Shown: in pieces, positions 1 to 64,000 of the stretch
Position numbering within the stretch: position 1 is the stretch's first letter
How the letters are laid out: each line of letters begins with the position of its first letter
Program-made: the position numbers and the translations under genes
Source of the DNA: an uncultured Chloroflexia bacterium
Lineage (GTDB): Bacteria; Chloroflexota; Anaerolineae; B4-G1; SLSP01
DNA: 64,000 nt
Direction: 5' to 3'
Assembly (NCBI GenBank): GCA_963751345.1
Contig: CAVVUS010000013.1
Span: forward strand, 64,001 to 128,000
The notes under the pieces: generated by a model
The model's input: only the letters and a program-made list of their open reading frames with translations
Database searches by the model: none
Told to the model about the DNA's origin: nothing

Positions 1-1389
1 CCTGGATACGGCCCTGCATCTCCTGGAAGACGCGGATGATGGCCTCGTCCTCGGCTCTCCATCGCCTTGAGCTCCAGCATCGCGCTGATGACGCTCATGT
101 TATTCTTTGTGCGATGGTAGAGTTCGCGCAGCAGCACCTCGCGCTCGGCCAGCGCCTCACGCAGTTGGGTATCCATCTCGTGGTGCTCGGTCACGTCATG
201 GAATTGAGCAGCAAACTGCTCAGGCCGCGTGCGATAGGCCACGACCTGGAAGTACCGGCCGAGTTCGCTCGAGTAGTCCTCGAAGGACTGCGGCTCGCCG
301 CTATCGACGACCTTGCCGTAACGATCGATCCAATACGCCTCTATGTCGGGCATGACCTGCCGGACCGACCGGCCGATGATGTCGTCGGCGCGGAGACCCG
401 TGAGGCGCTCGAATGCAGGATTGACCTCCAGGAAACGATAGTCCACGGGAGCGCCCTGGGCATCGCGGATGATCTCGTGGACCGCAAAGCCGTTGATCAT
501 CTCACGAAAGAGCATCCGATAGTGGGTCTCACTCTCCCGAAGCTGCGCGTTGGCGTCGGCAAGCTCCCGCGTGCGCTCGGCAACCCGCTGCGCCAGGTCG
601 GTCCGTGACTCCAAAAGCATGTGATAGGGCTGGCGAAGATAGGCCTCAATCAGGGCGCTGTAGATCGCCACAAAGGCCACGATCTTGAGAATGTGCCCCA
701 CAAAGTTCGAGAATCCATAGACGTCGACGTAGAAGATGAACGCCAGCTCGGATAGGATGGTGCGAAATGAACGAGACCATCAGCCAACGGTACACAGTGC
801 GCGGGAAGTCAGCCCGGTGCCACCACAACGTCGCTGCAGCGACCAGCAACAACAACGCAATCACCACTTCGGCGATCTTCTTAAAGGGCGTGAGACCGAC
901 GCCCTCGACGTAACAAACCGGGAAAATCTGCCACCAGACGATGGAGGCGACGAGCAGCACGGTGATCGAGGAGATAGACCGACATAGTCAGGGCGATGTT
1001 AAGGCGTCGTTTCAGAAAGATGGAGGCAACGACCAACATGATCGCCTCAAGTCCGCGGGCCGCGATCCAGAGCTGCGTCGCGACGTTCGACCCGGTGAAC
1101 GGCATTATGCCCATGCCCCGATAGGCCAGCGTATGGATCAGATCGATCACCGCGATGAAAGGGAAGCCGATACCGATCAGGAGCAGGTAATCGTGGGCCA
1201 TCAGCCGGCGGGCATTCCAGAAGACTGTGAAAGCCGCAAACGCGACGGCGATGCTGAAGATCTCGGCGACACTGTGGAAGAGCAGGTAGTCAAGGGTACT
1301 TACCACATAGAGCGCGGCGGCAAGAAGCAGCCCGCCGCGAGCGAGATGTAGGCTACGTTCTTCCTGGTGACAAGCCCCTGCAGACTCAT
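1..1389 (-). CDS. MASE3-PAS-HisKA_2 (HWE-like) sensor histidine kinase; frameshifted, 3' end beyond window
   Basis: ORF 881-1540 has MASE3 signature YLLFHSVAEIFSI...IDLIHTLAYRGMG...NVATQLWIAAR, continued in 646-960. Minus strand near 90-150 reads LAEREVLLRELYHRTKNNMSVISAML (HisKA_2 H-box). AGGAGG precedes ATG at 1389. Confidence 0.8.
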
Positions 1390-1546
1390 CCAACCTCCTG
1401 GCACAGAGTGATTCAGACGAGCCGACAAGCCTGTCACGTCCCATTCGGGCATCCCTCCGGTCAGCGCTCCACAGGCCCCATCTCCGACCGCTGATTGACA
1501 CTCCCATCGCCCATCTTGACGTCGATGGCTCACGTGTCATCAGCCC

Positions 1547-1561
1547 ATTCTATGGTAGAAT
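1547..1561. promoter_or_regulatory. Back-to-back -10 boxes (ATTCTA-TGG-TAGAAT) of divergent promoters
   Basis: TAGAAT on both strands between the divergent kinase and response-regulator genes; the plus-strand copy is an extended TGnTAGAAT. Confidence 0.5.
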
Positions 1562-1639
1562 ACTATATCATGATTCTTGGAAAGCCACACACTTGCGTAA
1601 GCGTAGGGAATGCATATCCTTCCGAGGAGTCACTGTGAA

Positions 1640-1996
1640 ATGACCAAGATACTTGTCGCCGACGACGACACAGTGATGCTCGGGCTGTTGACCACACTGA
1701 TGGAGTTGGAGGGCAACAAGATCGCCACGGTCACGCGGCCGGGAGAGATCATTCCCGCGGTGGAACGGGAGCAGCCGGATCTGATCCTGATGGATTACCA
1801 TCTGGCCGGCGGAGACGTGCTGGAGACCTTGATCGATCTCAAGTCGCGCGAGGACTTGGGGAAGATCCCGGTGCTCGTCGCGTCGGGGATGGATCGCGAA
1901 ACGGCGTGTCTCCGTGCTGGGGCCAACGGTTTCATATTGAAGCCCTTCCGCCCGGCACAGCTCCTTGAGCGCATGCGGGAGATGCTCGCGACGTAG
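1640..1996 (+). CDS. Single-domain response regulator (REC)
   Basis: KILVADDD, PDLILMD, ASG, FILKPF motifs; GAGGAG upstream. Confidence 0.92.
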   Translation: MTKILVADDDTVMLGLLTTLMELEGNKIATVTRPGEIIPAVEREQPDLILMDYHLAGGDVLETLIDLKSREDLGKIPVLVASGMDRETACLRAGANGFILKPFRPAQLLERMREMLAT

Positions 1997-2046
1997 CAAC
2001 TATTGGAACCCATTGTGCTGTTTGTATTGGAGGATTGTAGAGTGTA

Positions 2047-3790
2047 ATGGCAAGACGACGAAGGAAAAAGCCGCAGACGAAAGAAGAATGGTACACGATG
2101 GACCTGCACGTGCATACCCCGGCATCTGCAGACTATCAACAGGAAGGCACCACGTTCCTTGAGGTGCTGCGCGAGGCCGAGCGCAAGGGGGTCGATATCC
2201 TGGCCTTCACCGACCACAACACGGTAGCGGGATATCGGACAATGAACGATGAGATCGAGAATCTCGAGTTGCTTGAGCGGCTGGGGAGGCTCACGAACGT
2301 CGAGAAGCAAACCCTACAGGAGTATCGGCGTCTGCTGGAGCGGGTGCTCCTTCTGCGGGGCTTCGAGTTCACCGCCACGTTCGGGTTCCACATCATCGGG
2401 ATCTTCGATTCCGAGATACCTCTGCGAGATCTGGAGTTTCTACTGCTGAAGCTGCACATCCCCGCGGATCGTCTGGACGAAGGCGCCACGGATGTGGGCG
2501 CGACCGCCGACGTATTGACCGCCTACCAGCTTATTGCGCAGGCCGGCGGCATTGTCATCGCAGCACATGCCAACTCCTCGAACGGTGTGGCCCTGCACGG
2601 GATGCAGTTTGGGGGGCAGACGCGCATCGCCTTCACCCAGGACGAGAATCTGCACGCCCTGGAGGTGACCGACCTCGAGAAGACAGGGCGGAAGACGACC
2701 GCGCGCTTTTTCGATGGGTCCAAGCCCGAGTATCCCCGCAGGATGCGCTGTATTCAGGCCTCCGACGCACATCGCCTCACCCGCCAGTCGGATCGTACGC
2801 GCAACCCCGGCATTGGTGATCGAATGACGGAGGTGCTGCTCAGCGACCGCAGCTTCGAGGCGCTGCAGGAGGTCCTCCTCGGAGAGGATTTCGCCCGCAC
2901 GCGGCCCTACCGTCGGCAGGCGACGCCCGTGGATTACGTCCAGGCAGCTCGGGAGGAAGGGCCAAACATCGTGCAGGAGTTCCACGAGCGCTACAGCAGC
3001 CGTGGTGGCTACCGGGACGCGATCATCGCCGATATCTGCGCTTTCGCGAACACCAACGGGGGCACCCTTTACATCGGCGTTCCCCAGGATGCCAAGAAGC
3101 CGCCCACAGGCGTGGGCGCCTCCCCCACCCGCGTCGTCAACCTCTTCCAGCAGGAGGTCCAGGAGCGGGTTACCCCGGAGCTTCAGATCACGGCGGACAT
3201 CCAGGAAACACAGGGCATCAAGGTGGTGCGGATCGTCGTGCCCAGGGGGCAGAAGCCCCCCTACGCGATGGATGAGAGCGATATCTTTATCCGGAGCGAG
3301 GCCGAGACCACCGTGGCGGTTCGGGATGAGATCGTCGAGCTGACACGGCGGGGCCTTGGCAAGGGGTCTCCCACGATGCAGATGGAGCCGAGATCCCACT
3401 GTGGAAACGAAGCAGGATGATCAAGAGACCGTCAGCAACCCCTCGCTGGACCCGCCGCGCACCGGCGTTGAGATCGCCGAGACCGTCGATAGGAATAACA
3501 CGTGCTACTACACGATGCGCGATCTGCGCAACGGCAGTCTTGTGAACAATGTGACCAAGCGGTCGGCGCGTCACCTGTGGCGCTACGCCATTGAGGAGGC
3601 CGAGGACAACCCGGTCGATCCGGCCCAGGTTCGGTGGTTGGACGATATCGGGGTCTGGAAACAGCGCGAGTACCGTGGCCGGGTGCGGTGGGACCTTGTG
3701 CAGCGGGATGGCGACGACCTCCGGGTCTTCTACGGGGTCACCGAAGAGGGTATCCACGACAAGTGGACCGCGCTCGTGGGAGAGGAGTAG
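2047..3790 (+). CDS. PHP phosphoesterase + Schlafen/AlbA_2 domain + C-terminal domain fusion; frameshift near 3400
   Basis: PHP motifs DLHVHTP, FTDHN, AAHAN, SDAH. AlbA_2 motif QEFHE...ADICAFANTNGGTLYIGV. Tail continues in ORF 3356-3790. Confidence 0.85.
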
Positions 3791-3795
3791 CGACG

Positions 3796-4329
3796 ATGTC
3801 GGAAGACAAAATGAGGGTCGCCATCCTGACGGTGAGCGACCGGGCGGCAGCAGGCACCTACGAGGACCGCAGCGGGCCGGCCCTGGCCAACCTGATGAAG
3901 GAGGCGCTTCGAGCCGAGATCGTGGAGACGGCGATCGTGCCGGACGAACGCAGCGAGATCGCGGAGCGGCTAAGGCAGTGGGTCGATACGGACGATGTGG
4001 ACCTCATCCTGACGACGGGTGGCACGGGCTTTGCCCCGCGTGACGTGACGCCGGAGGCCACGGCGGACGTGGTCGAGCGCCTCGCGCCGGGCCTCGCCGA
4101 GGTGATGCGAGCGGCCTCGCTCCAGGTCACACCCTATGCCATGCTCTCGCGCGCGATAGCGGGCATCCGTGGGCGGACCCTGATCATCAACCTGCCTGGA
4201 AGCCCCAAGGGCGCGGTGGAAAACCTGCGCGCCGTGCTCTCGGTGCTGCATCATGCAATTGCCTTGCTGCGCGAGGAGCCATCGGATCGGGCACTCCACA
4301 GCTTTCGCTTCGTTCAACGCGAAGCCTGA
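3796..4329 (+). CDS. mog: MogA/MoaB molybdopterin adenylyltransferase
   Basis: ILTVSD, DRSGP, TTGGTGFAPRDVTPEAT, NLPGSP motifs. Confidence 0.92.
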   Translation: MSEDKMRVAILTVSDRAAAGTYEDRSGPALANLMKEALRAEIVETAIVPDERSEIAERLRQWVDTDDVDLILTTGGTGFAPRDVTPEATADVVERLAPGLAEVMRAASLQVTPYAMLSRAIAGIRGRTLIINLPGSPKGAVENLRAVLSVLHHAIALLREEPSDRALHSFRFVQREA

Positions 4330-4340
4330 TAGGAGTGACC

Positions 4341-5994
4341 ATGCGACTGCTTACCGTATCCGAGATGCGGGAGGTGGAGACCGCGGCTGACGCGGCGGGG
4401 CAGAGCTACGCCGAGATGATGGCCCTTGCCGGGGCCGGCGTGGCGCGGGCGATTGTCGCACACGAGCCCATCGCCGGTCGGCACGCGCTCGTGTTGGTGG
4501 GCCCGGGCAACAACGGAGGCGATGGCCTGGTAGCTGCGGGACACCTGCAGGAAAGCGGGGCCGACGTCACGGCGTATCTGGCCAAGACGCGCGACCCCGG
4601 AGGAAGATGAGGTCTTCAGGGCTGCCCAGGATGCCGGCGTGGTCGTCGTGGATGCCGTGGACGATAGCGACGGCGCGCGCCTGCGTGACCTCGTCGCCGG
4701 AGCCGACGTGATCGTCGACGCGCTGCTCGGCACAGGGGCAACGCCCCCGCTCCGGGGCACCATCGCCACGATCCTAGAGACGGTCAACGAGGTCCTCTCG
4801 CTGCCCGAGCCTCACCCCCTGGCGCCCGTCCGCCGTGCGCCCGAGCCCCAAGCCCATCACCCGCTCGTGGTCGCCGTCGACGGCCCCTCCGGCCTCGACT
4901 TCGACACCGGTGAGGTGGATTCGATGACGTTGAGCGCCGATCTCACCGTGACTTTCGCAGCGCCCAAGTGGGGCCACGTGCGCCTGCCCGGTGCTGCCCG
5001 AATCGGTGAGCTGGTAGTAGCGGATATCGGCATTCCCAACCAGGTTGAGATCCCCGCGGGGCCCGAGCTCGCGACCCCGGACCTGATCCGGTCGTGGCTC
5101 CCCAAGCGCCCGATGGGATCCCACAAAGGGACCTTCGGCAAGGCGATGATTATCGCGGGCTCAGCAAACTACACGGGTGCCGCGATCCTCTCGTCGACGG
5201 CTGCCGTCCGCGCCGGCACGGGCCTCGTGACGCTCGCCCTGCCCAACCCGCTCCACGCAGCCGTCGTCTCGGCTATTCCTGAGGTGACCTACGTGTTGCT
5301 GCCCCACGCGATGGGCGTGGTCGACGAGTACGCGGTGCCCGTGGTATTGGAGAACGTCGAGGGGTATGACGCGCTCCTGGTGGGGCCCGGTATGGGCAAC
5401 ACGGACGAGTCGCGCGACTTCCTCAGGTCGCTGCTGCGGCCCCGAAGTGGCAAGCGGTCGACGGGATTTCTCCACCCCGAGTCCGATGCCGAGCCCGAGG
5501 CGCTGCGATCACTGCCGCCGTTGGTCGTCGATGCGGACGGACTCAATATCCTCAGCGAGACGGATAGCTGGCCCAAGCTGCTTCCCGAGGGCACCGTGCT
5601 CACGCCCCATCCGGGCGAGATGTCGCGGCTGACGGGGCTGAGCATTGGCGAGATCCAGGCCAATCGCCTGGAGATCGCGCAGACGTGGGCTAACACGTGG
5701 CAGCAGGTGGTGGTCCTGAAAGGGGCCTTCACCATCGTCGCGGGACCCGGCAGGCAGCCGGTGGTGCTGCCCTTTGCCAACCCGGGGCTCAGCTCAGCGG
5801 GAACCGGCGACGTCCTGGCGGGCACGATTGTCGGGCTGCGCGCACAGGGCGTGGCCCCCTTCGAGGCCGCCGTGGCGGGCGCCTTCCTGCATGGGCTTGC
5901 CGGCGAGATCGCGACCGAGCGGCTGGGAGCCGCGGGCACCGCTGCGGGCGACGTCGCCCAGGCACTGGCCGAAGCCGGGCGGCGCCTGGCATAA
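4341..5994 (+). CDS. nnr: Bifunctional NAD(P)H-hydrate epimerase/dehydratase (YjeF); frameshift near 4600
   Basis: GPGNNGGDG, VDALLGTG, AVDGPSG, HKGTFG, VVDADGL, LTPHPGE, AGTGDVLAG. Confidence 0.93.
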
Positions 5995-6003
5995 CGAGGA
6001 AAA

Positions 6004-6038
6004 AACCTTGCGAAGGTTTCGGGAACCTTCGCAAGGTT
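6004..6038. repeat. REP-like palindrome AACCTTGCGAAGGTT/AACCTTCGCAAGGTT; possible bidirectional terminator
   Basis: 15-bp inverted repeat between convergent nnr and fprA; related copy at 23016-23049. Confidence 0.75.
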
Positions 6039-6047
6039 GGCCGGCGA

Positions 6048-7244
6048 CTACTCCTTCAGGCTCATCGCGAAGCGGTAGCCCAGATCCTCGCCGCGTTCGA
6101 GCTTCTCGTGGGTAGCACCACCCGGGAACTCCCACTGCTCGAAGAGGTCCCACTTCAGCCCCTCGGCGAGCTTGGCAATCTCCTTGGCGGCCCCCCCACT
6201 CCATCCGAAGCTGCCGAAATAGGCCAGCTTGCGGTTCTGGATGCGTTTGCGGGCGGCGATATCCAAGACGTGCGCCATCGGCGGGAAGAGCTCGGCCTCG
6301 TACGTCGGCGCCCCGACCAGCACCCCGCTGCGCACGTAGAGTGACGAGAGGATGTAGCTGGCGTGGATGTGGCGTACGTCGAAGATCTCCAGGGGCACGC
6401 CCGCCCGCGTCACACCGGCTGCCACCGAATCGACCATCTGCTCGGTGTTCCCGTACATCGTCCCGTAGAGCAGGGTCACACCGACCTCGGGACCTTCAAG
6501 CGCGTAGTTCGCCCACTTCCGGTAGAGCTCCACGATGCGTCCGGGGTCGCTGCGCCAGATCAGCCCGTGGGAGGGGGCGATCACGTCGATGGGCACGTCC
6601 TTGAACTTGTCGATGGCACGGACCACCGGGCGGGCGTAGATGGCGATGATGTTGGCGTAGTAGCGCAGCGCCTGTTCCTCATAGTACGCTTTGTCCTTGC
6701 ACTCGTCGTCGAAGACGACGCCCTGGAGCGCGCCATACCCGCCAAAGGCATCGCACGAGAAAAGCACCTTCTGCGTCATCTCGTACGTCATCATCGTCTC
6801 GGGCCAGTGGACCATCGGGGTGATGTGGAACTGGAGTTTGTGCGTCCCCAGGTCGATGGTATCGCCCTCATCGACGATCTGCACGCCCTCGTCGATCTGG
6901 AAGAAGTTGGAGAGCAGCGGTGCCGCCCGCTTGGTGCACACGATCGTCGCCTTCGGCGCGATCCGGCGCAGCGAGCGTATCACCCCCGTGTGGTCGGGCT
7001 CCATGTGGTTGATAACAATGTAATCGATAGCGGCAGGATCCACGACCTCCGCGATCTGGTCGATCAGCGCGCTGCTCTTGAAATCCTTGGCCAGGTCGAT
7101 CAGCGCGTTCTTCTCGCCCTTCACCACGTAGGAGTTGTACGAAATCCCCTCGCTGGTGATGGGCCAGAGTCCCTCGAAGAGATCGGTGGTGCGATCGTTC
7201 ACGCCGATCCAATGGATGCCGGGCTTGACCTCAATTGCTGTCAT
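6048..7244 (-). CDS. fprA: FprA-type flavodiiron protein (metallo-beta-lactamase + flavodoxin)
   Basis: SYNSY, NHMEPDH, HWPETM, SCDAFG, APSHG, YGTMYGNT, GSFGWSGG. Confidence 0.95.
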   Translation of the reverse strand: MTAIEVKPGIHWIGVNDRTTDLFEGLWPITSEGISYNSYVVKGEKNALIDLAKDFKSSALIDQIAEVVDPAAIDYIVINHMEPDHTGVIRSLRRIAPKATIVCTKRAAPLLSNFFQIDEGVQIVDEGDTIDLGTHKLQFHITPMVHWPETMMTYEMTQKVLFSCDAFGGYGALQGVVFDDECKDKAYYEEQALRYYANIIAIYARPVVRAIDKFKDVPIDVIAPSHGLIWRSDPGRIVELYRKWANYALEGPEVGVTLLYGTMYGNTEQMVDSVAAGVTRAGVPLEIFDVRHIHASYILSSLYVRSGVLVGAPTYEAELFPPMAHVLDIAARKRIQNRKLAYFGSFGWSGGAAKEIAKLAEGLKWDLFEQWEFPGGATHEKLERGEDLGYRFAMSLKE

Positions 7245-7262
7245 GCATACCCTCCTGTGAAG

Positions 7263-7326
7263 AACGTTAGCGCGTTGACGCGTCTGAACGTATCAACGTG
7301 CTAACGTTCCAACGTGTCAACGTGCC
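7263..7326. repeat. Degenerate 8-mer tandem array (AACGTnnn x8)
   Basis: aacgttag cgcgttga cgcgtctg aacgtatc aacgtgct aacgttcc aacgtgtc aacgtgcc. Confidence 0.7.
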
Positions 7327-7329
7327 CTC

Positions 7330-7767
7330 TCAATGATTTGGCGATATCGTGAGGACGACGATCCCCGCGACCGTAAGCGCCATCCCCAACGCCAACTGCC
7401 ACGTCAGCCGCTCGGTCCGAAAGATGACCCCCGTGAGCGCGCTGAAGAGCGGCGAGGTGAATGCGATGGGCATCACCTGCGTCAGCGAACTCGCGCCGCG
7501 AAGCGCGGCATAGAACGAAAGCATGCCGACGGACCCGGCCACGATGCCGCCCCCGATGACCATCATCAGCAGGGCACTGGGGCCGGCCTCGGGGATCGAC
7601 TTCCACTGTGGAAAACTGACCGCGCCGAGGATGAGAAAGGCGACAGCGGTACGGATCGTGATGCCGACCTGTGGCGAGAGGTTCCCGAGGGTCAGGCCAC
7701 GCTTCTCGAAGTATCCTCCTACGCCCCACGCAATTGCCGTGATCAGTGCGAATACTTGAGGTTTCAT
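7330..7767 (-). CDS. EamA/DMT family small transporter
   Basis: 145 aa, about 5 hydrophobic helices, AWGVGGYFEKRG start, V.PIAFTSPLF motif. Confidence 0.85.
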   Translation of the reverse strand: MKPQVFALITAIAWGVGGYFEKRGLTLGNLSPQVGITIRTAVAFLILGAVSFPQWKSIPEAGPSALLMMVIGGGIVAGSVGMLSFYAALRGASSLTQVMPIAFTSPLFSALTGVIFRTERLTWQLALGMALTVAGIVVLTISPNH

Positions 7768-7872
7768 TCCAGGCCTCCATAGATCCGGTGCCGGACGCCC
7801 TCACCGACAGGATCCGCGTTAGGCGAGCCTGTACGCGACGCCCGGCACCCGTTGAAGTCGTTGAATCGCCGT

Positions 7873-8475
7873 CTAGTTGGTCAGCGTCCAGGTCAGGTCC
7901 GACGTAAGGTCGGCGCCCTGCTCCTCGCTCAGCGAATTGCCGTCGCAGTCTGCCACCTGCAGGTCGTAGGTGCCGCTCGTCACATAGAAGATCCGCGTCG
8001 AACCTGGCTGCAGGCTCTCCTTCGAGCCCATCCAGTCATCTCCCCATTGGTCGCTGGTGGACGGGGAAATATAGACGTAGCAGACCTCCGTGCTCGATCC
8101 GTTGTCGATCAGCAGTCGGATATCGGCGCCGGTGGTGCCGACATCGACCGTCGTGTCGTTGGACACATCCCACGCCGTCGCCATCGTAGCCTCATCGCAT
8201 TTCTCGACGAGCACGTCGTAGGTGTCTTGACCCATATTGAAGGTCTTGCTGGCCCCGGCTGCGATCGTGTCCTGCCCACCGAGCTGGTCGTCGCCCCAGG
8301 TATCCTGTGAAGTGGGCGAGATGAAAACGTAGCATATCTCGTCAGGCGTGTGGTTGGCGACCTTGACGTCAACCCCGCTCGTCGAGGATCCCCCACCACC
8401 GAGAGAAATGCTGCCACAGCCAAGCGCCGTCACCAACAGCGCAACCGCCAACCAGGTCAGTACAGAGCGTTTCAT
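7873..8475 (-). CDS. Lipoprotein with two tandem small beta domains
   Basis: Lipobox ALGC. Two repeats of I/VCYVxISPxxxDxWGDDxxG...YDxxVxxC. AGGAGG before ATG 8475. Confidence 0.8.
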   Translation of the reverse strand: MKRSVLTWLAVALLVTALGCGSISLGGGGSSTSGVDVKVANHTPDEICYVFISPTSQDTWGDDQLGGQDTIAAGASKTFNMGQDTYDVLVEKCDEATMATAWDVSNDTTVDVGTTGADIRLLIDNGSSTEVCYVYISPSTSDQWGDDWMGSKESLQPGSTRIFYVTSGTYDLQVADCDGNSLSEEQGADLTSDLTWTLTN

Positions 8476-8606
8476 CCCCATCCTCCTATTCATCGATCCG
8501 GCCTACTGTGGAAGCGCCGGCAATATCACAGAACGCCCGGCGTGGCGACCATTATACTGGATGCCCGCAGGGCACACAAGACCACGGAGACCCGCGCAAT
8601 GATCTC

Positions 8607-8691
8607 AGTGCCGGGGACTTTCCGCAGTCCCCGGCACTTTCTCCAGTCCCTGGCACTTTCCGCAGTGCCTGGGACTTTCTGCAGAGTCCCC
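8607..8691. repeat. Cluster of REP-like palindromes AGTGCCGGGGACT/AGTCCCCGGCACT
   Basis: Several hairpin arms in an intergenic region; near-identical hairpin at 45472-45503. Confidence 0.75.
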
Positions 8692-8788
8692 CTCGTATCG
8701 GAGCGCCAATCTCGCGCCGGATGCCCCGGGCGCACCTCGCACGACGCCCAAGATAGCGTATCGGGCGGGGCCGGGTAGAATGGCCGGT

Positions 8789-9969
8789 ATGCGAATCGCG
8801 ATGATCACCGGGGAATACCCGCCGATGGAAGGCGGCGTGGGCGCCTACACCCATCAACTGGCGACGGCGCTCGCCACCGCAGGCCACACCATCGACGTGT
8901 TGACGTCGCCCGCCAAAGGTGGCCGCACGGACGTTGTCCGGGAGGGCGCCGTCACGGTCCACCGGTGCATCACGAGGTGGGGTCTCCAGGGGATCCTCCG
9001 GACCCGGCGCTGGATCAGGCGTCTGTCACCTGACGTCGTGAACGTGCAATACGAGCCTGCCGCCTACGAGATGCGCGCGGGCATCACCTTCGCCCGCGCG
9101 CTCGCGAGCACTCAGGGCGGCGCCCCCCTTGTCGTCACCTTCCACGACCTGCTGCCGCCCTACCTCTTCCCCAAGGCCGGGCCCTTGCGGCAGTGGCGCG
9201 TCTGGCAGTTAGCGCACGGCGCAGACGGCATCGTCGTGACAAACCGTGAGGATCTGGCGCGGCTGGGCCGGGCGCTACACGATACCCCGCCCCCCACCCG
9301 CCTCATCCCTATCGGGAGCAACATCTCCGCCTCGCCCCCGTCCGGGTACGACCGGGCGGCATGGCGTGCGCGATACGGCTATGGGCCCGATGATCTCATC
9401 GTCGGCTTCTTCGGATTTCTGAACCGCACCAAGGGCATCGAGACGCTGCTGGAGGCGCTGGCCATCCTGAACGCAGGAACCCGTCCGGCCCATCTGCTGC
9501 TGATCGGTGGGCGCACCGGCACGAGCGACGTGACGAATGCCGCCTACGCGGATGAGGTCGACGCGTTGATCGAGGCGCTTGGACTGAGCTCACGCGTGCA
9601 CCGCACGGGCTTCGCTGAGGCGACCGACGTCTCCGCCGCCCTGCTCGGCGTCGACATCTGCGCGCTGCCCTATCGCGAGGGTGCCAACCTGCGCCACGGC
9701 ACCCTGCACGCCGCGCTGGCCCACGGATGTGCCACCGTGACCACGGCTGCCGCCGACCCGGCGCCCGAGCTGCGCGATGGGGAGAACGTCGTCGTCGTCC
9801 CGCCCGGCAATGCCGTGGCGCTGGCGGACGCTATCCTGAGGGTAGCGAAGACCCGGTGCTGCGGCAGCGAATCGGCGACGGGGCCTCTGCGCTCGCGGCC
9901 AGGTACACGTGGCCGCGGATCGCCTCGGACACCGCGGCGTTCTTCGAGGAGCTGCGCCCCGCGGGGTGA
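8789..9969 (+). CDS. Glycosyltransferase family 4; frameshift near 9850
   Basis: MRIAMITGEYPPMEGGVG, VVTFHDL, FFGFLNRTKG, LPYREG, DGENVVVVPPG, ARYTWPRIA end. Confidence 0.9.
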
Positions 9970-10062
9970 GTTCCCCACGGGCGTCCTCCCCCCTGTCACT
10001 CGCGGGCTCGGGAAACTGGCAAGAGCAGAGAGAATCTGCACGCGCCGTGGTAGAATAGGCCT

Positions 10063-12391
10063 ATGAGCCAACAGCCACCCCGAGCCCTGGCCATCGTCCT
10101 GATTCTTTTCGCGATCCTGGGCACGCTCTACAGTGTGGTCACCCCGATCTTCGAGGCGTCCGACGAGCTCTGGCATTACCCGATGGTCGAGGTCATCGCG
10201 AGGACGGGCCAATTGCCCGTCCAGCCGACCGAGCCGGGCACCAGCAGCGGTCCGTGGCGTCAGGAGGGCAGCCAACCCCCGCTCTACTACGCACTCGGCG
10301 CCGCGCTGACGTTCTGGATCGACACGAGCGACCTGGACGTGGTGCGACAGCCGAACCCGCACGCCCGCGCGGGCGAGATCACACCGGAGCGCGACAACGT
10401 CAACCTCGTGATCCACAATCCTGCTGCCGAGCGGTTCCCGTGGTCGGGGACGGTGCTGGCGGTGCACATCGTGCGGCTGCTCTCGGTGGCGCTGGGCGCA
10501 TGGGCCGTCTATCTCACGTGGGCGCTGGTACGCGAGCTCTTCCCGGCGCAGCCCTGGCTCGCGCTGACGGCAGCCGCCGTCCACGGGTTTACGCCTATGT
10601 ATCTCTTCATCAGCAGCTCGGTCAACAACGACAACCTTATCGTGCCCCTGAGCACGCTGGCGCTGCTCCTGATGGTGCGCCGTGTGAAGCAGGCGGGGCA
10701 GATGCCCCGAGCGTCTGCCTCCGCGTATGCCTACACCGGGCTGGGGATCGTGATCGGGCTCGGTCTGCTGACCAAGGCCAGCGGGATCGCGCTGGTCGCC
10801 ATGGCACTGGCGGCGCTGGCCTGGGAAACGTGGCGGCTGCCCGATAGATGTCGGCTGGGGGAGACGGGCCGCTTTTCTGGGCAGCCGGGCGATGGTGATG
10901 TTGGTGCCCGCGACGGTGATTGCGGGCTGGTGGTTCGTCCGCAACGTCCGGCTCTACGGTGACTTCCTCGGCTTCAACGCCTTCTACGCCGTCCTGGGAA
11001 CGCGTGACGTCCCGGCGGACCTGGGCCAGCTCTGGGCGGAGCGAATGGCCTTCGCCTCCGGCTATTGGGGGAGTTTCGGCGGGCTCAACGTGCCGATGCC
11101 CGGCTGGATCACGACGGTACTCAATTGGGCCGCCATCGTCGCCGCCGCCGGGTTGGTATTGCGCTTGGGCACCTGGCTGCTTGACACGTCGGAGGGCACG
11201 TGGGTCGAGAAGGTATGGCCCTTTGCCTGGTCGAACGCCACCGCCGCCCGCGCGCTCGCGTGGGCTTTCCCCGTGGGTGTCTTCCTCTCATGGAGCCGGT
11301 GGGCAACCGTCACCTGGTCGTCGCAGGGTCGCCTGATCTTCACCGCCATCTCGATGTGGTCGCTGGCGTTGGTCCTGGGGCTGACCGCATGGCTGCCCAA
11401 GCGCACCGGGAGAATCCGGCGCCTGCCCGGCATCGCCCTGGCGGTCGCGCTCCTGGGGCTGTGCGTCGTGGCGCTGCCCGCGTGGATCGCCCCGGCCTAC
11501 CGCCCGCCACAGACCACGGCCATCGCACCCGCCGACCTCGGGCTGACGCCGCTGGACGTACGGTTTGGCGATGACCTGGAATTGCTGGGCTACGCCGTCG
11601 AGACAAGCGCCGTGGCGCCGGGGCAGCCTGTCGAGGTCCGCCTGATGTGGCGGGCACTGGGACCGACGCCGACGTACCGCTCGATCTTCCTTCACGTGCT
11701 GGGCCAGGGCGATCGCATCGTCGCCCAGCGGGACACCTTCCCCGGACACGGCTTGCTGCCCACGACCCAGCTTGCCGCGGGACGCACGTGGGTCGAGCGC
11801 CACGTCCTCGCGATCCCGCGCACGGCCTACACGCCCGATGTGCTGACGCTCGCCGTGGGCGTCTATGAGACCGCCACCGGAATACGCACGCCGCCCTCAG
11901 GCCCATCCATCGCGGAGGGGGCCGACAGTGCGCGGTTCGGTGACGTCGCGCTGAATGCCACGACAGGCGAGGCCGCACTCGGCGTGCGCTTCGGCGACGG
12001 AATCGTGCTGGAGGGCTACACGCTAAGCGACGTCGTGGTCGCGCCGGGCGCGGACCTGACCGTGACGCTGAACTGGCTGTGCACCGCCCCGGTTCCCGAC
12101 GACTACACCGTCTCGGTGCAGGTCATCGACACCCAATGGCACAAGGCTGCGCAGTTGGACAGTTGGCCGCTGGACGGGCAGGCGCCGACCTCGTCGTGGC
12201 AAGTGGGCCGGCGGATCTCCGAAACCCGCGTGCTGACCCTCTCGCCGGACGCCGTGCCGGGCGCCTACGACCTGCGCATCTCGCTCTACCGCCCCGACGG
12301 GAACGGTGATCTGATCCACCTACCCGTCTCGCTTGGCAATGCCGAGATGCCGTCCAGGGACATCGTGCTGACGACCGTGCGGGTGCGCTGA
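10063..12391 (+). CDS. GT-C (ArnT/PMT-like) glycosyltransferase with two C-terminal Ig-like domains; frameshift near 10870
   Basis: PIFEASDELWHY, QPPLYY, SVNND, SSQGRL; multiple TM helices; FGD.xxLxGY domains twice. Confidence 0.85.
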
Positions 12392-12446
12392 TGCGGCGCC
12401 GGCAGACGTGGCGGCGCCGGCGGACGGGGCGTCGGGGGGCCGCAGG

Positions 12447-15106
12447 ATGAGGGCAGCCGCACGCCGGATCGCGCCCTATCTACTCCTCGCCGGCATTCTC
12501 GGCCTCTTCTTCTGGCCGGTCTGGCTGCTGGGCGCCTCCTTCCCCGTCGGCGGCGGCGATCTCTGGGGACAACTGCTGCCCGTCTGGACCTACGTCGGGC
12601 ACTTCCTGCGCCACGGCACGCTCGCGCTCTGGTCGACCCAGATCATGGCGGGCGACCCCATCATCGCCGAGCCGCAGTATGGCCTGCTCAACCCGCTGAA
12701 CTGGTGGCTCTTTGTCGCCGGTGCCTTCACGTCCGGGGCGCTGCCCAGGGGGCTGGTGCTGGCGCGAGGCCTGCTCCCGCTCTACATCGCCGGCGCGGGG
12801 CTCTACACCTATCTGCGACGCTCGCCCATCTGGCGGCTCGGGCACGGGGCCGCACTGCTCGGCGGCGTCGCTTACATGCTCTCCGACCCCTTCATCACGC
12901 ACCTGGGCCACCCGCAGATGAACGACGGGATGGCGTGGCTGCCGTGGGCGCTGCTCTCGGTCGATCTGACGATCCGGCAGCGACGATTCCGCCCGCAGAC
13001 GGCGGCGGTGCTGGGGCTCGTCGCGCTGTCGGGCCACTACCAGACAATCCTCTTCACCGCAGGCGCAGCGGCGCTCTACGCGCTCTGGCGGCTTCTCGGC
13101 CAACCGCGGCGGACGTGGACGAGCCACGCGGGGCGGCTTGGGCTCGCCGCCGTGTGCGCCGCCGCACTCGCCGCGCCCCCGTTGCTGGCCAGCCTGGAGC
13201 GCTACCCCTTCACGGAGCGGTCGATCCTGCAGATCGAGCCGTGGACCGGGTACAACTGGCCTCCGGCGATGGCCATCGACCTGCTCGCCCCGGGGTTCCA
13301 CGGGCGGGGCACGGTCGGCTTCTGGGCATCGTGGGCCAGGGTCGAGGGCGGCTACGCCGGGGCCGTCGCGCTCTTCCTCGCAGGGCTCGGCCTGCTCTAT
13401 GGGCTGCGTCGCGGGCGTACGTGGATCTTCGCGGCCATCGGTGCCCTGGGCACGCTCTTTGCCCTGGGATTCAGCGGCCCGCTCTACCCCATCCTCACGC
13501 ACATCGACCTCATCGCACGGATGAACAAGCCCGCGCGGGCCATCTTCCTGTTGTCCTTCGCCATCGCCGTCCTCGCTGCCGCCGGTGCGGACGCGCTGCG
13601 CCGTTGGTTCGTCGTACCCGATTCATCGGTCTCTGCCGCGGAGCGCCCGGCGATAAAGTCGCCGGGCTACAATGCTGCGCCCGATGAATCGGGCTTCCGG
13701 ATCGCGAGCGCCGAGTCAAGCCCCGTTCACGGGGCGCCACCCCATAGCCCGGCGACTTCATCGCCGGGCGGCTTCGATTGCCAACGGCCCGGTCACCGCG
13801 CACAGCGGAACGACTGAAGTCGTTACTACGAACCTGGGCTGCCGGCCTGCGCCGTTGGTTCGTAGTAACCGATTCATCGGTCTCTGCCGCGGAACGCCCG
13901 GCGATAAAGTCGCCGGGCTACAATGCCGCGCCCGATCAATCGGGCTTCCGGACCGCGAGTGCCGAGTCAAGCCCCGTTCACGGGGCGCCACCCACTAGCC
14001 CGGCGACTTCATCGCCGGGCGGCTCACCGCCGGGCGGGCTCCGATCGCGCGCGCTCCCACTCGCCCTATGGTCCGCACTCCTTCTCGGCGGCGCCATTCT
14101 GCTCTCGACCAAGCTACCCCAATGGCTGTCCCAGGTTCCCGGCGGCCGGCGAGCCGATGCCGTCGAGGCCCTCGTCATCGCAGGCATCGCGGCGGTCGCC
14201 GTCGTGGCCCTGGCGTGGGCCGTCGCCGGGCGACGCCGGTGGGCGGCGACGGCCCTGCTCCTGCTGCTCGTGGGCGAGATGATCCTCACCGGCTCCGGGG
14301 TCGAGCTCGAAGCCGACCGGCGACAGCCCGCCCGACCCTGTGATCACCTATCTCCGCACCGATCCCAACTGGTATCGTGTCGACGTCGACGCCTCCGCGC
14401 GCGGGCTGCTGTCGCCATCGGTCCTCGTCAACGAGGGCTTCGACGTGCCGCAGGGGTCGGGCAATCCGATGGAGCTCTTCTCGTACACCCAGTTCTATTG
14501 GGCGATTCCCACGAAGGGATCGCCGGCCTACCAACTCCTCGGCGCCAAGTACATCGTTGTGCCCAAAGACGCCTTGCCGGGCGGCGAGGGGATCTGGCCC
14601 GTCTTCACCGATGCCCCGCTGGTGGACGTGCACCTCAACACCAACGCCCTGCCCAGGGTCTGGCTCGTCTACGATACGCTGCCCGTCGACACGATCGAGG
14701 CCGCCAACGCCGTCGTCTTCGACCCGACCTTCGAGCCTGCCCGCGTCGCCACCGTCAAAGGTGGCCCCGATCTGAACGGCGAGGGCACGGGATCGCTGGA
14801 GGTCGCGGCCTACGGGGCTAACCGCGTCGACGTGATCGTGCGCACGTCGGAGGACGGCGCTGTTGGTGCTTATCGGACATCGACTATCCAGGTTGGATCG
14901 CCGGAATCGACGGTAACCCGGCCCCGCTCTACAGAACCGACGGCATCTTCCGCGGCGTCGTCGTGCCTGCGGGCGAGCACCGCGTGACGATGCGCTACCG
15001 GCCCGTGCCGTTCCGCATGGGCCTCGGCCTCGCGGCGATGGCACTGCTGGTGATGGCGGTCGTTCGTGGCCGTTCTGGCGGGCGGACTTCTAGCCTTGTC
15101 CCCTGA
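12447..15106 (+). CDS. YfhO-like polytopic membrane glycosyltransferase with internal repeat insertion; several frameshifts
   Basis: GGGDLWGQ, AGDPIIAEPQYGLLNP, GHYQ, NALPRVWLV, FRGVVVPAGEHRVTMRYRP C-terminus. Confidence 0.82.
13596..14024. repeat. Two 178-bp direct repeats (period 251) built of REP-like hairpins, inside the YfhO-like CDS
   Basis: 13596-13773 is nearly identical to 13847-14024. Hairpins GCCCGGCGAtaaaGTCGCCGGGCTAC, GCCCGATgaATCGGGC, GCCCCGTtcACGGGGC; spacer hairpin AACGACTGAAGTCGTTACTAC. Confidence 0.9.
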
Positions 15107-15126
15107 CACGTGGTACAATGCACCCC

Positions 15127-15894
15127 ATGGATCACAACCCCACCATCATCAAACTCGGCAGCACGATGCCGTCACTGGCGACCCGGCACGGAGACTTCGA
15201 GGACTGGGTCATCAGCGGGATGGGGCTGACACGGGATGATGTCCGGGTCATCGACCCTACCCAGGGAGAAGCACTTCCACCACCCGACGCCCTGCCGGGC
15301 ATTGTGCTCACCGGCTCGCACGCGATGGTCACCGACCGCGAGCCCTGGAGCGAGGCAGACGGCGGGGTGGCTGCGGGAGGCCGTGCGTGTCCGGCGTGCC
15401 GGTCCTGGGCATCTGCTACGGTCACCAACTGCTGGCCCACGCGCTCGGCGGCGAGGTCGGTGACAACCCGCAGGGCCGTGAGTTTGGCACCGTCGACGCA
15501 TATCTGACGCCGCAGGCCGCGGACGACCCGCTCCTCGGCGGGCTCGGCAAGCCCGATCCGGGTGCACACCAGCCACACGCAGACGGTCCTTCGCCTCCCG
15601 CCCGGCGCCCGCCTCCTGGCGACCAGCACGCTGGACCACCACTTTGCTTTCGCCATCGGGGACGTCGTCTGGGGCGTGCAGTTCCACCCTGAGTTCGACG
15701 CCGAGGTGGTGCGGACCTACATCCGCGCGTTCGGATCCATCCTGACCGCGGAGGGACAGGACCCCGACAGGCTAGCCGCCACGTGCAGCGACACACCGTA
15801 TGGGAGCATCATCCTGCGGCGGTTCGCCGAGATCGTGCGCACGCCGGTCACGCGCCGGTTGGGGGCCACCGCCGGGGAGGCGCGGTGGGCATAA
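15127..15894 (+). CDS. Class I glutamine amidotransferase; frameshifted
   Basis: [26 protein letters not shown] catalytic triad motifs across three frames. Confidence 0.88.
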
Positions 15895-15932
15895 CACGCT
15901 CGCCAACTTCGGGGCGTCACGAGGCCTCTGAG

Positions 15933-17843
15933 GTGAACGCTGAACGCTCGAAGCTGCTCTGGATCCCCGCCGCAGCAGTGCTGCTCGCCTACCTGCTCCG
16001 CACGTTCTCGCTCGACCTCCAGTCGTTCTGGATCGACGAGGTGCAGGCCTTCTACTTCGTGGATCACTCCTTCAAGGAGACCGTCAAGCTCCTCATCTCG
16101 CCTGAGAACAATGGCCCGCTCTACTTCCTCCTGCTCTGGGGATGGCGGCAGATCGGTGGCGCCTCCGACTTCGCGATTCGCTATCTCTCCGATCTGCTCT
16201 CGGTCCTGACGGTTGCGGTCCTCTGGCAGTTGGCACGGACCTGGTTTGGGCGGCGCGTAGCCGGGCTCACCGCCCTGCTGCTCGCGATCTCGCCCTTTGC
16301 CGTCTGGTTTGGGCAGGAAGCCAAGATGTACGCGCTGCATATGCTGCTCGCGGCGCTGAGTACGCTGCTCCTGATCCGCGCGGCGAACCGCAACCGTTGG
16401 ACGCTGTGGCTTGCGTACGGAATCACGCTCAACCTGCTGGGGTACAGCCACTTCTTCGGCGCCTTCACGATCCTGGCCCAGGGAATCCTGCTCGTGGTGA
16501 CGCACCTGCGCAAGCCGGAGATCAGAGTCACTCGCAGCTATCTCGTGACGATGGCCATCGTCGCCCTGCCCTACATCCCTGTGGTGCGCTTCGCCTGGCG
16601 CCTCATACCGAACTTCAACATGCAGGACATCAGCAAGGGCTTCGTCGAACTCAAGTATATGCTCCAGGAGCTGGCCTCGGAGTACATCTTGCGGGTATCC
16701 CGGATCTACGTGCCGCATCTCTGGCCGTTGATGGCCTTTGCCGGCGTGGCGCTCGCCCTGGGACTCGTGCGGGCCTGGCGCACTGGCTGGCGCCGCGCGC
16801 TCTGGGTCGCCGGTCTGATGGTCCTGCCGGTGGCCATCTTCTATCCGATCTCATACTTTGTGCCGGTCTTTTCGCCGAAGTACCTGAGCGCCACGTTCCT
16901 GATGGTGACGCTGGCGTTCGGGTTGGCGGTCGATCAACTGGGAACGTGGTGGCGCCCGCTTGGCTGGCTCGGGCTGGCCGGACTGGTCGTCCTCAACGGC
17001 TGGGTGAACGTCCGCATCCTCACAGATCCCTACTACCAGCGCACGGACTTCCGGGCAGCCGTGGCCTATATTGAGGGCCACGCGGCGCCCGATGATATGG
17101 TCATCGCCTACGCGCACTACGTCGACCGGGCGATCAAGCGCTATGAAGTCGGCTCGCTGCCCGTCGTCCGGTTCCAGGGCGACGCGTATCAGCCCGAGCC
17201 CTTCTATCAGGACGTGCTGGAGAACCAGAATCAGGTGCACACGCTGTGGCTGGTGCTGCACCAGGATCAGGCGATGGCGCCCCAGAACCGCCTCCGCGAT
17301 GCCGCCGGGCTGCTCTACCCCCAGATCACGGGCGTCTACCCCAACGACGGGCAGATCGCGGTCCTCGGCTTCAGCGTGCAGTGGCGCCACGACCGGTTGC
17401 CCGAGAGCGCAACGCCGGTCGAGGCCGGCTTCGCGAACGGCCTCGCACTCGTCGGCTACGCGGTCGACACGCAGGCGCTGCAGCCCACCGACGACCTGCT
17501 CCATCCGCCGAGCAACTGGATCCACGTCACGACCTATTGGCAGCGCTGGGGCGATGCGCCCGCGCCCGGCGACTTCACACCCTTCGTCCGCCTGGTGGAC
17601 GACCAGGGCGGGGTCTGGGGCGGCGAGCTCCAGCGACCGCCGACCGTCTTCCATCGCGATCCGCCCGAGGACTGGGATGCGACGACGATCGTGGAGGCGC
17701 ACTACGACGTGAACCTCAACCCGGTCACGCCGCCCGGCACCTACCACCTGATCGTGGGCATCGAGGACGGGTCGGGGGCGCAGGTGCCGGTCCGGAACGG
17801 GGACGCGGCAGCCGGGCTGACCGCGATCCAGATCCTGCCATGA
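15933..17843 (+). CDS. GT-C (GT39/PMT-like) glycosyltransferase with C-terminal Ig-like domain
   Basis: QSFWIDEVQA, NGPLYFLLL, QEAKMY, YSHFF; intact frame; GTG start inferred. Confidence 0.88.
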   Translation: MNAERSKLLWIPAAAVLLAYLLRTFSLDLQSFWIDEVQAFYFVDHSFKETVKLLISPENNGPLYFLLLWGWRQIGGASDFAIRYLSDLLSVLTVAVLWQLARTWFGRRVAGLTALLLAISPFAVWFGQEAKMYALHMLLAALSTLLLIRAANRNRWTLWLAYGITLNLLGYSHFFGAFTILAQGILLVVTHLRKPEIRVTRSYLVTMAIVALPYIPVVRFAWRLIPNFNMQDISKGFVELKYMLQELASEYILRVSRIYVPHLWPLMAFAGVALALGLVRAWRTGWRRALWVAGLMVLPVAIFYPISYFVPVFSPKYLSATFLMVTLAFGLAVDQLGTWWRPLGWLGLAGLVVLNGWVNVRILTDPYYQRTDFRAAVAYIEGHAAPDDMVIAYAHYVDRAIKRYEVGSLPVVRFQGDAYQPEPFYQDVLENQNQVHTLWLVLHQDQAMAPQNRLRDAAGLLYPQITGVYPNDGQIAVLGFSVQWRHDRLPESATPVEAGFANGLALVGYAVDTQALQPTDDLLHPPSNWIHVTTYWQRWGDAPAPGDFTPFVRLVDDQGGVWGGELQRPPTVFHRDPPEDWDATTIVEAHYDVNLNPVTPPGTYHLIVGIEDGSGAQVPVRNGDAAAGLTAIQILP

Positions 17844-20341
17844 CCGGCGCTCGGGGTCGCCGGCTCGCCGGGGAGCTCACTGTCTTGCTCCTCCTCGTGG
17901 CCTTCGCGCTGGGCATGGCCCAGGTCGTGCGGGCGTCGATCACGTTCGACGAAGGGCCCCACCTCGCCATCGGCTACGCCACACTGCGGACCGGCGACTT
18001 CCGGCTTCAGCCGGTGCACATCCATCCACCGCTGGCCAACGTGCTCGCGGCGGCGCCGCTGCTCCTCCAGCACGATCTGCCCGACCCCAGGGCGGTGGAC
18101 GGCTGGGAGGTGAGCAGCCTGTCCGCGATCACCGACGCCGTCGTCTGGGCCTACCCCAGCCCACGGCGTATCGCGACCGCGGGCCGCGTGCCCATCCTGC
18201 TGCTCGGCACGCTCACTGCCGCCCTCGTCTTCCGTTGGGCGCGCGACCTTGGCGGGCGACGCGCCGCGCTGCTGGCGCTCGGGCTCTTTGCGCTCGACCC
18301 CAACGTGATCGCCCACAACGCGCTGATCACGACCGACGCCGCAGCGGTGCTGTTCATCGTGGCCACGCTCTATGCGCTCTACCGGTACGTCACCGAGCCG
18401 CTCAGGCCCGCCCGGCGTCGCGCCCTTCTGGGCACCGGGGTTCTGCTGGGCCTCGCACAGATCACCAAGGTCTCGGCGTTGATGCTGGTCCCGGTCGTCG
18501 TCCTGATCCTCGTTCTGCACGCGTGGGAGGCACACCGGCGCGCTGGTTCGACCCTTCGCGCCGCGACACGGCACGTGGGGGCGGTATTGGGGATCGCGGC
18601 GCTGGTGATCTGGGCCGGGTACGGCTTCCAGGTCGGAAGGATTGAGGGGTTTCCCCTGCCGGTACCCGCTCCCACGCACATCGAGATCTTCCGCTCGCTC
18701 GACACCCACTACGAGCTGGGCCATCCGGCCTTCGCCCTGGGTCGGGTAAGCACGCAGGGGTGGTGGTGGTACTTCCCGCTGGCCTTCGTCCTGAAGACGC
18801 CCCTGCCGGTGCTGTTGCTGGCGATTGGTGGCCGCCATCGTCGGAACCGCTAAAGCGGTGACTACGAACGGCGCTTGGACAATGTACGTCCGGCACATCG
18901 CTTAACCGGACCGCGGGCGTCTCGCCCGCATGTGCACGCGGCCATCGGCGCAGTGCCGGGCGAGACGCCCGCGGTCCGACAAGCTACAGGCACAAGCACT
19001 GACATGTCCTCCTGGTTAGCCGCGACCACGATCGGGATCTTTCCCGTGCTCTACGCCGGCGCGAGCCTCTTCAGCACCGTGGACATCGGCTATCGCCACC
19101 TGCTGCCTGTTCTCCCGTTCCTCTACATCGCGATCGGCAGTATAACGGAGAAGACCTTTGAGGTTTACGTCTCTAGCAGGCGTCTGCTAGAGCAGGAAAC
19201 CTCAAAGGTCTCAGCGTGGACGCTTCCTTCAGTGGCACCGAGGGTCGTCCTTGCAGGGCTGCTCCTCTGGCTCGCGGTCGGAACGCTGGCCACGCTCCCC
19301 TACCCCCTCACCTTCTTCAACGAGATCGCGGGCGGGCCCGCCAACGGCTACCGCGCCCTGGTCGACTCGAACCTCGACTGGGGCCAGAATCTGTGGGATC
19401 TGAAGGCGTGGATGGCGGCGCACGGCATCTCGCACGTCGCCTACGCGCACTACAGCCCGGCGCGGCCCGACACCTACGGCATTGAGGCCGACTGGCTCCC
19501 ACCGGATCCGCGCGCGGTGTCGTTCGACCCGTGGCATCCTGCGCCGGGACTCTACGCCATCGGTGCGACGGTGCTGCAGGGCCCCTACGCCCCCGATCTG
19601 AACACGTTCGCGTGGTTCCGCGATCGGACGCCGGTCGCGAAGCTGGGCAACGCGCTCTTCCTCTATCAGGTGGAGGACGACCGGCGCCCGCCTGGGCGGA
19701 GCTTTGCACGCAGGCTATCAGCGCCGATGACAATCCGCCGCCGCGTGGGCGTGCCCGAACTGCGCGTGGTGCAGCCGGCCTGCGACCAGGCGTTCGTCAT
19801 CCCCGCATCGGAGACGCCGGGCCTGATCGTGCTGCCGCCCGACCTGCCGACGCCGGACGTGGGCGACCCGTTGCTGACCCTGCGCAACGCCGATGGAGAC
19901 ACTCAGGCGATCGTGCGAAGCGTCTCCGCGGATGACGTGCGCCCTGAGGCGCCGGCACCCGTCGGGGACACCCTGATCGGCCCGCTGACCTTCCTGGGCA
20001 CGACGAGTCGGAGCCTCCGCAGCAGGGACGCCCGACGTGCTGCAGATCCAAACCTACTGGCGGGTGGTCGACCTCCCCGCGCGCCCGCTCTCGCTGATGG
20101 CGCACCTCGTCGGCCCGGATGGGCGACGCTGGCCGTTGGCGACGGGATGGGCTTCCCGATCGACCAATGGCAGGTCGGCGACGTCATCGTGCAGACGCAC
20201 CGGTTCGAGCCGGCCGGCGGGCCGCCGCAGGGCGAGGCGATCTCGCTCCAGATCGGCGGCTACTGGTTGGACACGCTCGAGCGCTGGCCCACGACCGGCG
20301 GCGGCGACAGCATCACGGTCGCCCTGAAATCCGAGCCGTAG
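17840..20341 (+). CDS. GT-C (ArnT-like) glycosyltransferase, paralog A, with REP insertions; frameshifted
   Basis: TFDEGPH, HPPL, WWWYFPLAFVLKTP, IGYRHLLP, DSNLDWGQ; ATGA overlap with the upstream gene. Confidence 0.85.
18845..18977. repeat. REP-like elements in CDS: ACCGCTAAAGCGGT-GACTAC hairpin and GGACCGCGGGCGTCTCGCCCG inverted pair
   Basis: 18845-18869 resembles 13809-13833; 18908-18928 is inverted relative to 18957-18977. Confidence 0.8.
19152..19211. mobile_element. 60-bp MITE/REPIN-like element with 15-bp terminal inverted repeats, in frame in CDS
   Basis: AGACCTTTGAGGTTT...AAACCTCAAAGGTCT with inner CTCTAGCAG/CTGCTAGAG hairpin; relatives at 49182-49241 and 32349-32405. Confidence 0.7.
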
Positions 20342-20348
20342 GCGATCG

Positions 20349-22847
20349 ATGGACGACTCACAGCCACGCAGGCGCGGCAGCGCCCAGAGCCATCGGAAGG
20401 GGCCCGGACGTTCTCCTGCGTTGGGCGCTCAGGCCGCGATCCTTGTGCTGATGCTCGGCTTCTTCGCCCAATTGACCTTCGGGTCGCTGGCCCTATCGCT
20501 GACCTCGGACGAACCCCCGCACGTGGCGCATGGCTACATCATGCTCACCACGGGCGACACCTGGGCGCTGAGCGAACACCGGCACCCGCCGCTGCTGAAC
20601 ATGCTGGCAGCCCTGCCGCTGCTGCTCCAGCCCGAGCACCCCGACCCGGCGACGGTGCCGGGGTGGCACCAGGATTTCGTGGTCTTCGTGCGCAACCTGT
20701 GGCCGCTGCTGGGACCCGTCGACCGCCAGGCCTTCGTGACCCGCGTCCCCACGATGCTGCTGAGCGTTGCGCTGATGGCGCTGGTGGCCCGGTGGGCGCG
20801 GGAGGCGTTTGGCCGGACCGGCGCGCTCGCTGCCGTCGCGGTGATGGTCTTCGACCCGGCGATAGTGGCCCACGGCCAACTCGCCACGACGGACCTCGGC
20901 GTGGCACTCTTCACCTTTGCTGCGGTCTACCTGGTGACGCAGGGAAGGCGGTCCACGGCCCGGATCCTCGGCGCGGGTGCAGCGCTGGGCGCCGCGCTGG
21001 CATCCAAGGGCTCGGGCGTGTTGCTGGTGCCGGTGATCTTCGCGCTGTTGGCGTGGCGCTGGGCTACCCAAGACGGCGAACCGCTTGAGCGCCGTGAAGG
21101 CATTGCAGGGTTGGGCACGCGACTGCGGTCTGGTCCTGCTCGTGAGCTTCGCCGTGCTCTGGGCGACGTACGGCTTCCGGCTGGAGCCCTCACCGTGGGG
21201 AAACCTGCGACTGCCGCTGGTGGCACACGCGAAAATGGTGGGCCTCATCCTCAGCGAGAAACAGCGGACGGCCTTCCTCCTGGGTGAGGTGCGCCAGGGC
21301 GGGTGGTGGTGGTATTTCCCCTTCGCCCTCGCCGTCAAGACGCCGCTGCCGCTGCTGGCACTCTTTGTCGGCGCCGGGGTCGCGTGGCTGGCGCGCCCAC
21401 GCCGCCTGCTGGCGATGCCGGGCCTGTGGCTCTACCCGCTCGTCCACTTTGGCACCTCGGCGCTCAGCGGGATGAACATCGGCTACCGCCACCTGCTGCC
21501 CATCTTCCCCTTCGGTTACGTCGCCATCGCCGCCTTGGTGGGGCAAGTGATGGACGGAATCCGCTGGACCGCGGGCGTCTCGCCCGCATCCGCGCCGCGC
21601 AGGCGAGCGCCGCACGGCGGCGGCATGCGGCGCCTCGTTGCGCGGCGCGGAGCGGGCGAGACGCCCGCGGTCCGAGCCGCGGCTTGCGGTCCTCGCGGTC
21701 ATCGCCCTGATCTCGTGGCAGGCCGTCGAGACGGCGACGGTCTTTCCGTTCGGCCTCGCCTACTTCAACGAACTCGTGGGCGGCCCGCGCGAGGGCTATC
21801 GCTCCCTGGTCGACTCCAACGTGGATTGGGGGCAATCATTCAAGGCGCTGGCAACGTGGATGCGCGGGGAGGGCATCGACCATGTGAGCTTGAGCTACTA
21901 CACGTGGATCGATCCGGCGGCCTACGGCATCGACTACACCCCGCTGCCGCCGGCGGGCGGTGGATCCGCCACCTTCCCCCGGCGATTCGACCCGGCACCC
22001 GGCGTCTACGCGATCAGTGCCACGCCGCTGGAGGGCGTTATGGTCGCCAACCCGGACCTCTACGCGTGGTTTCGGCAGCGGGAGCCCATCGCGCAGCCCG
22101 GGTATGGGCTGCTGGTCTATGACGTGGCACCGAGCGCGACCGAGCCCACGTGGGTGGCGCAGTGTACACAGCCGGTCGCGCCGCTGACGCAGCAGGTGCT
22201 CGCGGAGGGCTTCGGGCGGACCGGCCTGCGCGAGATCGGCTTTGACTGCACCGGCGGTTGGATCCAGCCCACCGGCGGGAGCGAGGCAGGGTGGTACGTG
22301 GTTCACGGTGCCGTCACAGGGGATAGCTTTGTGTCACAGCACCTCGCCGGTAGCGGCGCGACCCTCAGCTACCGGCAGCGGGAGCCGGGGCTGCTGCCGC
22401 CGTTTGACATCTACGCGCAGCCTGCGACGATGGGGCAGCCCGAGGTCGTGCTGCCGGCCCCGATCCCGTTCGGGCCGGTGACCCTCCTGGGGTACACGTT
22501 GGCGTCGCCGGCCGTGGCGCCCGGTGAGACGCTCGACGTCGAGACGTGGTGGCAGGTGAACGAGGTGCCCGATCGACCGCTCTCCCTGATGCTTCACCTT
22601 GGCGCCCCCGGGGATGGCGCCGATCGCCGTCGGCGACGGCCTTGCAGTGCCTGCCGAGATGTGGCGCGCGGGCGACGTCATCATCCAACGCCACGTGCTG
22701 CAGATCCCACCGGGCGTCGCGCCCGGCGACGCCACGATGACGGCAGGCGTCTATTGGCTCGACTCCCTGGAGCGATGGCCGGTCACCGGCGGGCCGCAGC
22801 TCGGTGCGACGGAGGTCGGGCTGGCAAATGTCACGATAGGGCGGTGA
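20349..22847 (+). CDS. GT-C (ArnT-like) glycosyltransferase, paralog B; frameshifted
   Basis: TSDEPPH, HPPL, TTDLG, WWWYFPFALAVKTP, NIGYRHLLP, DSNVDWGQ, C-terminal Ig-like domain. Confidence 0.85.
21566..21673. repeat. REPIN-like element with 22-bp inverted arms inside CDS
   Basis: GGACCGCGGGCGTCTCGCCCGC ... GCGGGCGAGACGCCCGCGGTCC; same family as 18908-18977. Confidence 0.85.
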
Positions 22848-22929
22848 GGGCTGGCTGAACCGGCGCGCATACCCGGACACCAAAGATGGCGTCCCGTCGA
22901 GGGTCTACGGCGACAGGAGGCCCGTGTGA

Positions 22930-24601
22930 TTGTATGGCACGTCGATTGCCGGCCTCGTCCTATGCCAAACACAAGCCGTGAAATCCGTGCAATCGGCTGA
23001 ATCCGTGATTCAGACACCCTTGCGAAGGTTTCCGCACCTTCGCAAGGGTCACTTGCACCGCCTGGCCATCGTCGCCATCCTGCTGCTGGCAGCGGCGCTG
23101 CGCTTCATCGGTCTGGAGCGCACGCCGCCTCCCTTCAACGTCGACGAGGCACTCCACGCCTACGAGGCCTACGCCATCCTGCGCACGGGGCACGACGAGT
23201 GGGGCCAGCCCTGGCCGATCACCTTCCGCGCCTTCAACGACTACCGGCGCCCCGCCACCATCTACAGCGCCGTGCCTTTCGTTGCCATCTACGGCCTGAC
23301 GATCACGGCCATCCGTTCGATGGCGGCATTCTGGGGATGGCTCTCGATCGTGCTGGTATATCGCCTGGCAAGCGATCTCTTCGACCGCCGCGTTGGGGTA
23401 GCGGCGGCGCTGATGCTCACGCTCTCCTCGTGGCACGTCGGCTTCTCGAGGCTTGGCGTCGAGGCCTCCGGGCCGCTGCTGCCTACCATCATCGGCGGCC
23501 TGGTCCTGGCGTGGCGGTGGTATAGAACACGCCGTCCCGTGCTCTTGCTGGGCGCCGGACTGGTCTTCGGTCTATCGCTCTACACCTATACGGTCGCGCA
23601 GGCCCTCACCCCGCTGCTGGTGGTAGCGATTGGCTTGATCTTCTTCAGCGCCCTCCGGAAGAGCCCACAATGGGGCGCAGCCGCCATCGCGGTCGTCGTC
23701 GTGGTCGCCGTCCCGCTGGCGGTCGCCATCGTCACCAACCCCGTGACCTGGAACCGGCTCAACGCCATTTCCGTTATGGCCGACCCCCAGGCGAACGGCG
23801 GCTGGTTGGCGGTGCGGCAGTGGCTGGGCCACTTCTCGCCGCAGTACCTCTTCCTGACCGGGGATGCCTCGCCGATCCACCATATTCAGGGTTACGGTCA
23901 GCTCTATTGGATCGAGGCGCTGCTGGTGCCGCTGGGGCTGGTGAACGCTTTCCGCGCGCGGCGCGATCGTCGGGCCGGATTGCTGCTGTTGGCGTGGCTC
24001 GCCGTGAGCGCGGTGCCGCCCGCCCTGACGCGCCAGGATATGGGGTCGCCGAACTCGATGCGGGGCATCGCCGGCGTGGGCGCGTGGGCCGTGCTGTCGG
24101 GCTTGGGGCTGGCCCTGGTGGTGCAGCGGCCTTGGCGACACGTGCGGCTTCGCGCCGTCCTGTCGGGACTCGTTGTGGGAACGCTGTTGTGGAACGCGGG
24201 GATGGTGCTGCACGCCTATTTCACGGTCTACCCGATCCAGTCCGCACGCGCCTATGAATACGGCATCCGCGAGGCGATGGACTACGTGATGGCGCACGAG
24301 GACGAAGTCGACACGATCGTCCTCACCGACTGGATCAGCCAGCCGCACATCTTCGCCGTCTTCTTCGAACGCTACGATCCGGCTGCCTTCCAGGCAACTC
24401 ACGCGCCCTACGGTGACAGGCTCTCGGAGAAACTCACGGCGTGGGGCGACAAGTACAGGACGGGCAACGCCGAGGAGCTCTACGAGGAGCTCGACCACGG
24501 TCTCTTCGTCGTGCGGCCTCACATGCTCACGGACGTCATACCCGAACGTGGTCATCCTCCATCCGGACGGCACGCCGGCGTTCAAGGTGATTCGCAAGTA
24601 G
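22930..24601 (+). CDS. GT-C (ArnT/GT83-like) glycosyltransferase; start uncertain, C-terminal frameshift
   Basis: ALRFIGL..PPPFNVDEA, TGHDEWG, WHVGFSRLG, HFSPQYLFLTGD, PNSMRG. Confidence 0.85.
22976..23049. repeat. AATCCGTG-type repeat followed by ACCCTTGCGAAGGT palindrome
   Basis: CCGTGAAATCCGTGCAATC...AATCCGTGATTCAGACA also at 35160-35215; palindrome 23016-23049 matches 6004-6038. Confidence 0.7.
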
Positions 24602-24792
24602 ACGACGGCCGTTACCTTCTGGGCTGCTATGCGGTGATGCCCACGCCCTAAGGTCACACCTGGGCAACCCGGAAGGTCCCGCGCCGGGTAGGCAGTCGCG
24701 ATCGAGGCCCTTCGCTAGTATGCCCATGGCCTTCAGGTATAATGTCGCCAAGGGGGCACGCCCCCAAACACCTTGACGGAGGATCACCACCC

Positions 24793-26058
24793 ATGCACAG
24801 GAGCGTAGTCTCAGCTATCCTCATAGCTCTGCTCACGATCATCGCCCTTTCGGCCGGCGGCACGACACTGGCCCAGCCGGTCGACGGCCCAGCCACCATG
24901 ATCGACCCGGATCCCGGTACCAACGGCGGCGTCGCCATCCACTCGACCGGCGCCACGAATCTGCTCACCAACGGCGATATGGACCAGCTCGGCTTCTACT
25001 TCAGGCCAAAGAACCACTACGTCGCCGGGATGTGGTTCGAGTGGTGGGCGGATTACACCGCCATCCCCGAGTACATCGACGGCGGCATCTCGTACCACAA
25101 CCAGTGCTATCCGGTGCCGGTGGATGGCCACTGTCACAACAGCACCGTGGGCGCGCCCAACAATAGCTCGCAGGGCTACATCCGCTGGGGAGGCCTGTTC
25201 GCCGCGGGTATCTACCAGCCGGTGCACAACGTGATACCGTGCACGCTCTACACTTTCGAGATCTACAACCGCAACGACACGGCAAACTACCACGCCAAGG
25301 TCGCCATCGACCGGGCCGGTTGGATCATCACCCAGCCCAGCGGCAATCCTCTGGAGAACTGCCCTCCCGATGGCGCCTCTCCCTGTCCCGATCCCTACGT
25401 GGCAAGCTTCCCGAGTACCACGGTATGGTCTGCCGAGTCCCACCAGCCCGCGCTGACCTGGGCGCCCATCAGCGTGACGGCGGAGGCTGCCGCCACGACC
25501 ATTTCGGTTTGGACCTACGCCCGTCCCGACTCCGGCCCCTCGCAGTCGGCCTACTGGGACTACGGGTCGCTCGTCCAGACGCCATTCCCTGATGCCACGC
25601 TCCCTGCGCCGGCCTCGTGGTATCCGTCGGACTTCATCTCCAACGTCACGACCCAGGTGAACGGCAACAGTGTCACCATCAACTGGGAGACGGGTGCCGC
25701 CGCCCCTACCCAGGTCTGGTACGCCATCTACGAGCCGGCGGCTGTGGTAACGCCCACCGAGTCGATGACCTACACGACTTACCTCCCGATAGTGGCCGCC
25801 TTCCGTCCCCCTACCCCGACCTACATGACACCGATCGACATCACGTCGACGTCGACGCAGCACCAGGTGGTCATCTCCGGACTGCCCACCGACAAAGCGA
25901 TCGTCTTTGCCATCCTCTCACGGCGGCCGGACGGCACGACGTGCGACACGGTGGCCGGTGATCTGATCCAACTGACGCTCTCCACAAACGAGATGATGAC
26001 CCTCCAGTCCTCCAAGGCCGCGACACTGCTCCCGGGTCCTGTCGTGCCGGAGCCCTAG
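24793..26058 (+). CDS. Secreted protein: CBM-like domain + FN3-like domain with YLPxV motif
   Basis: Signal peptide, NLLTNGD start of a beta-sandwich, VTINWET...HQVVISGL; TATAAT at 24738 and GGAGG RBS. Confidence 0.7.
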   Translation: MHRSVVSAILIALLTIIALSAGGTTLAQPVDGPATMIDPDPGTNGGVAIHSTGATNLLTNGDMDQLGFYFRPKNHYVAGMWFEWWADYTAIPEYIDGGISYHNQCYPVPVDGHCHNSTVGAPNNSSQGYIRWGGLFAAGIYQPVHNVIPCTLYTFEIYNRNDTANYHAKVAIDRAGWIITQPSGNPLENCPPDGASPCPDPYVASFPSTTVWSAESHQPALTWAPISVTAEAAATTISVWTYARPDSGPSQSAYWDYGSLVQTPFPDATLPAPASWYPSDFISNVTTQVNGNSVTINWETGAAAPTQVWYAIYEPAAVVTPTESMTYTTYLPIVAAFRPPTPTYMTPIDITSTSTQHQVVISGLPTDKAIVFAILSRRPDGTTCDTVAGDLIQLTLSTNEMMTLQSSKAATLLPGPVVPEP

Positions 26059-26062
26059 CCGT

Positions 26063-28538
26063 GTGATGGGGGGTCGTATCGCCACAGGACGCCTTGCCGG
26101 GGCCGGCCGGTGGCTGGCCCTGGTCGCTCTGTGGTGTTTCCTCGGCCAGGCCCTGGCGGTCGCCGGTGCGACGTCGATGACGGTCGACGAGGGGCTGCAC
26201 GTGGCCAGCGGCTACACGATCTGGCGGACCGGCGACTATCGCCTGATCGAGGAGCATCCGCCGCTGGTGAAACTGTGGCTGGCGATCCCGCTGCTACCGC
26301 TGAAGGACCTGGCTGACCCGACGACGCTCCCCGCCTGGCAGGAGGCAGCTAAACCGACGACGGAAAGCCTGCCGCTGCTTCAGATGGCGCAGCAATTGCT
26401 CTACCCCCACACGCCGGTCGACGGGTGGCTCTTCCCGGCACGGGCGATGGCCTCACTTCTCGGCGTGCTGCTGCTGGCGGCGCTCTACCGGTGGGCACGC
26501 GAGATCGCGGGCACGTCGGGTGCGCTCTTTGCCGTGGCCCTGGCCGCGTTCGATCCCAACTTGCTGGCCCACAGCGCCGTCGCGACCACGGACATGGGTG
26601 CCACAGCACTGATCCTGCTCTCACTGTGGCAGGGCACGCACTTCCTGAAGCGACCCACGTGGCGGTCCGCCCTGGTCACGGGAGCCCTTCTGGGCTTCGC
26701 GCTCGCCACCAAACTGACCGCACTGCTGCTCGGCCCGGCGCTCGGGCTGGCGGGGCTGATCGCACTGGCGGTCTCCCCGCCCAGGCGCCGCAGGCGGCTC
26801 TTCCGCGGCGGCCTCGCCGTGCTGGCGGCGTGCGCCATCGTCTTCTGGGCCATCTACGGCTTCCAAGTGGGCTTTGTGCCGGGGCTCCCCTTCCCGGTCC
26901 CCGCCGCCGCTCACGCCATCCCGATTCTGCGGCTTCTTGCCCACAGCGAGGGAGGACACCAGGCCTTCCTGCTCGGGGAGAACAGCACCTACGGCTGGCC
27001 TGCGTATTTTCCGGTCGCATTCCTGCTCAAGACACCCTATAGCCGGCCTGATCGCGATGGCCGTGGGTGTGGGCGGGCTGCTGGCCGGTGCCGTGCGACG
27101 GAGACAGCTCAGCCTCAATGGGCTTCCGGCGGTGTTGTTTGCCGCGGTCTACGTCGTCGCGTCCATCGCAAGTCCCCTCAACATCGGTTACCGCCACCTC
27201 CTGCCGCTGCTGCCGCTGGGCTACCTGGCGGCGGGCGCTGCCCTGGGCCGCCGAAGCCGGTTCCTCCGCCCGGGCTCCCGGTCGCAGGCCTTCGGCCTGC
27301 TGCCCATCCTGGCGATCGTCTGCGTCCTTGGCCAGGGGAGTGCGACGCTCAGCCGGACGCCGGACCTCATCGCCTTCTTCAATGTCGCCGGCGGCGGCGC
27401 CGATCAGGGGTGGCGCTACTTAGCGGACTCCAACACCGACTGGGGCCAGGGCTACAAGGCACTGGCGCGCTTCCAGAAAGCACAGGGGACCGGCCCGGTG
27501 AAGCTCGCTGCCTTCATCTTCTACGATCCTGCCCTCTACGGCGTCCGCTACACACCACTCCCGCCGCTCGGTGGCGACACGCCCGCACTCTTTCCGTCGC
27601 GCTTCGCGCCACAGCCCGGCGCCTACGTCATCAGCGCCACGCCGCTGGACGGGATCCCCACGGCCGACCCGGAGATGTACGACTGGTTCAGATGGCGCGA
27701 GCCCGACGCGCGTGTAGCCGGTGCGCTCTTCTATTACGACGTTACGCCGCAGGAAGTCGAGACGGCCTGGGTAGCGGAGTGTACACAGCCCATCGCACCC
27801 CTTGACAAGGAGGCCATCGAGGCGGGATTCGGCGCGCCTCCGGACCGCGTGCTGGCGTTCGACTGCACCCGCACTTGGGTCCTCCCCGGCAGTGGGCGCG
27901 ATCCTGGGGCCACCGTGGTTCACGGAGCGTTGCTGGACGACACGTTGCGAGCCCGGCTGCATCTGACCGCTCCCCAGGCGACCGAGCCCTTCCTGGCGCG
28001 GCGGCTCGGCGAGACACAGATCACCTATCGCCAGCGGGCCTATCGCTTCGACCCGGCGTTCGCCATCTTTCGATCCGACAGGGGTGCCCCTGCCCCACCG
28101 CAGGTCACGGCCCGAACGGGTCGGGCCGATGCTTCCCTGGCCGAGGTCAGCCGGTCGCGGGCCGCGTCGCTGCCGGTCGCGCTGGACGGGCCGCTGGCCT
28201 TCCTCGGCGCCAGAGCCTATCCGGAGGGCGAGACGCTGGAGGTGGAGACGTGGTGGCGCGTGACCTCCGCTCCCACGGACCGCCCCTTCTCAGTCATGGG
28301 CCACCTCCTCGCGTCAGACGGCACCTCGCTCGGCGTGGACGACGGGTTGGGCGTGGCGCCCAACGCTTTGCGGGAGGGGGACTTGCTGATCGAGGTGCAC
28401 CGGTTTGCCACACCCCAGGCAGGCTCGACCGTCTGGCTCCGCACCGGAGCCTATTGGCTGGACACGATGGCGCGCTGGCGGGTCAGCGCTCCGGATGGTG
28501 CGGACGCGATCTTCGTGGCGCTAGAGCCGGGCCGGTAG
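26063..28538 (+). CDS. GT-C (ArnT-like) glycosyltransferase, paralog C; frameshift near 27045
   Basis: TVDEGLH, EHPPL, TTDMG, YFPVAFLLKTP, NIGYRHLLP, DSNTDWGQ. Confidence 0.85.
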
Positions 28539-28590
28539 CCCATGCCCGGAGCCAACTGACAACCGGTAACTGACAACACCCAACTGTCTT

Positions 28591-29133
28591 TCACCACAGC
28601 CGCAACTGCATCCGCATCTGCAGCCCTGCCTGCTCCAGCTCCAGCAGCACGGCCTTGCGCTCGACCCCGCCGGCGTAGCCGAGAAGCGCCCCGTCCGCGC
28701 CGATGACACGGTGGCACGGCACGAAGATGGCAACGGGGTTCGCGCCGACAGCCTGCCCGACAGCCTGTGAGGCGTGGGGCGTGTTCAGGAGCGTAGCGAT
28801 GGTGCCGTAGGTGGAGGTCTCGGCGTAGCCGATCCCGCGCAGTTGCTCCCATACCCTCTGCTGAAACGGCGTGCCGCGCAGGTCCAGCGGGAGGTCGAAA
28901 GTCTCCCGGCGCCAGTTGAAGTAGGCGAAGAGTTGGGACCTGGCTTCCACGAGCAGGTCGGTGCGCGCGGGGTCGGGGGACGCGACGCCAAAGCGCGCCA
29001 TCCGGCGCAGGATCGGGTGCCCCACGCTGTCCCCAAAGCCGGCGCCGCAGAGACCCTGGTCGGTCGCCCACAGCCATACCAATCCAAGGGGCGTTTCGGT
29101 GAAGATGATGCTGGACGTTGTCAAATCGGCCAT
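28591..29133 (-). CDS. ogt: Methylated-DNA-protein-cysteine S-methyltransferase
   Basis: GTPFQQRVW, AVGQAVGANP, PCHRVI, GYAGG. Confidence 0.95.
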   Translation of the reverse strand: MADLTTSSIIFTETPLGLVWLWATDQGLCGAGFGDSVGHPILRRMARFGVASPDPARTDLLVEARSQLFAYFNWRRETFDLPLDLRGTPFQQRVWEQLRGIGYAETSTYGTIATLLNTPHASQAVGQAVGANPVAIFVPCHRVIGADGALLGYAGGVERKAVLLELEQAGLQMRMQLRLW

Positions 29134-29149
29134 GGGTCGTCTCTCCTCG

Positions 29150-30937
29150 TCAATCGCCGAACCGCGGGCTGGTGAGCCGCCAGATGTCCGCGAGGTGCTG
29201 CGCCTCGAACGCCGCCCGCTGGGGCCACGCGTCGCGGTTCAGGACCAGCAGACCATAGCGTCCGGGGGCCTCGGGGATCAGCCCATAGGGCTCCCACCCG
29301 CGGGCCAGCGACAGCGACGTGATTCGGACGGCGTCCCCGACGATCGGCGCACCATCCGGGTTGCCGGCCAGCGCAATGTCCACGTCATCCAACAACATCC
29401 CCAGCAGTACGCTGTCCCGCTGTGCCAGGGTATCCTGCCCCAGTGCCAACACGAGCTCGATGGCGACCGGCTCAGGCTCACGCGGCCTCCGAACAAAGTC
29501 GGCCACGATCCCCAGACGCTCCCCCTCGGCGGGGCTGAAGAGGATGCCCTCCAGGAAGTGCGCCGATGGATCATAGGCCAACTGGTACGCGCGCATGTCA
29601 TCCATCAGGCGAAACTCGAGGTTGAGCAGCGTCTCGCTCTCCGGTGTCACCGACGCCTCCCCAAGCCACGCCTGCCAATTGGCCTCCAACGCTGCCGTGT
29701 CGGGCAGGCCCAGCGCAGTCACCATCGCCTGCCATCGCGCCACGTCGTCCCCATCCTTCACGTCCGCAGAAGCAGCGCAGATACGCGGCAGCTCGTCCCA
29801 CCCGTACTGCGACACGATATACTGCACGACCGCGCCGGCCTCCAGATAGCCGACCTCGTGCTGATGGGTGTAGAAATCGTCGACCAGGGCGGACAGGGAC
29901 ACATAGCGCGGCGACGAGAGCAGCGCGGCTGCCTTCTCTCGCAGCGGTTCGGGCCGGTAATGCCCGCCCGCGACATAGACCGCCAGTCCCTCGCGAAACA
30001 TCGAGGGAGCCCCTTCACAGCCGATGCCCTTATCGAGCCGGTGCGTCAACTCGTGTCGCAGCACCGTGCCCAGGGACGTCGGCGAGTACTGTCGATCCAC
30101 GTAAGAGATCGCCACCCAGTCCGACGAAGCATATCCCCCCTGACCCAACACGCGGTCCAGAAGGTAGATCTCCACTGCCTCGTCTGCCGGGCCCAGGCGC
30201 GCCGAGACATCTGCGTAGGCCTGTTGTGCCTGAAGCACAATCTGGTCAAGGTCGCGCGCCGCTGCCGAGTCGGTCAGGTAATGCAGCCGGAACCCCTGCG
30301 TCTCGGTGATCGCCCATGTGGTGTCCGGCTCGGGAGGAGGAAGCGCTGCGCGCGCCAGGAGTGGGACCGTCAGCGCCAGGCGGTTGTTCTCGAGATTGTC
30401 ATCGATGACGTTCTTCGGGAGCTGGAGCGTCAACGTCAGCGCCTCAGTCGTCGCCGTCTCGGGCATCTGCGCAATCCAATAGAAGCGGGCGCGCTCCACG
30501 TTATCCAGTCCGGAAAGCTCGACGTTGGCCGTGAAATCCGTGCCATCACCCAACATCAGCGCCACGGTTGTGTCACCATCGGCACCGGCGAGCACCGGAT
30601 CCACGTCCACCGAGAGGAGGTCGCCGGCATAGAGCGGCCAGGGGAAGAGATGGAAACCGGTGGCGGTCAACTGGGGATCGGCCTCAGGTGTCGGCGTAGG
30701 CGAGGGCGACGTCGTGGGCGTGAAGGTGGCTGCGGGCCGGGGGGTAGCGGTTGCTGCAGGTACGGCCGTGGCCGGAGGCACAGTGGCGGAGGCTCTCGGC
30801 GTCGAGGTGCGCGGTGGCGCAGTCGCCGTCCGGAGCGACTCAGGCAGCGAGGGAACTCCGCAGGCGAGGCTCGACGCGAGCAACGCGCAGAGCACCAGAC
30901 TGAGAACGAGCACAGGCCGCCTGGCGAACGGTTTCAC
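29150..30937 (-). CDS. Lipoprotein with Thr/Pro linker and MA-clan metallopeptidase-like domain
   Basis: Lipobox SLAC; TP-rich linker; HELTH...FREGLAVY (HExxH + E). Confidence 0.8.
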   Translation of the reverse strand: MKPFARRPVLVLSLVLCALLASSLACGVPSLPESLRTATAPPRTSTPRASATVPPATAVPAATATPRPAATFTPTTSPSPTPTPEADPQLTATGFHLFPWPLYAGDLLSVDVDPVLAGADGDTTVALMLGDGTDFTANVELSGLDNVERARFYWIAQMPETATTEALTLTLQLPKNVIDDNLENNRLALTVPLLARAALPPPEPDTTWAITETQGFRLHYLTDSAAARDLDQIVLQAQQAYADVSARLGPADEAVEIYLLDRVLGQGGYASSDWVAISYVDRQYSPTSLGTVLRHELTHRLDKGIGCEGAPSMFREGLAVYVAGGHYRPEPLREKAAALLSSPRYVSLSALVDDFYTHQHEVGYLEAGAVVQYIVSQYGWDELPRICAASADVKDGDDVARWQAMVTALGLPDTAALEANWQAWLGEASVTPESETLLNLEFRLMDDMRAYQLAYDPSAHFLEGILFSPAEGERLGIVADFVRRPREPEPVAIELVLALGQDTLAQRDSVLLGMLLDDVDIALAGNPDGAPIVGDAVRITSLSLARGWEPYGLIPEAPGRYGLLVLNRDAWPQRAAFEAQHLADIWRLTSPRFGD

Positions 30938-30951
30938 CTGATGTCAGCCCC

Positions 30952-32322
30952 TCATCGCGACAGAAGGGCGAGAAAGCGGATCATCGTATCGATGCCCCGC
31001 GTGAAATTCGGCAGGTGCAGCTTCTCGTTGGGGGAATGGAGGCGGTCGTCGGGAAGCCCGAAGCCCATCAGGATGGTCTCAATGCCCAACTCGGCCCGGA
31101 ACGTGGCCACGACCGGGATCGAGCCCCCCTCGCGCACGAAGATAGGCTCGACACCGAAGGTCTCGGCATAGGCGTCGAACGCCACCCGCATCGCCGGGCT
31201 GTCGCGGTCCACAATCGCGCCGGCACCGCCATGCAGATTACGGACCTCGATCGAGACCGAGGGCGGGGCGATCTCGTGCAGGTAGGCCGTTGCCAGCCGG
31301 GCAATCTCCTCGGGGTCCTGGTCGGGCACAAGCCGCATCGACAACTTGGCGTGCGCCTTGCCGGGCAGCACGGTCTTGGCTCCCGGCTCCATATATCCCC
31401 CCCAGATGCCGTTGACGTCCAGCGTCGGCCGCGCCGTGGTCCGCTCGACGATCGTGTACTCCGCCTCGCCCCAGTCGGTCGGGACGCCCGCCTCCGCCAA
31501 CCACGTCTCGCGATCGAACGGGATCTTGGCCAACTCGCGCCGCTCGTCGGGCGCCAGATCCCTGACGCTGTCGTAGAAACCGGGGATCGTGATGCGCCCG
31601 CCGGCGTCCTGCAACTGCGCGATCATCCGGCAGAGCGCGTTCAGCGGGTTGTTGACCGCACCACCGTAGATGCCCGAGTGGAGATCGAAGGCCGGCCCGG
31701 TCACCTCGACCTCGAGGTAGGCCAGCCCCCGCAGGGCATAGACGATGCTGGGCATATCCGGTCCCAGGATGTGGGAATCCGAGATGACGGCGACGTCCGC
31801 TGCGAGCAGATCGCGATGGCTCTCCACGAAGGGCGCAAGGCTCGGGCTCCCGATCTCCTCCTCACCCTCGAAGATGCATTTCACATTGACGGGCGGGGTC
31901 CCGGTGGTCGCGTGATAGGCCTCGACCGCCTTCACGTGAATAAACGCCTGGCCTTTGTCGTCCGCTGCACCGCGGGCAAAGAGGCTGTCACCCCGCACCG
32001 TTGGCTCAAAGGGCGGTGAGGTCCACTCCGAGATGGGATCCGGCGGCTGCACGTCGTAGTGGCCGTAGATCAGGACCGTGGGCGCATTGGGCCCCGCGGC
32101 CGACCACTCGGCGAAGACGATGGGGTGGCCCGGCGTGGCCATCACTTCTGCACGGGGGAAGCCCGCCGCAAGGAGCTGGTCGCGCAGCCAGCGCGCCGCC
32201 GTGTTGACGTCGCCTGCATGGGCCGGCTGCGCGCTGATGCTCGGGATGCGAAGGAAGGCCTTGAGCTCGTCAAGGAATCGCTCCCCGTGTTCGTGGGCGT
32301 AGGTCAGGGCGTCATCGGTCAT
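30952..32322 (-). CDS. M20 family dipeptidase
   Basis: YGHYDVQP, ARGAADDKG, EGEEEIGS, DLHSG, GGSIP, HSPNE. Confidence 0.95.
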   Translation of the reverse strand: MTDDALTYAHEHGERFLDELKAFLRIPSISAQPAHAGDVNTAARWLRDQLLAAGFPRAEVMATPGHPIVFAEWSAAGPNAPTVLIYGHYDVQPPDPISEWTSPPFEPTVRGDSLFARGAADDKGQAFIHVKAVEAYHATTGTPPVNVKCIFEGEEEIGSPSLAPFVESHRDLLAADVAVISDSHILGPDMPSIVYALRGLAYLEVEVTGPAFDLHSGIYGGAVNNPLNALCRMIAQLQDAGGRITIPGFYDSVRDLAPDERRELAKIPFDRETWLAEAGVPTDWGEAEYTIVERTTARPTLDVNGIWGGYMEPGAKTVLPGKAHAKLSMRLVPDQDPEEIARLATAYLHEIAPPSVSIEVRNLHGGAGAIVDRDSPAMRVAFDAYAETFGVEPIFVREGGSIPVVATFRAELGIETILMGFGLPDDRLHSPNEKLHLPNFTRGIDTMIRFLALLSR

Positions 32323-32418
32323 AGGTCACCTGTGTTGGAGAAAGAATGAGATCCTTGGGCTTTTTCCTAGGGCGGACCTTGCCAAACCGGCAAGCTCAAA
32401 GGTCTTTCGCGCGCGGCC

Positions 32419-33087
32419 TCAGGCCGCAGGCACAATCGCCTGGGGCGCGTCGTTCGCCGGGCTGTTCACAAACGTCGACACCGGGTAGGCCGTCATCGCC
32501 TCCGCCGGATACGGCACCAGCAGGTCATCCAGCGCGCCGGACCGCACCTCGGTTGGGTCAAGCCAGCGATCGTAGGCCTCGCGCGGCAGGATGACGGGCA
32601 TGCGATTGTGGATCGGCGACACCAGCTCGTTCGGCTGGGTGGTGAGAATCGTGCACGACATCAAGGGAGTATCGTCGGGACGCCAGATCTCCCACAATCC
32701 CGCAAAGGCGAAGGGCTCGCCCGAAGCCAGCCGCACGTACATCGGCGTCTTCGTCCGGCTGCCGGGCTCGCTCCGCCACTCATAGAAACCATCGGCCAAG
32801 ATCAGGCAGCGGCGGCGCCGGTACGCGGCCCGGAAGGCCGGCTTCTCGGAGGCCGTCTCCGATCGCGCGTTGATCAGCCGCGCCCCAATCGAGGGATCCT
32901 TGGCCCAGAACGGGACGAGGCCCCAATGGAAGAGATTGACCGTGTTCAGACCGTCGTTCGGAACCGCTGCGACATCCTGCGTCGGAGCGATGTTATACCG
33001 GGGCGGAAGCGCGCCCGGAAACTCAAAGTCGGGAAACGCCTTCAGAAGATCGCCAAACTGCACCCAAAGGGTGAACCGTCCACACAT
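32419..33087 (-). CDS. yedK: SOS response-associated peptidase (SRAP/HMCES family)
   Basis: MCGRF, RYNIAPTQ, INARSET, DGFYEW, IHNRMPVIL. Confidence 0.93.
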   Translation of the reverse strand: MCGRFTLWVQFGDLLKAFPDFEFPGALPPRYNIAPTQDVAAVPNDGLNTVNLFHWGLVPFWAKDPSIGARLINARSETASEKPAFRAAYRRRRCLILADGFYEWRSEPGSRTKTPMYVRLASGEPFAFAGLWEIWRPDDTPLMSCTILTTQPNELVSPIHNRMPVILPREAYDRWLDPTEVRSGALDDLLVPYPAEAMTAYPVSTFVNSPANDAPQAIVPAA

Positions 33088-33102
33088 CGTACTACCCCCT
33101 TT

Positions 33103-34411
33103 CTACTGCACCGGAACCGGCGGCGACACCGGCAGCGGCGAGAGCGGGACCCCGCCGGTGGCGTCTTCCCGCAGCCACTGCTTGCCGTCCACCGAAACAC
33201 CATTGGCCCACACCTCCCAGTGCAGGTGCGAGCCGGTTGAGAGCCCCGTGCTGCCCACCGCCGCAAAAGACTGCCCCCGCTTGACGTAGTCCCCTACCTG
33301 AACGTCGATCCGCGACAAATGCCAATATCCCGTCACCAGCCCCCCGCCGTGGTCCAGCAGGACCGCGTTCCCGCGCGTCGTCAAGGTCTCCGCCAACACG
33401 ACCACGCCGTCGGCGGGCGCCAGGACCGGCAGCCCCGTCGCCGCCGGGTAATCGACGCCACTGTGGTATCCGTCCACCATGCCGCCATAGGAGCGCCGTC
33501 CCCCGTAATCCGCAGAGACCGGCGGCAAGCTCTGCAGCGGGGCGGAGAGCGGCAGGTCCCAGAGGCGCTGCGGCGACCGGATCGCCCGCCACGGGACCAG
33601 ATAGGCCTCCGCGGCGGCCATCACCTCAGGGTCCATCAGTGGCGCCAGCTGCGGCGTAGCTGCGATGACCTGATAGCCGTAGCTCCCGGGCGTCACGTCA
33701 ATCGTCAAGGAGAAGTCGACTTCGTTCGCGCCGGAGACTAACTGCACGTCCAGCGGATAGGTCCCCGGATCGACAAGCGCGGAGACGCCCACCGGCACGT
33801 AAAGCCGGGAATCGCCATCGCGATAGCACGGCTCGCTCTGACCGAGCGCTTCAACGTGGCAAAAGGCCACCCCATCCGTCTCGATCATCAGGAATGCCGT
33901 CTGTCCTCGCACCATCGGCTGGGGCGAGAGCGCCACAGCCTTGATAGGATAGGGCAGACAGGTGTTGACTCCGTGTGTCAAGGAGAGCGGTTGCCCTGCA
34001 GCAAGCGCGACGGCACGCGGGGCACGCCAGAAGGGCACGCCGGCATCGAGCAATACGTCGGGGGAGACCCCGAGCCCCCCGGCGTGCGAGACCACCGAGC
34101 GGATCAGCCGGTCCGAGCCCCGGAAGGCCACGACGCTCGCCAGATCGCCCACGCCTAGGAGTGCCTGAGCCGCCGCCACGTGGGCCGGCGGGAGGCCCGT
34201 TCGATCGAGCCAGCAGCGCATCCACGCCGGATCCGGCGCCAAGCGGGCCGTCCGCGGCCTGCGCCAGAACCGGGCGGGCCGCCGCCAGCGTCCCGAGCAC
34301 CACGAGCACCACCATCAGACATGCCGCAGCTCGCGCGGTCTCTCGACCTCGCCGACGATTCACGCTTGCCCCATTCACTCGCCTGGATATCGACCCGAAC
34401 ACAGCATTCAC
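33103..34411 (-). CDS. M23 family metallopeptidase; frameshift near 34250, start approximate
   Basis: HSGVDY, GNAVLLDHG, YWHLS, GSTGLSTGSHLHWEV; signal peptide in the upstream frame. Confidence 0.85.
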
Positions 34412-34453
34412 TTCACTAGACGCCCTATCTTGGGACCCTTCCGGGCACGTCCG

Positions 34454-34936
34454 CTATATCAGCCGTCGTCCTCGCTGAAATCTCTGGTCCTCTACCCAGC
34501 CATAGAGTGCTCCCAGCGCAGCCGTCGCAAGTGCGGTCAAGGGCAGCAGGATGAGAGAGCCCGTCACGATCGTGCTCACCAGTCCTGCACCGAGTCCCAC
34601 GAAGACACCGGTCCGCAACCACTTTCGCAGGAAAAAGCCGGGCGGAGCCAGGCGGTGTGCGACCACAAAGTGCTCCTCGATGCGGCGCAGCTGCGCCCCC
34701 TGATACTGGCGTTGAGCCTTGGATCCGGGCAGCTCGGGGAACTCCTCCTCCAGGCGCGTCAACGTGTGCTGATAGCCCTGGCAGACCTCACAACTCTCCG
34801 AGAACTCCCGGATGCGGTTCGCCACCTTCAGCACATAGTCGATCCGGTACTTGGTCCACTGCTTGGCTGTCAGAGCTTCCCGCTGCGCCTCGACGGCCGC
34901 CTCCAGCTTCCTGAACCAGATCTCATCCTTGTACAT
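34454..34936 (-). CDS. Hypothetical membrane protein (CxxC, two C-terminal TM helices)
   Basis: 160-aa ORF with protein-like composition; TAGAAT upstream at 34982-34987. Confidence 0.7.
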   Translation of the reverse strand: MYKDEIWFRKLEAAVEAQREALTAKQWTKYRIDYVLKVANRIREFSESCEVCQGYQHTLTRLEEEFPELPGSKAQRQYQGAQLRRIEEHFVVAHRLAPPGFFLRKWLRTGVFVGLGAGLVSTIVTGSLILLPLTALATAALGALYGWVEDQRFQRGRRLI

Positions 34937-35275
34937 GTCAGTCCCCCGCCCAGATGACCCTTCGTGACGTCGACACGAAGGATTCTACCCCTGGGACGGC
35001 GGGAAAGCAATTCGGACGGGGAGTCTGGAGTGCCGGGGAGCTTGCGCCGCAGACGGCGTGTACAGTCCTCGGCACTTGGGAGCACATAACTCGGTCCGAA
35101 GCGAAGTCCGTGTCCTCACCCTGCACTTGCGAGGATTCCGCCCGGTATCGATAGGCCGTCCGCGAAATCCGTGCAATCGTCCCGCTTCTGAGCGGCCTAA
35201 TCCGTGATTCAGACAGACGCAGGCGCCACGCGTCGGGCCACGGGATACGCAAGAACCCCCAAGCACCAGCCGGGC

Positions 35276-37958
35276 CTAAGGATAGAGCGCGTCGACGTCG
35301 ACCTCGGTGCCCCAGATGCGTTCGCCGTCGAGGTCGATCCAACTGCCGGTCTGTACCAGCGTAAGCCGGTCGTCGGGGATGTCCACGAACTGCACCCCGT
35401 TCGCTACAATGGTCGCCGGGCCGTAGGCGGGCTTCTTGATGTACGCCGCCAGGGCCGCAACTTGCGCCCGGGTCACCGTCACGTCCTGCGCCACCACCTG
35501 CGACAGATCCTTGCTCGCGATGCCGAAGTTGGCGTCCTCAACGGAGACTCCGGTGGCCGTGAGCTGGCTGGCCTCGCCGACGGACAGGCCCTTGTCGCCC
35601 AGATTCACCATCCGCACGTCGCTCACCGTGATCTGCGTGCCGCTGACGTCGATGCCGTCAGCCCCGATGTCGTGGAACGACGAGCGCACGATGTCGCCCT
35701 GTGAGAAGTCCGAATCGAACGCGTCTGAGAATGTCGAGGCGAACTCCGTGTCGGCGAAGTGGAAGGTCGTCCGGATCGTGTTCAGCCCGTCCTCGGCTTG
35801 GGTGCCCAGGATGCGGCAGTGGTCGAGCGAGATCGGGCTCTGATAGAACGTGATGCCGCCGGTCAACGTCCACCCCGGCAGCGAGACCGCGACCGTCTTC
35901 TCGACCGTCACGTAAGCCCACGTCGAGGGCGCCCCTGCGTCGATGGACGACGATACCGTGCCACAGATCCTCCGATGGTCCGAGCACGATCGGGGCGTCT
36001 TCGGTGCCGTCGAACTGCAGCGGGCCGCGCGCCAGCAGATAGGCGTCGGGCTCGAACCGGAGGGTCGTGCCCGGAGCGAGTCGCAGACCGTAGCCCTCCG
36101 GGAGGATCAGGCTGCCGCTCACGGCGTGGGTACCCGCCGGCATCGTGAGCATCCGCGCTGCCGTGTCATCTACCTTCAGGTAGGGGTGCGCGGCCAGCGC
36201 CTGATCGAGTGTGGGCGCAGGAGGAAGGGCGCCCTGCACGATCGAGGGATACGACGCCATCACCGGGCGGGTCACGGTCTCCGTGAGCCCCCACACACGG
36301 GTCACCAGCTGGACTGAGTCCGGATCCACCTCAGGGGGCAGCACCACCGACGTACGCAGGCGCGCATAAGGCATGAACTCCGCATCGGGCGACAGCGCCC
36401 TGAGAACCAGATCCTCGCCGGCGTCCTCGACGCCAACCACGTTTCCGGCGGCGCCGGGCGTGGCCCAGTCGGCTGCGGCCGGATACCAATCCGGCCCAAC
36501 CTGCACGCCGTCGATCTGCACGGGAAGCCCCAGCAAGTTCCCGACGTCGAGCACGAGCGTGTCTGTCGGCACGTCGGCCGGCCGGTAAGCATAGACCATC
36601 TGGGGCGGGTTGAGCCAGTCGCGGAGCGAGGCCGCCCGCTCGGCAAGCGCGTCCCAGGGCGCGTCGAGCACCCCGCCCCCGTCGGGCGCGGTCACGTCGC
36701 CAAACTCGGGAAGCAGGCTCGCGCGCACCGCCTCGAGGCCACCACCGACGTCGGCTTGGAGTGCCGCAAGGTACGCCGGATCCGTGAACTCCGCCAGCGC
36801 CTCGACGTAGGCGCGGCGCAACCGGGCGTCCCCATACGCCAGAAGCTCCCGCCGGCCCGCGAGCTTCGTCACGTCCGCCACGGCGCCATCCTCCAGGGCT
36901 TGCGCATCAAAGGCGATGGGTTCGAGCCGCGTGGTGATGGGGTTGTAGTAGAAGCGCAGATTGTGCCAATCGAGCGCGTGGTTCGCCCCCCAGAGGTCGG
37001 CGAGCGCCCAGAAGCGCGCCATCCGGTCGATATCGAAGACCTCGGAGGCCGGCAACTGCCCCGCCCACCAGGCGCGCAGCTTGCCGACAGCCGCATCGCG
37101 GGCCGCCGAAAGCGTCGGATCGGCATCGACGCCGCCCGAGTCGAATTCGTCGATCACGTGAAACTCGGTGATACCCGGCGGCGTGACGAAGTCGTTTTCG
37201 TAGGCTGCCCAGGTCTCCCACAGCAGATCCTCGTTGTAGCGGATGATGACGCTCTCGCGGCGCCGCTGCGACTCCAAGAGCTCCTTGGCAAACCCCTCCT
37301 CCACGGCATAGACGCCCATCGTCTTCCCGTTCTGGACGACGTGCGCGAAGCTGTATCCCACCGTGAGGATATCCTCGCGCCGCAGGGCTTGCATAAAGGC
37401 CCACTCATTGGCGTACGTACGCGTCGAGGGGTCCTGGATCGAAAAGACGCGCATCCCCATCACGGCGTCGCCACCCTGTACCTCAATACGATAGGACCAC
37501 TTGTCGTGCGCGAAATGGTCACCCCAGTCGCCCTTCAGGCGAAGCTGTACCTGCACGGGGTCGCCATCGCCGACGCGCACCGTGGCAGGGACGAAGTCTG
37601 CGTTGGTGGCCAGCAGGATCCAGTTCTTGAGCGCGTCCTCGCGCTTGGCCTCGATCTTGGCAAAGTCATCTGGCGCAATGTCGATATAGAGCGTAGGAAG
37701 GGTGTCCCCGGCCTCCGGCGAAGTCGGCGTGGCGGTCGGCAGCGGCACAGGCGTCGGCGCAAGGGCGGTGGCGGTCGCTGGGGCCTGAGCTGCGGCCATC
37801 GAGTCGGGGATCTCATTGGCGTGCCCCGCGCGGGCCAGAAGCCAGCCGCCGGCGAAAGCCAGCACAATCAGCGTGACCCACCCCACACGCTGCCCGCGTC
37901 CGGCGGCATGTGCACCGCCCATCGCGTGTCCTGGACCACCGTCAAGCTGCGTACCCAT
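35276..37958 (-). CDS. CotH-family kinase with N-terminal TM anchor and C-terminal right-handed beta-helix; frameshift near 35940
   Basis: LRLKGDWGDH, KWSYRIE, GVYAVEE, HALDWHNLRFYYNP...EPIAFD; beta-helix EDGLN, SDAFDSDFS, DGIDVSG, DKGLSVGE; GGAGG RBS. Confidence 0.85.
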
Positions 37959-37971
37959 TTCGCGGGCCTCC

Positions 37972-38735
37972 CTACAGATCCGGCGTGGCCATCACGCCGT
38001 GGACGTACTTCGAGAATCGATCGACGCGCGCCGGGAAACAGGAGACCGCTGCGCTCAGACGCCGCATCGAGGCCGGCGTCACCGGCGCCTTGAGTTCGAC
38101 GATGACCACGTCCTCCGTCCACACAGGGCGCCCGAGATTCGGCAGGCTCGATACCCGCTGATCGTAGGTCGCCAGGCCCAGTGTCGACGGTCAACCGCAG
38201 CTCGCCGTCCGGGGTTGCGTAGTATGCGCGCCGGTAGCTGTTGATGAGGATCGGCACCGGAAATCGCGAGAGCCAGTCGATCCCCGCACCATTGAGGGCA
38301 GCACGCAGATCCTGATCAAAGGTGGCCCAGGATGCTGACGCAAGATCAAAACACGGAGGTCAGCGGCACGATCTCCTTCCACCCGCCGCTCCCCTGCCTG
38401 CGCTTCAGCTCGAGCTGGGCCTGCTCGATGGCGCCCAGATCCGGGCCGTACCAGCGCAAGCGCAGCTTGGCGCGCTCGGCGATGCCCGCCAGGTTGGCGT
38501 TCAGCCCCGCGTAGTCCGCGGTGTCGAAGTAGAGGTTGTTCACCCGGCGTGCAGGATAGGTGCGACGCCAATGCACGGGATGCAGCCGCACCCACGCGTC
38601 GACCTCGCCGAGCAGCACCGCCGGCACGGGAATCTTCACCTCGATCCGGGGCGACGTCGTCAGAATGTCCACGTGCCTAACTGCAGCGTGGCCTGTGGTG
38701 GAAGACGCCGTGAGCTTACCGCGAATGGAGCTCAT
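37972..38735 (-). CDS. VTC-domain (polyphosphate polymerase-like, TTM fold) protein; frameshifted
   Basis: RIEVK, VNNLYFDT, RAKLRLRWYG, QLELKRR, YRRAYY, LRLTVD, IVELK, FSKY across frames. Confidence 0.88.
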
Positions 38736-38924
38736 CGGCCCTCATACCACACCCGACCTGACTTCCGGGCCGACCCGCGGACCGTAGATCCGCCCGGAAC
38801 GGATAGGAATGCCGCTGCGCCACCGGTTCGCGCCGGATCTGGCCCCAAGATCTGCCTGGGCGTGATCCGGCGCCGTGCTCGAGCCGGCCACCAGAGGCGC
38901 GGGCATCCGCTCGGATCGCGCACG

Positions 38925-40457
38925 TCATGGCTGCGCTCCGGCGTCCACGGGCACCCTGACGATCTCGTCGAGGCCCCATAGTCGCGTCGTCAGCACAAGG
39001 CTGCCCAGCCCCGGATCGACCGTGGCAGGCAGGGCCGCCAACGGCACGGTGACCCCGACCTCGACGGGATCGGCACCCACCTGCGCTGCCAGCACGACGG
39101 CACCGGCCCCATCGACCAGGCCATCACCGGTCGCCCACGCGGGATCCAGGGTCAGGCCGCCCTGCTCCCCAATATCGAGCCCCATGACCTCCACCGGAAA
39201 GGGAAGCACCGCGCGAAGCTGCAGGCGAATCGCGCCGATCTCCTCAGATGTCGTGGCGACAAGGGTACGCGACGGCTGTATCTCGGCCAGAATGGCCGAC
39301 CGGCGCTTCGCCAGTTCGGCTTCCAGGGCACCCGGCGCGCCGCCCAACGCCACGTAGAGGGCGTCCATCTCAGCTTGAGGGATCAGCGAATCCGGGTATC
39401 CCGGCTGAGCATCCACGGCCAGCCAACGTGCGGTGGCCTTCTGGATGTCGGGATCGTCCGTGAAGCTCGGTGGCAGGGGGGTATTCAGGTCGTAGCGCCA
39501 TCCGGTGCTGGCCGGATGCAGCCCGCCGGTGGCCGGATCGTAGATGAAGCCAAGAGCCCGCCAGTCCGGCCGCAGCACGCCATACCAGAGCGCCGCTGCC
39601 GCCACGAGCTGCCCCATCTCATCCGGATCCAGCACCTCGGTCGGCGCCATCTCTCCCCGCTCCAGCGCCGCGACAAGCTCGGCGGCGCGCGCGGGCGCAG
39701 TTCCGGTCACCCCTCCGGTTGCGTCGAGTGGCGTCACCGTCATCGCCGCGTAGGCAAAGCTCGCCTGCGGCGCGGCGAGCCCAGCCGCGGGCAGCCGCCT
39801 CGCGTCAAACGACACCAGGACGCTCCCGGGCGAGACCTCCGCGCCCGCTGACACCGTCTCCGCCATCGATGCCTCCATAGCGTAGATGCCCCAGCGGCTC
39901 CCGTTCACCTGGACTTGGACGAACCGCCGTTCAGGCACCGGGAGCCCTGCAGCATCGAGCGATCGCAGGAATCCCATAGTCAGGACACTACCGGCATCGG
40001 CCGGTCGAAACGTCGCGTGTCGGACGCCCAGGAGCCCTCGGCCCTCCGTCGAAGTCACCTCAAAGGGAAGGGGCCCGGATGGCACGCCGGGCCAGCGAGA
40101 GGGGCACAGCGTCGCGCCGCCCGAGTCCCCGGACATCGCGACGGTCGCGGCTACGCAGTCCGCCGGGGTCACCGCGCTCTCTCCCGCCGGCAGGCGATCC
40201 TGCGCAGCGCGCCACTGCTGGTAGGCTGTGAAGTCGACGCTGACCTCAACCGTGGGCATGTCGCTGCGGGCCCGCCACGCAGCCAGTGCCAGGCGTGGAT
40301 GCCGGAATGCCAGATCGAGCGAGGACGCCACACGGCGTGGCTGGCCCACCATGCCTGCAGCAGCCGCCAGCGTGAGAACCACGATGACGCCACCGACCCA
40401 CCACCCCCTCCACCTGGCAGCCGGCTTCTTTGCCGCCTCCGCTCTTGTGATGCGCAC
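38925..40457 (-). CDS. Degenerate CotH-like membrane-anchored protein (probable pseudokinase)
   Basis: N-terminal TM; FVQVQVNGSRWGIYAME; collinear similarity to the 35276-37958 product but catalytic-type motifs are replaced. Confidence 0.7.
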   Translation of the reverse strand: MRITRAEAAKKPAARWRGWWVGGVIVVLTLAAAAGMVGQPRRVASSLDLAFRHPRLALAAWRARSDMPTVEVSVDFTAYQQWRAAQDRLPAGESAVTPADCVAATVAMSGDSGGATLCPSRWPGVPSGPLPFEVTSTEGRGLLGVRHATFRPADAGSVLTMGFLRSLDAAGLPVPERRFVQVQVNGSRWGIYAMEASMAETVSAGAEVSPGSVLVSFDARRLPAAGLAAPQASFAYAAMTVTPLDATGGVTGTAPARAAELVAALERGEMAPTEVLDPDEMGQLVAAAALWYGVLRPDWRALGFIYDPATGGLHPASTGWRYDLNTPLPPSFTDDPDIQKATARWLAVDAQPGYPDSLIPQAEMDALYVALGGAPGALEAELAKRRSAILAEIQPSRTLVATTSEEIGAIRLQLRAVLPFPVEVMGLDIGEQGGLTLDPAWATGDGLVDGAGAVVLAAQVGADPVEVGVTVPLAALPATVDPGLGSLVLTTRLWGLDEIVRVPVDAGAQP

Positions 40458-41130
40458 TCAGTCCCCCAGCACGTGCTCCTGCTGCAGCAGGCTGATCTCC
40501 GCCGCAGCAAAGGACGTCTTGAGGTCGGCCACGAGGTCGTTCGCCGTCTGTGGGTCAGGGCAAGCGATGTAATAGGTAAGCTGGAGCGTGCCGTCGCGGC
40601 TGTCGAGGCGGCGGAAGTCGATCACGTCGACGTGGTTGAGCAGACAGGCGTTCACCTGGCTGAGCGAGGCCGAGCCATCGTCATTGACCAGCACGTTGAG
40701 ATAGAGGTTGTGAGCGCTGCGTCTTGCGCCCCAACGCCATGCGCACGGCCATGTAGGCCATCAACACGGCGACACCGACCACGGTGACCCAGCGCTGCTC
40801 GGCGCCCACGCCAAGCCCGATGGCAATGGCGATGAAGAGGAACATCAGCTCCTCGGGTTCCTTGATCGCCGTCCTGAAGCGCACGATGGAGAGCGCACCG
40901 ACCAACCCCAGCGAGAGGGCAAGCGACGACTTCACGATCGTGATGACGATCCCCGTGGTCACCGTGAGAATCGGCATCAGCGCCGCGAGCTTCCGCCGGT
41001 TCGTGATCGCCTGGCCAAAGGCCTGATAGTACCATGCCACGACCAGGCTCAAGGCCAGCCCCAACAGCATATCGACGGCGAACGTCGCCAGGGAGGCGGG
41101 CGGAAAAGCAATCAACTGATCTATAGGCAT
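40458..41130 (-). CDS. DUF4956 membrane protein; frameshift near 40715
   Basis: VKSSLALSLGLVGALSIVRFRTAIKEPEELMFLFIAIAIGLG; ACT-like tail in ORF 40458-40694. Confidence 0.92.
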
Positions 41131-41176
41131 AGTCTACCGTCCCGGAGAATCTGAGATGAGAGCGAGTAAGACCGGT

Positions 41177-41185
41177 ATTATAGCA
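41177..41185 (-). promoter_or_regulatory. Extended -10 promoter (TGcTATAAT) for the DUF4956-CotH-VTC-CotH unit
   Basis: Consensus TGnTATAAT 46 nt upstream of the DUF4956 ATG. Confidence 0.6.
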
Positions 41186-41331
41186 CGCCCGCCCGGTGCG
41201 ACATACAGAATCGGGCCACGCCGCGGAGGCTCTTCACCTTTGTCGGCGCCCGGCCGACACTCCTCAGGAACGGCCCTCACGGGTTCGTTCCATGCGGATC
41301 TATGATCCGCCCACGGCAATGCACGACACAC

Positions 41332-43775
41332 CTAGCGCAGGGAGCGCAGCAAGCAGGTGACGCGCAGGCCACGCTGCGACGGGTTGAGCGCGCCCGGCGT
41401 GACCGCCCGGGCGACGCCGTAGCATTGCGCGTCGCCGGAGGCGCAGGCCGGTGGATCGACGACCCAGTCGGCCAGCGCGTCGTTGCTCCCTGTGCCGGTG
41501 AAGACTGCGCCGTCGTCGGCACCCAGGCGGCTGAACGGATCGTCGAAGGTCACGCCGTCACGGAGGACACCAAACGTGGCCGGGGTGACGGTGCGCCCCT
41601 CGGCAACAAAGTCGACCCCCACGTCGTCGTCGAACGCCGAGGTGGGCCCGGGCGCGAGCAGCACGACGTCGTCGTTGGCCGTTCCAATGCCGAAGCCCGG
41701 GTCGGTCGTCGCGTCGAGGGCGCCGTTCCCCACGTAGAGCACCATCACGCCATCACGCGCATCCAGGTCGTCAGTGGGGAAGGACGCTGCGTTGAGCGGG
41801 CTCTCGGTTGCCACAATCAGGATGACGGTCCCGCAGGGCACAGAGGCCAGCGTGTCCGACGCGGGCAGGATCAGCGACCCCTCGGTGGTATCCGCCCTGG
41901 TGGCGTTGTCGGTGATGCGCCATCCGCGCAAGTCCTGCCCGCCCGGCGCACGAACCAGGAGCTCCAGCCAGTCTCCCTCCAGAGGTCGCCGGCCGAGCGA
42001 GGGGTAGCGGGTAGCATCGTCATTGATCCATAGCTCGTTGATGATCACGTCGTCCGGTGCCGGCGTGTCTCGAGACACGCGGGGCCGAAAGGAGACCGTG
42101 AGCGACAATGGGCTCGACAGCGTGAGGCTGATCTCACTCACGCCGGGCGCGATATCGATGGCCGGCGACGACATCCACTCACCGACCTCGTAGCCATCCT
42201 CGGGCACCGCTACGACGTCCACCGCCGTCTGGCGACTGTACCATCCGTCCCACGCCGTTCCATCCGGTGCCACGTGCGTGCCGTTGACGTAGAGAGCTCC
42301 CGCGTCGGGCGGCGTGACCGCGAGATGCAGGGACGTGTCAATGGACGCTTCCTCGGCGACAACAAGAGGCCGCTCGTCGAGAAAGACTGAAAACGCCCGG
42401 ACCTCGTCGTCCCACGCCGGCACGCCGGGCCACCGGCCGCGCTCCTGCCCGTAGGCCTGTGAGAGCGGGCCGGAGAACGCAGCAAGGTGGCGTCCCACCG
42501 AGGCGGGCAGCAGGACCGTGTTCAGCAGATCGGCCAACCGCGCCGTGTAGCGCTGCCGGTAAGCCGGATTGGCCATCAGTGCCTCGTGAACCGTCGTCAG
42601 GTCCGGCGCCTGAGCGACCTCACCGGCCGACCCACCCTCGAACGCCCAGAACCAGCGCCCGCCCTGCGGCTGGACGGCGATGATGCTGCCCGCGGGCAGA
42701 TCGAAGAAGTGCGAGAGGATGGCGAAGTCGATCAAGTTCTCGATGTCGACGCGGGCCACAGCCTCGGCGTAGGCTGCGTCGCCAGAGAGATCACTGCTCC
42801 CCAGCCACTCCAACAGCGCCTTCCAGTCGGCTTTCGAGCCATCGCGGGCATCGCCCTCCTGCACGACGTCGGCCTCGCCGATGCCAAGATCGTCCGCCAG
42901 ATAGAAGCGGTCGACGCGCTCGGTCAGCCGGTAGATGCCCCACGAGCTGCCGTTCAGAAAGAGCCAAACGAAGCGTCCCTGTGCCGCGGGCAGGTCGAGG
43001 TCGCGGCAAAGCTCCGCCACCACCTGATCGCGCATCGGCGGACCACGCCATGGCACCCGTCGCGGCGTGGTCCCCCGCCTGGAGGAGCAGCCGCTTGTAG
43101 CTCTGTGCGTCGGCAGCCTGGTCGGGAGGATTCGGGAAGAGCGGCGCGTCGAGCCTGGCCTGTCCGTACTCCTGGCGCAAGTAGAGTCGCAGCGTCTGCT
43201 TCGGTGCGTCGAGGGGCTCCCGCCCATCGATCCGCACGCCGGCGGGCACGGCCCACGTCGCATCGCCGTCGAAGCCGGTGATGTACACAGGCCGCTCCCA
43301 TGCCTGCCCGCGCCACGAAGGGTTGGCGAGCAGCCCTCCCTCCTCACCCCAGAGGTCGGCAGGTTCGGCCATGATGGAGATGATGGGCAGCGCAGGCTGG
43401 TAGACCGACGGCATATGAGGCGCTAACGACCGGGCCTGCGACGCCACCATCGACCTCGATGGCACGCAGGACATGCACGCCAGGGGTAGCGCTATCCAGC
43501 CGTATCGGGCGGGCATAAGGGGTGCCGACGGTCGCCGACGGCGTGCTTCCATCGAGCGTGGTGATCACGCGTCCCGTGGGCTCCGAGGGGCGCAGCACCA
43601 CCGCGACGTCGCGTGCGTAGACACCGGGCGGCGGAGACAACGTGACCGCGCCTCCCGCGGTGCCCGCGTCCGAACCCACGGCCTGGCGCGAAAGACCCTC
43701 TGCGGCGAAGAGAAGCACGGCGACAGCCGCCACCAGCCCCCCGAGCCCCACCGCTCTTCGAATCGTGGAGCTCAT
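41332..43775 (-). CDS. FN3-associated + CotH + lamin-tail-like multidomain secreted protein; frameshifted
   Basis: SPPPGVY, TTLDGSTP, WERPVYI, GVRIDG, PKQTLRLY, MRDQ, LFLNGSSWGIYRLTERVD, VIINELW...DWLEL...DLRGWRITD. Confidence 0.82.
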
Positions 43776-43863
43776 CGCGCGCCAACCCACGCGGGCTCAC
43801 ACCCCATAGTCCGGGGCGTCACGCATCTCAACTCCAATCGAGCCCACCGACCGGGTCGCGCCC

Positions 43864-43996
43864 ACCCGCGCTGGCCTTGTCCGCCGTAGGGACAGGGCGG
43901 CATTCACCCGTGCTGGCCTCTTCCGCCGTAGAGACGGCGCCCCGCTCACCCGCGATGGCCTTTTCCGCCGTAGAGACGGGGCGGCGCCCCGTCTTC
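43864..43996. repeat. About three tandem 41-42 bp units (CACCCGnGnTGGCCT..TCCGCCGTAGrGAC)
   Basis: Repeated CCGCCGTAGAGACGG / CACCCGCG.TGGCCT blocks in an intergenic region. Confidence 0.7.
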
Positions 43997-44053
43997 TGCC
44001 TGCAGCACACCCGGCGCGGGGCCGCACGCCGCCCTGCCCCATAGTCAGGGCCA

Positions 44054-45382
44054 TCATCGTACCGCCAACGTCTGGAGGACAACGCGACTGTCGGCTAGCG
44101 GGTTCCCCGAGCTGTCGTGCGGCACCAGCCGGTCGCCGCTCTCCAGCAAATAGAGGCCCACCGCGACCTCGTAGTCGCCCCTGGCCATGTCAGCAGGTAG
44201 CGCGAGGATATGCTCATCCCGGACATACTCGCCCGGCGCCCACCCGTCGGTCGGATAGAAGCCGTAGACCGGCACGCTGTCATCCTGGGTCACCAGCCCG
44301 CCGGCGCCGTCGAGGACGTGAACAAAGACGCGGTAGCTCTCAACGACCGGTCTGTCGGCCGACCAGAGTAGCACTACGCGAAAGGATGAACCAACCGCGA
44401 CCCGCTGCGGCATGTCATAGCCCAGGAGCTGGATCTCGTCGGGGGCACCGCCCCCGCCCGGTCCCGAGAAGACGTAGCGGACAGTGTGATCCATCGGAAT
44501 TGGCGTCGCACTGGCATCGGGCGGGTGCACCACCTCGGTGAGGGAAAGGGCATCCTGCGTCTGTCCGCCTTGCGCCTGGTACGGCACGAGCCTGCCGCTG
44601 GGCTCCGCCAACTCGACGGTAATCCGGTACGTGCCCTGGGGCAGATCGTCCGGCGGCGCCAGGACATAGCGCGCCGTCAGACGGGCGTCGGCCAGCGGGG
44701 CGATGCCGGATGGCGCAAGGCGGGCCTCGCTCTGTGCCCAGGTCTTGCCTGTGGCGGCCTCGACCAGCCGGACTGTGACGCGCAACGGTGCGGCGTCGCG
44801 TCCCGGCACGTCATCCCAGAAGAGGGTCAGATCAACCGGCTCGCCGGGCGTCACCCGCGGGCCGGCGACCCGAAACGCGCGCAGCACGACCGCCTCGCTG
44901 AGGAACTGCCCGGTCATCTCTGTGGTGGCACCGGCATCGAAAGGCGAGGGCGTGTAGGCAAAGAGGGTCGCTGTGCCTCCCGGCAGCCCGGGCGCGGGCC
45001 ATGCGGTCAGCGGGCGGTACCGATCCACAAACCACGGCTGCGCGATCACACCATCCCAGGCCACGCCACCCGTCGCAAGGACGTAGTCGGGACGGGCCGT
45101 GTCGAGCGCGGCGAGCACGTCGTACGCGTCGACCGTCACCGGCAGCGCCACCGCATCGCGATCGGCGAAGCAGCGCTCGACGCCGGCGGGCACGGCCACG
45201 CTCTCCTGGGGTAGCGCCTGGGCGTCGAGCCAGGCAGCGACCGCGCCAAAGTCCGGGGTGCCCGAGCAACCGGGTGAGCAGCTCGTCGCACCCAGCACCA
45301 GCAACGAGGCGCCGAGCAAGGCCACGACGGCCCGCACGAGGAGCGGGCGGATCAGGGCTCGAAGGGGTACAAAGGTGTTCAC
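44054..45382 (-). CDS. Lipoprotein-like protein with two Ig-like domains resembling GT-C C-termini
   Basis: Hydrophobic signal ending GATSC; RPDYV; LLGYD...YRVFVHVLD...PTDGWAPGEYVRDEH...GDYEVAVGLY. GTG start 7 nt after TAGAAT. Confidence 0.72.
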   Translation of the reverse strand: MNTFVPLRALIRPLLVRAVVALLGASLLVLGATSCSPGCSGTPDFGAVAAWLDAQALPQESVAVPAGVERCFADRDAVALPVTVDAYDVLAALDTARPDYVLATGGVAWDGVIAQPWFVDRYRPLTAWPAPGLPGGTATLFAYTPSPFDAGATTEMTGQFLSEAVVLRAFRVAGPRVTPGEPVDLTLFWDDVPGRDAAPLRVTVRLVEAATGKTWAQSEARLAPSGIAPLADARLTARYVLAPPDDLPQGTYRITVELAEPSGRLVPYQAQGGQTQDALSLTEVVHPPDASATPIPMDHTVRYVFSGPGGGGAPDEIQLLGYDMPQRVAVGSSFRVVLLWSADRPVVESYRVFVHVLDGAGGLVTQDDSVPVYGFYPTDGWAPGEYVRDEHILALPADMARGDYEVAVGLYLLESGDRLVPHDSSGNPLADSRVVLQTLAVR

Positions 45383-45471
45383 ACGGCGCATTCTACCGCT
45401 CCAGGGCATTCCGAGCAAGACTCCGCCCCCGCCGAACCCGACGCCTCAGGTTCCAGGCACGGCAGAGCGTC

Positions 45472-45503
45472 GGTGCCGGGGACTTTCCGCAGTCCCCGGC
45501 ACC
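45472..45503. repeat. REP-like palindrome GGTGCCGGGGACT-ttccgc-AGTCCCCGGCACC
   Basis: Matches 8607-8638. Confidence 0.8.
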
Positions 45504-45777
45504 TGGAGGCCCAGCCCCGTTCGCCCGCTGGACTCGTTACCGGGGGACAGGCAACAGCACCCCTTTCAGATGACTTCGCCCCCGTTCTGAAATGTTAGTA
45601 TGTGAGAGGCAGGTGAGAGAGGACTTGAGGCGAGGGAAGGGCTAAGCTAGCAGCACTGGGCACAGCCTGAGGTCGAGGGAGCTGTCTTCGGCCGCGGGCC
45701 GGGCCTGGCTGGCACACCAGAGGTTGCCCCAGGCGGAGCAACTCATCCTCAGACAGCTGCTCGCACGCGTCGATTTC

Positions 45778-46032
45778 TCAGAGAAGCAGATCCATGTCGT
45801 CGACAGCGAGATCCCACGTTCGGTGCATGGCAATCGTCGCACCGGGCGTACCATTCTTGAAGGCCACGCGGATAGCGCACCAGGTTTGGTCGACCTCACC
45901 GATCACGTTCTCCGGGATGGAGATCGTCTAAGCACCCGGAAGACTGCGTTTGTCGGTCGGATGCTCGCTCGATCCACCGTCCCAGAATGGTTCCAGGATC
46001 GGTTCTGCCTCGTTGATGGGTACGATGGTCAT
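45778..46032 (-). pseudogene. Truncated gene remnant with internal TAG
   Basis: GAGGAG RBS, then MTIVPINEAEPILEPFWDGG..., TAG at 45928-45930, protein-like continuation to TGA. Confidence 0.45.
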
Positions 46033-46041
46033 CGTCACTCC

Positions 46042-46587
46042 TCAGTTTGTCAGGATCCCTGTTGGCTTCCCGTCCAGGCTCACCGAATTGGCCTCCCGCC
46101 AATACGTCCGGAGGCCTTCCTCTCCCTGATCCGCCAACCAACTCGTCAACTCGTCGCGATCCCCAACGAAGTCATACAAGGGCACACCTGAGCCGCACGA
46201 TGTCTGCACGAGGTCAACGTGCATATCGATGATCTGGCGTGGACCCGGAAGCTGAGGGAAGCGTGAGATCAGATCGGCCCAATCGTCATCCTGTGCATGG
46301 ACCGATCGGGCGTGCCCATACAAACGCAAGATAAGTGGGTCACCCTCGAATGCGCAGAACATCAGTGTCATCCGTTCGTTCTCGATCAAATGCGCCGCGG
46401 TCTCGTTTCCGCTGCCGGTTAGGTTTAGCCAAGCTACGCGGTTGTCGCCCAGGACCCGTAACGTATCCAGCCCCTTCGGTGATACGTTGACCCTCCCGTC
46501 TACAGCGGCTGTTCCCACGAAGTAGATCCTCTGTCGTCCGATAAATGTCTTCATCTCGTCGTTCATTGCTGCGTATCGTTGACCCAT
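46042..46587 (-). CDS. Pyridoxamine 5'-phosphate oxidase family protein
   Basis: FVGTA, VNVSPKG, TGSGNETAAH, MFCAFEG, QTSCG; GGAGG RBS. Confidence 0.9.
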   Translation of the reverse strand: MGQRYAAMNDEMKTFIGRQRIYFVGTAAVDGRVNVSPKGLDTLRVLGDNRVAWLNLTGSGNETAAHLIENERMTLMFCAFEGDPLILRLYGHARSVHAQDDDWADLISRFPQLPGPRQIIDMHVDLVQTSCGSGVPLYDFVGDRDELTSWLADQGEEGLRTYWREANSVSLDGKPTGILTN

Positions 46588-46905
46588 CGCTATTACCTCC
46601 AAGTGATCGTCGCTGTTCATATCTGGCGACCCAAATATAGCTTCGTTCTCGATGCAGTCCAAGCTGCTGGTGCTACCGACCTCTTCCCGGCGCGGTGGGC
46701 GTGTTCCAACTTCGGGGCGACACCAGCGGTTGAGGCAATGCGAATCCTGTGAGGATTCTGTAAGAGCCAGGTTCCCGATCAGTACTAAAGGACTGGGCAA
46801 TAAGGTGACTCATTTTGACTTCTAGCGAGGGGGTTTTACACTCAATCATGATTTGTTGTGAGGCAGTCTTGGCAGAGCCCCAATGGACAAATCAAGGAGG
46901 TTCTC

Positions 46906-48086
46906 ATGACGAGTACTTCTTCTCGGAGGAACGGGCGTCTTTGGGAAAAGTGCAGCAGCTCTCCTTGCCCGTGAGAAAGAGATCACCGAGATAGCGGTTG
47001 CTAGCAGGCATCTCGATACCGCACAACGAACCGCATCAAATATCGGTGACAAAGCGCGTGCAGTGTGCGTTGACATCAAAGATCTGACCAAGCTTTCGTC
47101 TATCGCAAGTGATTACAGTATCATCGTTAATGCTGCCGGACCCACGTCTGAAACACAGTTGCCCGCGATCCGGGCGGCTATTGAAGCGGGTGTCCACTAC
47201 TGCGATCTGGGTATTCTCGGGCGAACTGCAGAAAAAGCACTCAAACTGAACTCACAGGCGCAGGCGAAAGGTGTGACCGCCATCATCGGTACCGGCTGGT
47301 GTGCTATTCGGAGTCTGATGACAGTGCACGCCGCACACCAACTTGACGAAATCGACGAGTTGTTCGCCTGCTTTCAATTCGACTACTCCCAAGGAGGATT
47401 CTTCTCGCCTGGAGAATTTCCTCGCCAGGGTGCACAAGCACGGTCGCGTAGAAACCAGCGCTGTAGATATCATGGAAAGTGCACGCGGTCCCGTCAAGAT
47501 ATATCGAGCAGGAAGATGGCTCTCTATCGAACCCATCGAAGGTCCAATGGAAATCTTTCATCCGGCGGGAACCATGATCACCGCCTATCCTTTGGATTCC
47601 TCGGAGGCGGTAACCTTACCTGACTACCTGCCTGGGGTGAGAAACATATCCATCTTGATGAGCTTCGTCCCGCCTCCTCTTAACGAGCTCATATTGCAGC
47701 ATGGCCACCGGATGGTGAAAGGTGAAATTGATCCGGCCAGTGCAATCGTGGCATTCTATGAAGCAGCTTTGGCGGACAAGGAATGCTGGCTCGCAACTCC
47801 ACACGGTTATCCTGGCGGGTGGTGGATGTGGGCTGGTGTGACAGGGCGGAAGAACGGGCGGAAAGCACGATATCTGTGCTGGCCGGCAATGTTTCTGGAT
47901 TGGACAAGCGTTCCCCTCATAATCGTAGCTCTGCGTATTCTAAGGGGGGAAGTATCTATGCACGGAGTCCTGCCACCTGAGGCGTGTTTTGAGCTTGGAT
48001 CTTTCTTCGAGGAGGTAGCTAAGTATGTGGGCGAAGAACACCGTGGGAAACCCCTGTTGATCGAGCGCTTTGACTGGCTGGAATAG
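46906..48086 (+). CDS. Saccharopine dehydrogenase-like oxidoreductase; frameshifted
   Basis: AAGGAGG RBS; [11 protein letters not shown] Rossmann motif, VNAAGP, GVHYCD, GVLPPEA. Confidence 0.82.
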
Positions 48087-48190
48087 AAGGTGCATATCCG
48101 CTAGATCACACAAGCGCCTCAGACCTGCTGCCGAAATGGCGAAATGCGGTAAGCTTGGGGCAGGGATTCGCAGCAAGGGAGGGTATACCG

Positions 48191-49159
48191 ATGAAAGCAG
48201 TACGTGTACACGAGTTTGGCGGGCCGGAAGTCATGGTGTACGAGGAGATCGAGACACCCACGCCGGGGCCCGGCGAGGTGCTCGTCAAGATCGAGGCCGC
48301 GGGCGTGAACTACGTCGACGTCTACCGTCGCAAGGGAAACTACAAGGGAGCACTGCCCTTCACCGAGGGCGAGGAGGCCGCCGGGCGCGTGATGGCGGTC
48401 GGCCCCGGTGTCACCACCGTCCGCCCGGGCGATCTCGTGGCCTACGGGACGTCCCGCGGAGCCTATGCGGAGTTCGCCGTCGTTCCCGAAGCGAGCCTCG
48501 CCGTGGTGCCCGAGGGCATTAGCGCGCGCCAGGCCGCCGCGGTGATCCTTCAAGGCATGACCGCCCACTACCTGGCCACCAGCACCTACCCGCTGCAGGA
48601 GGGCGAGTTGGCGCTGATCCACGCTGCAGCCGGCGGCGTCGGAGGGCTGTTGGTACAGATCGCGAAGCGCCGGGGTGCCATCGTCTTCGCAACCTGCTCG
48701 ACCGAGCCAAAGGCCGAACGGGTCCGGGGGCTGGGCGCCGACGAGGTCATCCTCTACTCGCAGACCGACTTCCACGCCGAGGTCATGCGGCTCACCGAGG
48801 GGGCCGGCGTTGACGTGGTCTACGATGGCGTGGGCCAGGCCACCTTTATGAGCAGCCTGAACTGCCTCCACCCACGCGGAATGATGGTGCTCTTTGGCGC
48901 CGCCAGCGGGCCTGTGGCGCCGCTCGACCCTCAGGTACTCAACCAAAAGGGGTCGCTCTACCTGACGCGTCCCACCCTTGGCAACTACGCGGCTACCCGC
49001 GCCGAGCTTCAGCAGCGGGCGACCGATCTCTTTACCTGGATGGCGGCAGGGGAGCTTGACGTGCCCATTGACCGGGAGTTTCCATTGCGAGAGGCGGCTG
49101 CGGCGCACCGGTACATCGAGGACCGCCGCACGATGGGGAAGCTGCTGCTGATTCCGTAG
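48191..49159 (+). CDS. qor: NADPH:quinone oxidoreductase (zeta-crystallin/MDR)
   Basis: [45 protein letters not shown]. Confidence 0.93.
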
Positions 49160-49181
49160 GTAGGTCCGTCGCTCTCGAAGA

Positions 49182-49241
49182 AGACCTTTGAGCTTTCCTC
49201 GTCGTGCCGACACCTCGTCGACGGGCAAAGCTCAAAGGTCT
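49182..49241. mobile_element. 60-bp MITE/REPIN-like element between convergent genes
   Basis: AGACCTTTGAGCTTT...AAAGCTCAAAGGTCT perfect 15-bp inverted repeat; same length as the 19152-19211 copy. Confidence 0.7.
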
Positions 49242-49247
49242 CGCTGC

Positions 49248-50898
49248 TCACTCGACCTTGTAGAGGGTCGCCCAGTGGCCTCGCATCCGGAAGCGACGCA
49301 TCCGGCTGAGCACCTGCTCGGTGTACTTGCCGGCCACCTCGACAAGTGTGCGGTCTTTCTGGATATCGATGGCGCCGATGCTCTTGCCGGGGATATCGGC
49401 CTCGCCGGCGATAGAGCCCACGACGTCGCGGGGACGCACGCCTTGCGCCTCCCCAAGATCCATCGCGAGCCGCACCATTCCGCCGCTGCTGCGCGATCCT
49501 TCGGACCCGCGGCGTCGGCCACTGCGCCGGCTGTATGACGAGGTCCGCGCGCCCTTGACCTTGCTGCCGTCGCGAGGATTCGCGCACTTCCGCGATTGGC
49601 TCGATGGGCAGGGTCGGCTCCCCGGCCCGCGCCAGTTGGATCGCCGCGGCGGCGACAGTCTCGGGCGCGAAGCCGAGATCGGTGAGCTGTTTCACCAGAC
49701 CGTGCTCCGACTCCTGAATCTGCGTCACCGCCTGGAGCATCTTCTGCAGGAACTTGGCGTCGCGGTGGGCGAGAACCCGTTCCTCCGGTGGCACCTCGGC
49801 GCGGTCGATGGTCTGAAGCGTAAAGGCCTCGATATCGCGGAGCCGGCGGCGCTCCCGCGGCGTAAGCAGCGTCAGCGCGATGCCCGCCTTGCCGGCGCGC
49901 CCCGTGCGCCCGATCCGGTGCACGTAGGCCTCGGGGTCGGTAGGCACGTCGTAGTTGATGACGTGCGAGATGTCCTCGATGTCGAGCCCGCGGGCCGCTA
50001 CGTCGGTGGCCACCAGGATCCGGATCTGACCCTCGCGGAAGTGGGCCATCACTCGCTCGCGTGCAGCCTGCGGCATATCGCCGTGGAGCGCCTCGACAGG
50101 GACGCCGCGCGCAAAGAGCTGCTCGGCAAGCTTGGCCGTGCCGACCTTCGTACGGCTGAAGATCAGGACCCGCGTCGCCTCCTCTACCTCCAGCAGACGG
50201 GTCAGGGCGGCGAGTTTGTCGCTTTCGTAGACCAGGTAGTAGCGCTGCTGGGTCGTCTCCAGCGTCACCTGCTCGGGATCGACCGCGATGGTCTCGGGCG
50301 TATGCATATAGCGCTCGGCCAGGCTGCGGATCGGCTTCGGCAGCGTCGCCGAGAAGAGCGCGGTCTGGCGCGTCTCAGGCGTCTCGCTGAGGATGGCCTC
50401 CATATCTTCGATGAAGCCCATGGACAGCATCTCGTCGGCCTCGTCAAGCACCACCGTGCGGACCGCGTCCAGGTGGAGGATGCCTTTGCGGATCAGATCG
50501 AGCATCCGCCCGGGCGTGCCCACGACGACGTCAACGCCGCGTTCCAGCCGCCGGATCTGGCGGTCGTAGGATTGGCCGCCGTAGATGGCCAGTACGCTGA
50601 CGCGGCGGTGTTGGCCGTAGTCACGGAATGCCTTGGCGACCTGCATCGCCAGCTCGCGCGTGGGTTCGATGACGAGCCCCTGCACGCCTCGCACATCCGC
50701 CTCGAGGCGGTGTAACATCGGCAGCGCGAAAGCCGCCGTCTTGCCGGTGCCCGTCTGGGCCTGGCCCAGGACGTCGCGCCCGGCCAACATCGCCGGGATC
50801 GCCTTGTCCTGGATCGGGGTCGGCGTCTCGTACTCCAGTTCATCCACGGCCTGCAGCAACAGCGGGTGCAGGTCAAAAACCTCAAATGCTTCGCTCAT
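49248..50898 (-). CDS. deaD: DEAD-box RNA helicase with DbpA-type RNA-binding domain; frameshift near 49530
   Basis: Q-motif TPIQ, AQTGTGKT, PTRELA, TPGR, DEAD, SAT, ARGLD, HRIGRTGRAG; C-terminal RPRDVVGSIAGEA. Confidence 0.9.
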
Positions 50899-50916
50899 CT
50901 CGTACGCTCACTTCCC

Positions 50917-50950
50917 AAGAAAAAAGGCTCTGCCACTTCCGGCAGAGCCT
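50917..50950 (-). terminator. Intrinsic terminator in the 5' leader of the helicase gene
   Basis: AGGCTCTGCC-ggaagt-GGCAGAGCCT followed by TTTTTCTT, ending about 18 nt before the ATG. Confidence 0.75.
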
Positions 50951-50994
50951 CGCTTGATTCTCTGTGTCTCAAAACAGGTGTGTCTGCAGCACCT

Positions 50995-51003
50995 ATTATA
51001 CCA
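50995..51003 (-). promoter_or_regulatory. Extended -10 promoter TGGTATAAT of the helicase gene
   Basis: Exact TGnTATAAT about 97 nt upstream of the ATG. Confidence 0.65.
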
Positions 51004-51163
51004 CGTTTGGCGCGTCTGCCATTTACTCCGCAGGTTCGGGCAACCGCACGCTCCCGTTCGGGAAGCTGCCTGGCGGTCGGTTTGGTCGAATGGTGCAAAT
51101 GTGATTCTGAGCCGAAGGTGAGGAGTTCTGCCGCGCTCGATGGCATCTCGCCTCTTTTCGAGC

Positions 51164-52447
51164 TCAGATGCTCCGGCAGACCTTGGCGACCCGCTTGGCC
51201 ATCGCGATGATCGTCAGAATGGGCGGGTTGCCCAGAGATTTGGGCAGCAGGCTGGCATCGGCCACATAGAGGTTCTCGGGAAGCCGGTCGGAATGAAAGC
51301 TCACGGCTTCCTTTGTCGTAAGGGGTAGCATCCCTCCCGGATGGCCGGCGATCGTGGTGCCCAGGAACATGTCCGCGTCACGTGCACCACAATGGTGCAA
51401 GATCTCCCTACAGATCGCGACGCCCTCATCCAACCTACGCCGGTCGTGGTCCGTGAGGCCCTTATCCAACCTATGCCTCGAGATGGTGCCGAGCCCATCG
51501 TCCGCCAGCTTGATCATGATCGACAAGATATCACCGGCGGGCAGCCGCCAGTCCCGGTTGAAGAAGAAACTCAGGTGGTCGAAGTAGGGAGAGAGGATGA
51601 TGTGCTCCCGGGTGGAGACGAATGGCATCGTGACATCTCTGTGCTGGTTACATCCAGGCGACCTGGCTGCAACACACAGAACCGGATCGACAAATAGGCG
51701 CGGCTCACACGCGATGCCGGAGTTCTGCAAAATCACCGGCGTGCCCAGCCCGCCCGCAGCCAGGACGACCAGGTCAGAGGGATAGAGACGACGGCCCCAC
51801 GCCGTTCTCGCCCAGACCCCGATCGCGCGTGCACCCTTGATCGCCACGCTCTCAACCTGGCGACCGGTGATCACCTGAGACCCCTTCTCCTCGGCGACCT
51901 TGAGGAATCGACGGCTGTCCCACTTCACCCCGTTGGGGCAACCCAACTGACACCGACCGCAGTGCATACAGCGCTCATACTCCCCCATCTTGGGCGTCGG
52001 CTGCGGCCCCAGGCCCAGTTCCTCGAAGATCGCGAACAACCGCCGGGTGACCTCGCGCCACTTTGCCTGGTGCGCAGTGGTCACCGGCACCTCGCGATAG
52101 ACCTCCTCGAACTCAGCGTCCAGGTCGATCCCCAGGGCTCTCAGATCCGGGTCCAGGCGCAGAGCGCTTCCTGTGCACAGGGTGGTCGTACCGCCCAGCC
52201 CGACGCCGTTGACCAGAATCATCTCATCGGCTGCGCGCCGGGTCTTGAATGCCGGCATGGCCAACCGGATCTCGCGCTCGTCGAAGAGCAAGCCGAACTG
52301 TCTCAACTTCTCCAGCTCTCCCAGCCCCGCGCCAAGAGGTCTGAATTCCCTGCCGGCCTCCAGCACCGTCACATCATAGTGGCCCTGGAGTTCCTTGGCC
52401 ACGGTCGCGCCACCCGCGCCACTGCCCACCACGATGGCCTTCCTCAC
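51164..52447 (-). CDS. GMC-family FAD oxidoreductase
   Basis: VVGSGAGG, GLGGTT, CMHCGRCQLGC, AAGGLGTP, HPGG, DASLLP...GNPP. Confidence 0.9.
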   Translation of the reverse strand: MRKAIVVGSGAGGATVAKELQGHYDVTVLEAGREFRPLGAGLGELEKLRQFGLLFDEREIRLAMPAFKTRRAADEMILVNGVGLGGTTTLCTGSALRLDPDLRALGIDLDAEFEEVYREVPVTTAHQAKWREVTRRLFAIFEELGLGPQPTPKMGEYERCMHCGRCQLGCPNGVKWDSRRFLKVAEEKGSQVITGRQVESVAIKGARAIGVWARTAWGRRLYPSDLVVLAAGGLGTPVILQNSGIACEPRLFVDPVLCVAARSPGCNQHRDVTMPFVSTREHIILSPYFDHLSFFFNRDWRLPAGDILSIMIKLADDGLGTISRHRLDKGLTDHDRRRLDEGVAICREILHHCGARDADMFLGTTIAGHPGGMLPLTTKEAVSFHSDRLPENLYVADASLLPKSLGNPPILTIIAMAKRVAKVCRSI

Positions 52448-52996
52448 CGATCGCTCTCCTTCGGCGGCTGCAGCATCGCCCTGCAGCGCGGTCGGCCCTC
52501 CGTAAGCCGCTCCGAGAACGCAAGCCGGCGGCCCCCCGAAAGGCCCGAGAAAACCCCATCGTCCAGGGCAGAGATCAGGTCACAGATCGGACCGGAGTAG
52601 ACCTCGGCTAAAGTAGCAGCGTTTCACCGTCACATTGCCCTGGAGATCGCCCTCCATGTCAACCCCGATTGCCCGGTAGAGTATCTGCGCCAGCCTCATC
52701 GTCTCCGCCGTCCTATGGATGCGCGACCATCTCCGAAGCCTTGCGCCCAGGGGATAGGCGTTCCGGTAAAGCTGCGTCTTGAGAGCAGCTATGTCATACC
52801 CGTCCCTGAACGCCTTATCGGCCTGCTCCATGGTGAACAGGGCGTAGCTCTGCAGGCCCGCATCGTGGGAAAGCCGGGACAACGCGGGGCCCGCACACCC
52901 GAAGGCATCCGCCGTGGCCTCACACAGCTCTGCCAGGAGGACACGACGAATCCATACCGGGAGGCCGGTGGGAAGCATACCCAGCAGGATATTCAT
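52444..52996 (-). CDS. ATC-hydrolase/V4R-like small protein; frameshift near 52605
   Basis: VKRCYFS, then in the shifted frame PICDLISALDDGVFSGL...SERLTEGRPRC; stop overlaps the GMC start (GTGA). Confidence 0.65.
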
Positions 52997-52998
52997 CG

Positions 52999-53408
52999 TC
53001 AGTAGCCTGCGGTGTTGGCGATCAACAAGACCCCGAAGTCATACAGCAGGGCGCGACAGCCACATCCAGCGCTTTGATCAGCACCAAAAGGATGCCGGCG
53101 AGGATGGATATGCCCACAACACCGGGAAGCCGGTCCCGAATGGGCTCTCGCCGCGTCCGGCCCTCGACGAATGGCATCCCCAGGCCGGCTCGGCTGGCGA
53201 ACCAAAGGCCGGCGGCTCCCAAGGCTGCATAGATCAGCAGGTTGATACCCGCGCTGAGAAGAAGACTCAAGATGCCGGGGGACGCCGTAGCCGTTGTCGT
53301 CAGGAGATACGGCTGGATGGCCAACACCGCCGGAACGAGCAGCCCTACCAGAAGCAGGTAGGCCCTCACGTTGAATGGTCGCTTGACCTGCAGCAGAAGG
53401 TGTCTCAT
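52999..53408 (-). pseudogene. N-terminal remnant of a CPBP/CAAX-protease-like membrane protein
   Basis: GAGGAG RBS; three TM helices with GLWFASRAGLGMPF motif; no EE catalytic region. Confidence 0.5.
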
Positions 53409-53486
53409 CGTCTCCTCACTTATACTCGAAAAGTGCCTCTGGGTACCCTGCGGTCTCGTCCGTCGTGGGACGCGGCAGCTCTTCCA

Positions 53487-56360
53487 TTACTGTATCCCTG
53501 CTTCGCCGACGTGGAGGATGGATCGCGATGGCCTGACGCCATCGTAGAGCCCCTCCAGCACATCCTCCAGCCGCTGGGCGATCGCCTGACGTCTCAGCTT
53601 GAGATTGCCGGTGAGGTCGCCGGCCTCGACCGAGAGATCGTTTGCCAGCACCGCCCAGCGCTTGACCTGCTCGGGGTGCGACAAGCCGCGGTTGATCTGG
53701 CCGACCAGGCGGTCGATGCGTTGCCCGGCGTGCGCATCCAGCACCTTGTCGTGGATCCATAGCAGGGCGACACAGTAGGGTCGTTGCTCGCCGACAACCA
53801 TCGCCTCGGTCACGCCGGGGATCTCCCTCAGACGCGACTCTACCTGTGCCGGCTGGATGTATTTCCCGTACGACGTCTTGATCAGCTCCTTCTTGCGCCC
53901 GGTCAGGATCAGGCTCCCCTCCGGCGAGAGAGTGCCCAGGTCGCCGGTCGCCAGCCATCCGTCCCGGAAGGGCTGGTCGGTCTCGTCCTCCCCTCCGAAA
54001 TAACCTGCCATCACCTGCGGTCCGCGCACCAACACCTCGCCGTCCTCGGCCACGCGGATCTCGGTCTGGGGAAGCGGTTGGCCTACCGTCGCCAGATGAT
54101 TCGCTCCGAGGCGGTTCAGTGTGACGAGCGGAGCTTCCGTCATTCCGTAAGCGTTGTGAATCTCGATGCCCAAGTCTCGGAATTCCTTGAGCAGCCCCTC
54201 GCCACAGGGCGCCGAACCGACGATCAGTTGGGCACAGTGGTCGAGGCCGGCCTTGCGCAAGGTCCGCCGGCGAACCAGGGCCCCCAGAGCGCGCTTCTGG
54301 AGTTGGTCCACAGGCCGCTCGCTCGGCAGACTCAGATATCGGCGCCCAATCGGATTGGCAGCCAGTGCCTCCCAGATCTTCTCATAGATGCGCGGCACGG
54401 AGAAGAAGATCGTCGGACGCACGCGGGGCAGCATCCGCTGGACATCCTTCAGGTCCTCCAGGAAGTAGATGTTGACCGGCGCCGGCACGTAATACGGGCA
54501 GTAGGTCGCCAGGATCCCTTCGACGACGTGGTTCATGGGCAGGAAGGATAAGTAGCTGGCGGGCCTGTTGCGCGGCCCCCAGGGCATCAACGACGCCATA
54601 GTCTGCCCTATCCAGCGCAGGTGCTGGTGCTGGAAGCTCACCCCTTTGGACTGGCCCGTGGTGCCTGAGGTATAGCGCAGCGTGGCCAGATCGCCGAACT
54701 CTACCGGCGCCTGGAGCGGCACCGAGCGCCCCTCTCCCCGGGCCAGGAATGCATCCCAGGTCATCACCTGCGGAATCGGACCTGCGGGCACAGGGCCCCG
54801 GCAGAAGGAGACGATCGGCAGGTCCGTCCGGATTTCGCCCAGTCGCTCCAGGATTTTCGGGGCACCCACGAGCAGCAGCCGCGCACCACTGGCCGAGAGG
54901 ATGTGGTCGATCTCCTCCGGTGGGCTGGTGTAGTACAGCGGGACGCTCACTGCCCCGATCAGGCCGATGGCTGTGTCGAGGGTCAGATAGCGCGCGCTAT
55001 TGAGGCCGACAAGCGCGACCCGTTCTCCCGGCAAGACACCGAGCGCGACCAGTGACCCGGCAGCCGCCAGGATCTCGCGCCGCATTTCGCCGCCGCTGTG
55101 CTTGACCAACCTCCCCTCCACGATGTCATAGTAGCTGAGCGGCCGGGTCCTGCTTCGAAGGCGGACGAGAAGCTGCTCGTGGACCGTCCGTTCCGAGCCG
55201 TGCATGAAATTGTGGTCAACGGCGTACGCAAGTAGGTGGGGCACGAACTCGCGCCAGTCCAGCCGGTAGGGACCCAACAGCCGGTCGACGTTGTCTCGCT
55301 GGAACTGCTTGCGCTCACTGAAGTAGGGCAGGAGCGCAAGCATGCTGCCGAGCTCGCGCAACCAGGGCTTCCGGCGGCCCTGCGCCGGGGTCACGGCGTG
55401 GTCCGCGGATCCTCGGTCGGACCGGACGTGCTTCCGGGGCAGCGGCAGACGGATGAATAGCGGCCTGGGCAGGCGCATCCCGAGGCGCTCGCGCGCCCAG
55501 GCCCGCACCAGCCCTAGCAACTCGCCCACCTGGGGCAGCGACCCGGTGGGCGCCGTAAGGTGAAAGGTCAGCCCTTCGGCCTCGGAGCAGAAAGTCAGGC
55601 GTGCGATGGCCTCGGCCACATAGTCCACCGGCACAATGTTGACCCGTAGAGATCGGCCTGCTGGCACGATGGGCAGCTTGCCGGTGAGATAGAGCCGCAG
55701 TGGGAAGTAGACTGTGTTGAAGGTCCTGATCTCTCCGGTGTCCGCGGCACCCACGATCATCCCCGGGCGGAAGACGGAGACCGGCAGCTTGCTCCTCACC
55801 GCCTGCACCAGACGTTCGGCTTCGTACTTGCTCGCCTCGTACGCGCAGTTGAAGCCATAGGCTCCGGTGAGGTCCGCCTCTGATATCGAGCCACTCCGCC
55901 CACCCGCTACGTAGGCAGTGGAGACATGCGCATAGCGCTCCAGGCCGTGATCGAGATGCGCAAGATGGGCCAGCTCCAGCATGTTGGCCGTCCCCTGCAC
56001 GTTGGTCTTGCGCAGTTCGTCGATCGGCCCATCCAGGCGGAGATCGGCCGCGCAGTGGATAATGTGCGTGACGCGTTGCAGCAGGCGGACATAGGTCGCT
56101 TCATCCAGACCCAGATGTGGCGATGAGACGTCGCCCGGCAGTACCTCAACTCGCACTCCTTCTGTGACGGCACTCGCCAGTTCCGGCCAATCCCACCAGG
56201 CGCGGGACAGACGGTGGGCTGCTGCCGTCGGGTCTCCGGCGCGCACCAGGGCTATGAGGATGAGACCCCTCTCGTGGACGAGCCTCCGGGCAATCTGGGC
56301 TCCCAGAAAGCCGGTCGCGCCCGTGAGCAGCACACAGCTATGCAATGTGCTGTCGCTCAT
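53487..56360 (-). CDS. Fatty acyl reductase (NAD_binding_4) fused N-terminally to a long-chain acyl-CoA ligase (AMP-binding) domain
   Basis: TGATGFLG, HCAA, HVSTAYV, YEASK, RPGMIVG; YTSGTTGQSKG, FLPMNH, AYGMTE, ATGDLG, GRKKELI, LKLRR; one intact 957-aa frame. Confidence 0.92.
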   Translation of the reverse strand: MSDSTLHSCVLLTGATGFLGAQIARRLVHERGLILIALVRAGDPTAAAHRLSRAWWDWPELASAVTEGVRVEVLPGDVSSPHLGLDEATYVRLLQRVTHIIHCAADLRLDGPIDELRKTNVQGTANMLELAHLAHLDHGLERYAHVSTAYVAGGRSGSISEADLTGAYGFNCAYEASKYEAERLVQAVRSKLPVSVFRPGMIVGAADTGEIRTFNTVYFPLRLYLTGKLPIVPAGRSLRVNIVPVDYVAEAIARLTFCSEAEGLTFHLTAPTGSLPQVGELLGLVRAWARERLGMRLPRPLFIRLPLPRKHVRSDRGSADHAVTPAQGRRKPWLRELGSMLALLPYFSERKQFQRDNVDRLLGPYRLDWREFVPHLLAYAVDHNFMHGSERTVHEQLLVRLRSRTRPLSYYDIVEGRLVKHSGGEMRREILAAAGSLVALGVLPGERVALVGLNSARYLTLDTAIGLIGAVSVPLYYTSPPEEIDHILSASGARLLLVGAPKILERLGEIRTDLPIVSFCRGPVPAGPIPQVMTWDAFLARGEGRSVPLQAPVEFGDLATLRYTSGTTGQSKGVSFQHQHLRWIGQTMASLMPWGPRNRPASYLSFLPMNHVVEGILATYCPYYVPAPVNIYFLEDLKDVQRMLPRVRPTIFFSVPRIYEKIWEALAANPIGRRYLSLPSERPVDQLQKRALGALVRRRTLRKAGLDHCAQLIVGSAPCGEGLLKEFRDLGIEIHNAYGMTEAPLVTLNRLGANHLATVGQPLPQTEIRVAEDGEVLVRGPQVMAGYFGGEDETDQPFRDGWLATGDLGTLSPEGSLILTGRKKELIKTSYGKYIQPAQVESRLREIPGVTEAMVVGEQRPYCVALLWIHDKVLDAHAGQRIDRLVGQINRGLSHPEQVKRWAVLANDLSVEAGDLTGNLKLRRQAIAQRLEDVLEGLYDGVRPSRSILHVGEAGIQ

Positions 56361-57712
56361 GCTGCCGCCGGAATGGGCACGACCGGACTGGACACAGGCT
56401 CCCAGCCCTGCGCCCGGACGAATTCCCTGAGCAGCGAGCGATTGCGCCGAGCGTCACCCAGGTGTCTCTCATAGCCGCAACGCAACGCATCTCGGACGCA
56501 CGATGGGTCCTCCAGCAACCACTCGACGCGCGGCCGTAAGGCTTCGTAGACGTCACCGGCATTCGGCTCGACGAAGAAATCCTCGTAGAGCCCCAGCTCC
56601 TGATAGATGGTCTGCAGACGCAGGTCGTGGCCGACAGCGATCTGCGGGACCTGCGCCGCCAAGGAGAGCACGCAGGCGTGATAGCGGGAGGTCACCAGCA
56701 GGTCAAGACTGCGCAGGATGGAGGCCATCTGCGAGGCATTGTACTCACGGGAGCAGAAAATCCGCGCTCGGTCGGGATGGGTCATATAGCCGTGCACCTT
56801 TTTGAGCAGGGCCTCATCGAGGGATTCCATGCCGATCAGCGCAACCGGCTTGCCGTACCGTGCGATCACCTCATCGGCTAGGGCCGCGTAGCCGCGCGCC
56901 AGCGTATCTGTGGCACGGGTACGCTCGGGCGAGCGCGTGAAGTAGTACGGCCACTTGTAGCAGTTGCCCTTGGGACCCCATGGCCGCATGATGACCGGCC
57001 ATTGGTAGAAGTCCACCAGCGCCATACCCACCACGCCGCGCCAGGCCTCGGGCCAGGTCCTGGAGAACAGGCCCTTGTCGGCGGGGTCAGGCCGAAAGGT
57101 GAAAGCGTTATCGGCGGTCACGTCCACGGGCGCGGTGACGCCGAGGGAGCGCAGACGCTCCGCAGCCGCCGCCGAGCGGGTGATGATCAGCGAGGTCTTG
57201 CTGGCCTCACGGCGCACCAGTTGCCGGTTGAAGGTCGACTTCACCTCACCCGCGTCCACCGCGTAGGCCAAACAAGGCTTGCCCATTTCGTGAGCGCAGC
57301 GTGTCGTCCACAGATAGGCCCACAGCATCGCGGACGTCCAGGTATCCATATAGGTGCTCCCCTCCACCAGCATCACCAGATCGCTCTCACGAACGAGGCG
57401 GCGAGCAGCAGCGAAGAAGAGGGTCGGCATGGGGGCGATGCGCAAGTTCGGCCCCTCCTTGATGTACCGCCGCAGGTTTGGCGGATTAATGCTGGGGACC
57501 GTGATCACAGCTTGTGGACCCAGCACCTCGCGCACATTCTCAATGTCGGCTTGGAGCAATGCCTCTGCTCCGGTGTTGTTTGCCCCGTTGTAGCCGAGCA
57601 TCAGCACCCGCGGCGCAGGGCGCGTAGCAGTCGGCGGCGCGCTTCTCGCCCCCTCAGGCCATTGGACCGGTGATCCGGCCAACCCACTCGAACCGGAACT
57701 TGGAGTTCTCAT
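56357..57712 (-). CDS. Polysaccharide pyruvyl transferase family protein
   Basis: LGYNGANNTGAEA, IITRS, TADNAF, VTSRYHACV; ATGA overlap with the downstream gene. Confidence 0.85.
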   Translation of the reverse strand: MRTPSSGSSGLAGSPVQWPEGARSAPPTATRPAPRVLMLGYNGANNTGAEALLQADIENVREVLGPQAVITVPSINPPNLRRYIKEGPNLRIAPMPTLFFAAARRLVRESDLVMLVEGSTYMDTWTSAMLWAYLWTTRCAHEMGKPCLAYAVDAGEVKSTFNRQLVRREASKTSLIITRSAAAAERLRSLGVTAPVDVTADNAFTFRPDPADKGLFSRTWPEAWRGVVGMALVDFYQWPVIMRPWGPKGNCYKWPYYFTRSPERTRATDTLARGYAALADEVIARYGKPVALIGMESLDEALLKKVHGYMTHPDRARIFCSREYNASQMASILRSLDLLVTSRYHACVLSLAAQVPQIAVGHDLRLQTIYQELGLYEDFFVEPNAGDVYEALRPRVEWLLEDPSCVRDALRCGYERHLGDARRNRSLLREFVRAQGWEPVSSPVVPIPAAA

Positions 57713-57748
57713 ATCGTCCCTCTATGCTTTCCTACCTGACTTAATCAT

Positions 57749-57813
57749 AGTCTAGCGCGGCGCGAGGTGGGTCGCATCTGCCAAAGGGGATACTCGCGGG
57801 TTATTTGCACGGT
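57749..57813 (-). promoter_or_regulatory. Promoter with conserved upstream operator, copy 1
   Basis: -10 TAGACT (57749-57754), 17-nt spacer, then a 42-bp element matching 59967-60008. Confidence 0.7.
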
Positions 57814-58314
57814 TTAGAAGCGAGATCGATACGGAATCAGCCGGTCAACCCTTGCGACGTAATCCTGATACTCCTTGCCAAAGACATTCGCGAGGTGCTT
57901 CTCCTCTGCGCCGATGAAGATCAGCACGCCTGCATATAAGAAGACTGAAGGGACGAAGTAGACCCAGGTGAGCGTGATCAATGCGACGGCCGGAAGGACG
58001 AATAGGGCGACACTGGCGTAGATGGGATTGCGGACGACGCCGTAGGCGCCGGTGGTGACCAGTCTGCCTTTGGGGAAGCCGGCGAGCAGCTGGACGACCG
58101 CCGCTCCCCACAGGACCAGCCCCGGAACGAGTAACACATATCCCACGGGTCTCAGAAAACTGACGCTCTCGGGCAGTGCTGCGACCCGGGGTAGATACGT
58201 GCTGACCAGGATAGCGCCTACCAACGACGGGAGCATAAAGAGAATGATCTTCCCACCCTGCCCCACGATGCCCATACCGTGCTGCTTCCTGAAGATGCCT
58301 GCTATAGCGTTCAT
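57814..58314 (-). CDS. ICMT/PEMT-family membrane methyltransferase
   Basis: LVTTGAYGVVRNPIY, EEKHL..FGKEYQDY...V.RLIP. Confidence 0.88.
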   Translation of the reverse strand: MNAIAGIFRKQHGMGIVGQGGKIILFMLPSLVGAILVSTYLPRVAALPESVSFLRPVGYVLLVPGLVLWGAAVVQLLAGFPKGRLVTTGAYGVVRNPIYASVALFVLPAVALITLTWVYFVPSVFLYAGVLIFIGAEEKHLANVFGKEYQDYVARVDRLIPYRSRF

Positions 58315-58412
58315 TGTTCTTCTCCTGTTTTCACTCGATCTGCCGGAATCATCAATGTGAGCCTACTGCTCGCGAATTGCGAGACTTCAACGCATGCGAA
58401 CGGGGGAACCTC

Positions 58413-59915
58413 CTATTCGCCAACAACAAAAACCGGAGGCTGGACCTCCTTCAGGCAGTTGGTGTCCACCCCCTCAACCGTGCCGAGTTCAACGAACTGG
58501 GCCTCGATGGACCACCGACAACGGATCTCTGAGCCATCGGACAGCCAGTGCCCCTGGTAGGGCTCAACCAGCGCCAAGGAGTTCGGCCATAGGTCCTTCG
58601 ACCCGGCCATATTCTCGGGTGGGCACTGTGGATCCCATGCGCCATTCAGGATCAGGACGGGGACATCCGAGTGTGGCTGAGTGCTCGTGCCTTCCGGCAT
58701 TTCGCCTCGCGGCGTAAGCTGGCAGGCAAAGGCGTGGTTCTGGGCCAGGCTGACGTACCAGCCCTTGAGATAGCTGCCTTCACTGAGTTCGGCCACCACG
58801 TCAGGCTCGAAGACGGCCCACTTCTCGTAACAGCGAATCACGTGCTCCATCACCTGTGAACCCCAATCGCCCGGCCCATACCTGAGGTAGAAGTTGACGA
58901 TGCCCGTCCACTCGTCGTCTGCGTAGGCTCTGTGGACCAGGCCCGGTAGGCCGGCGGCTTGCCTTGAGTCCAGCATCATCACGCGCAGCACCTCGGCCAA
59001 CAGATCACCGGTGAACGTGATGCTGTCGGAGGCCGGGTCAGCCGGTTCTATGACCTTCGGTTCCCGGCCGAGGCGTTCGAGCAGCCCGGCAAGCTCTGTC
59101 CGCAGCCCAGGGTACGCCGTATGGCAGGCGCTATCCGCCTCGCACTGCGCGAGCAGCAGGTCCATGGCTCTCTGGCCATTCCTCGCCCACAGCTCAAAAA
59201 GCGGCGTATCGAGCAACGTTCCCCCCGAGAGAATGACGCTCCGTACATGCTCTTCGTGCTGACGCAGGTAATACTGGGCCGCTGTGGCACCGTAGGAGTG
59301 ACCAAACAGGTTGATCTTGTCGTAGCCGAGTGCCTCGCGGACCTCATCCAGATCATCCATCGCTACCGACGTCGTGTAGAAGCGCGGGTCCATGTGCTGG
59401 TCGATCTCTTCGAGCACCCCGCTAGCCCATTGCTCTGCTGTGCGCTCCATCTCGGCCTGCGAGAGCCCGGAGAGATCCGGGCCCGGCGGGATCACCACCC
59501 GGTTCGAGCCCCCCGTGCCCCGCTGGTCGACAAAGACCAGGTCGTGGGCATAGGCGAGATCATACGGGAACTGCGGCCCCTTGGCCGCATCTTCGGTGGC
59601 CGCGACGCCCGGGCCCCCGGCCAGGTAGAAAATCGGGTCGGCGGCCGGGTTCGGGCTCTGCGCCTTGATAACGGCTACGCGAAGATCGATCGTGCGGCCC
59701 ATGCTCGAAGTGCGATCTTCGTAGACCCGCAGGGCGCCGCAGAGCGCCGGCGTACTACCAAGGGTACAGGGCTCAAGATCGATGGTGGACCCTGGCGTTG
59801 GTGCAGCGGTTGCAGGCGCTATCGCAGCAGCAGACGGGCCACAACCCATCAGCAGGCTGACCCCCACGAGGCAGATACGACAATAGGTGAAACGCCGCTC
59901 ACCACACTTGCGCAT
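58413..59915 (-). CDS. Alpha/beta hydrolase lipoprotein (S33/TAP-like)
   Basis: Lipobox LMGC; LAGGPG, DQRGTG, GHSYG, WDPQCP, QGH. Confidence 0.88.
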   Translation of the reverse strand: MRKCGERRFTYCRICLVGVSLLMGCGPSAAAIAPATAAPTPGSTIDLEPCTLGSTPALCGALRVYEDRTSSMGRTIDLRVAVIKAQSPNPAADPIFYLAGGPGVAATEDAAKGPQFPYDLAYAHDLVFVDQRGTGGSNRVVIPPGPDLSGLSQAEMERTAEQWASGVLEEIDQHMDPRFYTTSVAMDDLDEVREALGYDKINLFGHSYGATAAQYYLRQHEEHVRSVILSGGTLLDTPLFELWARNGQRAMDLLLAQCEADSACHTAYPGLRTELAGLLERLGREPKVIEPADPASDSITFTGDLLAEVLRVMMLDSRQAAGLPGLVHRAYADDEWTGIVNFYLRYGPGDWGSQVMEHVIRCYEKWAVFEPDVVAELSEGSYLKGWYVSLAQNHAFACQLTPRGEMPEGTSTQPHSDVPVLILNGAWDPQCPPENMAGSKDLWPNSLALVEPYQGHWLSDGSEIRCRWSIEAQFVELGTVEGVDTNCLKEVQPPVFVVGE

Positions 59916-59943
59916 TTGGCTCTCCTCACCGGCATTTGCTCAC

Positions 59944-60008
59944 AGGGTAACGCGCGATGAGGAAATTCGCATCTGCCAAACGGGATATCCTTGGGTTTAT
60001 TCACCGGT
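59944..60008 (-). promoter_or_regulatory. Promoter with conserved upstream operator, copy 2
   Basis: -10 TACCCT (59944-59949), 17-nt spacer, TCGCATCTGCCAAAcGGGATA element. Confidence 0.7.
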
Positions 60009-60066
60009 CCGTCCGGGTGTGCGCTAGCATACACCTGCACTCGCCTGGGCGATGGACCGCGTGGAG

Positions 60067-61191
60067 CTAAGCTAGGATACCGAGCTGCCTGGCGCGCGCC
60101 ACCGCTTCTGTACGATTGGCGACGTCGAGCTTGCGATAGATGCTCGCCGTGTGAGCTTTGACCGCTGAGCCCCTCCCACTTCTGGCAAAGCTCGAGGCCC
60201 GAGGACACAAGCTCGCGAGCCTCGTCCAGCTGGTTTCGCTCTCTCAGTAGATCGCCATAGTCCCTTTGAGTAGCGTCCGGCCAGCGTAGGTAATGGCCCT
60301 CCTCCTGCGCCAGCAGCTGCAGGCAACGCTCGAATAGTTCCGCCGCACGAACGAGCTGGCCTTGATGGGTCGCGATCCGCCCCAGCGCGTCCATGATGCT
60401 CGCGGTGTAGAAGGTGAAGTGATTCGCTTGGCTCAGGAGGGCCTCTTCCCACACGGCGTTGACCTGGTTGTAGTCCCCCTCATAGGAGTGGGCAACGCCT
60501 CGCTGCGCAAGAGCTTCGACCATCGCCTCGCTCTCCGCGGGCACCAGACGTGTCACCTGTTGGCTGGCCTCGATAATCCACGCAGTGTCTCCCAGTAGCG
60601 AAGCGGTGTTGCACTGGATGACGTAGAGAATGCCCAGGAGCTCCTGCTGACCTTTCACAGCCGGCGTGGTCTGGAGGTCACGTTCGGTAGCTCTCAGCCG
60701 CTCCTCGATCCCGGTCAGTTGACCGGTCTCGATCGTGGCAACAGCTTTGACCACGCTGGGCCTCGAACCAGCCTGCGGCCCGTTGGTTGGTGGATGCCCA
60801 TACGGTTTGTGCCTGAGAACTTGCCAATGAATCCGCGAGCGTCCTCGCGATCGCGCATAGAGAGCGCCGCCATCTGCAACCCGGCGATCCACCCTTCCGT
60901 ACGCTCTTCGAGCGCTGCGACCGAGTCGGGCTCCAACCCGAGGCCCATAACGTCGTTTAGGACCTGGCTGTCCGCCTCATCCAAAGAGAGCCAGGCTACC
61001 GGCGTTTCGGAGCCTGTAACACACGCTGCCACCAGGGCAGTCTTTCCGAAGCCCGCGGGCGCGGTAACCAACGTCAGAGGGCCACGCAGGCCTTGCGCAC
61101 TCCGCGCCTGGAGTCGCGGTCGGGGGACGAGCTCTCGCCGGGTGAAGGGCAGATGTAGCTTCGTACGGATGAGCGCGTCAGACGCTTCCAT
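60067..61191 (-). pseudogene. MalT-like LuxR regulator with several internal deletions
   Basis: IRTKL..P, APAGFGKT, AWLSLD, RTEGWIAGLQMAAL, TPR-like part, final VKAHTASIYRKLDVANRTEAVARARQLG; only about 1.1 kb. Confidence 0.85.
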
Positions 61192-61253
61192 AGGGCTGAG
61201 TATACACCTGCCCGGCACCGTGGGAGCGCTGCATAGGGATGGCGGTCACATCT

Positions 61254-61350
61254 TGTAGAGACGTGGCGGTGCCACGTCTCCGGCGGGACAAGCTCCGGAC
61301 ACCGGACCTTGTGACGTCGCAGAGAGACGACCCGGCAGGTCGTCTCTACA
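61254..61350. repeat. REPIN-like element TGTAGAGACG...CGTCTCTACA
   Basis: Terminal 10-bp inverted repeat containing GTAG; each end forms its own hairpin (GAGACGTGGC/GCCACGTCTC; AGACGACC/GGTCGTCT). Confidence 0.75.
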
Positions 61351-61433
61351 TTCAAATAGCCAGCGGGCCGTCCGCGCGGTCGCGCAGATACGCTCGCCCC
61401 ATGGGCCCGGAGCGAGTCGAGATGGCTACGCCC

Positions 61434-63109
61434 TCACGACATAGGCCAGGCCGGGGCCAGCTCGTGGACGACGAGGGAGCGGACCGCAGCATCGCCACCC
61501 ACGGCGTAGATGCTCAGGCCATGCTTGTCAGCGGGCAAGATCACGCCGAGCGGCAGCGCCACCTGACCGTCGTTGCCGAAGATCTCGATCGAGGTGCGGT
61601 CGACGAGAATCTGCAGGCGGATGCAGCCATTGATCGCCGGCAAGGGCACCGTGCGTCCCTCACAGATCAGGGCAGCCCCGGCAACGTCATAGCGCACCGG
61701 GATGCCACGGATCTCGAGGCCGACCTCGCGCGCGGCGCCGACCGCGAGTCTCGGCGCGGATGTCGAAAAGCTCGCCCTTGACGCCCACCGGCACGGCGTC
61801 GCCATCCCGCAGGGACTGGTCCGGCCAGCACCGCGACTCCCGGTGCAGCCGCGCCACCTCGCGCACCGGCTCGCTGAAGAGCCGCACACCCTCGGGCGTC
61901 GTGCGCAGCGTCAGCTCGCACGGGAAGGTCATCGACTGGTTGAAAGGCATGCCCGGTAGATCCACACGCAGCCACGCGATCTGGATTCGCCGCCCGTCGT
62001 CGTCCGGGATGTCGCTCCAGGTCTGGGCCGCGTACGCATCGCCGCCCCAATTGTAGCGGTGGATCTCCCCTTCGGGGGTGAAGGTCTCGCCGTCGAAGTC
62101 CCCGAGGACATAGCTGCCATCGGCGCCCCAGAAGAGCCAGCGCGAGTCCGCGGGGTTGCCGTCGACTGGCAGCTTGAAGATGTCGGGGCATTCTGTCGCC
62201 TCGCCGAGCGTGAGACTGTCAAGCTGCCGCCACGTCTTGAGGTCGGGCGAGCCAAAGAGCGCGTAGTCGTGACCGTCCAGGTAGAGGGCCATCACCCACT
62301 GCCCGCTCGGCGCGTGCCGGATGACTTTGGGATCGCGGTTGCTGCCGGCGATGTGCCCGAGCACCGGATTCCCGGCGTATTTGGTCAGCGTTCGTCCACC
62401 GTCCACGCTATAGGCGATGCTCTGGACGAAAGGGTCGCCCGCGCACGTGTAGATGCAGACCAGCGGGGGCCGGCTGCCCACCTGGAAGCCGGTCGTGTTC
62501 TCCCGATCGACGACGGCGGAGCCGGAGAACATGGTGCCGAGTTCGTCGGGGGCGAGAGCGTCTCCGAGCTCCTCCCAATGGACGAGATCGGGGCTCACAG
62601 CGTGTCCCCAATGCATATTGCCCCACTTCCAACCATAGGGGTTGTGCTGGTAGAAGAGGTGGTATTCGCCTTCGTAGAAGACAAGGCCGTTAGGATCGTT
62701 GTTCCACCCGCGCTGTGACGAGAAGTGGAACTGTGGACGGTAGGTCTCGTGGTAGAGGCCATCGGGGTCAACGGGCGTATCGGCTTGCGTCGCTGCACCC
62801 AGGAGCGATCCGGGATCCTCGACGTCGTCGATCGTCAGCGCGAGGTCGTGGCCAATCCATGGCCGGAGATCGACGGCTACCCAGAAATCGGGAGCCCCCT
62901 CGGCCAACTCGATGTCGAAGGCACGGACCTCCTCGCCTGCTACCGAATCTGCAGACGGGCTGGGAGAATCTGCGGGCCTGCAGACGAATCTGCAGGCGGG
63001 TCTGTAGGGGGCCTGCAGACGAGATCCGCACGCGCCGCATCGGCGCACCATTCTTGACGGGCAGCCGAAGGTAAGGTTCCGGCTGAGAAATGCGATACGT
63101 CCTGGTCAT
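61434..63109 (-). CDS. GH32 levanase/beta-fructofuranosidase; frameshifted
   Basis: YRPQFHF, WNNDPNG, WGHAVS, FSGS, RDPKV, ECPD, YAAQTW; C-terminal ILVDRTSIEIFGNDG. Confidence 0.92.
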
Positions 63110-63185
63110 GAGCGTCTCCTTGTCTCTTGATCCGTTCCCACGGGCCCGATGGCTGGATATCTTCCTGACAGGCCGGCGACGCCTG

Positions 63186-64000
63186 CTATCGCGCGCACCG
63201 GAACCCAAGGTACTTGCTGCGGGCGGCGGGAAAGGCTGCACCACGCATCGTTGCCCGTATGTTGGCCAAGTTGTACTGCCAGCTACCCCCGCGTATCACT
63301 TTGGTCGTTCCCTCCGCAGGGCCGGGAGGATTCTCCTCTGGCGAGAAGCCGTAGTAGCCTGCGGCATACCAATCGTTGACCCATTCCCAGACGTTGCCGG
63401 ACATATCCAGCGCCCCCACCCAGCTTGCCCCTTGTGGGAAGCTGCCGACCGGCGCGGTGGCGGGAAACTCATCGCCACACCAGTCCGCCGCGCAGTTCGC
63501 ATATCCCTGCAGCGGCTCATTGCCCCACGGGTATACATTTCCCTCGGGGCCACGGGCGGCGTATTCCCACTCCGCCTCTGTCGGCAGTCGCGCCCCTACC
63601 CATGCGCAGTACGCATCTGCATCGAACCAGGAGACGCCGGCAACCGGCTGCGTATCGCCGTTCAGTTGCCGGTCACCGGCGTAGTCCGATGCACTGCAAA
63701 CGCCCGCCGCGACGCACGGGTCGTACTCCGCGTTGGTGACCTCGGTCTGGTCCAGCCAGAACGCATCCAGGGTCACATCGTGCGCCGGACGCTGGTCGTC
63801 CGGCGCCGAGATCTCTGCCCATCGTGAACGTCCCGGCAGGCACATAGACCATCACCATCCCATCCTGGGTGCGCACCGTGCTCGAGATCACGTCGACCGC
63901 CGGCCCTGGGGATGGCGTCGGCGAGGGCGCGTTCCGTCCGAGACACCCTACCACTAGAAGCCCGATCGCTACGAGGGAACTCAGGATATAGAGCCGTCGA
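63186..64000 (-). CDS. FGE-sulfatase (SUMF1) domain lipoprotein; 5' end beyond window, frameshift near 63820
   Basis: VPAGTFTMG, TEVTN, RLPTEAEWEYAARG, DMSGNVWEW, RGGSW, GFRCA; lipobox VVGC. Confidence 0.9.

Follow-up and report, generated by a model that had tools for sequence, protein, structure and literature searches.

A six-gene VTC, DUF4956 and CotH cluster in Anaerolineae with a possible role in extracellular polyphosphate use

Related systems described so far

The closest described relatives of the locus analyzed here are accessory genes beside Gram-positive pel operons, a set made up of cotH, a "poly-phosphate polymerase" (VTC) gene and DUF4956, plus DUF4832 (Whitfield et al., bioRxiv 10.1101/768473). 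The counterpart genes of S. intermedius are SIR_1592-1594 (bioRxiv 10.1101/2024.04.20.589940). The core trio is already in print as pel-accessory genes. An earlier sequence-only reading had noted that it recurs in other bacteria and knew of no mechanistic characterization; likewise, we found no mechanistic study in the literature searched. A similar arrangement has been described in the NELoc-2 locus of Clostridium perfringens, where every VTC-domain gene precedes one for a membrane protein of 222-226 aa; CotH comes next, and a glycosyltransferase lies farther along. These small membrane proteins are annotated as "tubulin/FtsZ GTPase" (Lepp et al. 2010, PMC2879425), but from their size and predicted location we infer that they are DUF4956 proteins.

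Two of the families have well-studied members. According to a preprint on yeast Vtc4, the residues for polyphosphate (polyP) synthesis are K200, R264, R266, K281, Y359, R361, E426, S457, and K458, and Vtc2 and Vtc3, which are inactive, have lost the Lys corresponding to K458. CotH of B. subtilis is described as an atypical Ser/Thr kinase with catalytic residues D228 and D251 (PMC7821199).

Gene content, order and integrity of the cluster

In a 64,000-nucleotide stretch of an Anaerolineae contig (the window), we found a cluster of six genes coding for a VTC protein, a DUF4956 membrane protein, three CotH-type proteins and a lipoprotein-like protein, X (Table 1). Gene boundaries were mapped by tblastn with intact same-genus orthologs as queries, which placed all five genes named in the sequence-only reading on the minus strand, where they had been located. 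Its two observations on spacing were also correct: DUF4956 (stop codon at 40458-40460) abuts the GTG of the CotH-like gene (40455-40457), and the VTC gene (stop codon at 37972-37974) ends 13 nt before the ATG of the beta-helix gene (37956-37958). The stretch between the CotH-like and VTC genes is missing from the locus of the relative G002, where both genes overlap (MAFFT alignment with the window), and a blastn search against the genome found only itself.

Table 1. Features of the cluster, in window coordinates
Feature	Position	Strand	Size	Single-base insertions (near)
Gene X, lipoprotein-like	44054..45418	-	~450 aa	
CotH-LTD gene	43790/43775 to 41332	-	~820 aa	43398, 43039
DUF4956 gene	41130 to 40458	-	223 aa	40715
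CotH-like gene	40457 to 38925	-	510 aa	
Stretch between CotH-like stop and conserved VTC part	38689..38917		~229 nt	
VTC gene	38735 to 37972	-	~240 aa	38352, 38179
CotH/beta-helix gene	37958 to 35276	-	~893 aa	35944

The genes keep their order and orientation in genomes of the same genus and in related Anaerolineae metagenome-assembled genomes. The sequence-only reading had proposed a co-occurrence check of the VTC, DUF4956, and CotH families, and it revealed VTC and DUF4956 as near-obligate partners: 22 of 41 relatives have both, one only VTC, one only DUF4956, and 17 neither (together in 22 of the 24 bearing either gene). Among 79 related loci, we counted the 56 that extend 5 kb or more beyond DUF4956 on its downstream side; VTC lies within 5 kb downstream on the same strand in 48, a CotH-type ORF starts right after DUF4956 in 50, and both are present in 44, although these counts are not independent, since the loci are all kin and were chosen through DUF4956. 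Within a control set of 14 genomes, VTC and DUF4956 were matched in the same three, and CotH in those three plus B. subtilis.

The sixth member of the conserved set, X, is a lipoprotein-like exported protein whose N-terminal hydrophobic segment precedes the sequence LGATSC; no Pfam family was found for its ORF, and its start is uncertain because similarity to G002 extends upstream to 45586. Orthologs lie inside the cassette at the loci of all five relatives with a matching X (G021, G002, G017, G010, and G003), and many of the 79 related loci have one there too. Its C-terminal module of ~120 aa (residues 327-454) is common to the C-termini of GT-C glycosyltransferases and is repeated at more than 20 places in the genome, one of them at window positions 11570-11929, and 4 of the 12 X-like ORFs in related loci are GT-C enzymes. 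This bears on the suggestion that the cluster acts on products of a nearby GT-C array. The array (8603-28535) is on the opposite strand, ~7 kb or more from the cassette and behind unrelated housekeeping genes, and the link to it is weak; however, besides the module shared with X, four related loci have GT-C genes within 2 to 9 kb of the cassette, and in two they adjoin it directly.

As the sequence stands, the CotH-like gene is the only intact one of the five named genes; the other four are interrupted by six single-base insertions, judged against the G002 orthologs, which leave the CotH-LTD and VTC genes each spread over three frames. Genuine frameshifts in a decaying pseudogene cluster would explain such breaks, but we consider this highly improbable. 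The density of breaks is equal along the whole contig (34 collinear frame changes, ~1 per 2.0 kb, affecting 23 of 55 genes, with 29 of the 34 outside the locus), all six are single-base insertions with no other damage, and every VTC catalytic codon is kept. Besides, at four of the six sites, independent metagenome contigs from runs X1 and X3 carry exactly one base fewer: X1 at 43397 (CotH-LTD) and 38180 (VTC), X3 at 40715 (DUF4956), and X1 and X3 at 35942 and 35947 (beta-helix); no row was obtained for the remaining two, which were perhaps uncovered. We therefore read the insertions as assembly errors, not gene decay.

The VTC, DUF4956 and CotH-type proteins

Conserved residues support the VTC protein as a Vtc4-type polyP polymerase tunnel domain, as had been claimed. 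Against the Pfam VTC model, pieces of the window gene reach 36.9 and 18.8 bits and the intact ortholog from G002 reaches 83.5 bits (positions 2-231 of 235), while the profile matches Vtc4 (3g3q) over the full length (E 5.1e-11). The nine Vtc4 catalytic residues fall on invariant columns in an alignment of 57 sequences, and the three pieces of the window's own gene hold all of them, among them the Lys by which active Vtc4 differs from inactive Vtc2/3. Hydropathy detected no N-terminal hydrophobic segment and points to a cytoplasmic protein. PPK1 and two PPK2 genes are also present in the genome, and we count the occurrence of VTC beside them in favor of a specialized role.

The DUF4956 gene (Pfam, 50.1 bits) is 96% identical to G002 in its N-terminal part; the AF2 model of that ortholog (pLDDT 79) shows five predicted helices and, at the C-terminus, an ACT-like domain that, by structure comparison, matches ACT folds and the MgtC C-domain. 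By hhalign, DUF4956 aligns with MgtC over its whole length (probability 83.8%, E 7.9e-6), and the Pfam MgtC model matches one DUF4956 gene at E 7.6e-5 and a DUF4956-VTC fusion (P0013) at E 6.8e-4, but with 24.6 and 20.4 bits, below the cut-off of 31.4. True MgtC genes are present separately in the genome, and DUF4956 has an invariant motif of its own, VRFRTAIKEPEEL, as well as invariant Arg/Arg/Lys residues. MgtC is known as a regulatory membrane protein, not as a channel. No likeness of DUF4956 to the Vtc1/3/4 channel domain was detected, with the helical part barely probed, so what suggests the proposed role as translocating subunit is the linkage of the genes.

Fusions give some indication of topology. 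An N-terminal PF06439 domain is found in 79 of the 120 longer DUF4956 proteins among the matches listed, and one examined protein of this kind begins with a signal peptide, which would place DUF4956 with the N-terminus outside and the C-terminus inside. The VTC residues are retained in P0013, although the DUF4956-VTC and DUF4956-CotH fusions are represented by one sequence each and may be read-through artifacts.

The three remaining proteins are all members of the CotH fold or family and, as anticipated, have an N-terminal anchor, but the catalytic-loop set is kept only in the beta-helix paralog. Each has a single N-terminal hydrophobic segment by hydropathy (13-31, 20-38, and 24-42), in agreement with the predicted topology, and these anchors fit export. 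The LTD paralog is the only one that passes the Pfam CotH cut-off (67.9 bits for the window copy and 77.9 for the intact ortholog from G002); the CotH-like ortholog stays below it (14.5 bits), and no Pfam CotH match was obtained for the beta-helix protein at E up to 0.01 (window pieces) or 0.1 (ortholog). The CotH nature of these two was established by fold and profile searches instead. The AF2 model of the CotH-like protein (pLDDT 86.3, pTM 0.85) retrieved B. cereus CotH as its top two Foldseek matches in the PDB (5jda and 5jd9; E 1.3e-11, TM 0.63 on the target), the beta-helix paralog profile (53 sequences) matches 5jd9 at E 3.2e-4, and hhalign relates the CotH-like protein to the domain of the beta-helix paralog with a probability of 100% (E 3e-76).

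CotH-LTD consists, from N to C terminus, of the anchor, a CHB_HEX_C/Fn3-associated domain, the CotH kinase-family domain, an InlB B-repeat-like domain and a lamin-tail-like domain. The last was the top match in 7 of 8 C-terminal fragments but always below the cut-off (17 versus 34.3 bits). The catalytic region reads FEGGS in the window copy and W-D-x-D in 15-17 of 42 relatives. The beta-helix protein comprises an anchor, a Pro/Thr-rich linker, a CotH-family kinase-like domain and a probable C-terminal right-handed beta-helix, which falls short of the Beta_helix cut-off on the window piece (24.1 versus 25.9 bits) but reaches 34 bits in the related P0001. Its kinase-like domain keeps conserved D321, H327, N333, E346, and D351, with His at the column of the Bacillus catalytic Asp in 33 of 53 sequences, where alignment confidence is low. 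By alignment, both the LTD and CotH-like paralogs lack the residues of this loop, the latter (an anchor plus a CotH kinase fold) according to column counts. Since it keeps the set, the beta-helix paralog is the likely catalyst, judging from its residues; the other two and lipoprotein X are more likely scaffolds or substrate-binding parts.

A possible route for polyphosphate and comparison with known systems

The sequence-only reading as a whole is partly supported. We tentatively regard the locus, with rather less than even confidence, as the Anaerolineae version of a widespread VTC/DUF4956/CotH cassette through which polyP would be made, moved outward and used by CotH-fold proteins; assembly errors would be the sole cause of the breaks seen here, and the genes would be whole in the organism itself. 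The soluble Vtc4-like enzyme would build polyP from ATP on the inner side of the membrane, acting jointly with the MgtC-like five-helix DUF4956, whose Arg/Arg/Lys residues and ACT-like domain would be oriented toward the cytoplasm. The polyP product, or its phosphoryl groups, would then arrive at the outer face, where the membrane-anchored CotH-fold proteins may apply it to a glycan or glycoprotein of the surface. We infer both the export and this extracellular use.

It is also conceivable, although unlikely, that polyP stays cytoplasmic, with DUF4956 serving as an MgtC-like anchor or an ACT-domain ligand-sensing regulator of VTC instead of a conduit, and that the exported CotH-fold proteins are independent of polyP (using another donor, or being non-catalytic binders or adhesins), so that a single envelope programme would be all that links the genes. 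The full-length alignment of DUF4956 with the MgtC family, the Pfam MgtC matches, the resemblance of its C-terminal domain to ACT folds and the MgtC C-domain, and the two CotH paralogs devoid of catalytic-loop residues are in line with this, and the S. intermedius authors suggest that polyP may remain cytoplasmic (bioRxiv 10.1101/2024.04.20.589940). However, PPK1 and the two PPK2 genes already provide for cytoplasmic polyP, a CotH-type gene directly follows DUF4956 in most of the counted loci, and the frequent fusion of DUF4956 to an exported PF06439 domain suggests that the module communicates with the outside. A more radical alternative would leave polyP uninvolved: the VTC-domain protein would not be a polymerase but, like other triphosphate-tunnel enzymes, would act on a triphosphate or nucleotide, hydrolyzing or converting it, for instance as a signal that DUF4956 senses through its ACT-like domain. 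Tunnel-lining basic residues are common to the triphosphate-tunnel superfamily, and we found no measured activity for a bacterial VTC member in the literature searched, but the Pfam VTC match, the full-length match to Vtc4 and the retained Lys equivalent to K458 make this quite improbable.

Compared with known systems, the cassette resembles the eukaryotic VTC complex (yeast Vtc4/Vtc3/Vtc1; 3g3q, 7ytj, and 8i6v) in its tunnel domain with all nine polyP-synthesis residues and in having a dedicated membrane partner, here encoded next to the catalytic gene. However, the SPX domain is absent, the catalytic domain forms a soluble protein of its own, and the partner has an MgtC-like five-helix plus ACT-like architecture, whereas in yeast a three-helix Vtc1-type domain forms a pentameric channel; the coupling of synthesis to transit, shown for yeast, would be an extrapolation here. 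DUF4956 shares with MgtC/SapB (PF02308; 2lqj and 7qa5) the N-terminal helical membrane domain and the C-terminal ACT-like domain, but differs in its own motif, its sub-cut-off Pfam MgtC score and its ties to VTC and CotH genes. The fold of Bacillus CotH (5jd9/5jda) is common to the CotH-like model, and the LTD paralog (by Pfam) and the beta-helix profile also lead to this family. Bacillus CotH uses ATP on spore-coat proteins, whereas the proteins described here are anchored on the extracytoplasmic side, where no ATP would be expected, carry extra domains and have a deviating catalytic loop, with His at the catalytic-Asp column or the whole residue set lost.

Organism and gene neighborhood differ from what is described for NELoc-2. 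No match to Pel families or DUF4832 was found among the 32 window ORFs scanned. As far as the published descriptions go, the pel-accessory set has the same three families adjacent and co-oriented, with CotH predicted to be exported, the VTC-like protein cytoplasmic, and a membrane protein of several helices ending in an ACT-type domain. That set belongs to Firmicutes or Actinobacteria, whereas the locus described here comes from Chloroflexota and has three CotH paralogs (lamin-tail-like, plain and beta-helix) plus lipoprotein X.

Gene layout, assembly, and linkage of the cassette

The cassette lies in a metagenome-assembled genome of 5.4 Mb (49 contigs, 93% complete) from an uncultured host. 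Members of the cotH, VTC, and DUF4956 families are adjacent and co-oriented in it. The genes and the fine details described in the sequence-only reading are real: DUF4956 directly adjoins the next start codon, and the VTC stop is 13 nt ahead of the ATG of the following gene. However, that reading did not mention frame changes, which a GC3 frame plot and tblastn with the intact orthologs of a same-genus relative (G002) located inside four of the genes: two in CotH-LTD, two in VTC, one in DUF4956, and one in the gene of the CotH/beta-helix protein. All six are single extra bases in the window compared with G002, at positions ~43398, 43039, 40715, 38352, 38179, and 35944.

Pseudogene decay would be one way to account for these breaks, but it was rejected given their density along the whole contig and the absence of the extra bases from public metagenome contigs at four of the six sites. 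When 55 genes of G002 were compared along the ~100 kb syntenic contig (G000:C13, ~52,000 to 145,000), at least one collinear frame change was found in 23 of them; the changes add up to 34, about 1 per 2.0 kb of aligned coding sequence, and 29 of the 34 fall outside the cassette locus (strict count; a looser one gives 40 changes). Contigs of four public runs were also aligned to the locus, the best run covering a 0.13 share of it. In the well-matching contigs (low depth, 2.4 to 4.6; 90 to 99% alike to the locus), the sole indels were single bases missing at 35942/35947, 38180, 40715, and 43397, i.e., at four of the six sites, with no row at 38352 and 43039, which does not count as agreement with the window there; one further indel came from a 151-letter record fitting over just 33 letters. 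Considering also that every VTC catalytic codon is still present across the three frame pieces of that gene, the cassette genes are most likely intact in the organism and the breaks most likely derive from the assembly. Since this error-rich assembly has single-base breaks about once per 2 kb, ORF-based readings of this genome need care; the G002 orthologs, ~70 to 96% identical to the window pieces, stood in for the whole proteins.

A 229-nt stretch separates the CotH-like stop from the conserved portion of VTC; it is missing from the G002 locus, has no second copy in the genome, and shifts the apparent VTC start. A promoter and terminator scan of positions 34000 to 46500 gave 0 promoter-like and 6 terminator-like sites, the level of shuffled sequences, and the RNA gene scan found neither an Rfam family nor a tRNA anywhere in the window. 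Directly downstream of the cassette, a 160-aa protein without family has a hydrophobic C-terminal part; it is found at the same place in G002 and in another relative (G003), and ~6 kb off in a third (G010).

Features of the window discussed in the text
Feature	Position	Strand
GT4 gene, then GT-C array (PMT_2 three times, YfhO-like once, several large no-family ORFs)	8603-28535	plus
PMT_2 gene, first part	10054-10959	
PMT_2 gene, continuation	10772-12388	
Copy of the X C-terminal module in the GT-C array	11570-11929	
160-aa protein	34454-34936	minus
Six co-oriented genes: X / CotH-LTD / DUF4956 / CotH-like / VTC / CotH-beta-helix	35276-45418	minus
229-nt stretch	38689-38917	
C-terminal module of X	44057-44440	
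Stretch of lower G+C	46001-48000	
PNPOx-like gene	46042-46800	
Carboxylate-reductase-like gene and polysaccharide pyruvyl transferase gene	53490-57721	minus
GH32 gene	61690-63105	

A DUF4956 profile scan of species-representative genomes gave 390 confirmed relatives, from which 79 loci were kept and their ORFs searched with HMMs built from the proteins of this genus. The 56 loci with at least 5 kb downstream of DUF4956 served as the base for linkage counts. VTC follows within 5 kb on the same strand in 48 of them and was not found within that distance in eight (L068, L070, L073, L076, L077, L084, L090, and L094), a CotH-type ORF starts between -200 and +300 nt relative to the end of DUF4956 in 50, and both come after DUF4956 in 44. 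These loci are kin picked through DUF4956; hence, the counts show linkage and not independent events. The full six-gene set is kept in closer relatives, with two gene orders, and distant relatives keep a three-gene core formed by DUF4956, a CotH of ~550 aa that retains the conserved loop, and VTC.

The joint occurrence of VTC and DUF4956, which the sequence-only reading had named as a check, was seen in 22 of the 41 nearest genomes; one family was found alone in G020, the other alone in G011, and neither in 17, although several of the 41 are incomplete and these absences are thus not proven. The two families also match in the same three of 14 control genomes (B. thetaiotaomicron, C. glutamicum, and M. 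acetivorans), and CotH matches in these three and in B. subtilis. It is on the 14 control genomes and the literature that the spread beyond the phylum rests.

The VTC enzyme and its membrane partner

The VTC protein is a Vtc4-like enzyme with a complete predicted active site. Its G002 ortholog matches the Pfam VTC model (PF09359) over positions 2 to 231 of 235 with 83.5 bits (cut-off, 23), the window pieces reach 36.9 and 18.8 bits, and a profile built from nine sequences aligns with the catalytic domain of Vtc4 (3g3q) at full length (E 5.1e-11). According to a cryo-EM study of yeast VTC (10.1101/2023.01.27.525886), nine residues of Vtc4 (K200, R264, R266, K281, R361, K458, S457, Y359, and E426) hold both triphosphate and Mn2+ and are required for cellular polyP, and K458 is substituted in the inactive Vtc2 and Vtc3. 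Counted along the alignment with 3g3q, their counterparts are K22, R80, R82, K99, Y155, R157, E201, S229, and K230, in the same order from K200 to K458. These nine columns are invariant in 57 sequences, and all nine residues are present in the window pieces.

Hydropathy found no hydrophobic segment in the protein, in agreement with its earlier description as soluble. While yeast Vtc4 carries an SPX domain and a channel domain on one chain, the window-type protein (~240 aa) consists of the VTC domain alone, neither the SPX nor the three-helix channel domain being found with Pfam. PPK1 and two PPK2 are likewise encoded in the genome, so the VTC enzyme would be an extra, specialised one. A search with VTC as the query for fused forms among longer proteins gave none at E <=1e-5, which is weak evidence, and prediction of a VTC-DUF4956 complex from alignments of 57 and 68 rows scored 0.00 in two runs, with the controls not folded, and speaks neither for nor against binding.

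Several comparisons indicate that DUF4956 is most likely a distant relative of MgtC with the same two-part build. In the AlphaFold2 model made for the G002 ortholog (pLDDT 79), five helices are accompanied by a C-terminal domain of beta-alpha-beta-beta-alpha-beta build. Structure searches with Foldseek and VIA-align matched this last domain alone, to ACT-type folds (Z ~10), with C-terminal domains of MgtC among the matches (2lqj, Foldseek rank 2, and 7qa5). The Pfam MgtC model, with a cut-off of 31.4 bits, matches the DUF4956 gene of another relative (G025) over positions 2 to 118 of 121 (E 7.6e-5, 24.6 bits) and the membrane part of a fusion protein (P0013) with 20.4 bits; no match to the G002 ortholog was obtained at E <=0.1. 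Aligned with hhalign, 68 DUF4956 proteins and 11 MgtC-family proteins of the same genomes gave a probability of 83.8% over 203 columns (E 7.9e-6), and an MgtC cluster scored 0.78 for DUF4956 in a protein atlas, which serves as a lead only. The alternative of a relative of the Vtc1-type channel domain was not upheld: no likeness to that domain was seen in Foldseek, VIA-align, or the profile comparison with PDB sequences (a weak ACT match and nothing else), searches by which the helical part was barely probed.

The orientation of this putative MgtC relative in the membrane may be read from its residues and its fusions. Its invariant residues include R45, R84, R86, K90, E93, and E94, and by the positive-inside rule the invariant positions would lie on cytoplasmic loops. 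Among the 120 longer DUF4956 proteins listed, 79 (including P0002 and P0020) have at the N-terminus an exported lectin/hydrolase-like domain, PF06439 (3-keto-disaccharide hydrolase/DUF1080-like), which in the three scanned precedes the membrane part or leaves enough space for that part; one protein examined begins with a signal peptide. This arrangement agrees with an outside N-terminus and an inside C-terminus. The PF06439 fusions are ~450 aa long and come mostly from Anaerolineae. Two other fusions, found with DUF4956 as the query among longer proteins, are each known from a single sequence. The first, P0013, joins DUF4956 to a VTC domain with its residues in place. The second, P0001, in which DUF4956 is joined to a CotH/beta-helix protein, looks like read-through of adjacent genes. 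DUF4956 is a very large family: a library of 1.84 billion representatives yields 6187 of its clusters at E <=0.001; two papers name it in expression tables only and hold nothing on its function (PMC13454231, PMC10434189).

CotH-type proteins and their candidate glycan target

All three CotH-type proteins belong to the CotH fold or family, as shown by Pfam for the LTD paralog, by a fold match for the CotH-like protein, and by profile matches for the beta-helix protein. The LTD paralog is the sole one to pass the Pfam CotH model (PF08757; 67.9 bits in the window and 77.9 bits in the G002 ortholog). The CotH-like protein stays at 14.5 bits, under the cut-off of 23.8, and the G002 ortholog of the beta-helix protein has no match to this model. 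The model of the intact 510-aa CotH-like protein (pLDDT 86.3, pTM 0.85) has B. cereus CotH (5jda and 5jd9) as its two top PDB matches (E 1.3e-11, probability 1.00, TM 0.63 on target), the next one being at E 1.6e-3. The CotH-like protein and the kinase-like domain of the beta-helix protein are clearly paralogous (probability 100%, E 3e-76). A five-sequence profile of the beta-helix protein retrieved no CotH from the PDB and reached just 21% probability against the LTD paralog, but a deeper profile of 53 sequences did recover CotH (5jd9, E 3.2e-4). As for the accessory domains, LTD was matched in seven of eight fragments at 17 to 28.5 bits, under its cut-off of 34.3, and Beta_helix reached 24.1 bits in the window piece (cut-off, 25.9) and 34 bits in P0001.

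The claim that the cassette codes for three CotH-family proteins thus holds at the level of fold or family, but by alignment two of them appear to lack the conserved catalytic loop. In B. subtilis CotH, the catalytic Asp is D228 and the metal-binding Asp D251, and activity is abolished by either D228Q or D251A (PMC7821199). In the alignment of the beta-helix profile with 5jd9, whose catalytic stretch has low posterior confidence, N333, which 51 of 53 sequences retain, stands opposite the Asn of the CotH loop, and the column of the Asp in the CotH 'NFDGF', five residues before that Asn, holds His in 33 of 53, including the window protein; its other residues include Gln (5), Asp (4), Glu (4), and Gly (3). 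Also conserved are D321 (52/53), E346 (51/53), and position 351 (Asp, 34/53; Asn, 18/53); by extrapolation, D351 may be the counterpart of B. subtilis D251. The corresponding loop positions of the CotH-like paralog are occupied by Ala/Thr, Pro, Thr, a variable residue, and Gly. The window copy of the LTD paralog reads FEGGS where 15 to 17 of 42 relatives have W-D-x-D, which we take to be the canonical CotH motif. From these residues, the beta-helix paralog would be the likely catalyst, with the CotH-like and LTD proteins probably degenerate.

The surroundings of the cassette make a glycan target plausible, given the GT-C neighbors and a module that lipoprotein X shares with the C-termini of GT-C enzymes. 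The GT-C array is split from the cassette by Ogt, peptidase (MA-type, M20, and M23), and SRAP genes. The module, the ~120 C-terminal residues of X, is also found at more than 20 other sites of the genome, including the array, and is possibly a glycan-binding beta-sandwich, to judge from weak matches to Wzt_C and MalQ_N. Among 12 X-like ORFs in related loci, four are GT-C enzymes, two have sub-threshold Wzt_C matches, and six have no family. At least one gene of the array, a PMT_2, looks split by a frame break, its sequence continuing in the following ORF. Elsewhere in the window, a 2-kb stretch has a G+C content of 0.54, compared with ~0.66 in the rest; it contains a PNPOx-like gene, and neither a tRNA nor an Rfam match was found in it. 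A polysaccharide pyruvyl transferase gene has as its neighbor a gene for a carboxylate-reductase-like protein of 988 aa (AMP-binding plus NAD_binding_4), and a GH32 gene is also present.

Possible function and comparison with known gene sets

The cassette sets a Vtc4-like enzyme with a complete predicted active site beside exported kinase-fold proteins, and it bears on how bacteria could run phosphoryl transfer outside the cytoplasm, where there is no ATP. The mechanism first proposed, with VTC making polyP, DUF4956 as its conduit, and exported CotH proteins phosphorylating the surface, is consistent with the conservation of the Vtc4 active site, with the tight gene linkage, and with the topology predicted, but the likeness of the partner to MgtC and the apparent degeneration of two CotH paralogs weaken it. 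A revised version, which we still regard as rather unlikely, is that of a split bacterial counterpart of VTC. The soluble Vtc4-like polymerase would dock on an oligomer of the MgtC-like protein, which would pass polyP to the outer face. There, a CotH-fold enzyme with His in place of the usual catalytic Asp and with a putative glycan-binding beta-helix attached would use polyP, not ATP, to phosphorylate or polyphosphorylate a surface glycan, while the two catalytically degenerate paralogs and the lipoprotein would hold the substrate. If true, kinase chemistry could be driven in this way beyond the cytoplasm, and, if polyP is indeed exported, bacteria would have a third route to polyP in addition to PPK1 and PPK2, along with a new source of energy or donor for modifying the cell surface.

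Similar gene sets are already in print. In streptococci, clostridia, and bifidobacteria, pel operons are contiguous with accessory genes that Whitfield and colleagues (10.1101/768473) name as cotH, a poly-phosphate polymerase gene, DUF4956, and DUF4832, with a regulatory kinase role proposed. An S. intermedius preprint (10.1101/2024.04.20.589940) describes the three proteins from models, considers that polyP may stay cytoplasmic, and leaves the function open, and C. perfringens NELoc-2 (PMC2879425) contains VTC-domain genes, small membrane proteins, and cotH. As had been stated beforehand, the searchable literature, which leaves most subscription journals outside, yielded no mechanistic study of DUF4956, of CotH together with VTC or polyphosphate, or of bacterial Vtc4 homologs.

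The window cassette has the same three families as the pel-linked set, also adjacent and co-oriented. However, the latter is contiguous with pelDEA(DA)FG and DUF4832, whereas neither Pel families nor DUF4832 were found in 32 window ORFs (E <=1e-4) or among the cassette proteins. With the MgtC/SapB family, DUF4956 appears to share the helical membrane domain and the ACT-like C-terminal domain, yet it scores under the Pfam MgtC cut-off. The cassette is a variant of a gene set already described but uncharacterised, in which the new elements are the apparent division of labor among three paralogs, the predicted catalytic loop with His for Asp, and the probable MgtC-like partner.
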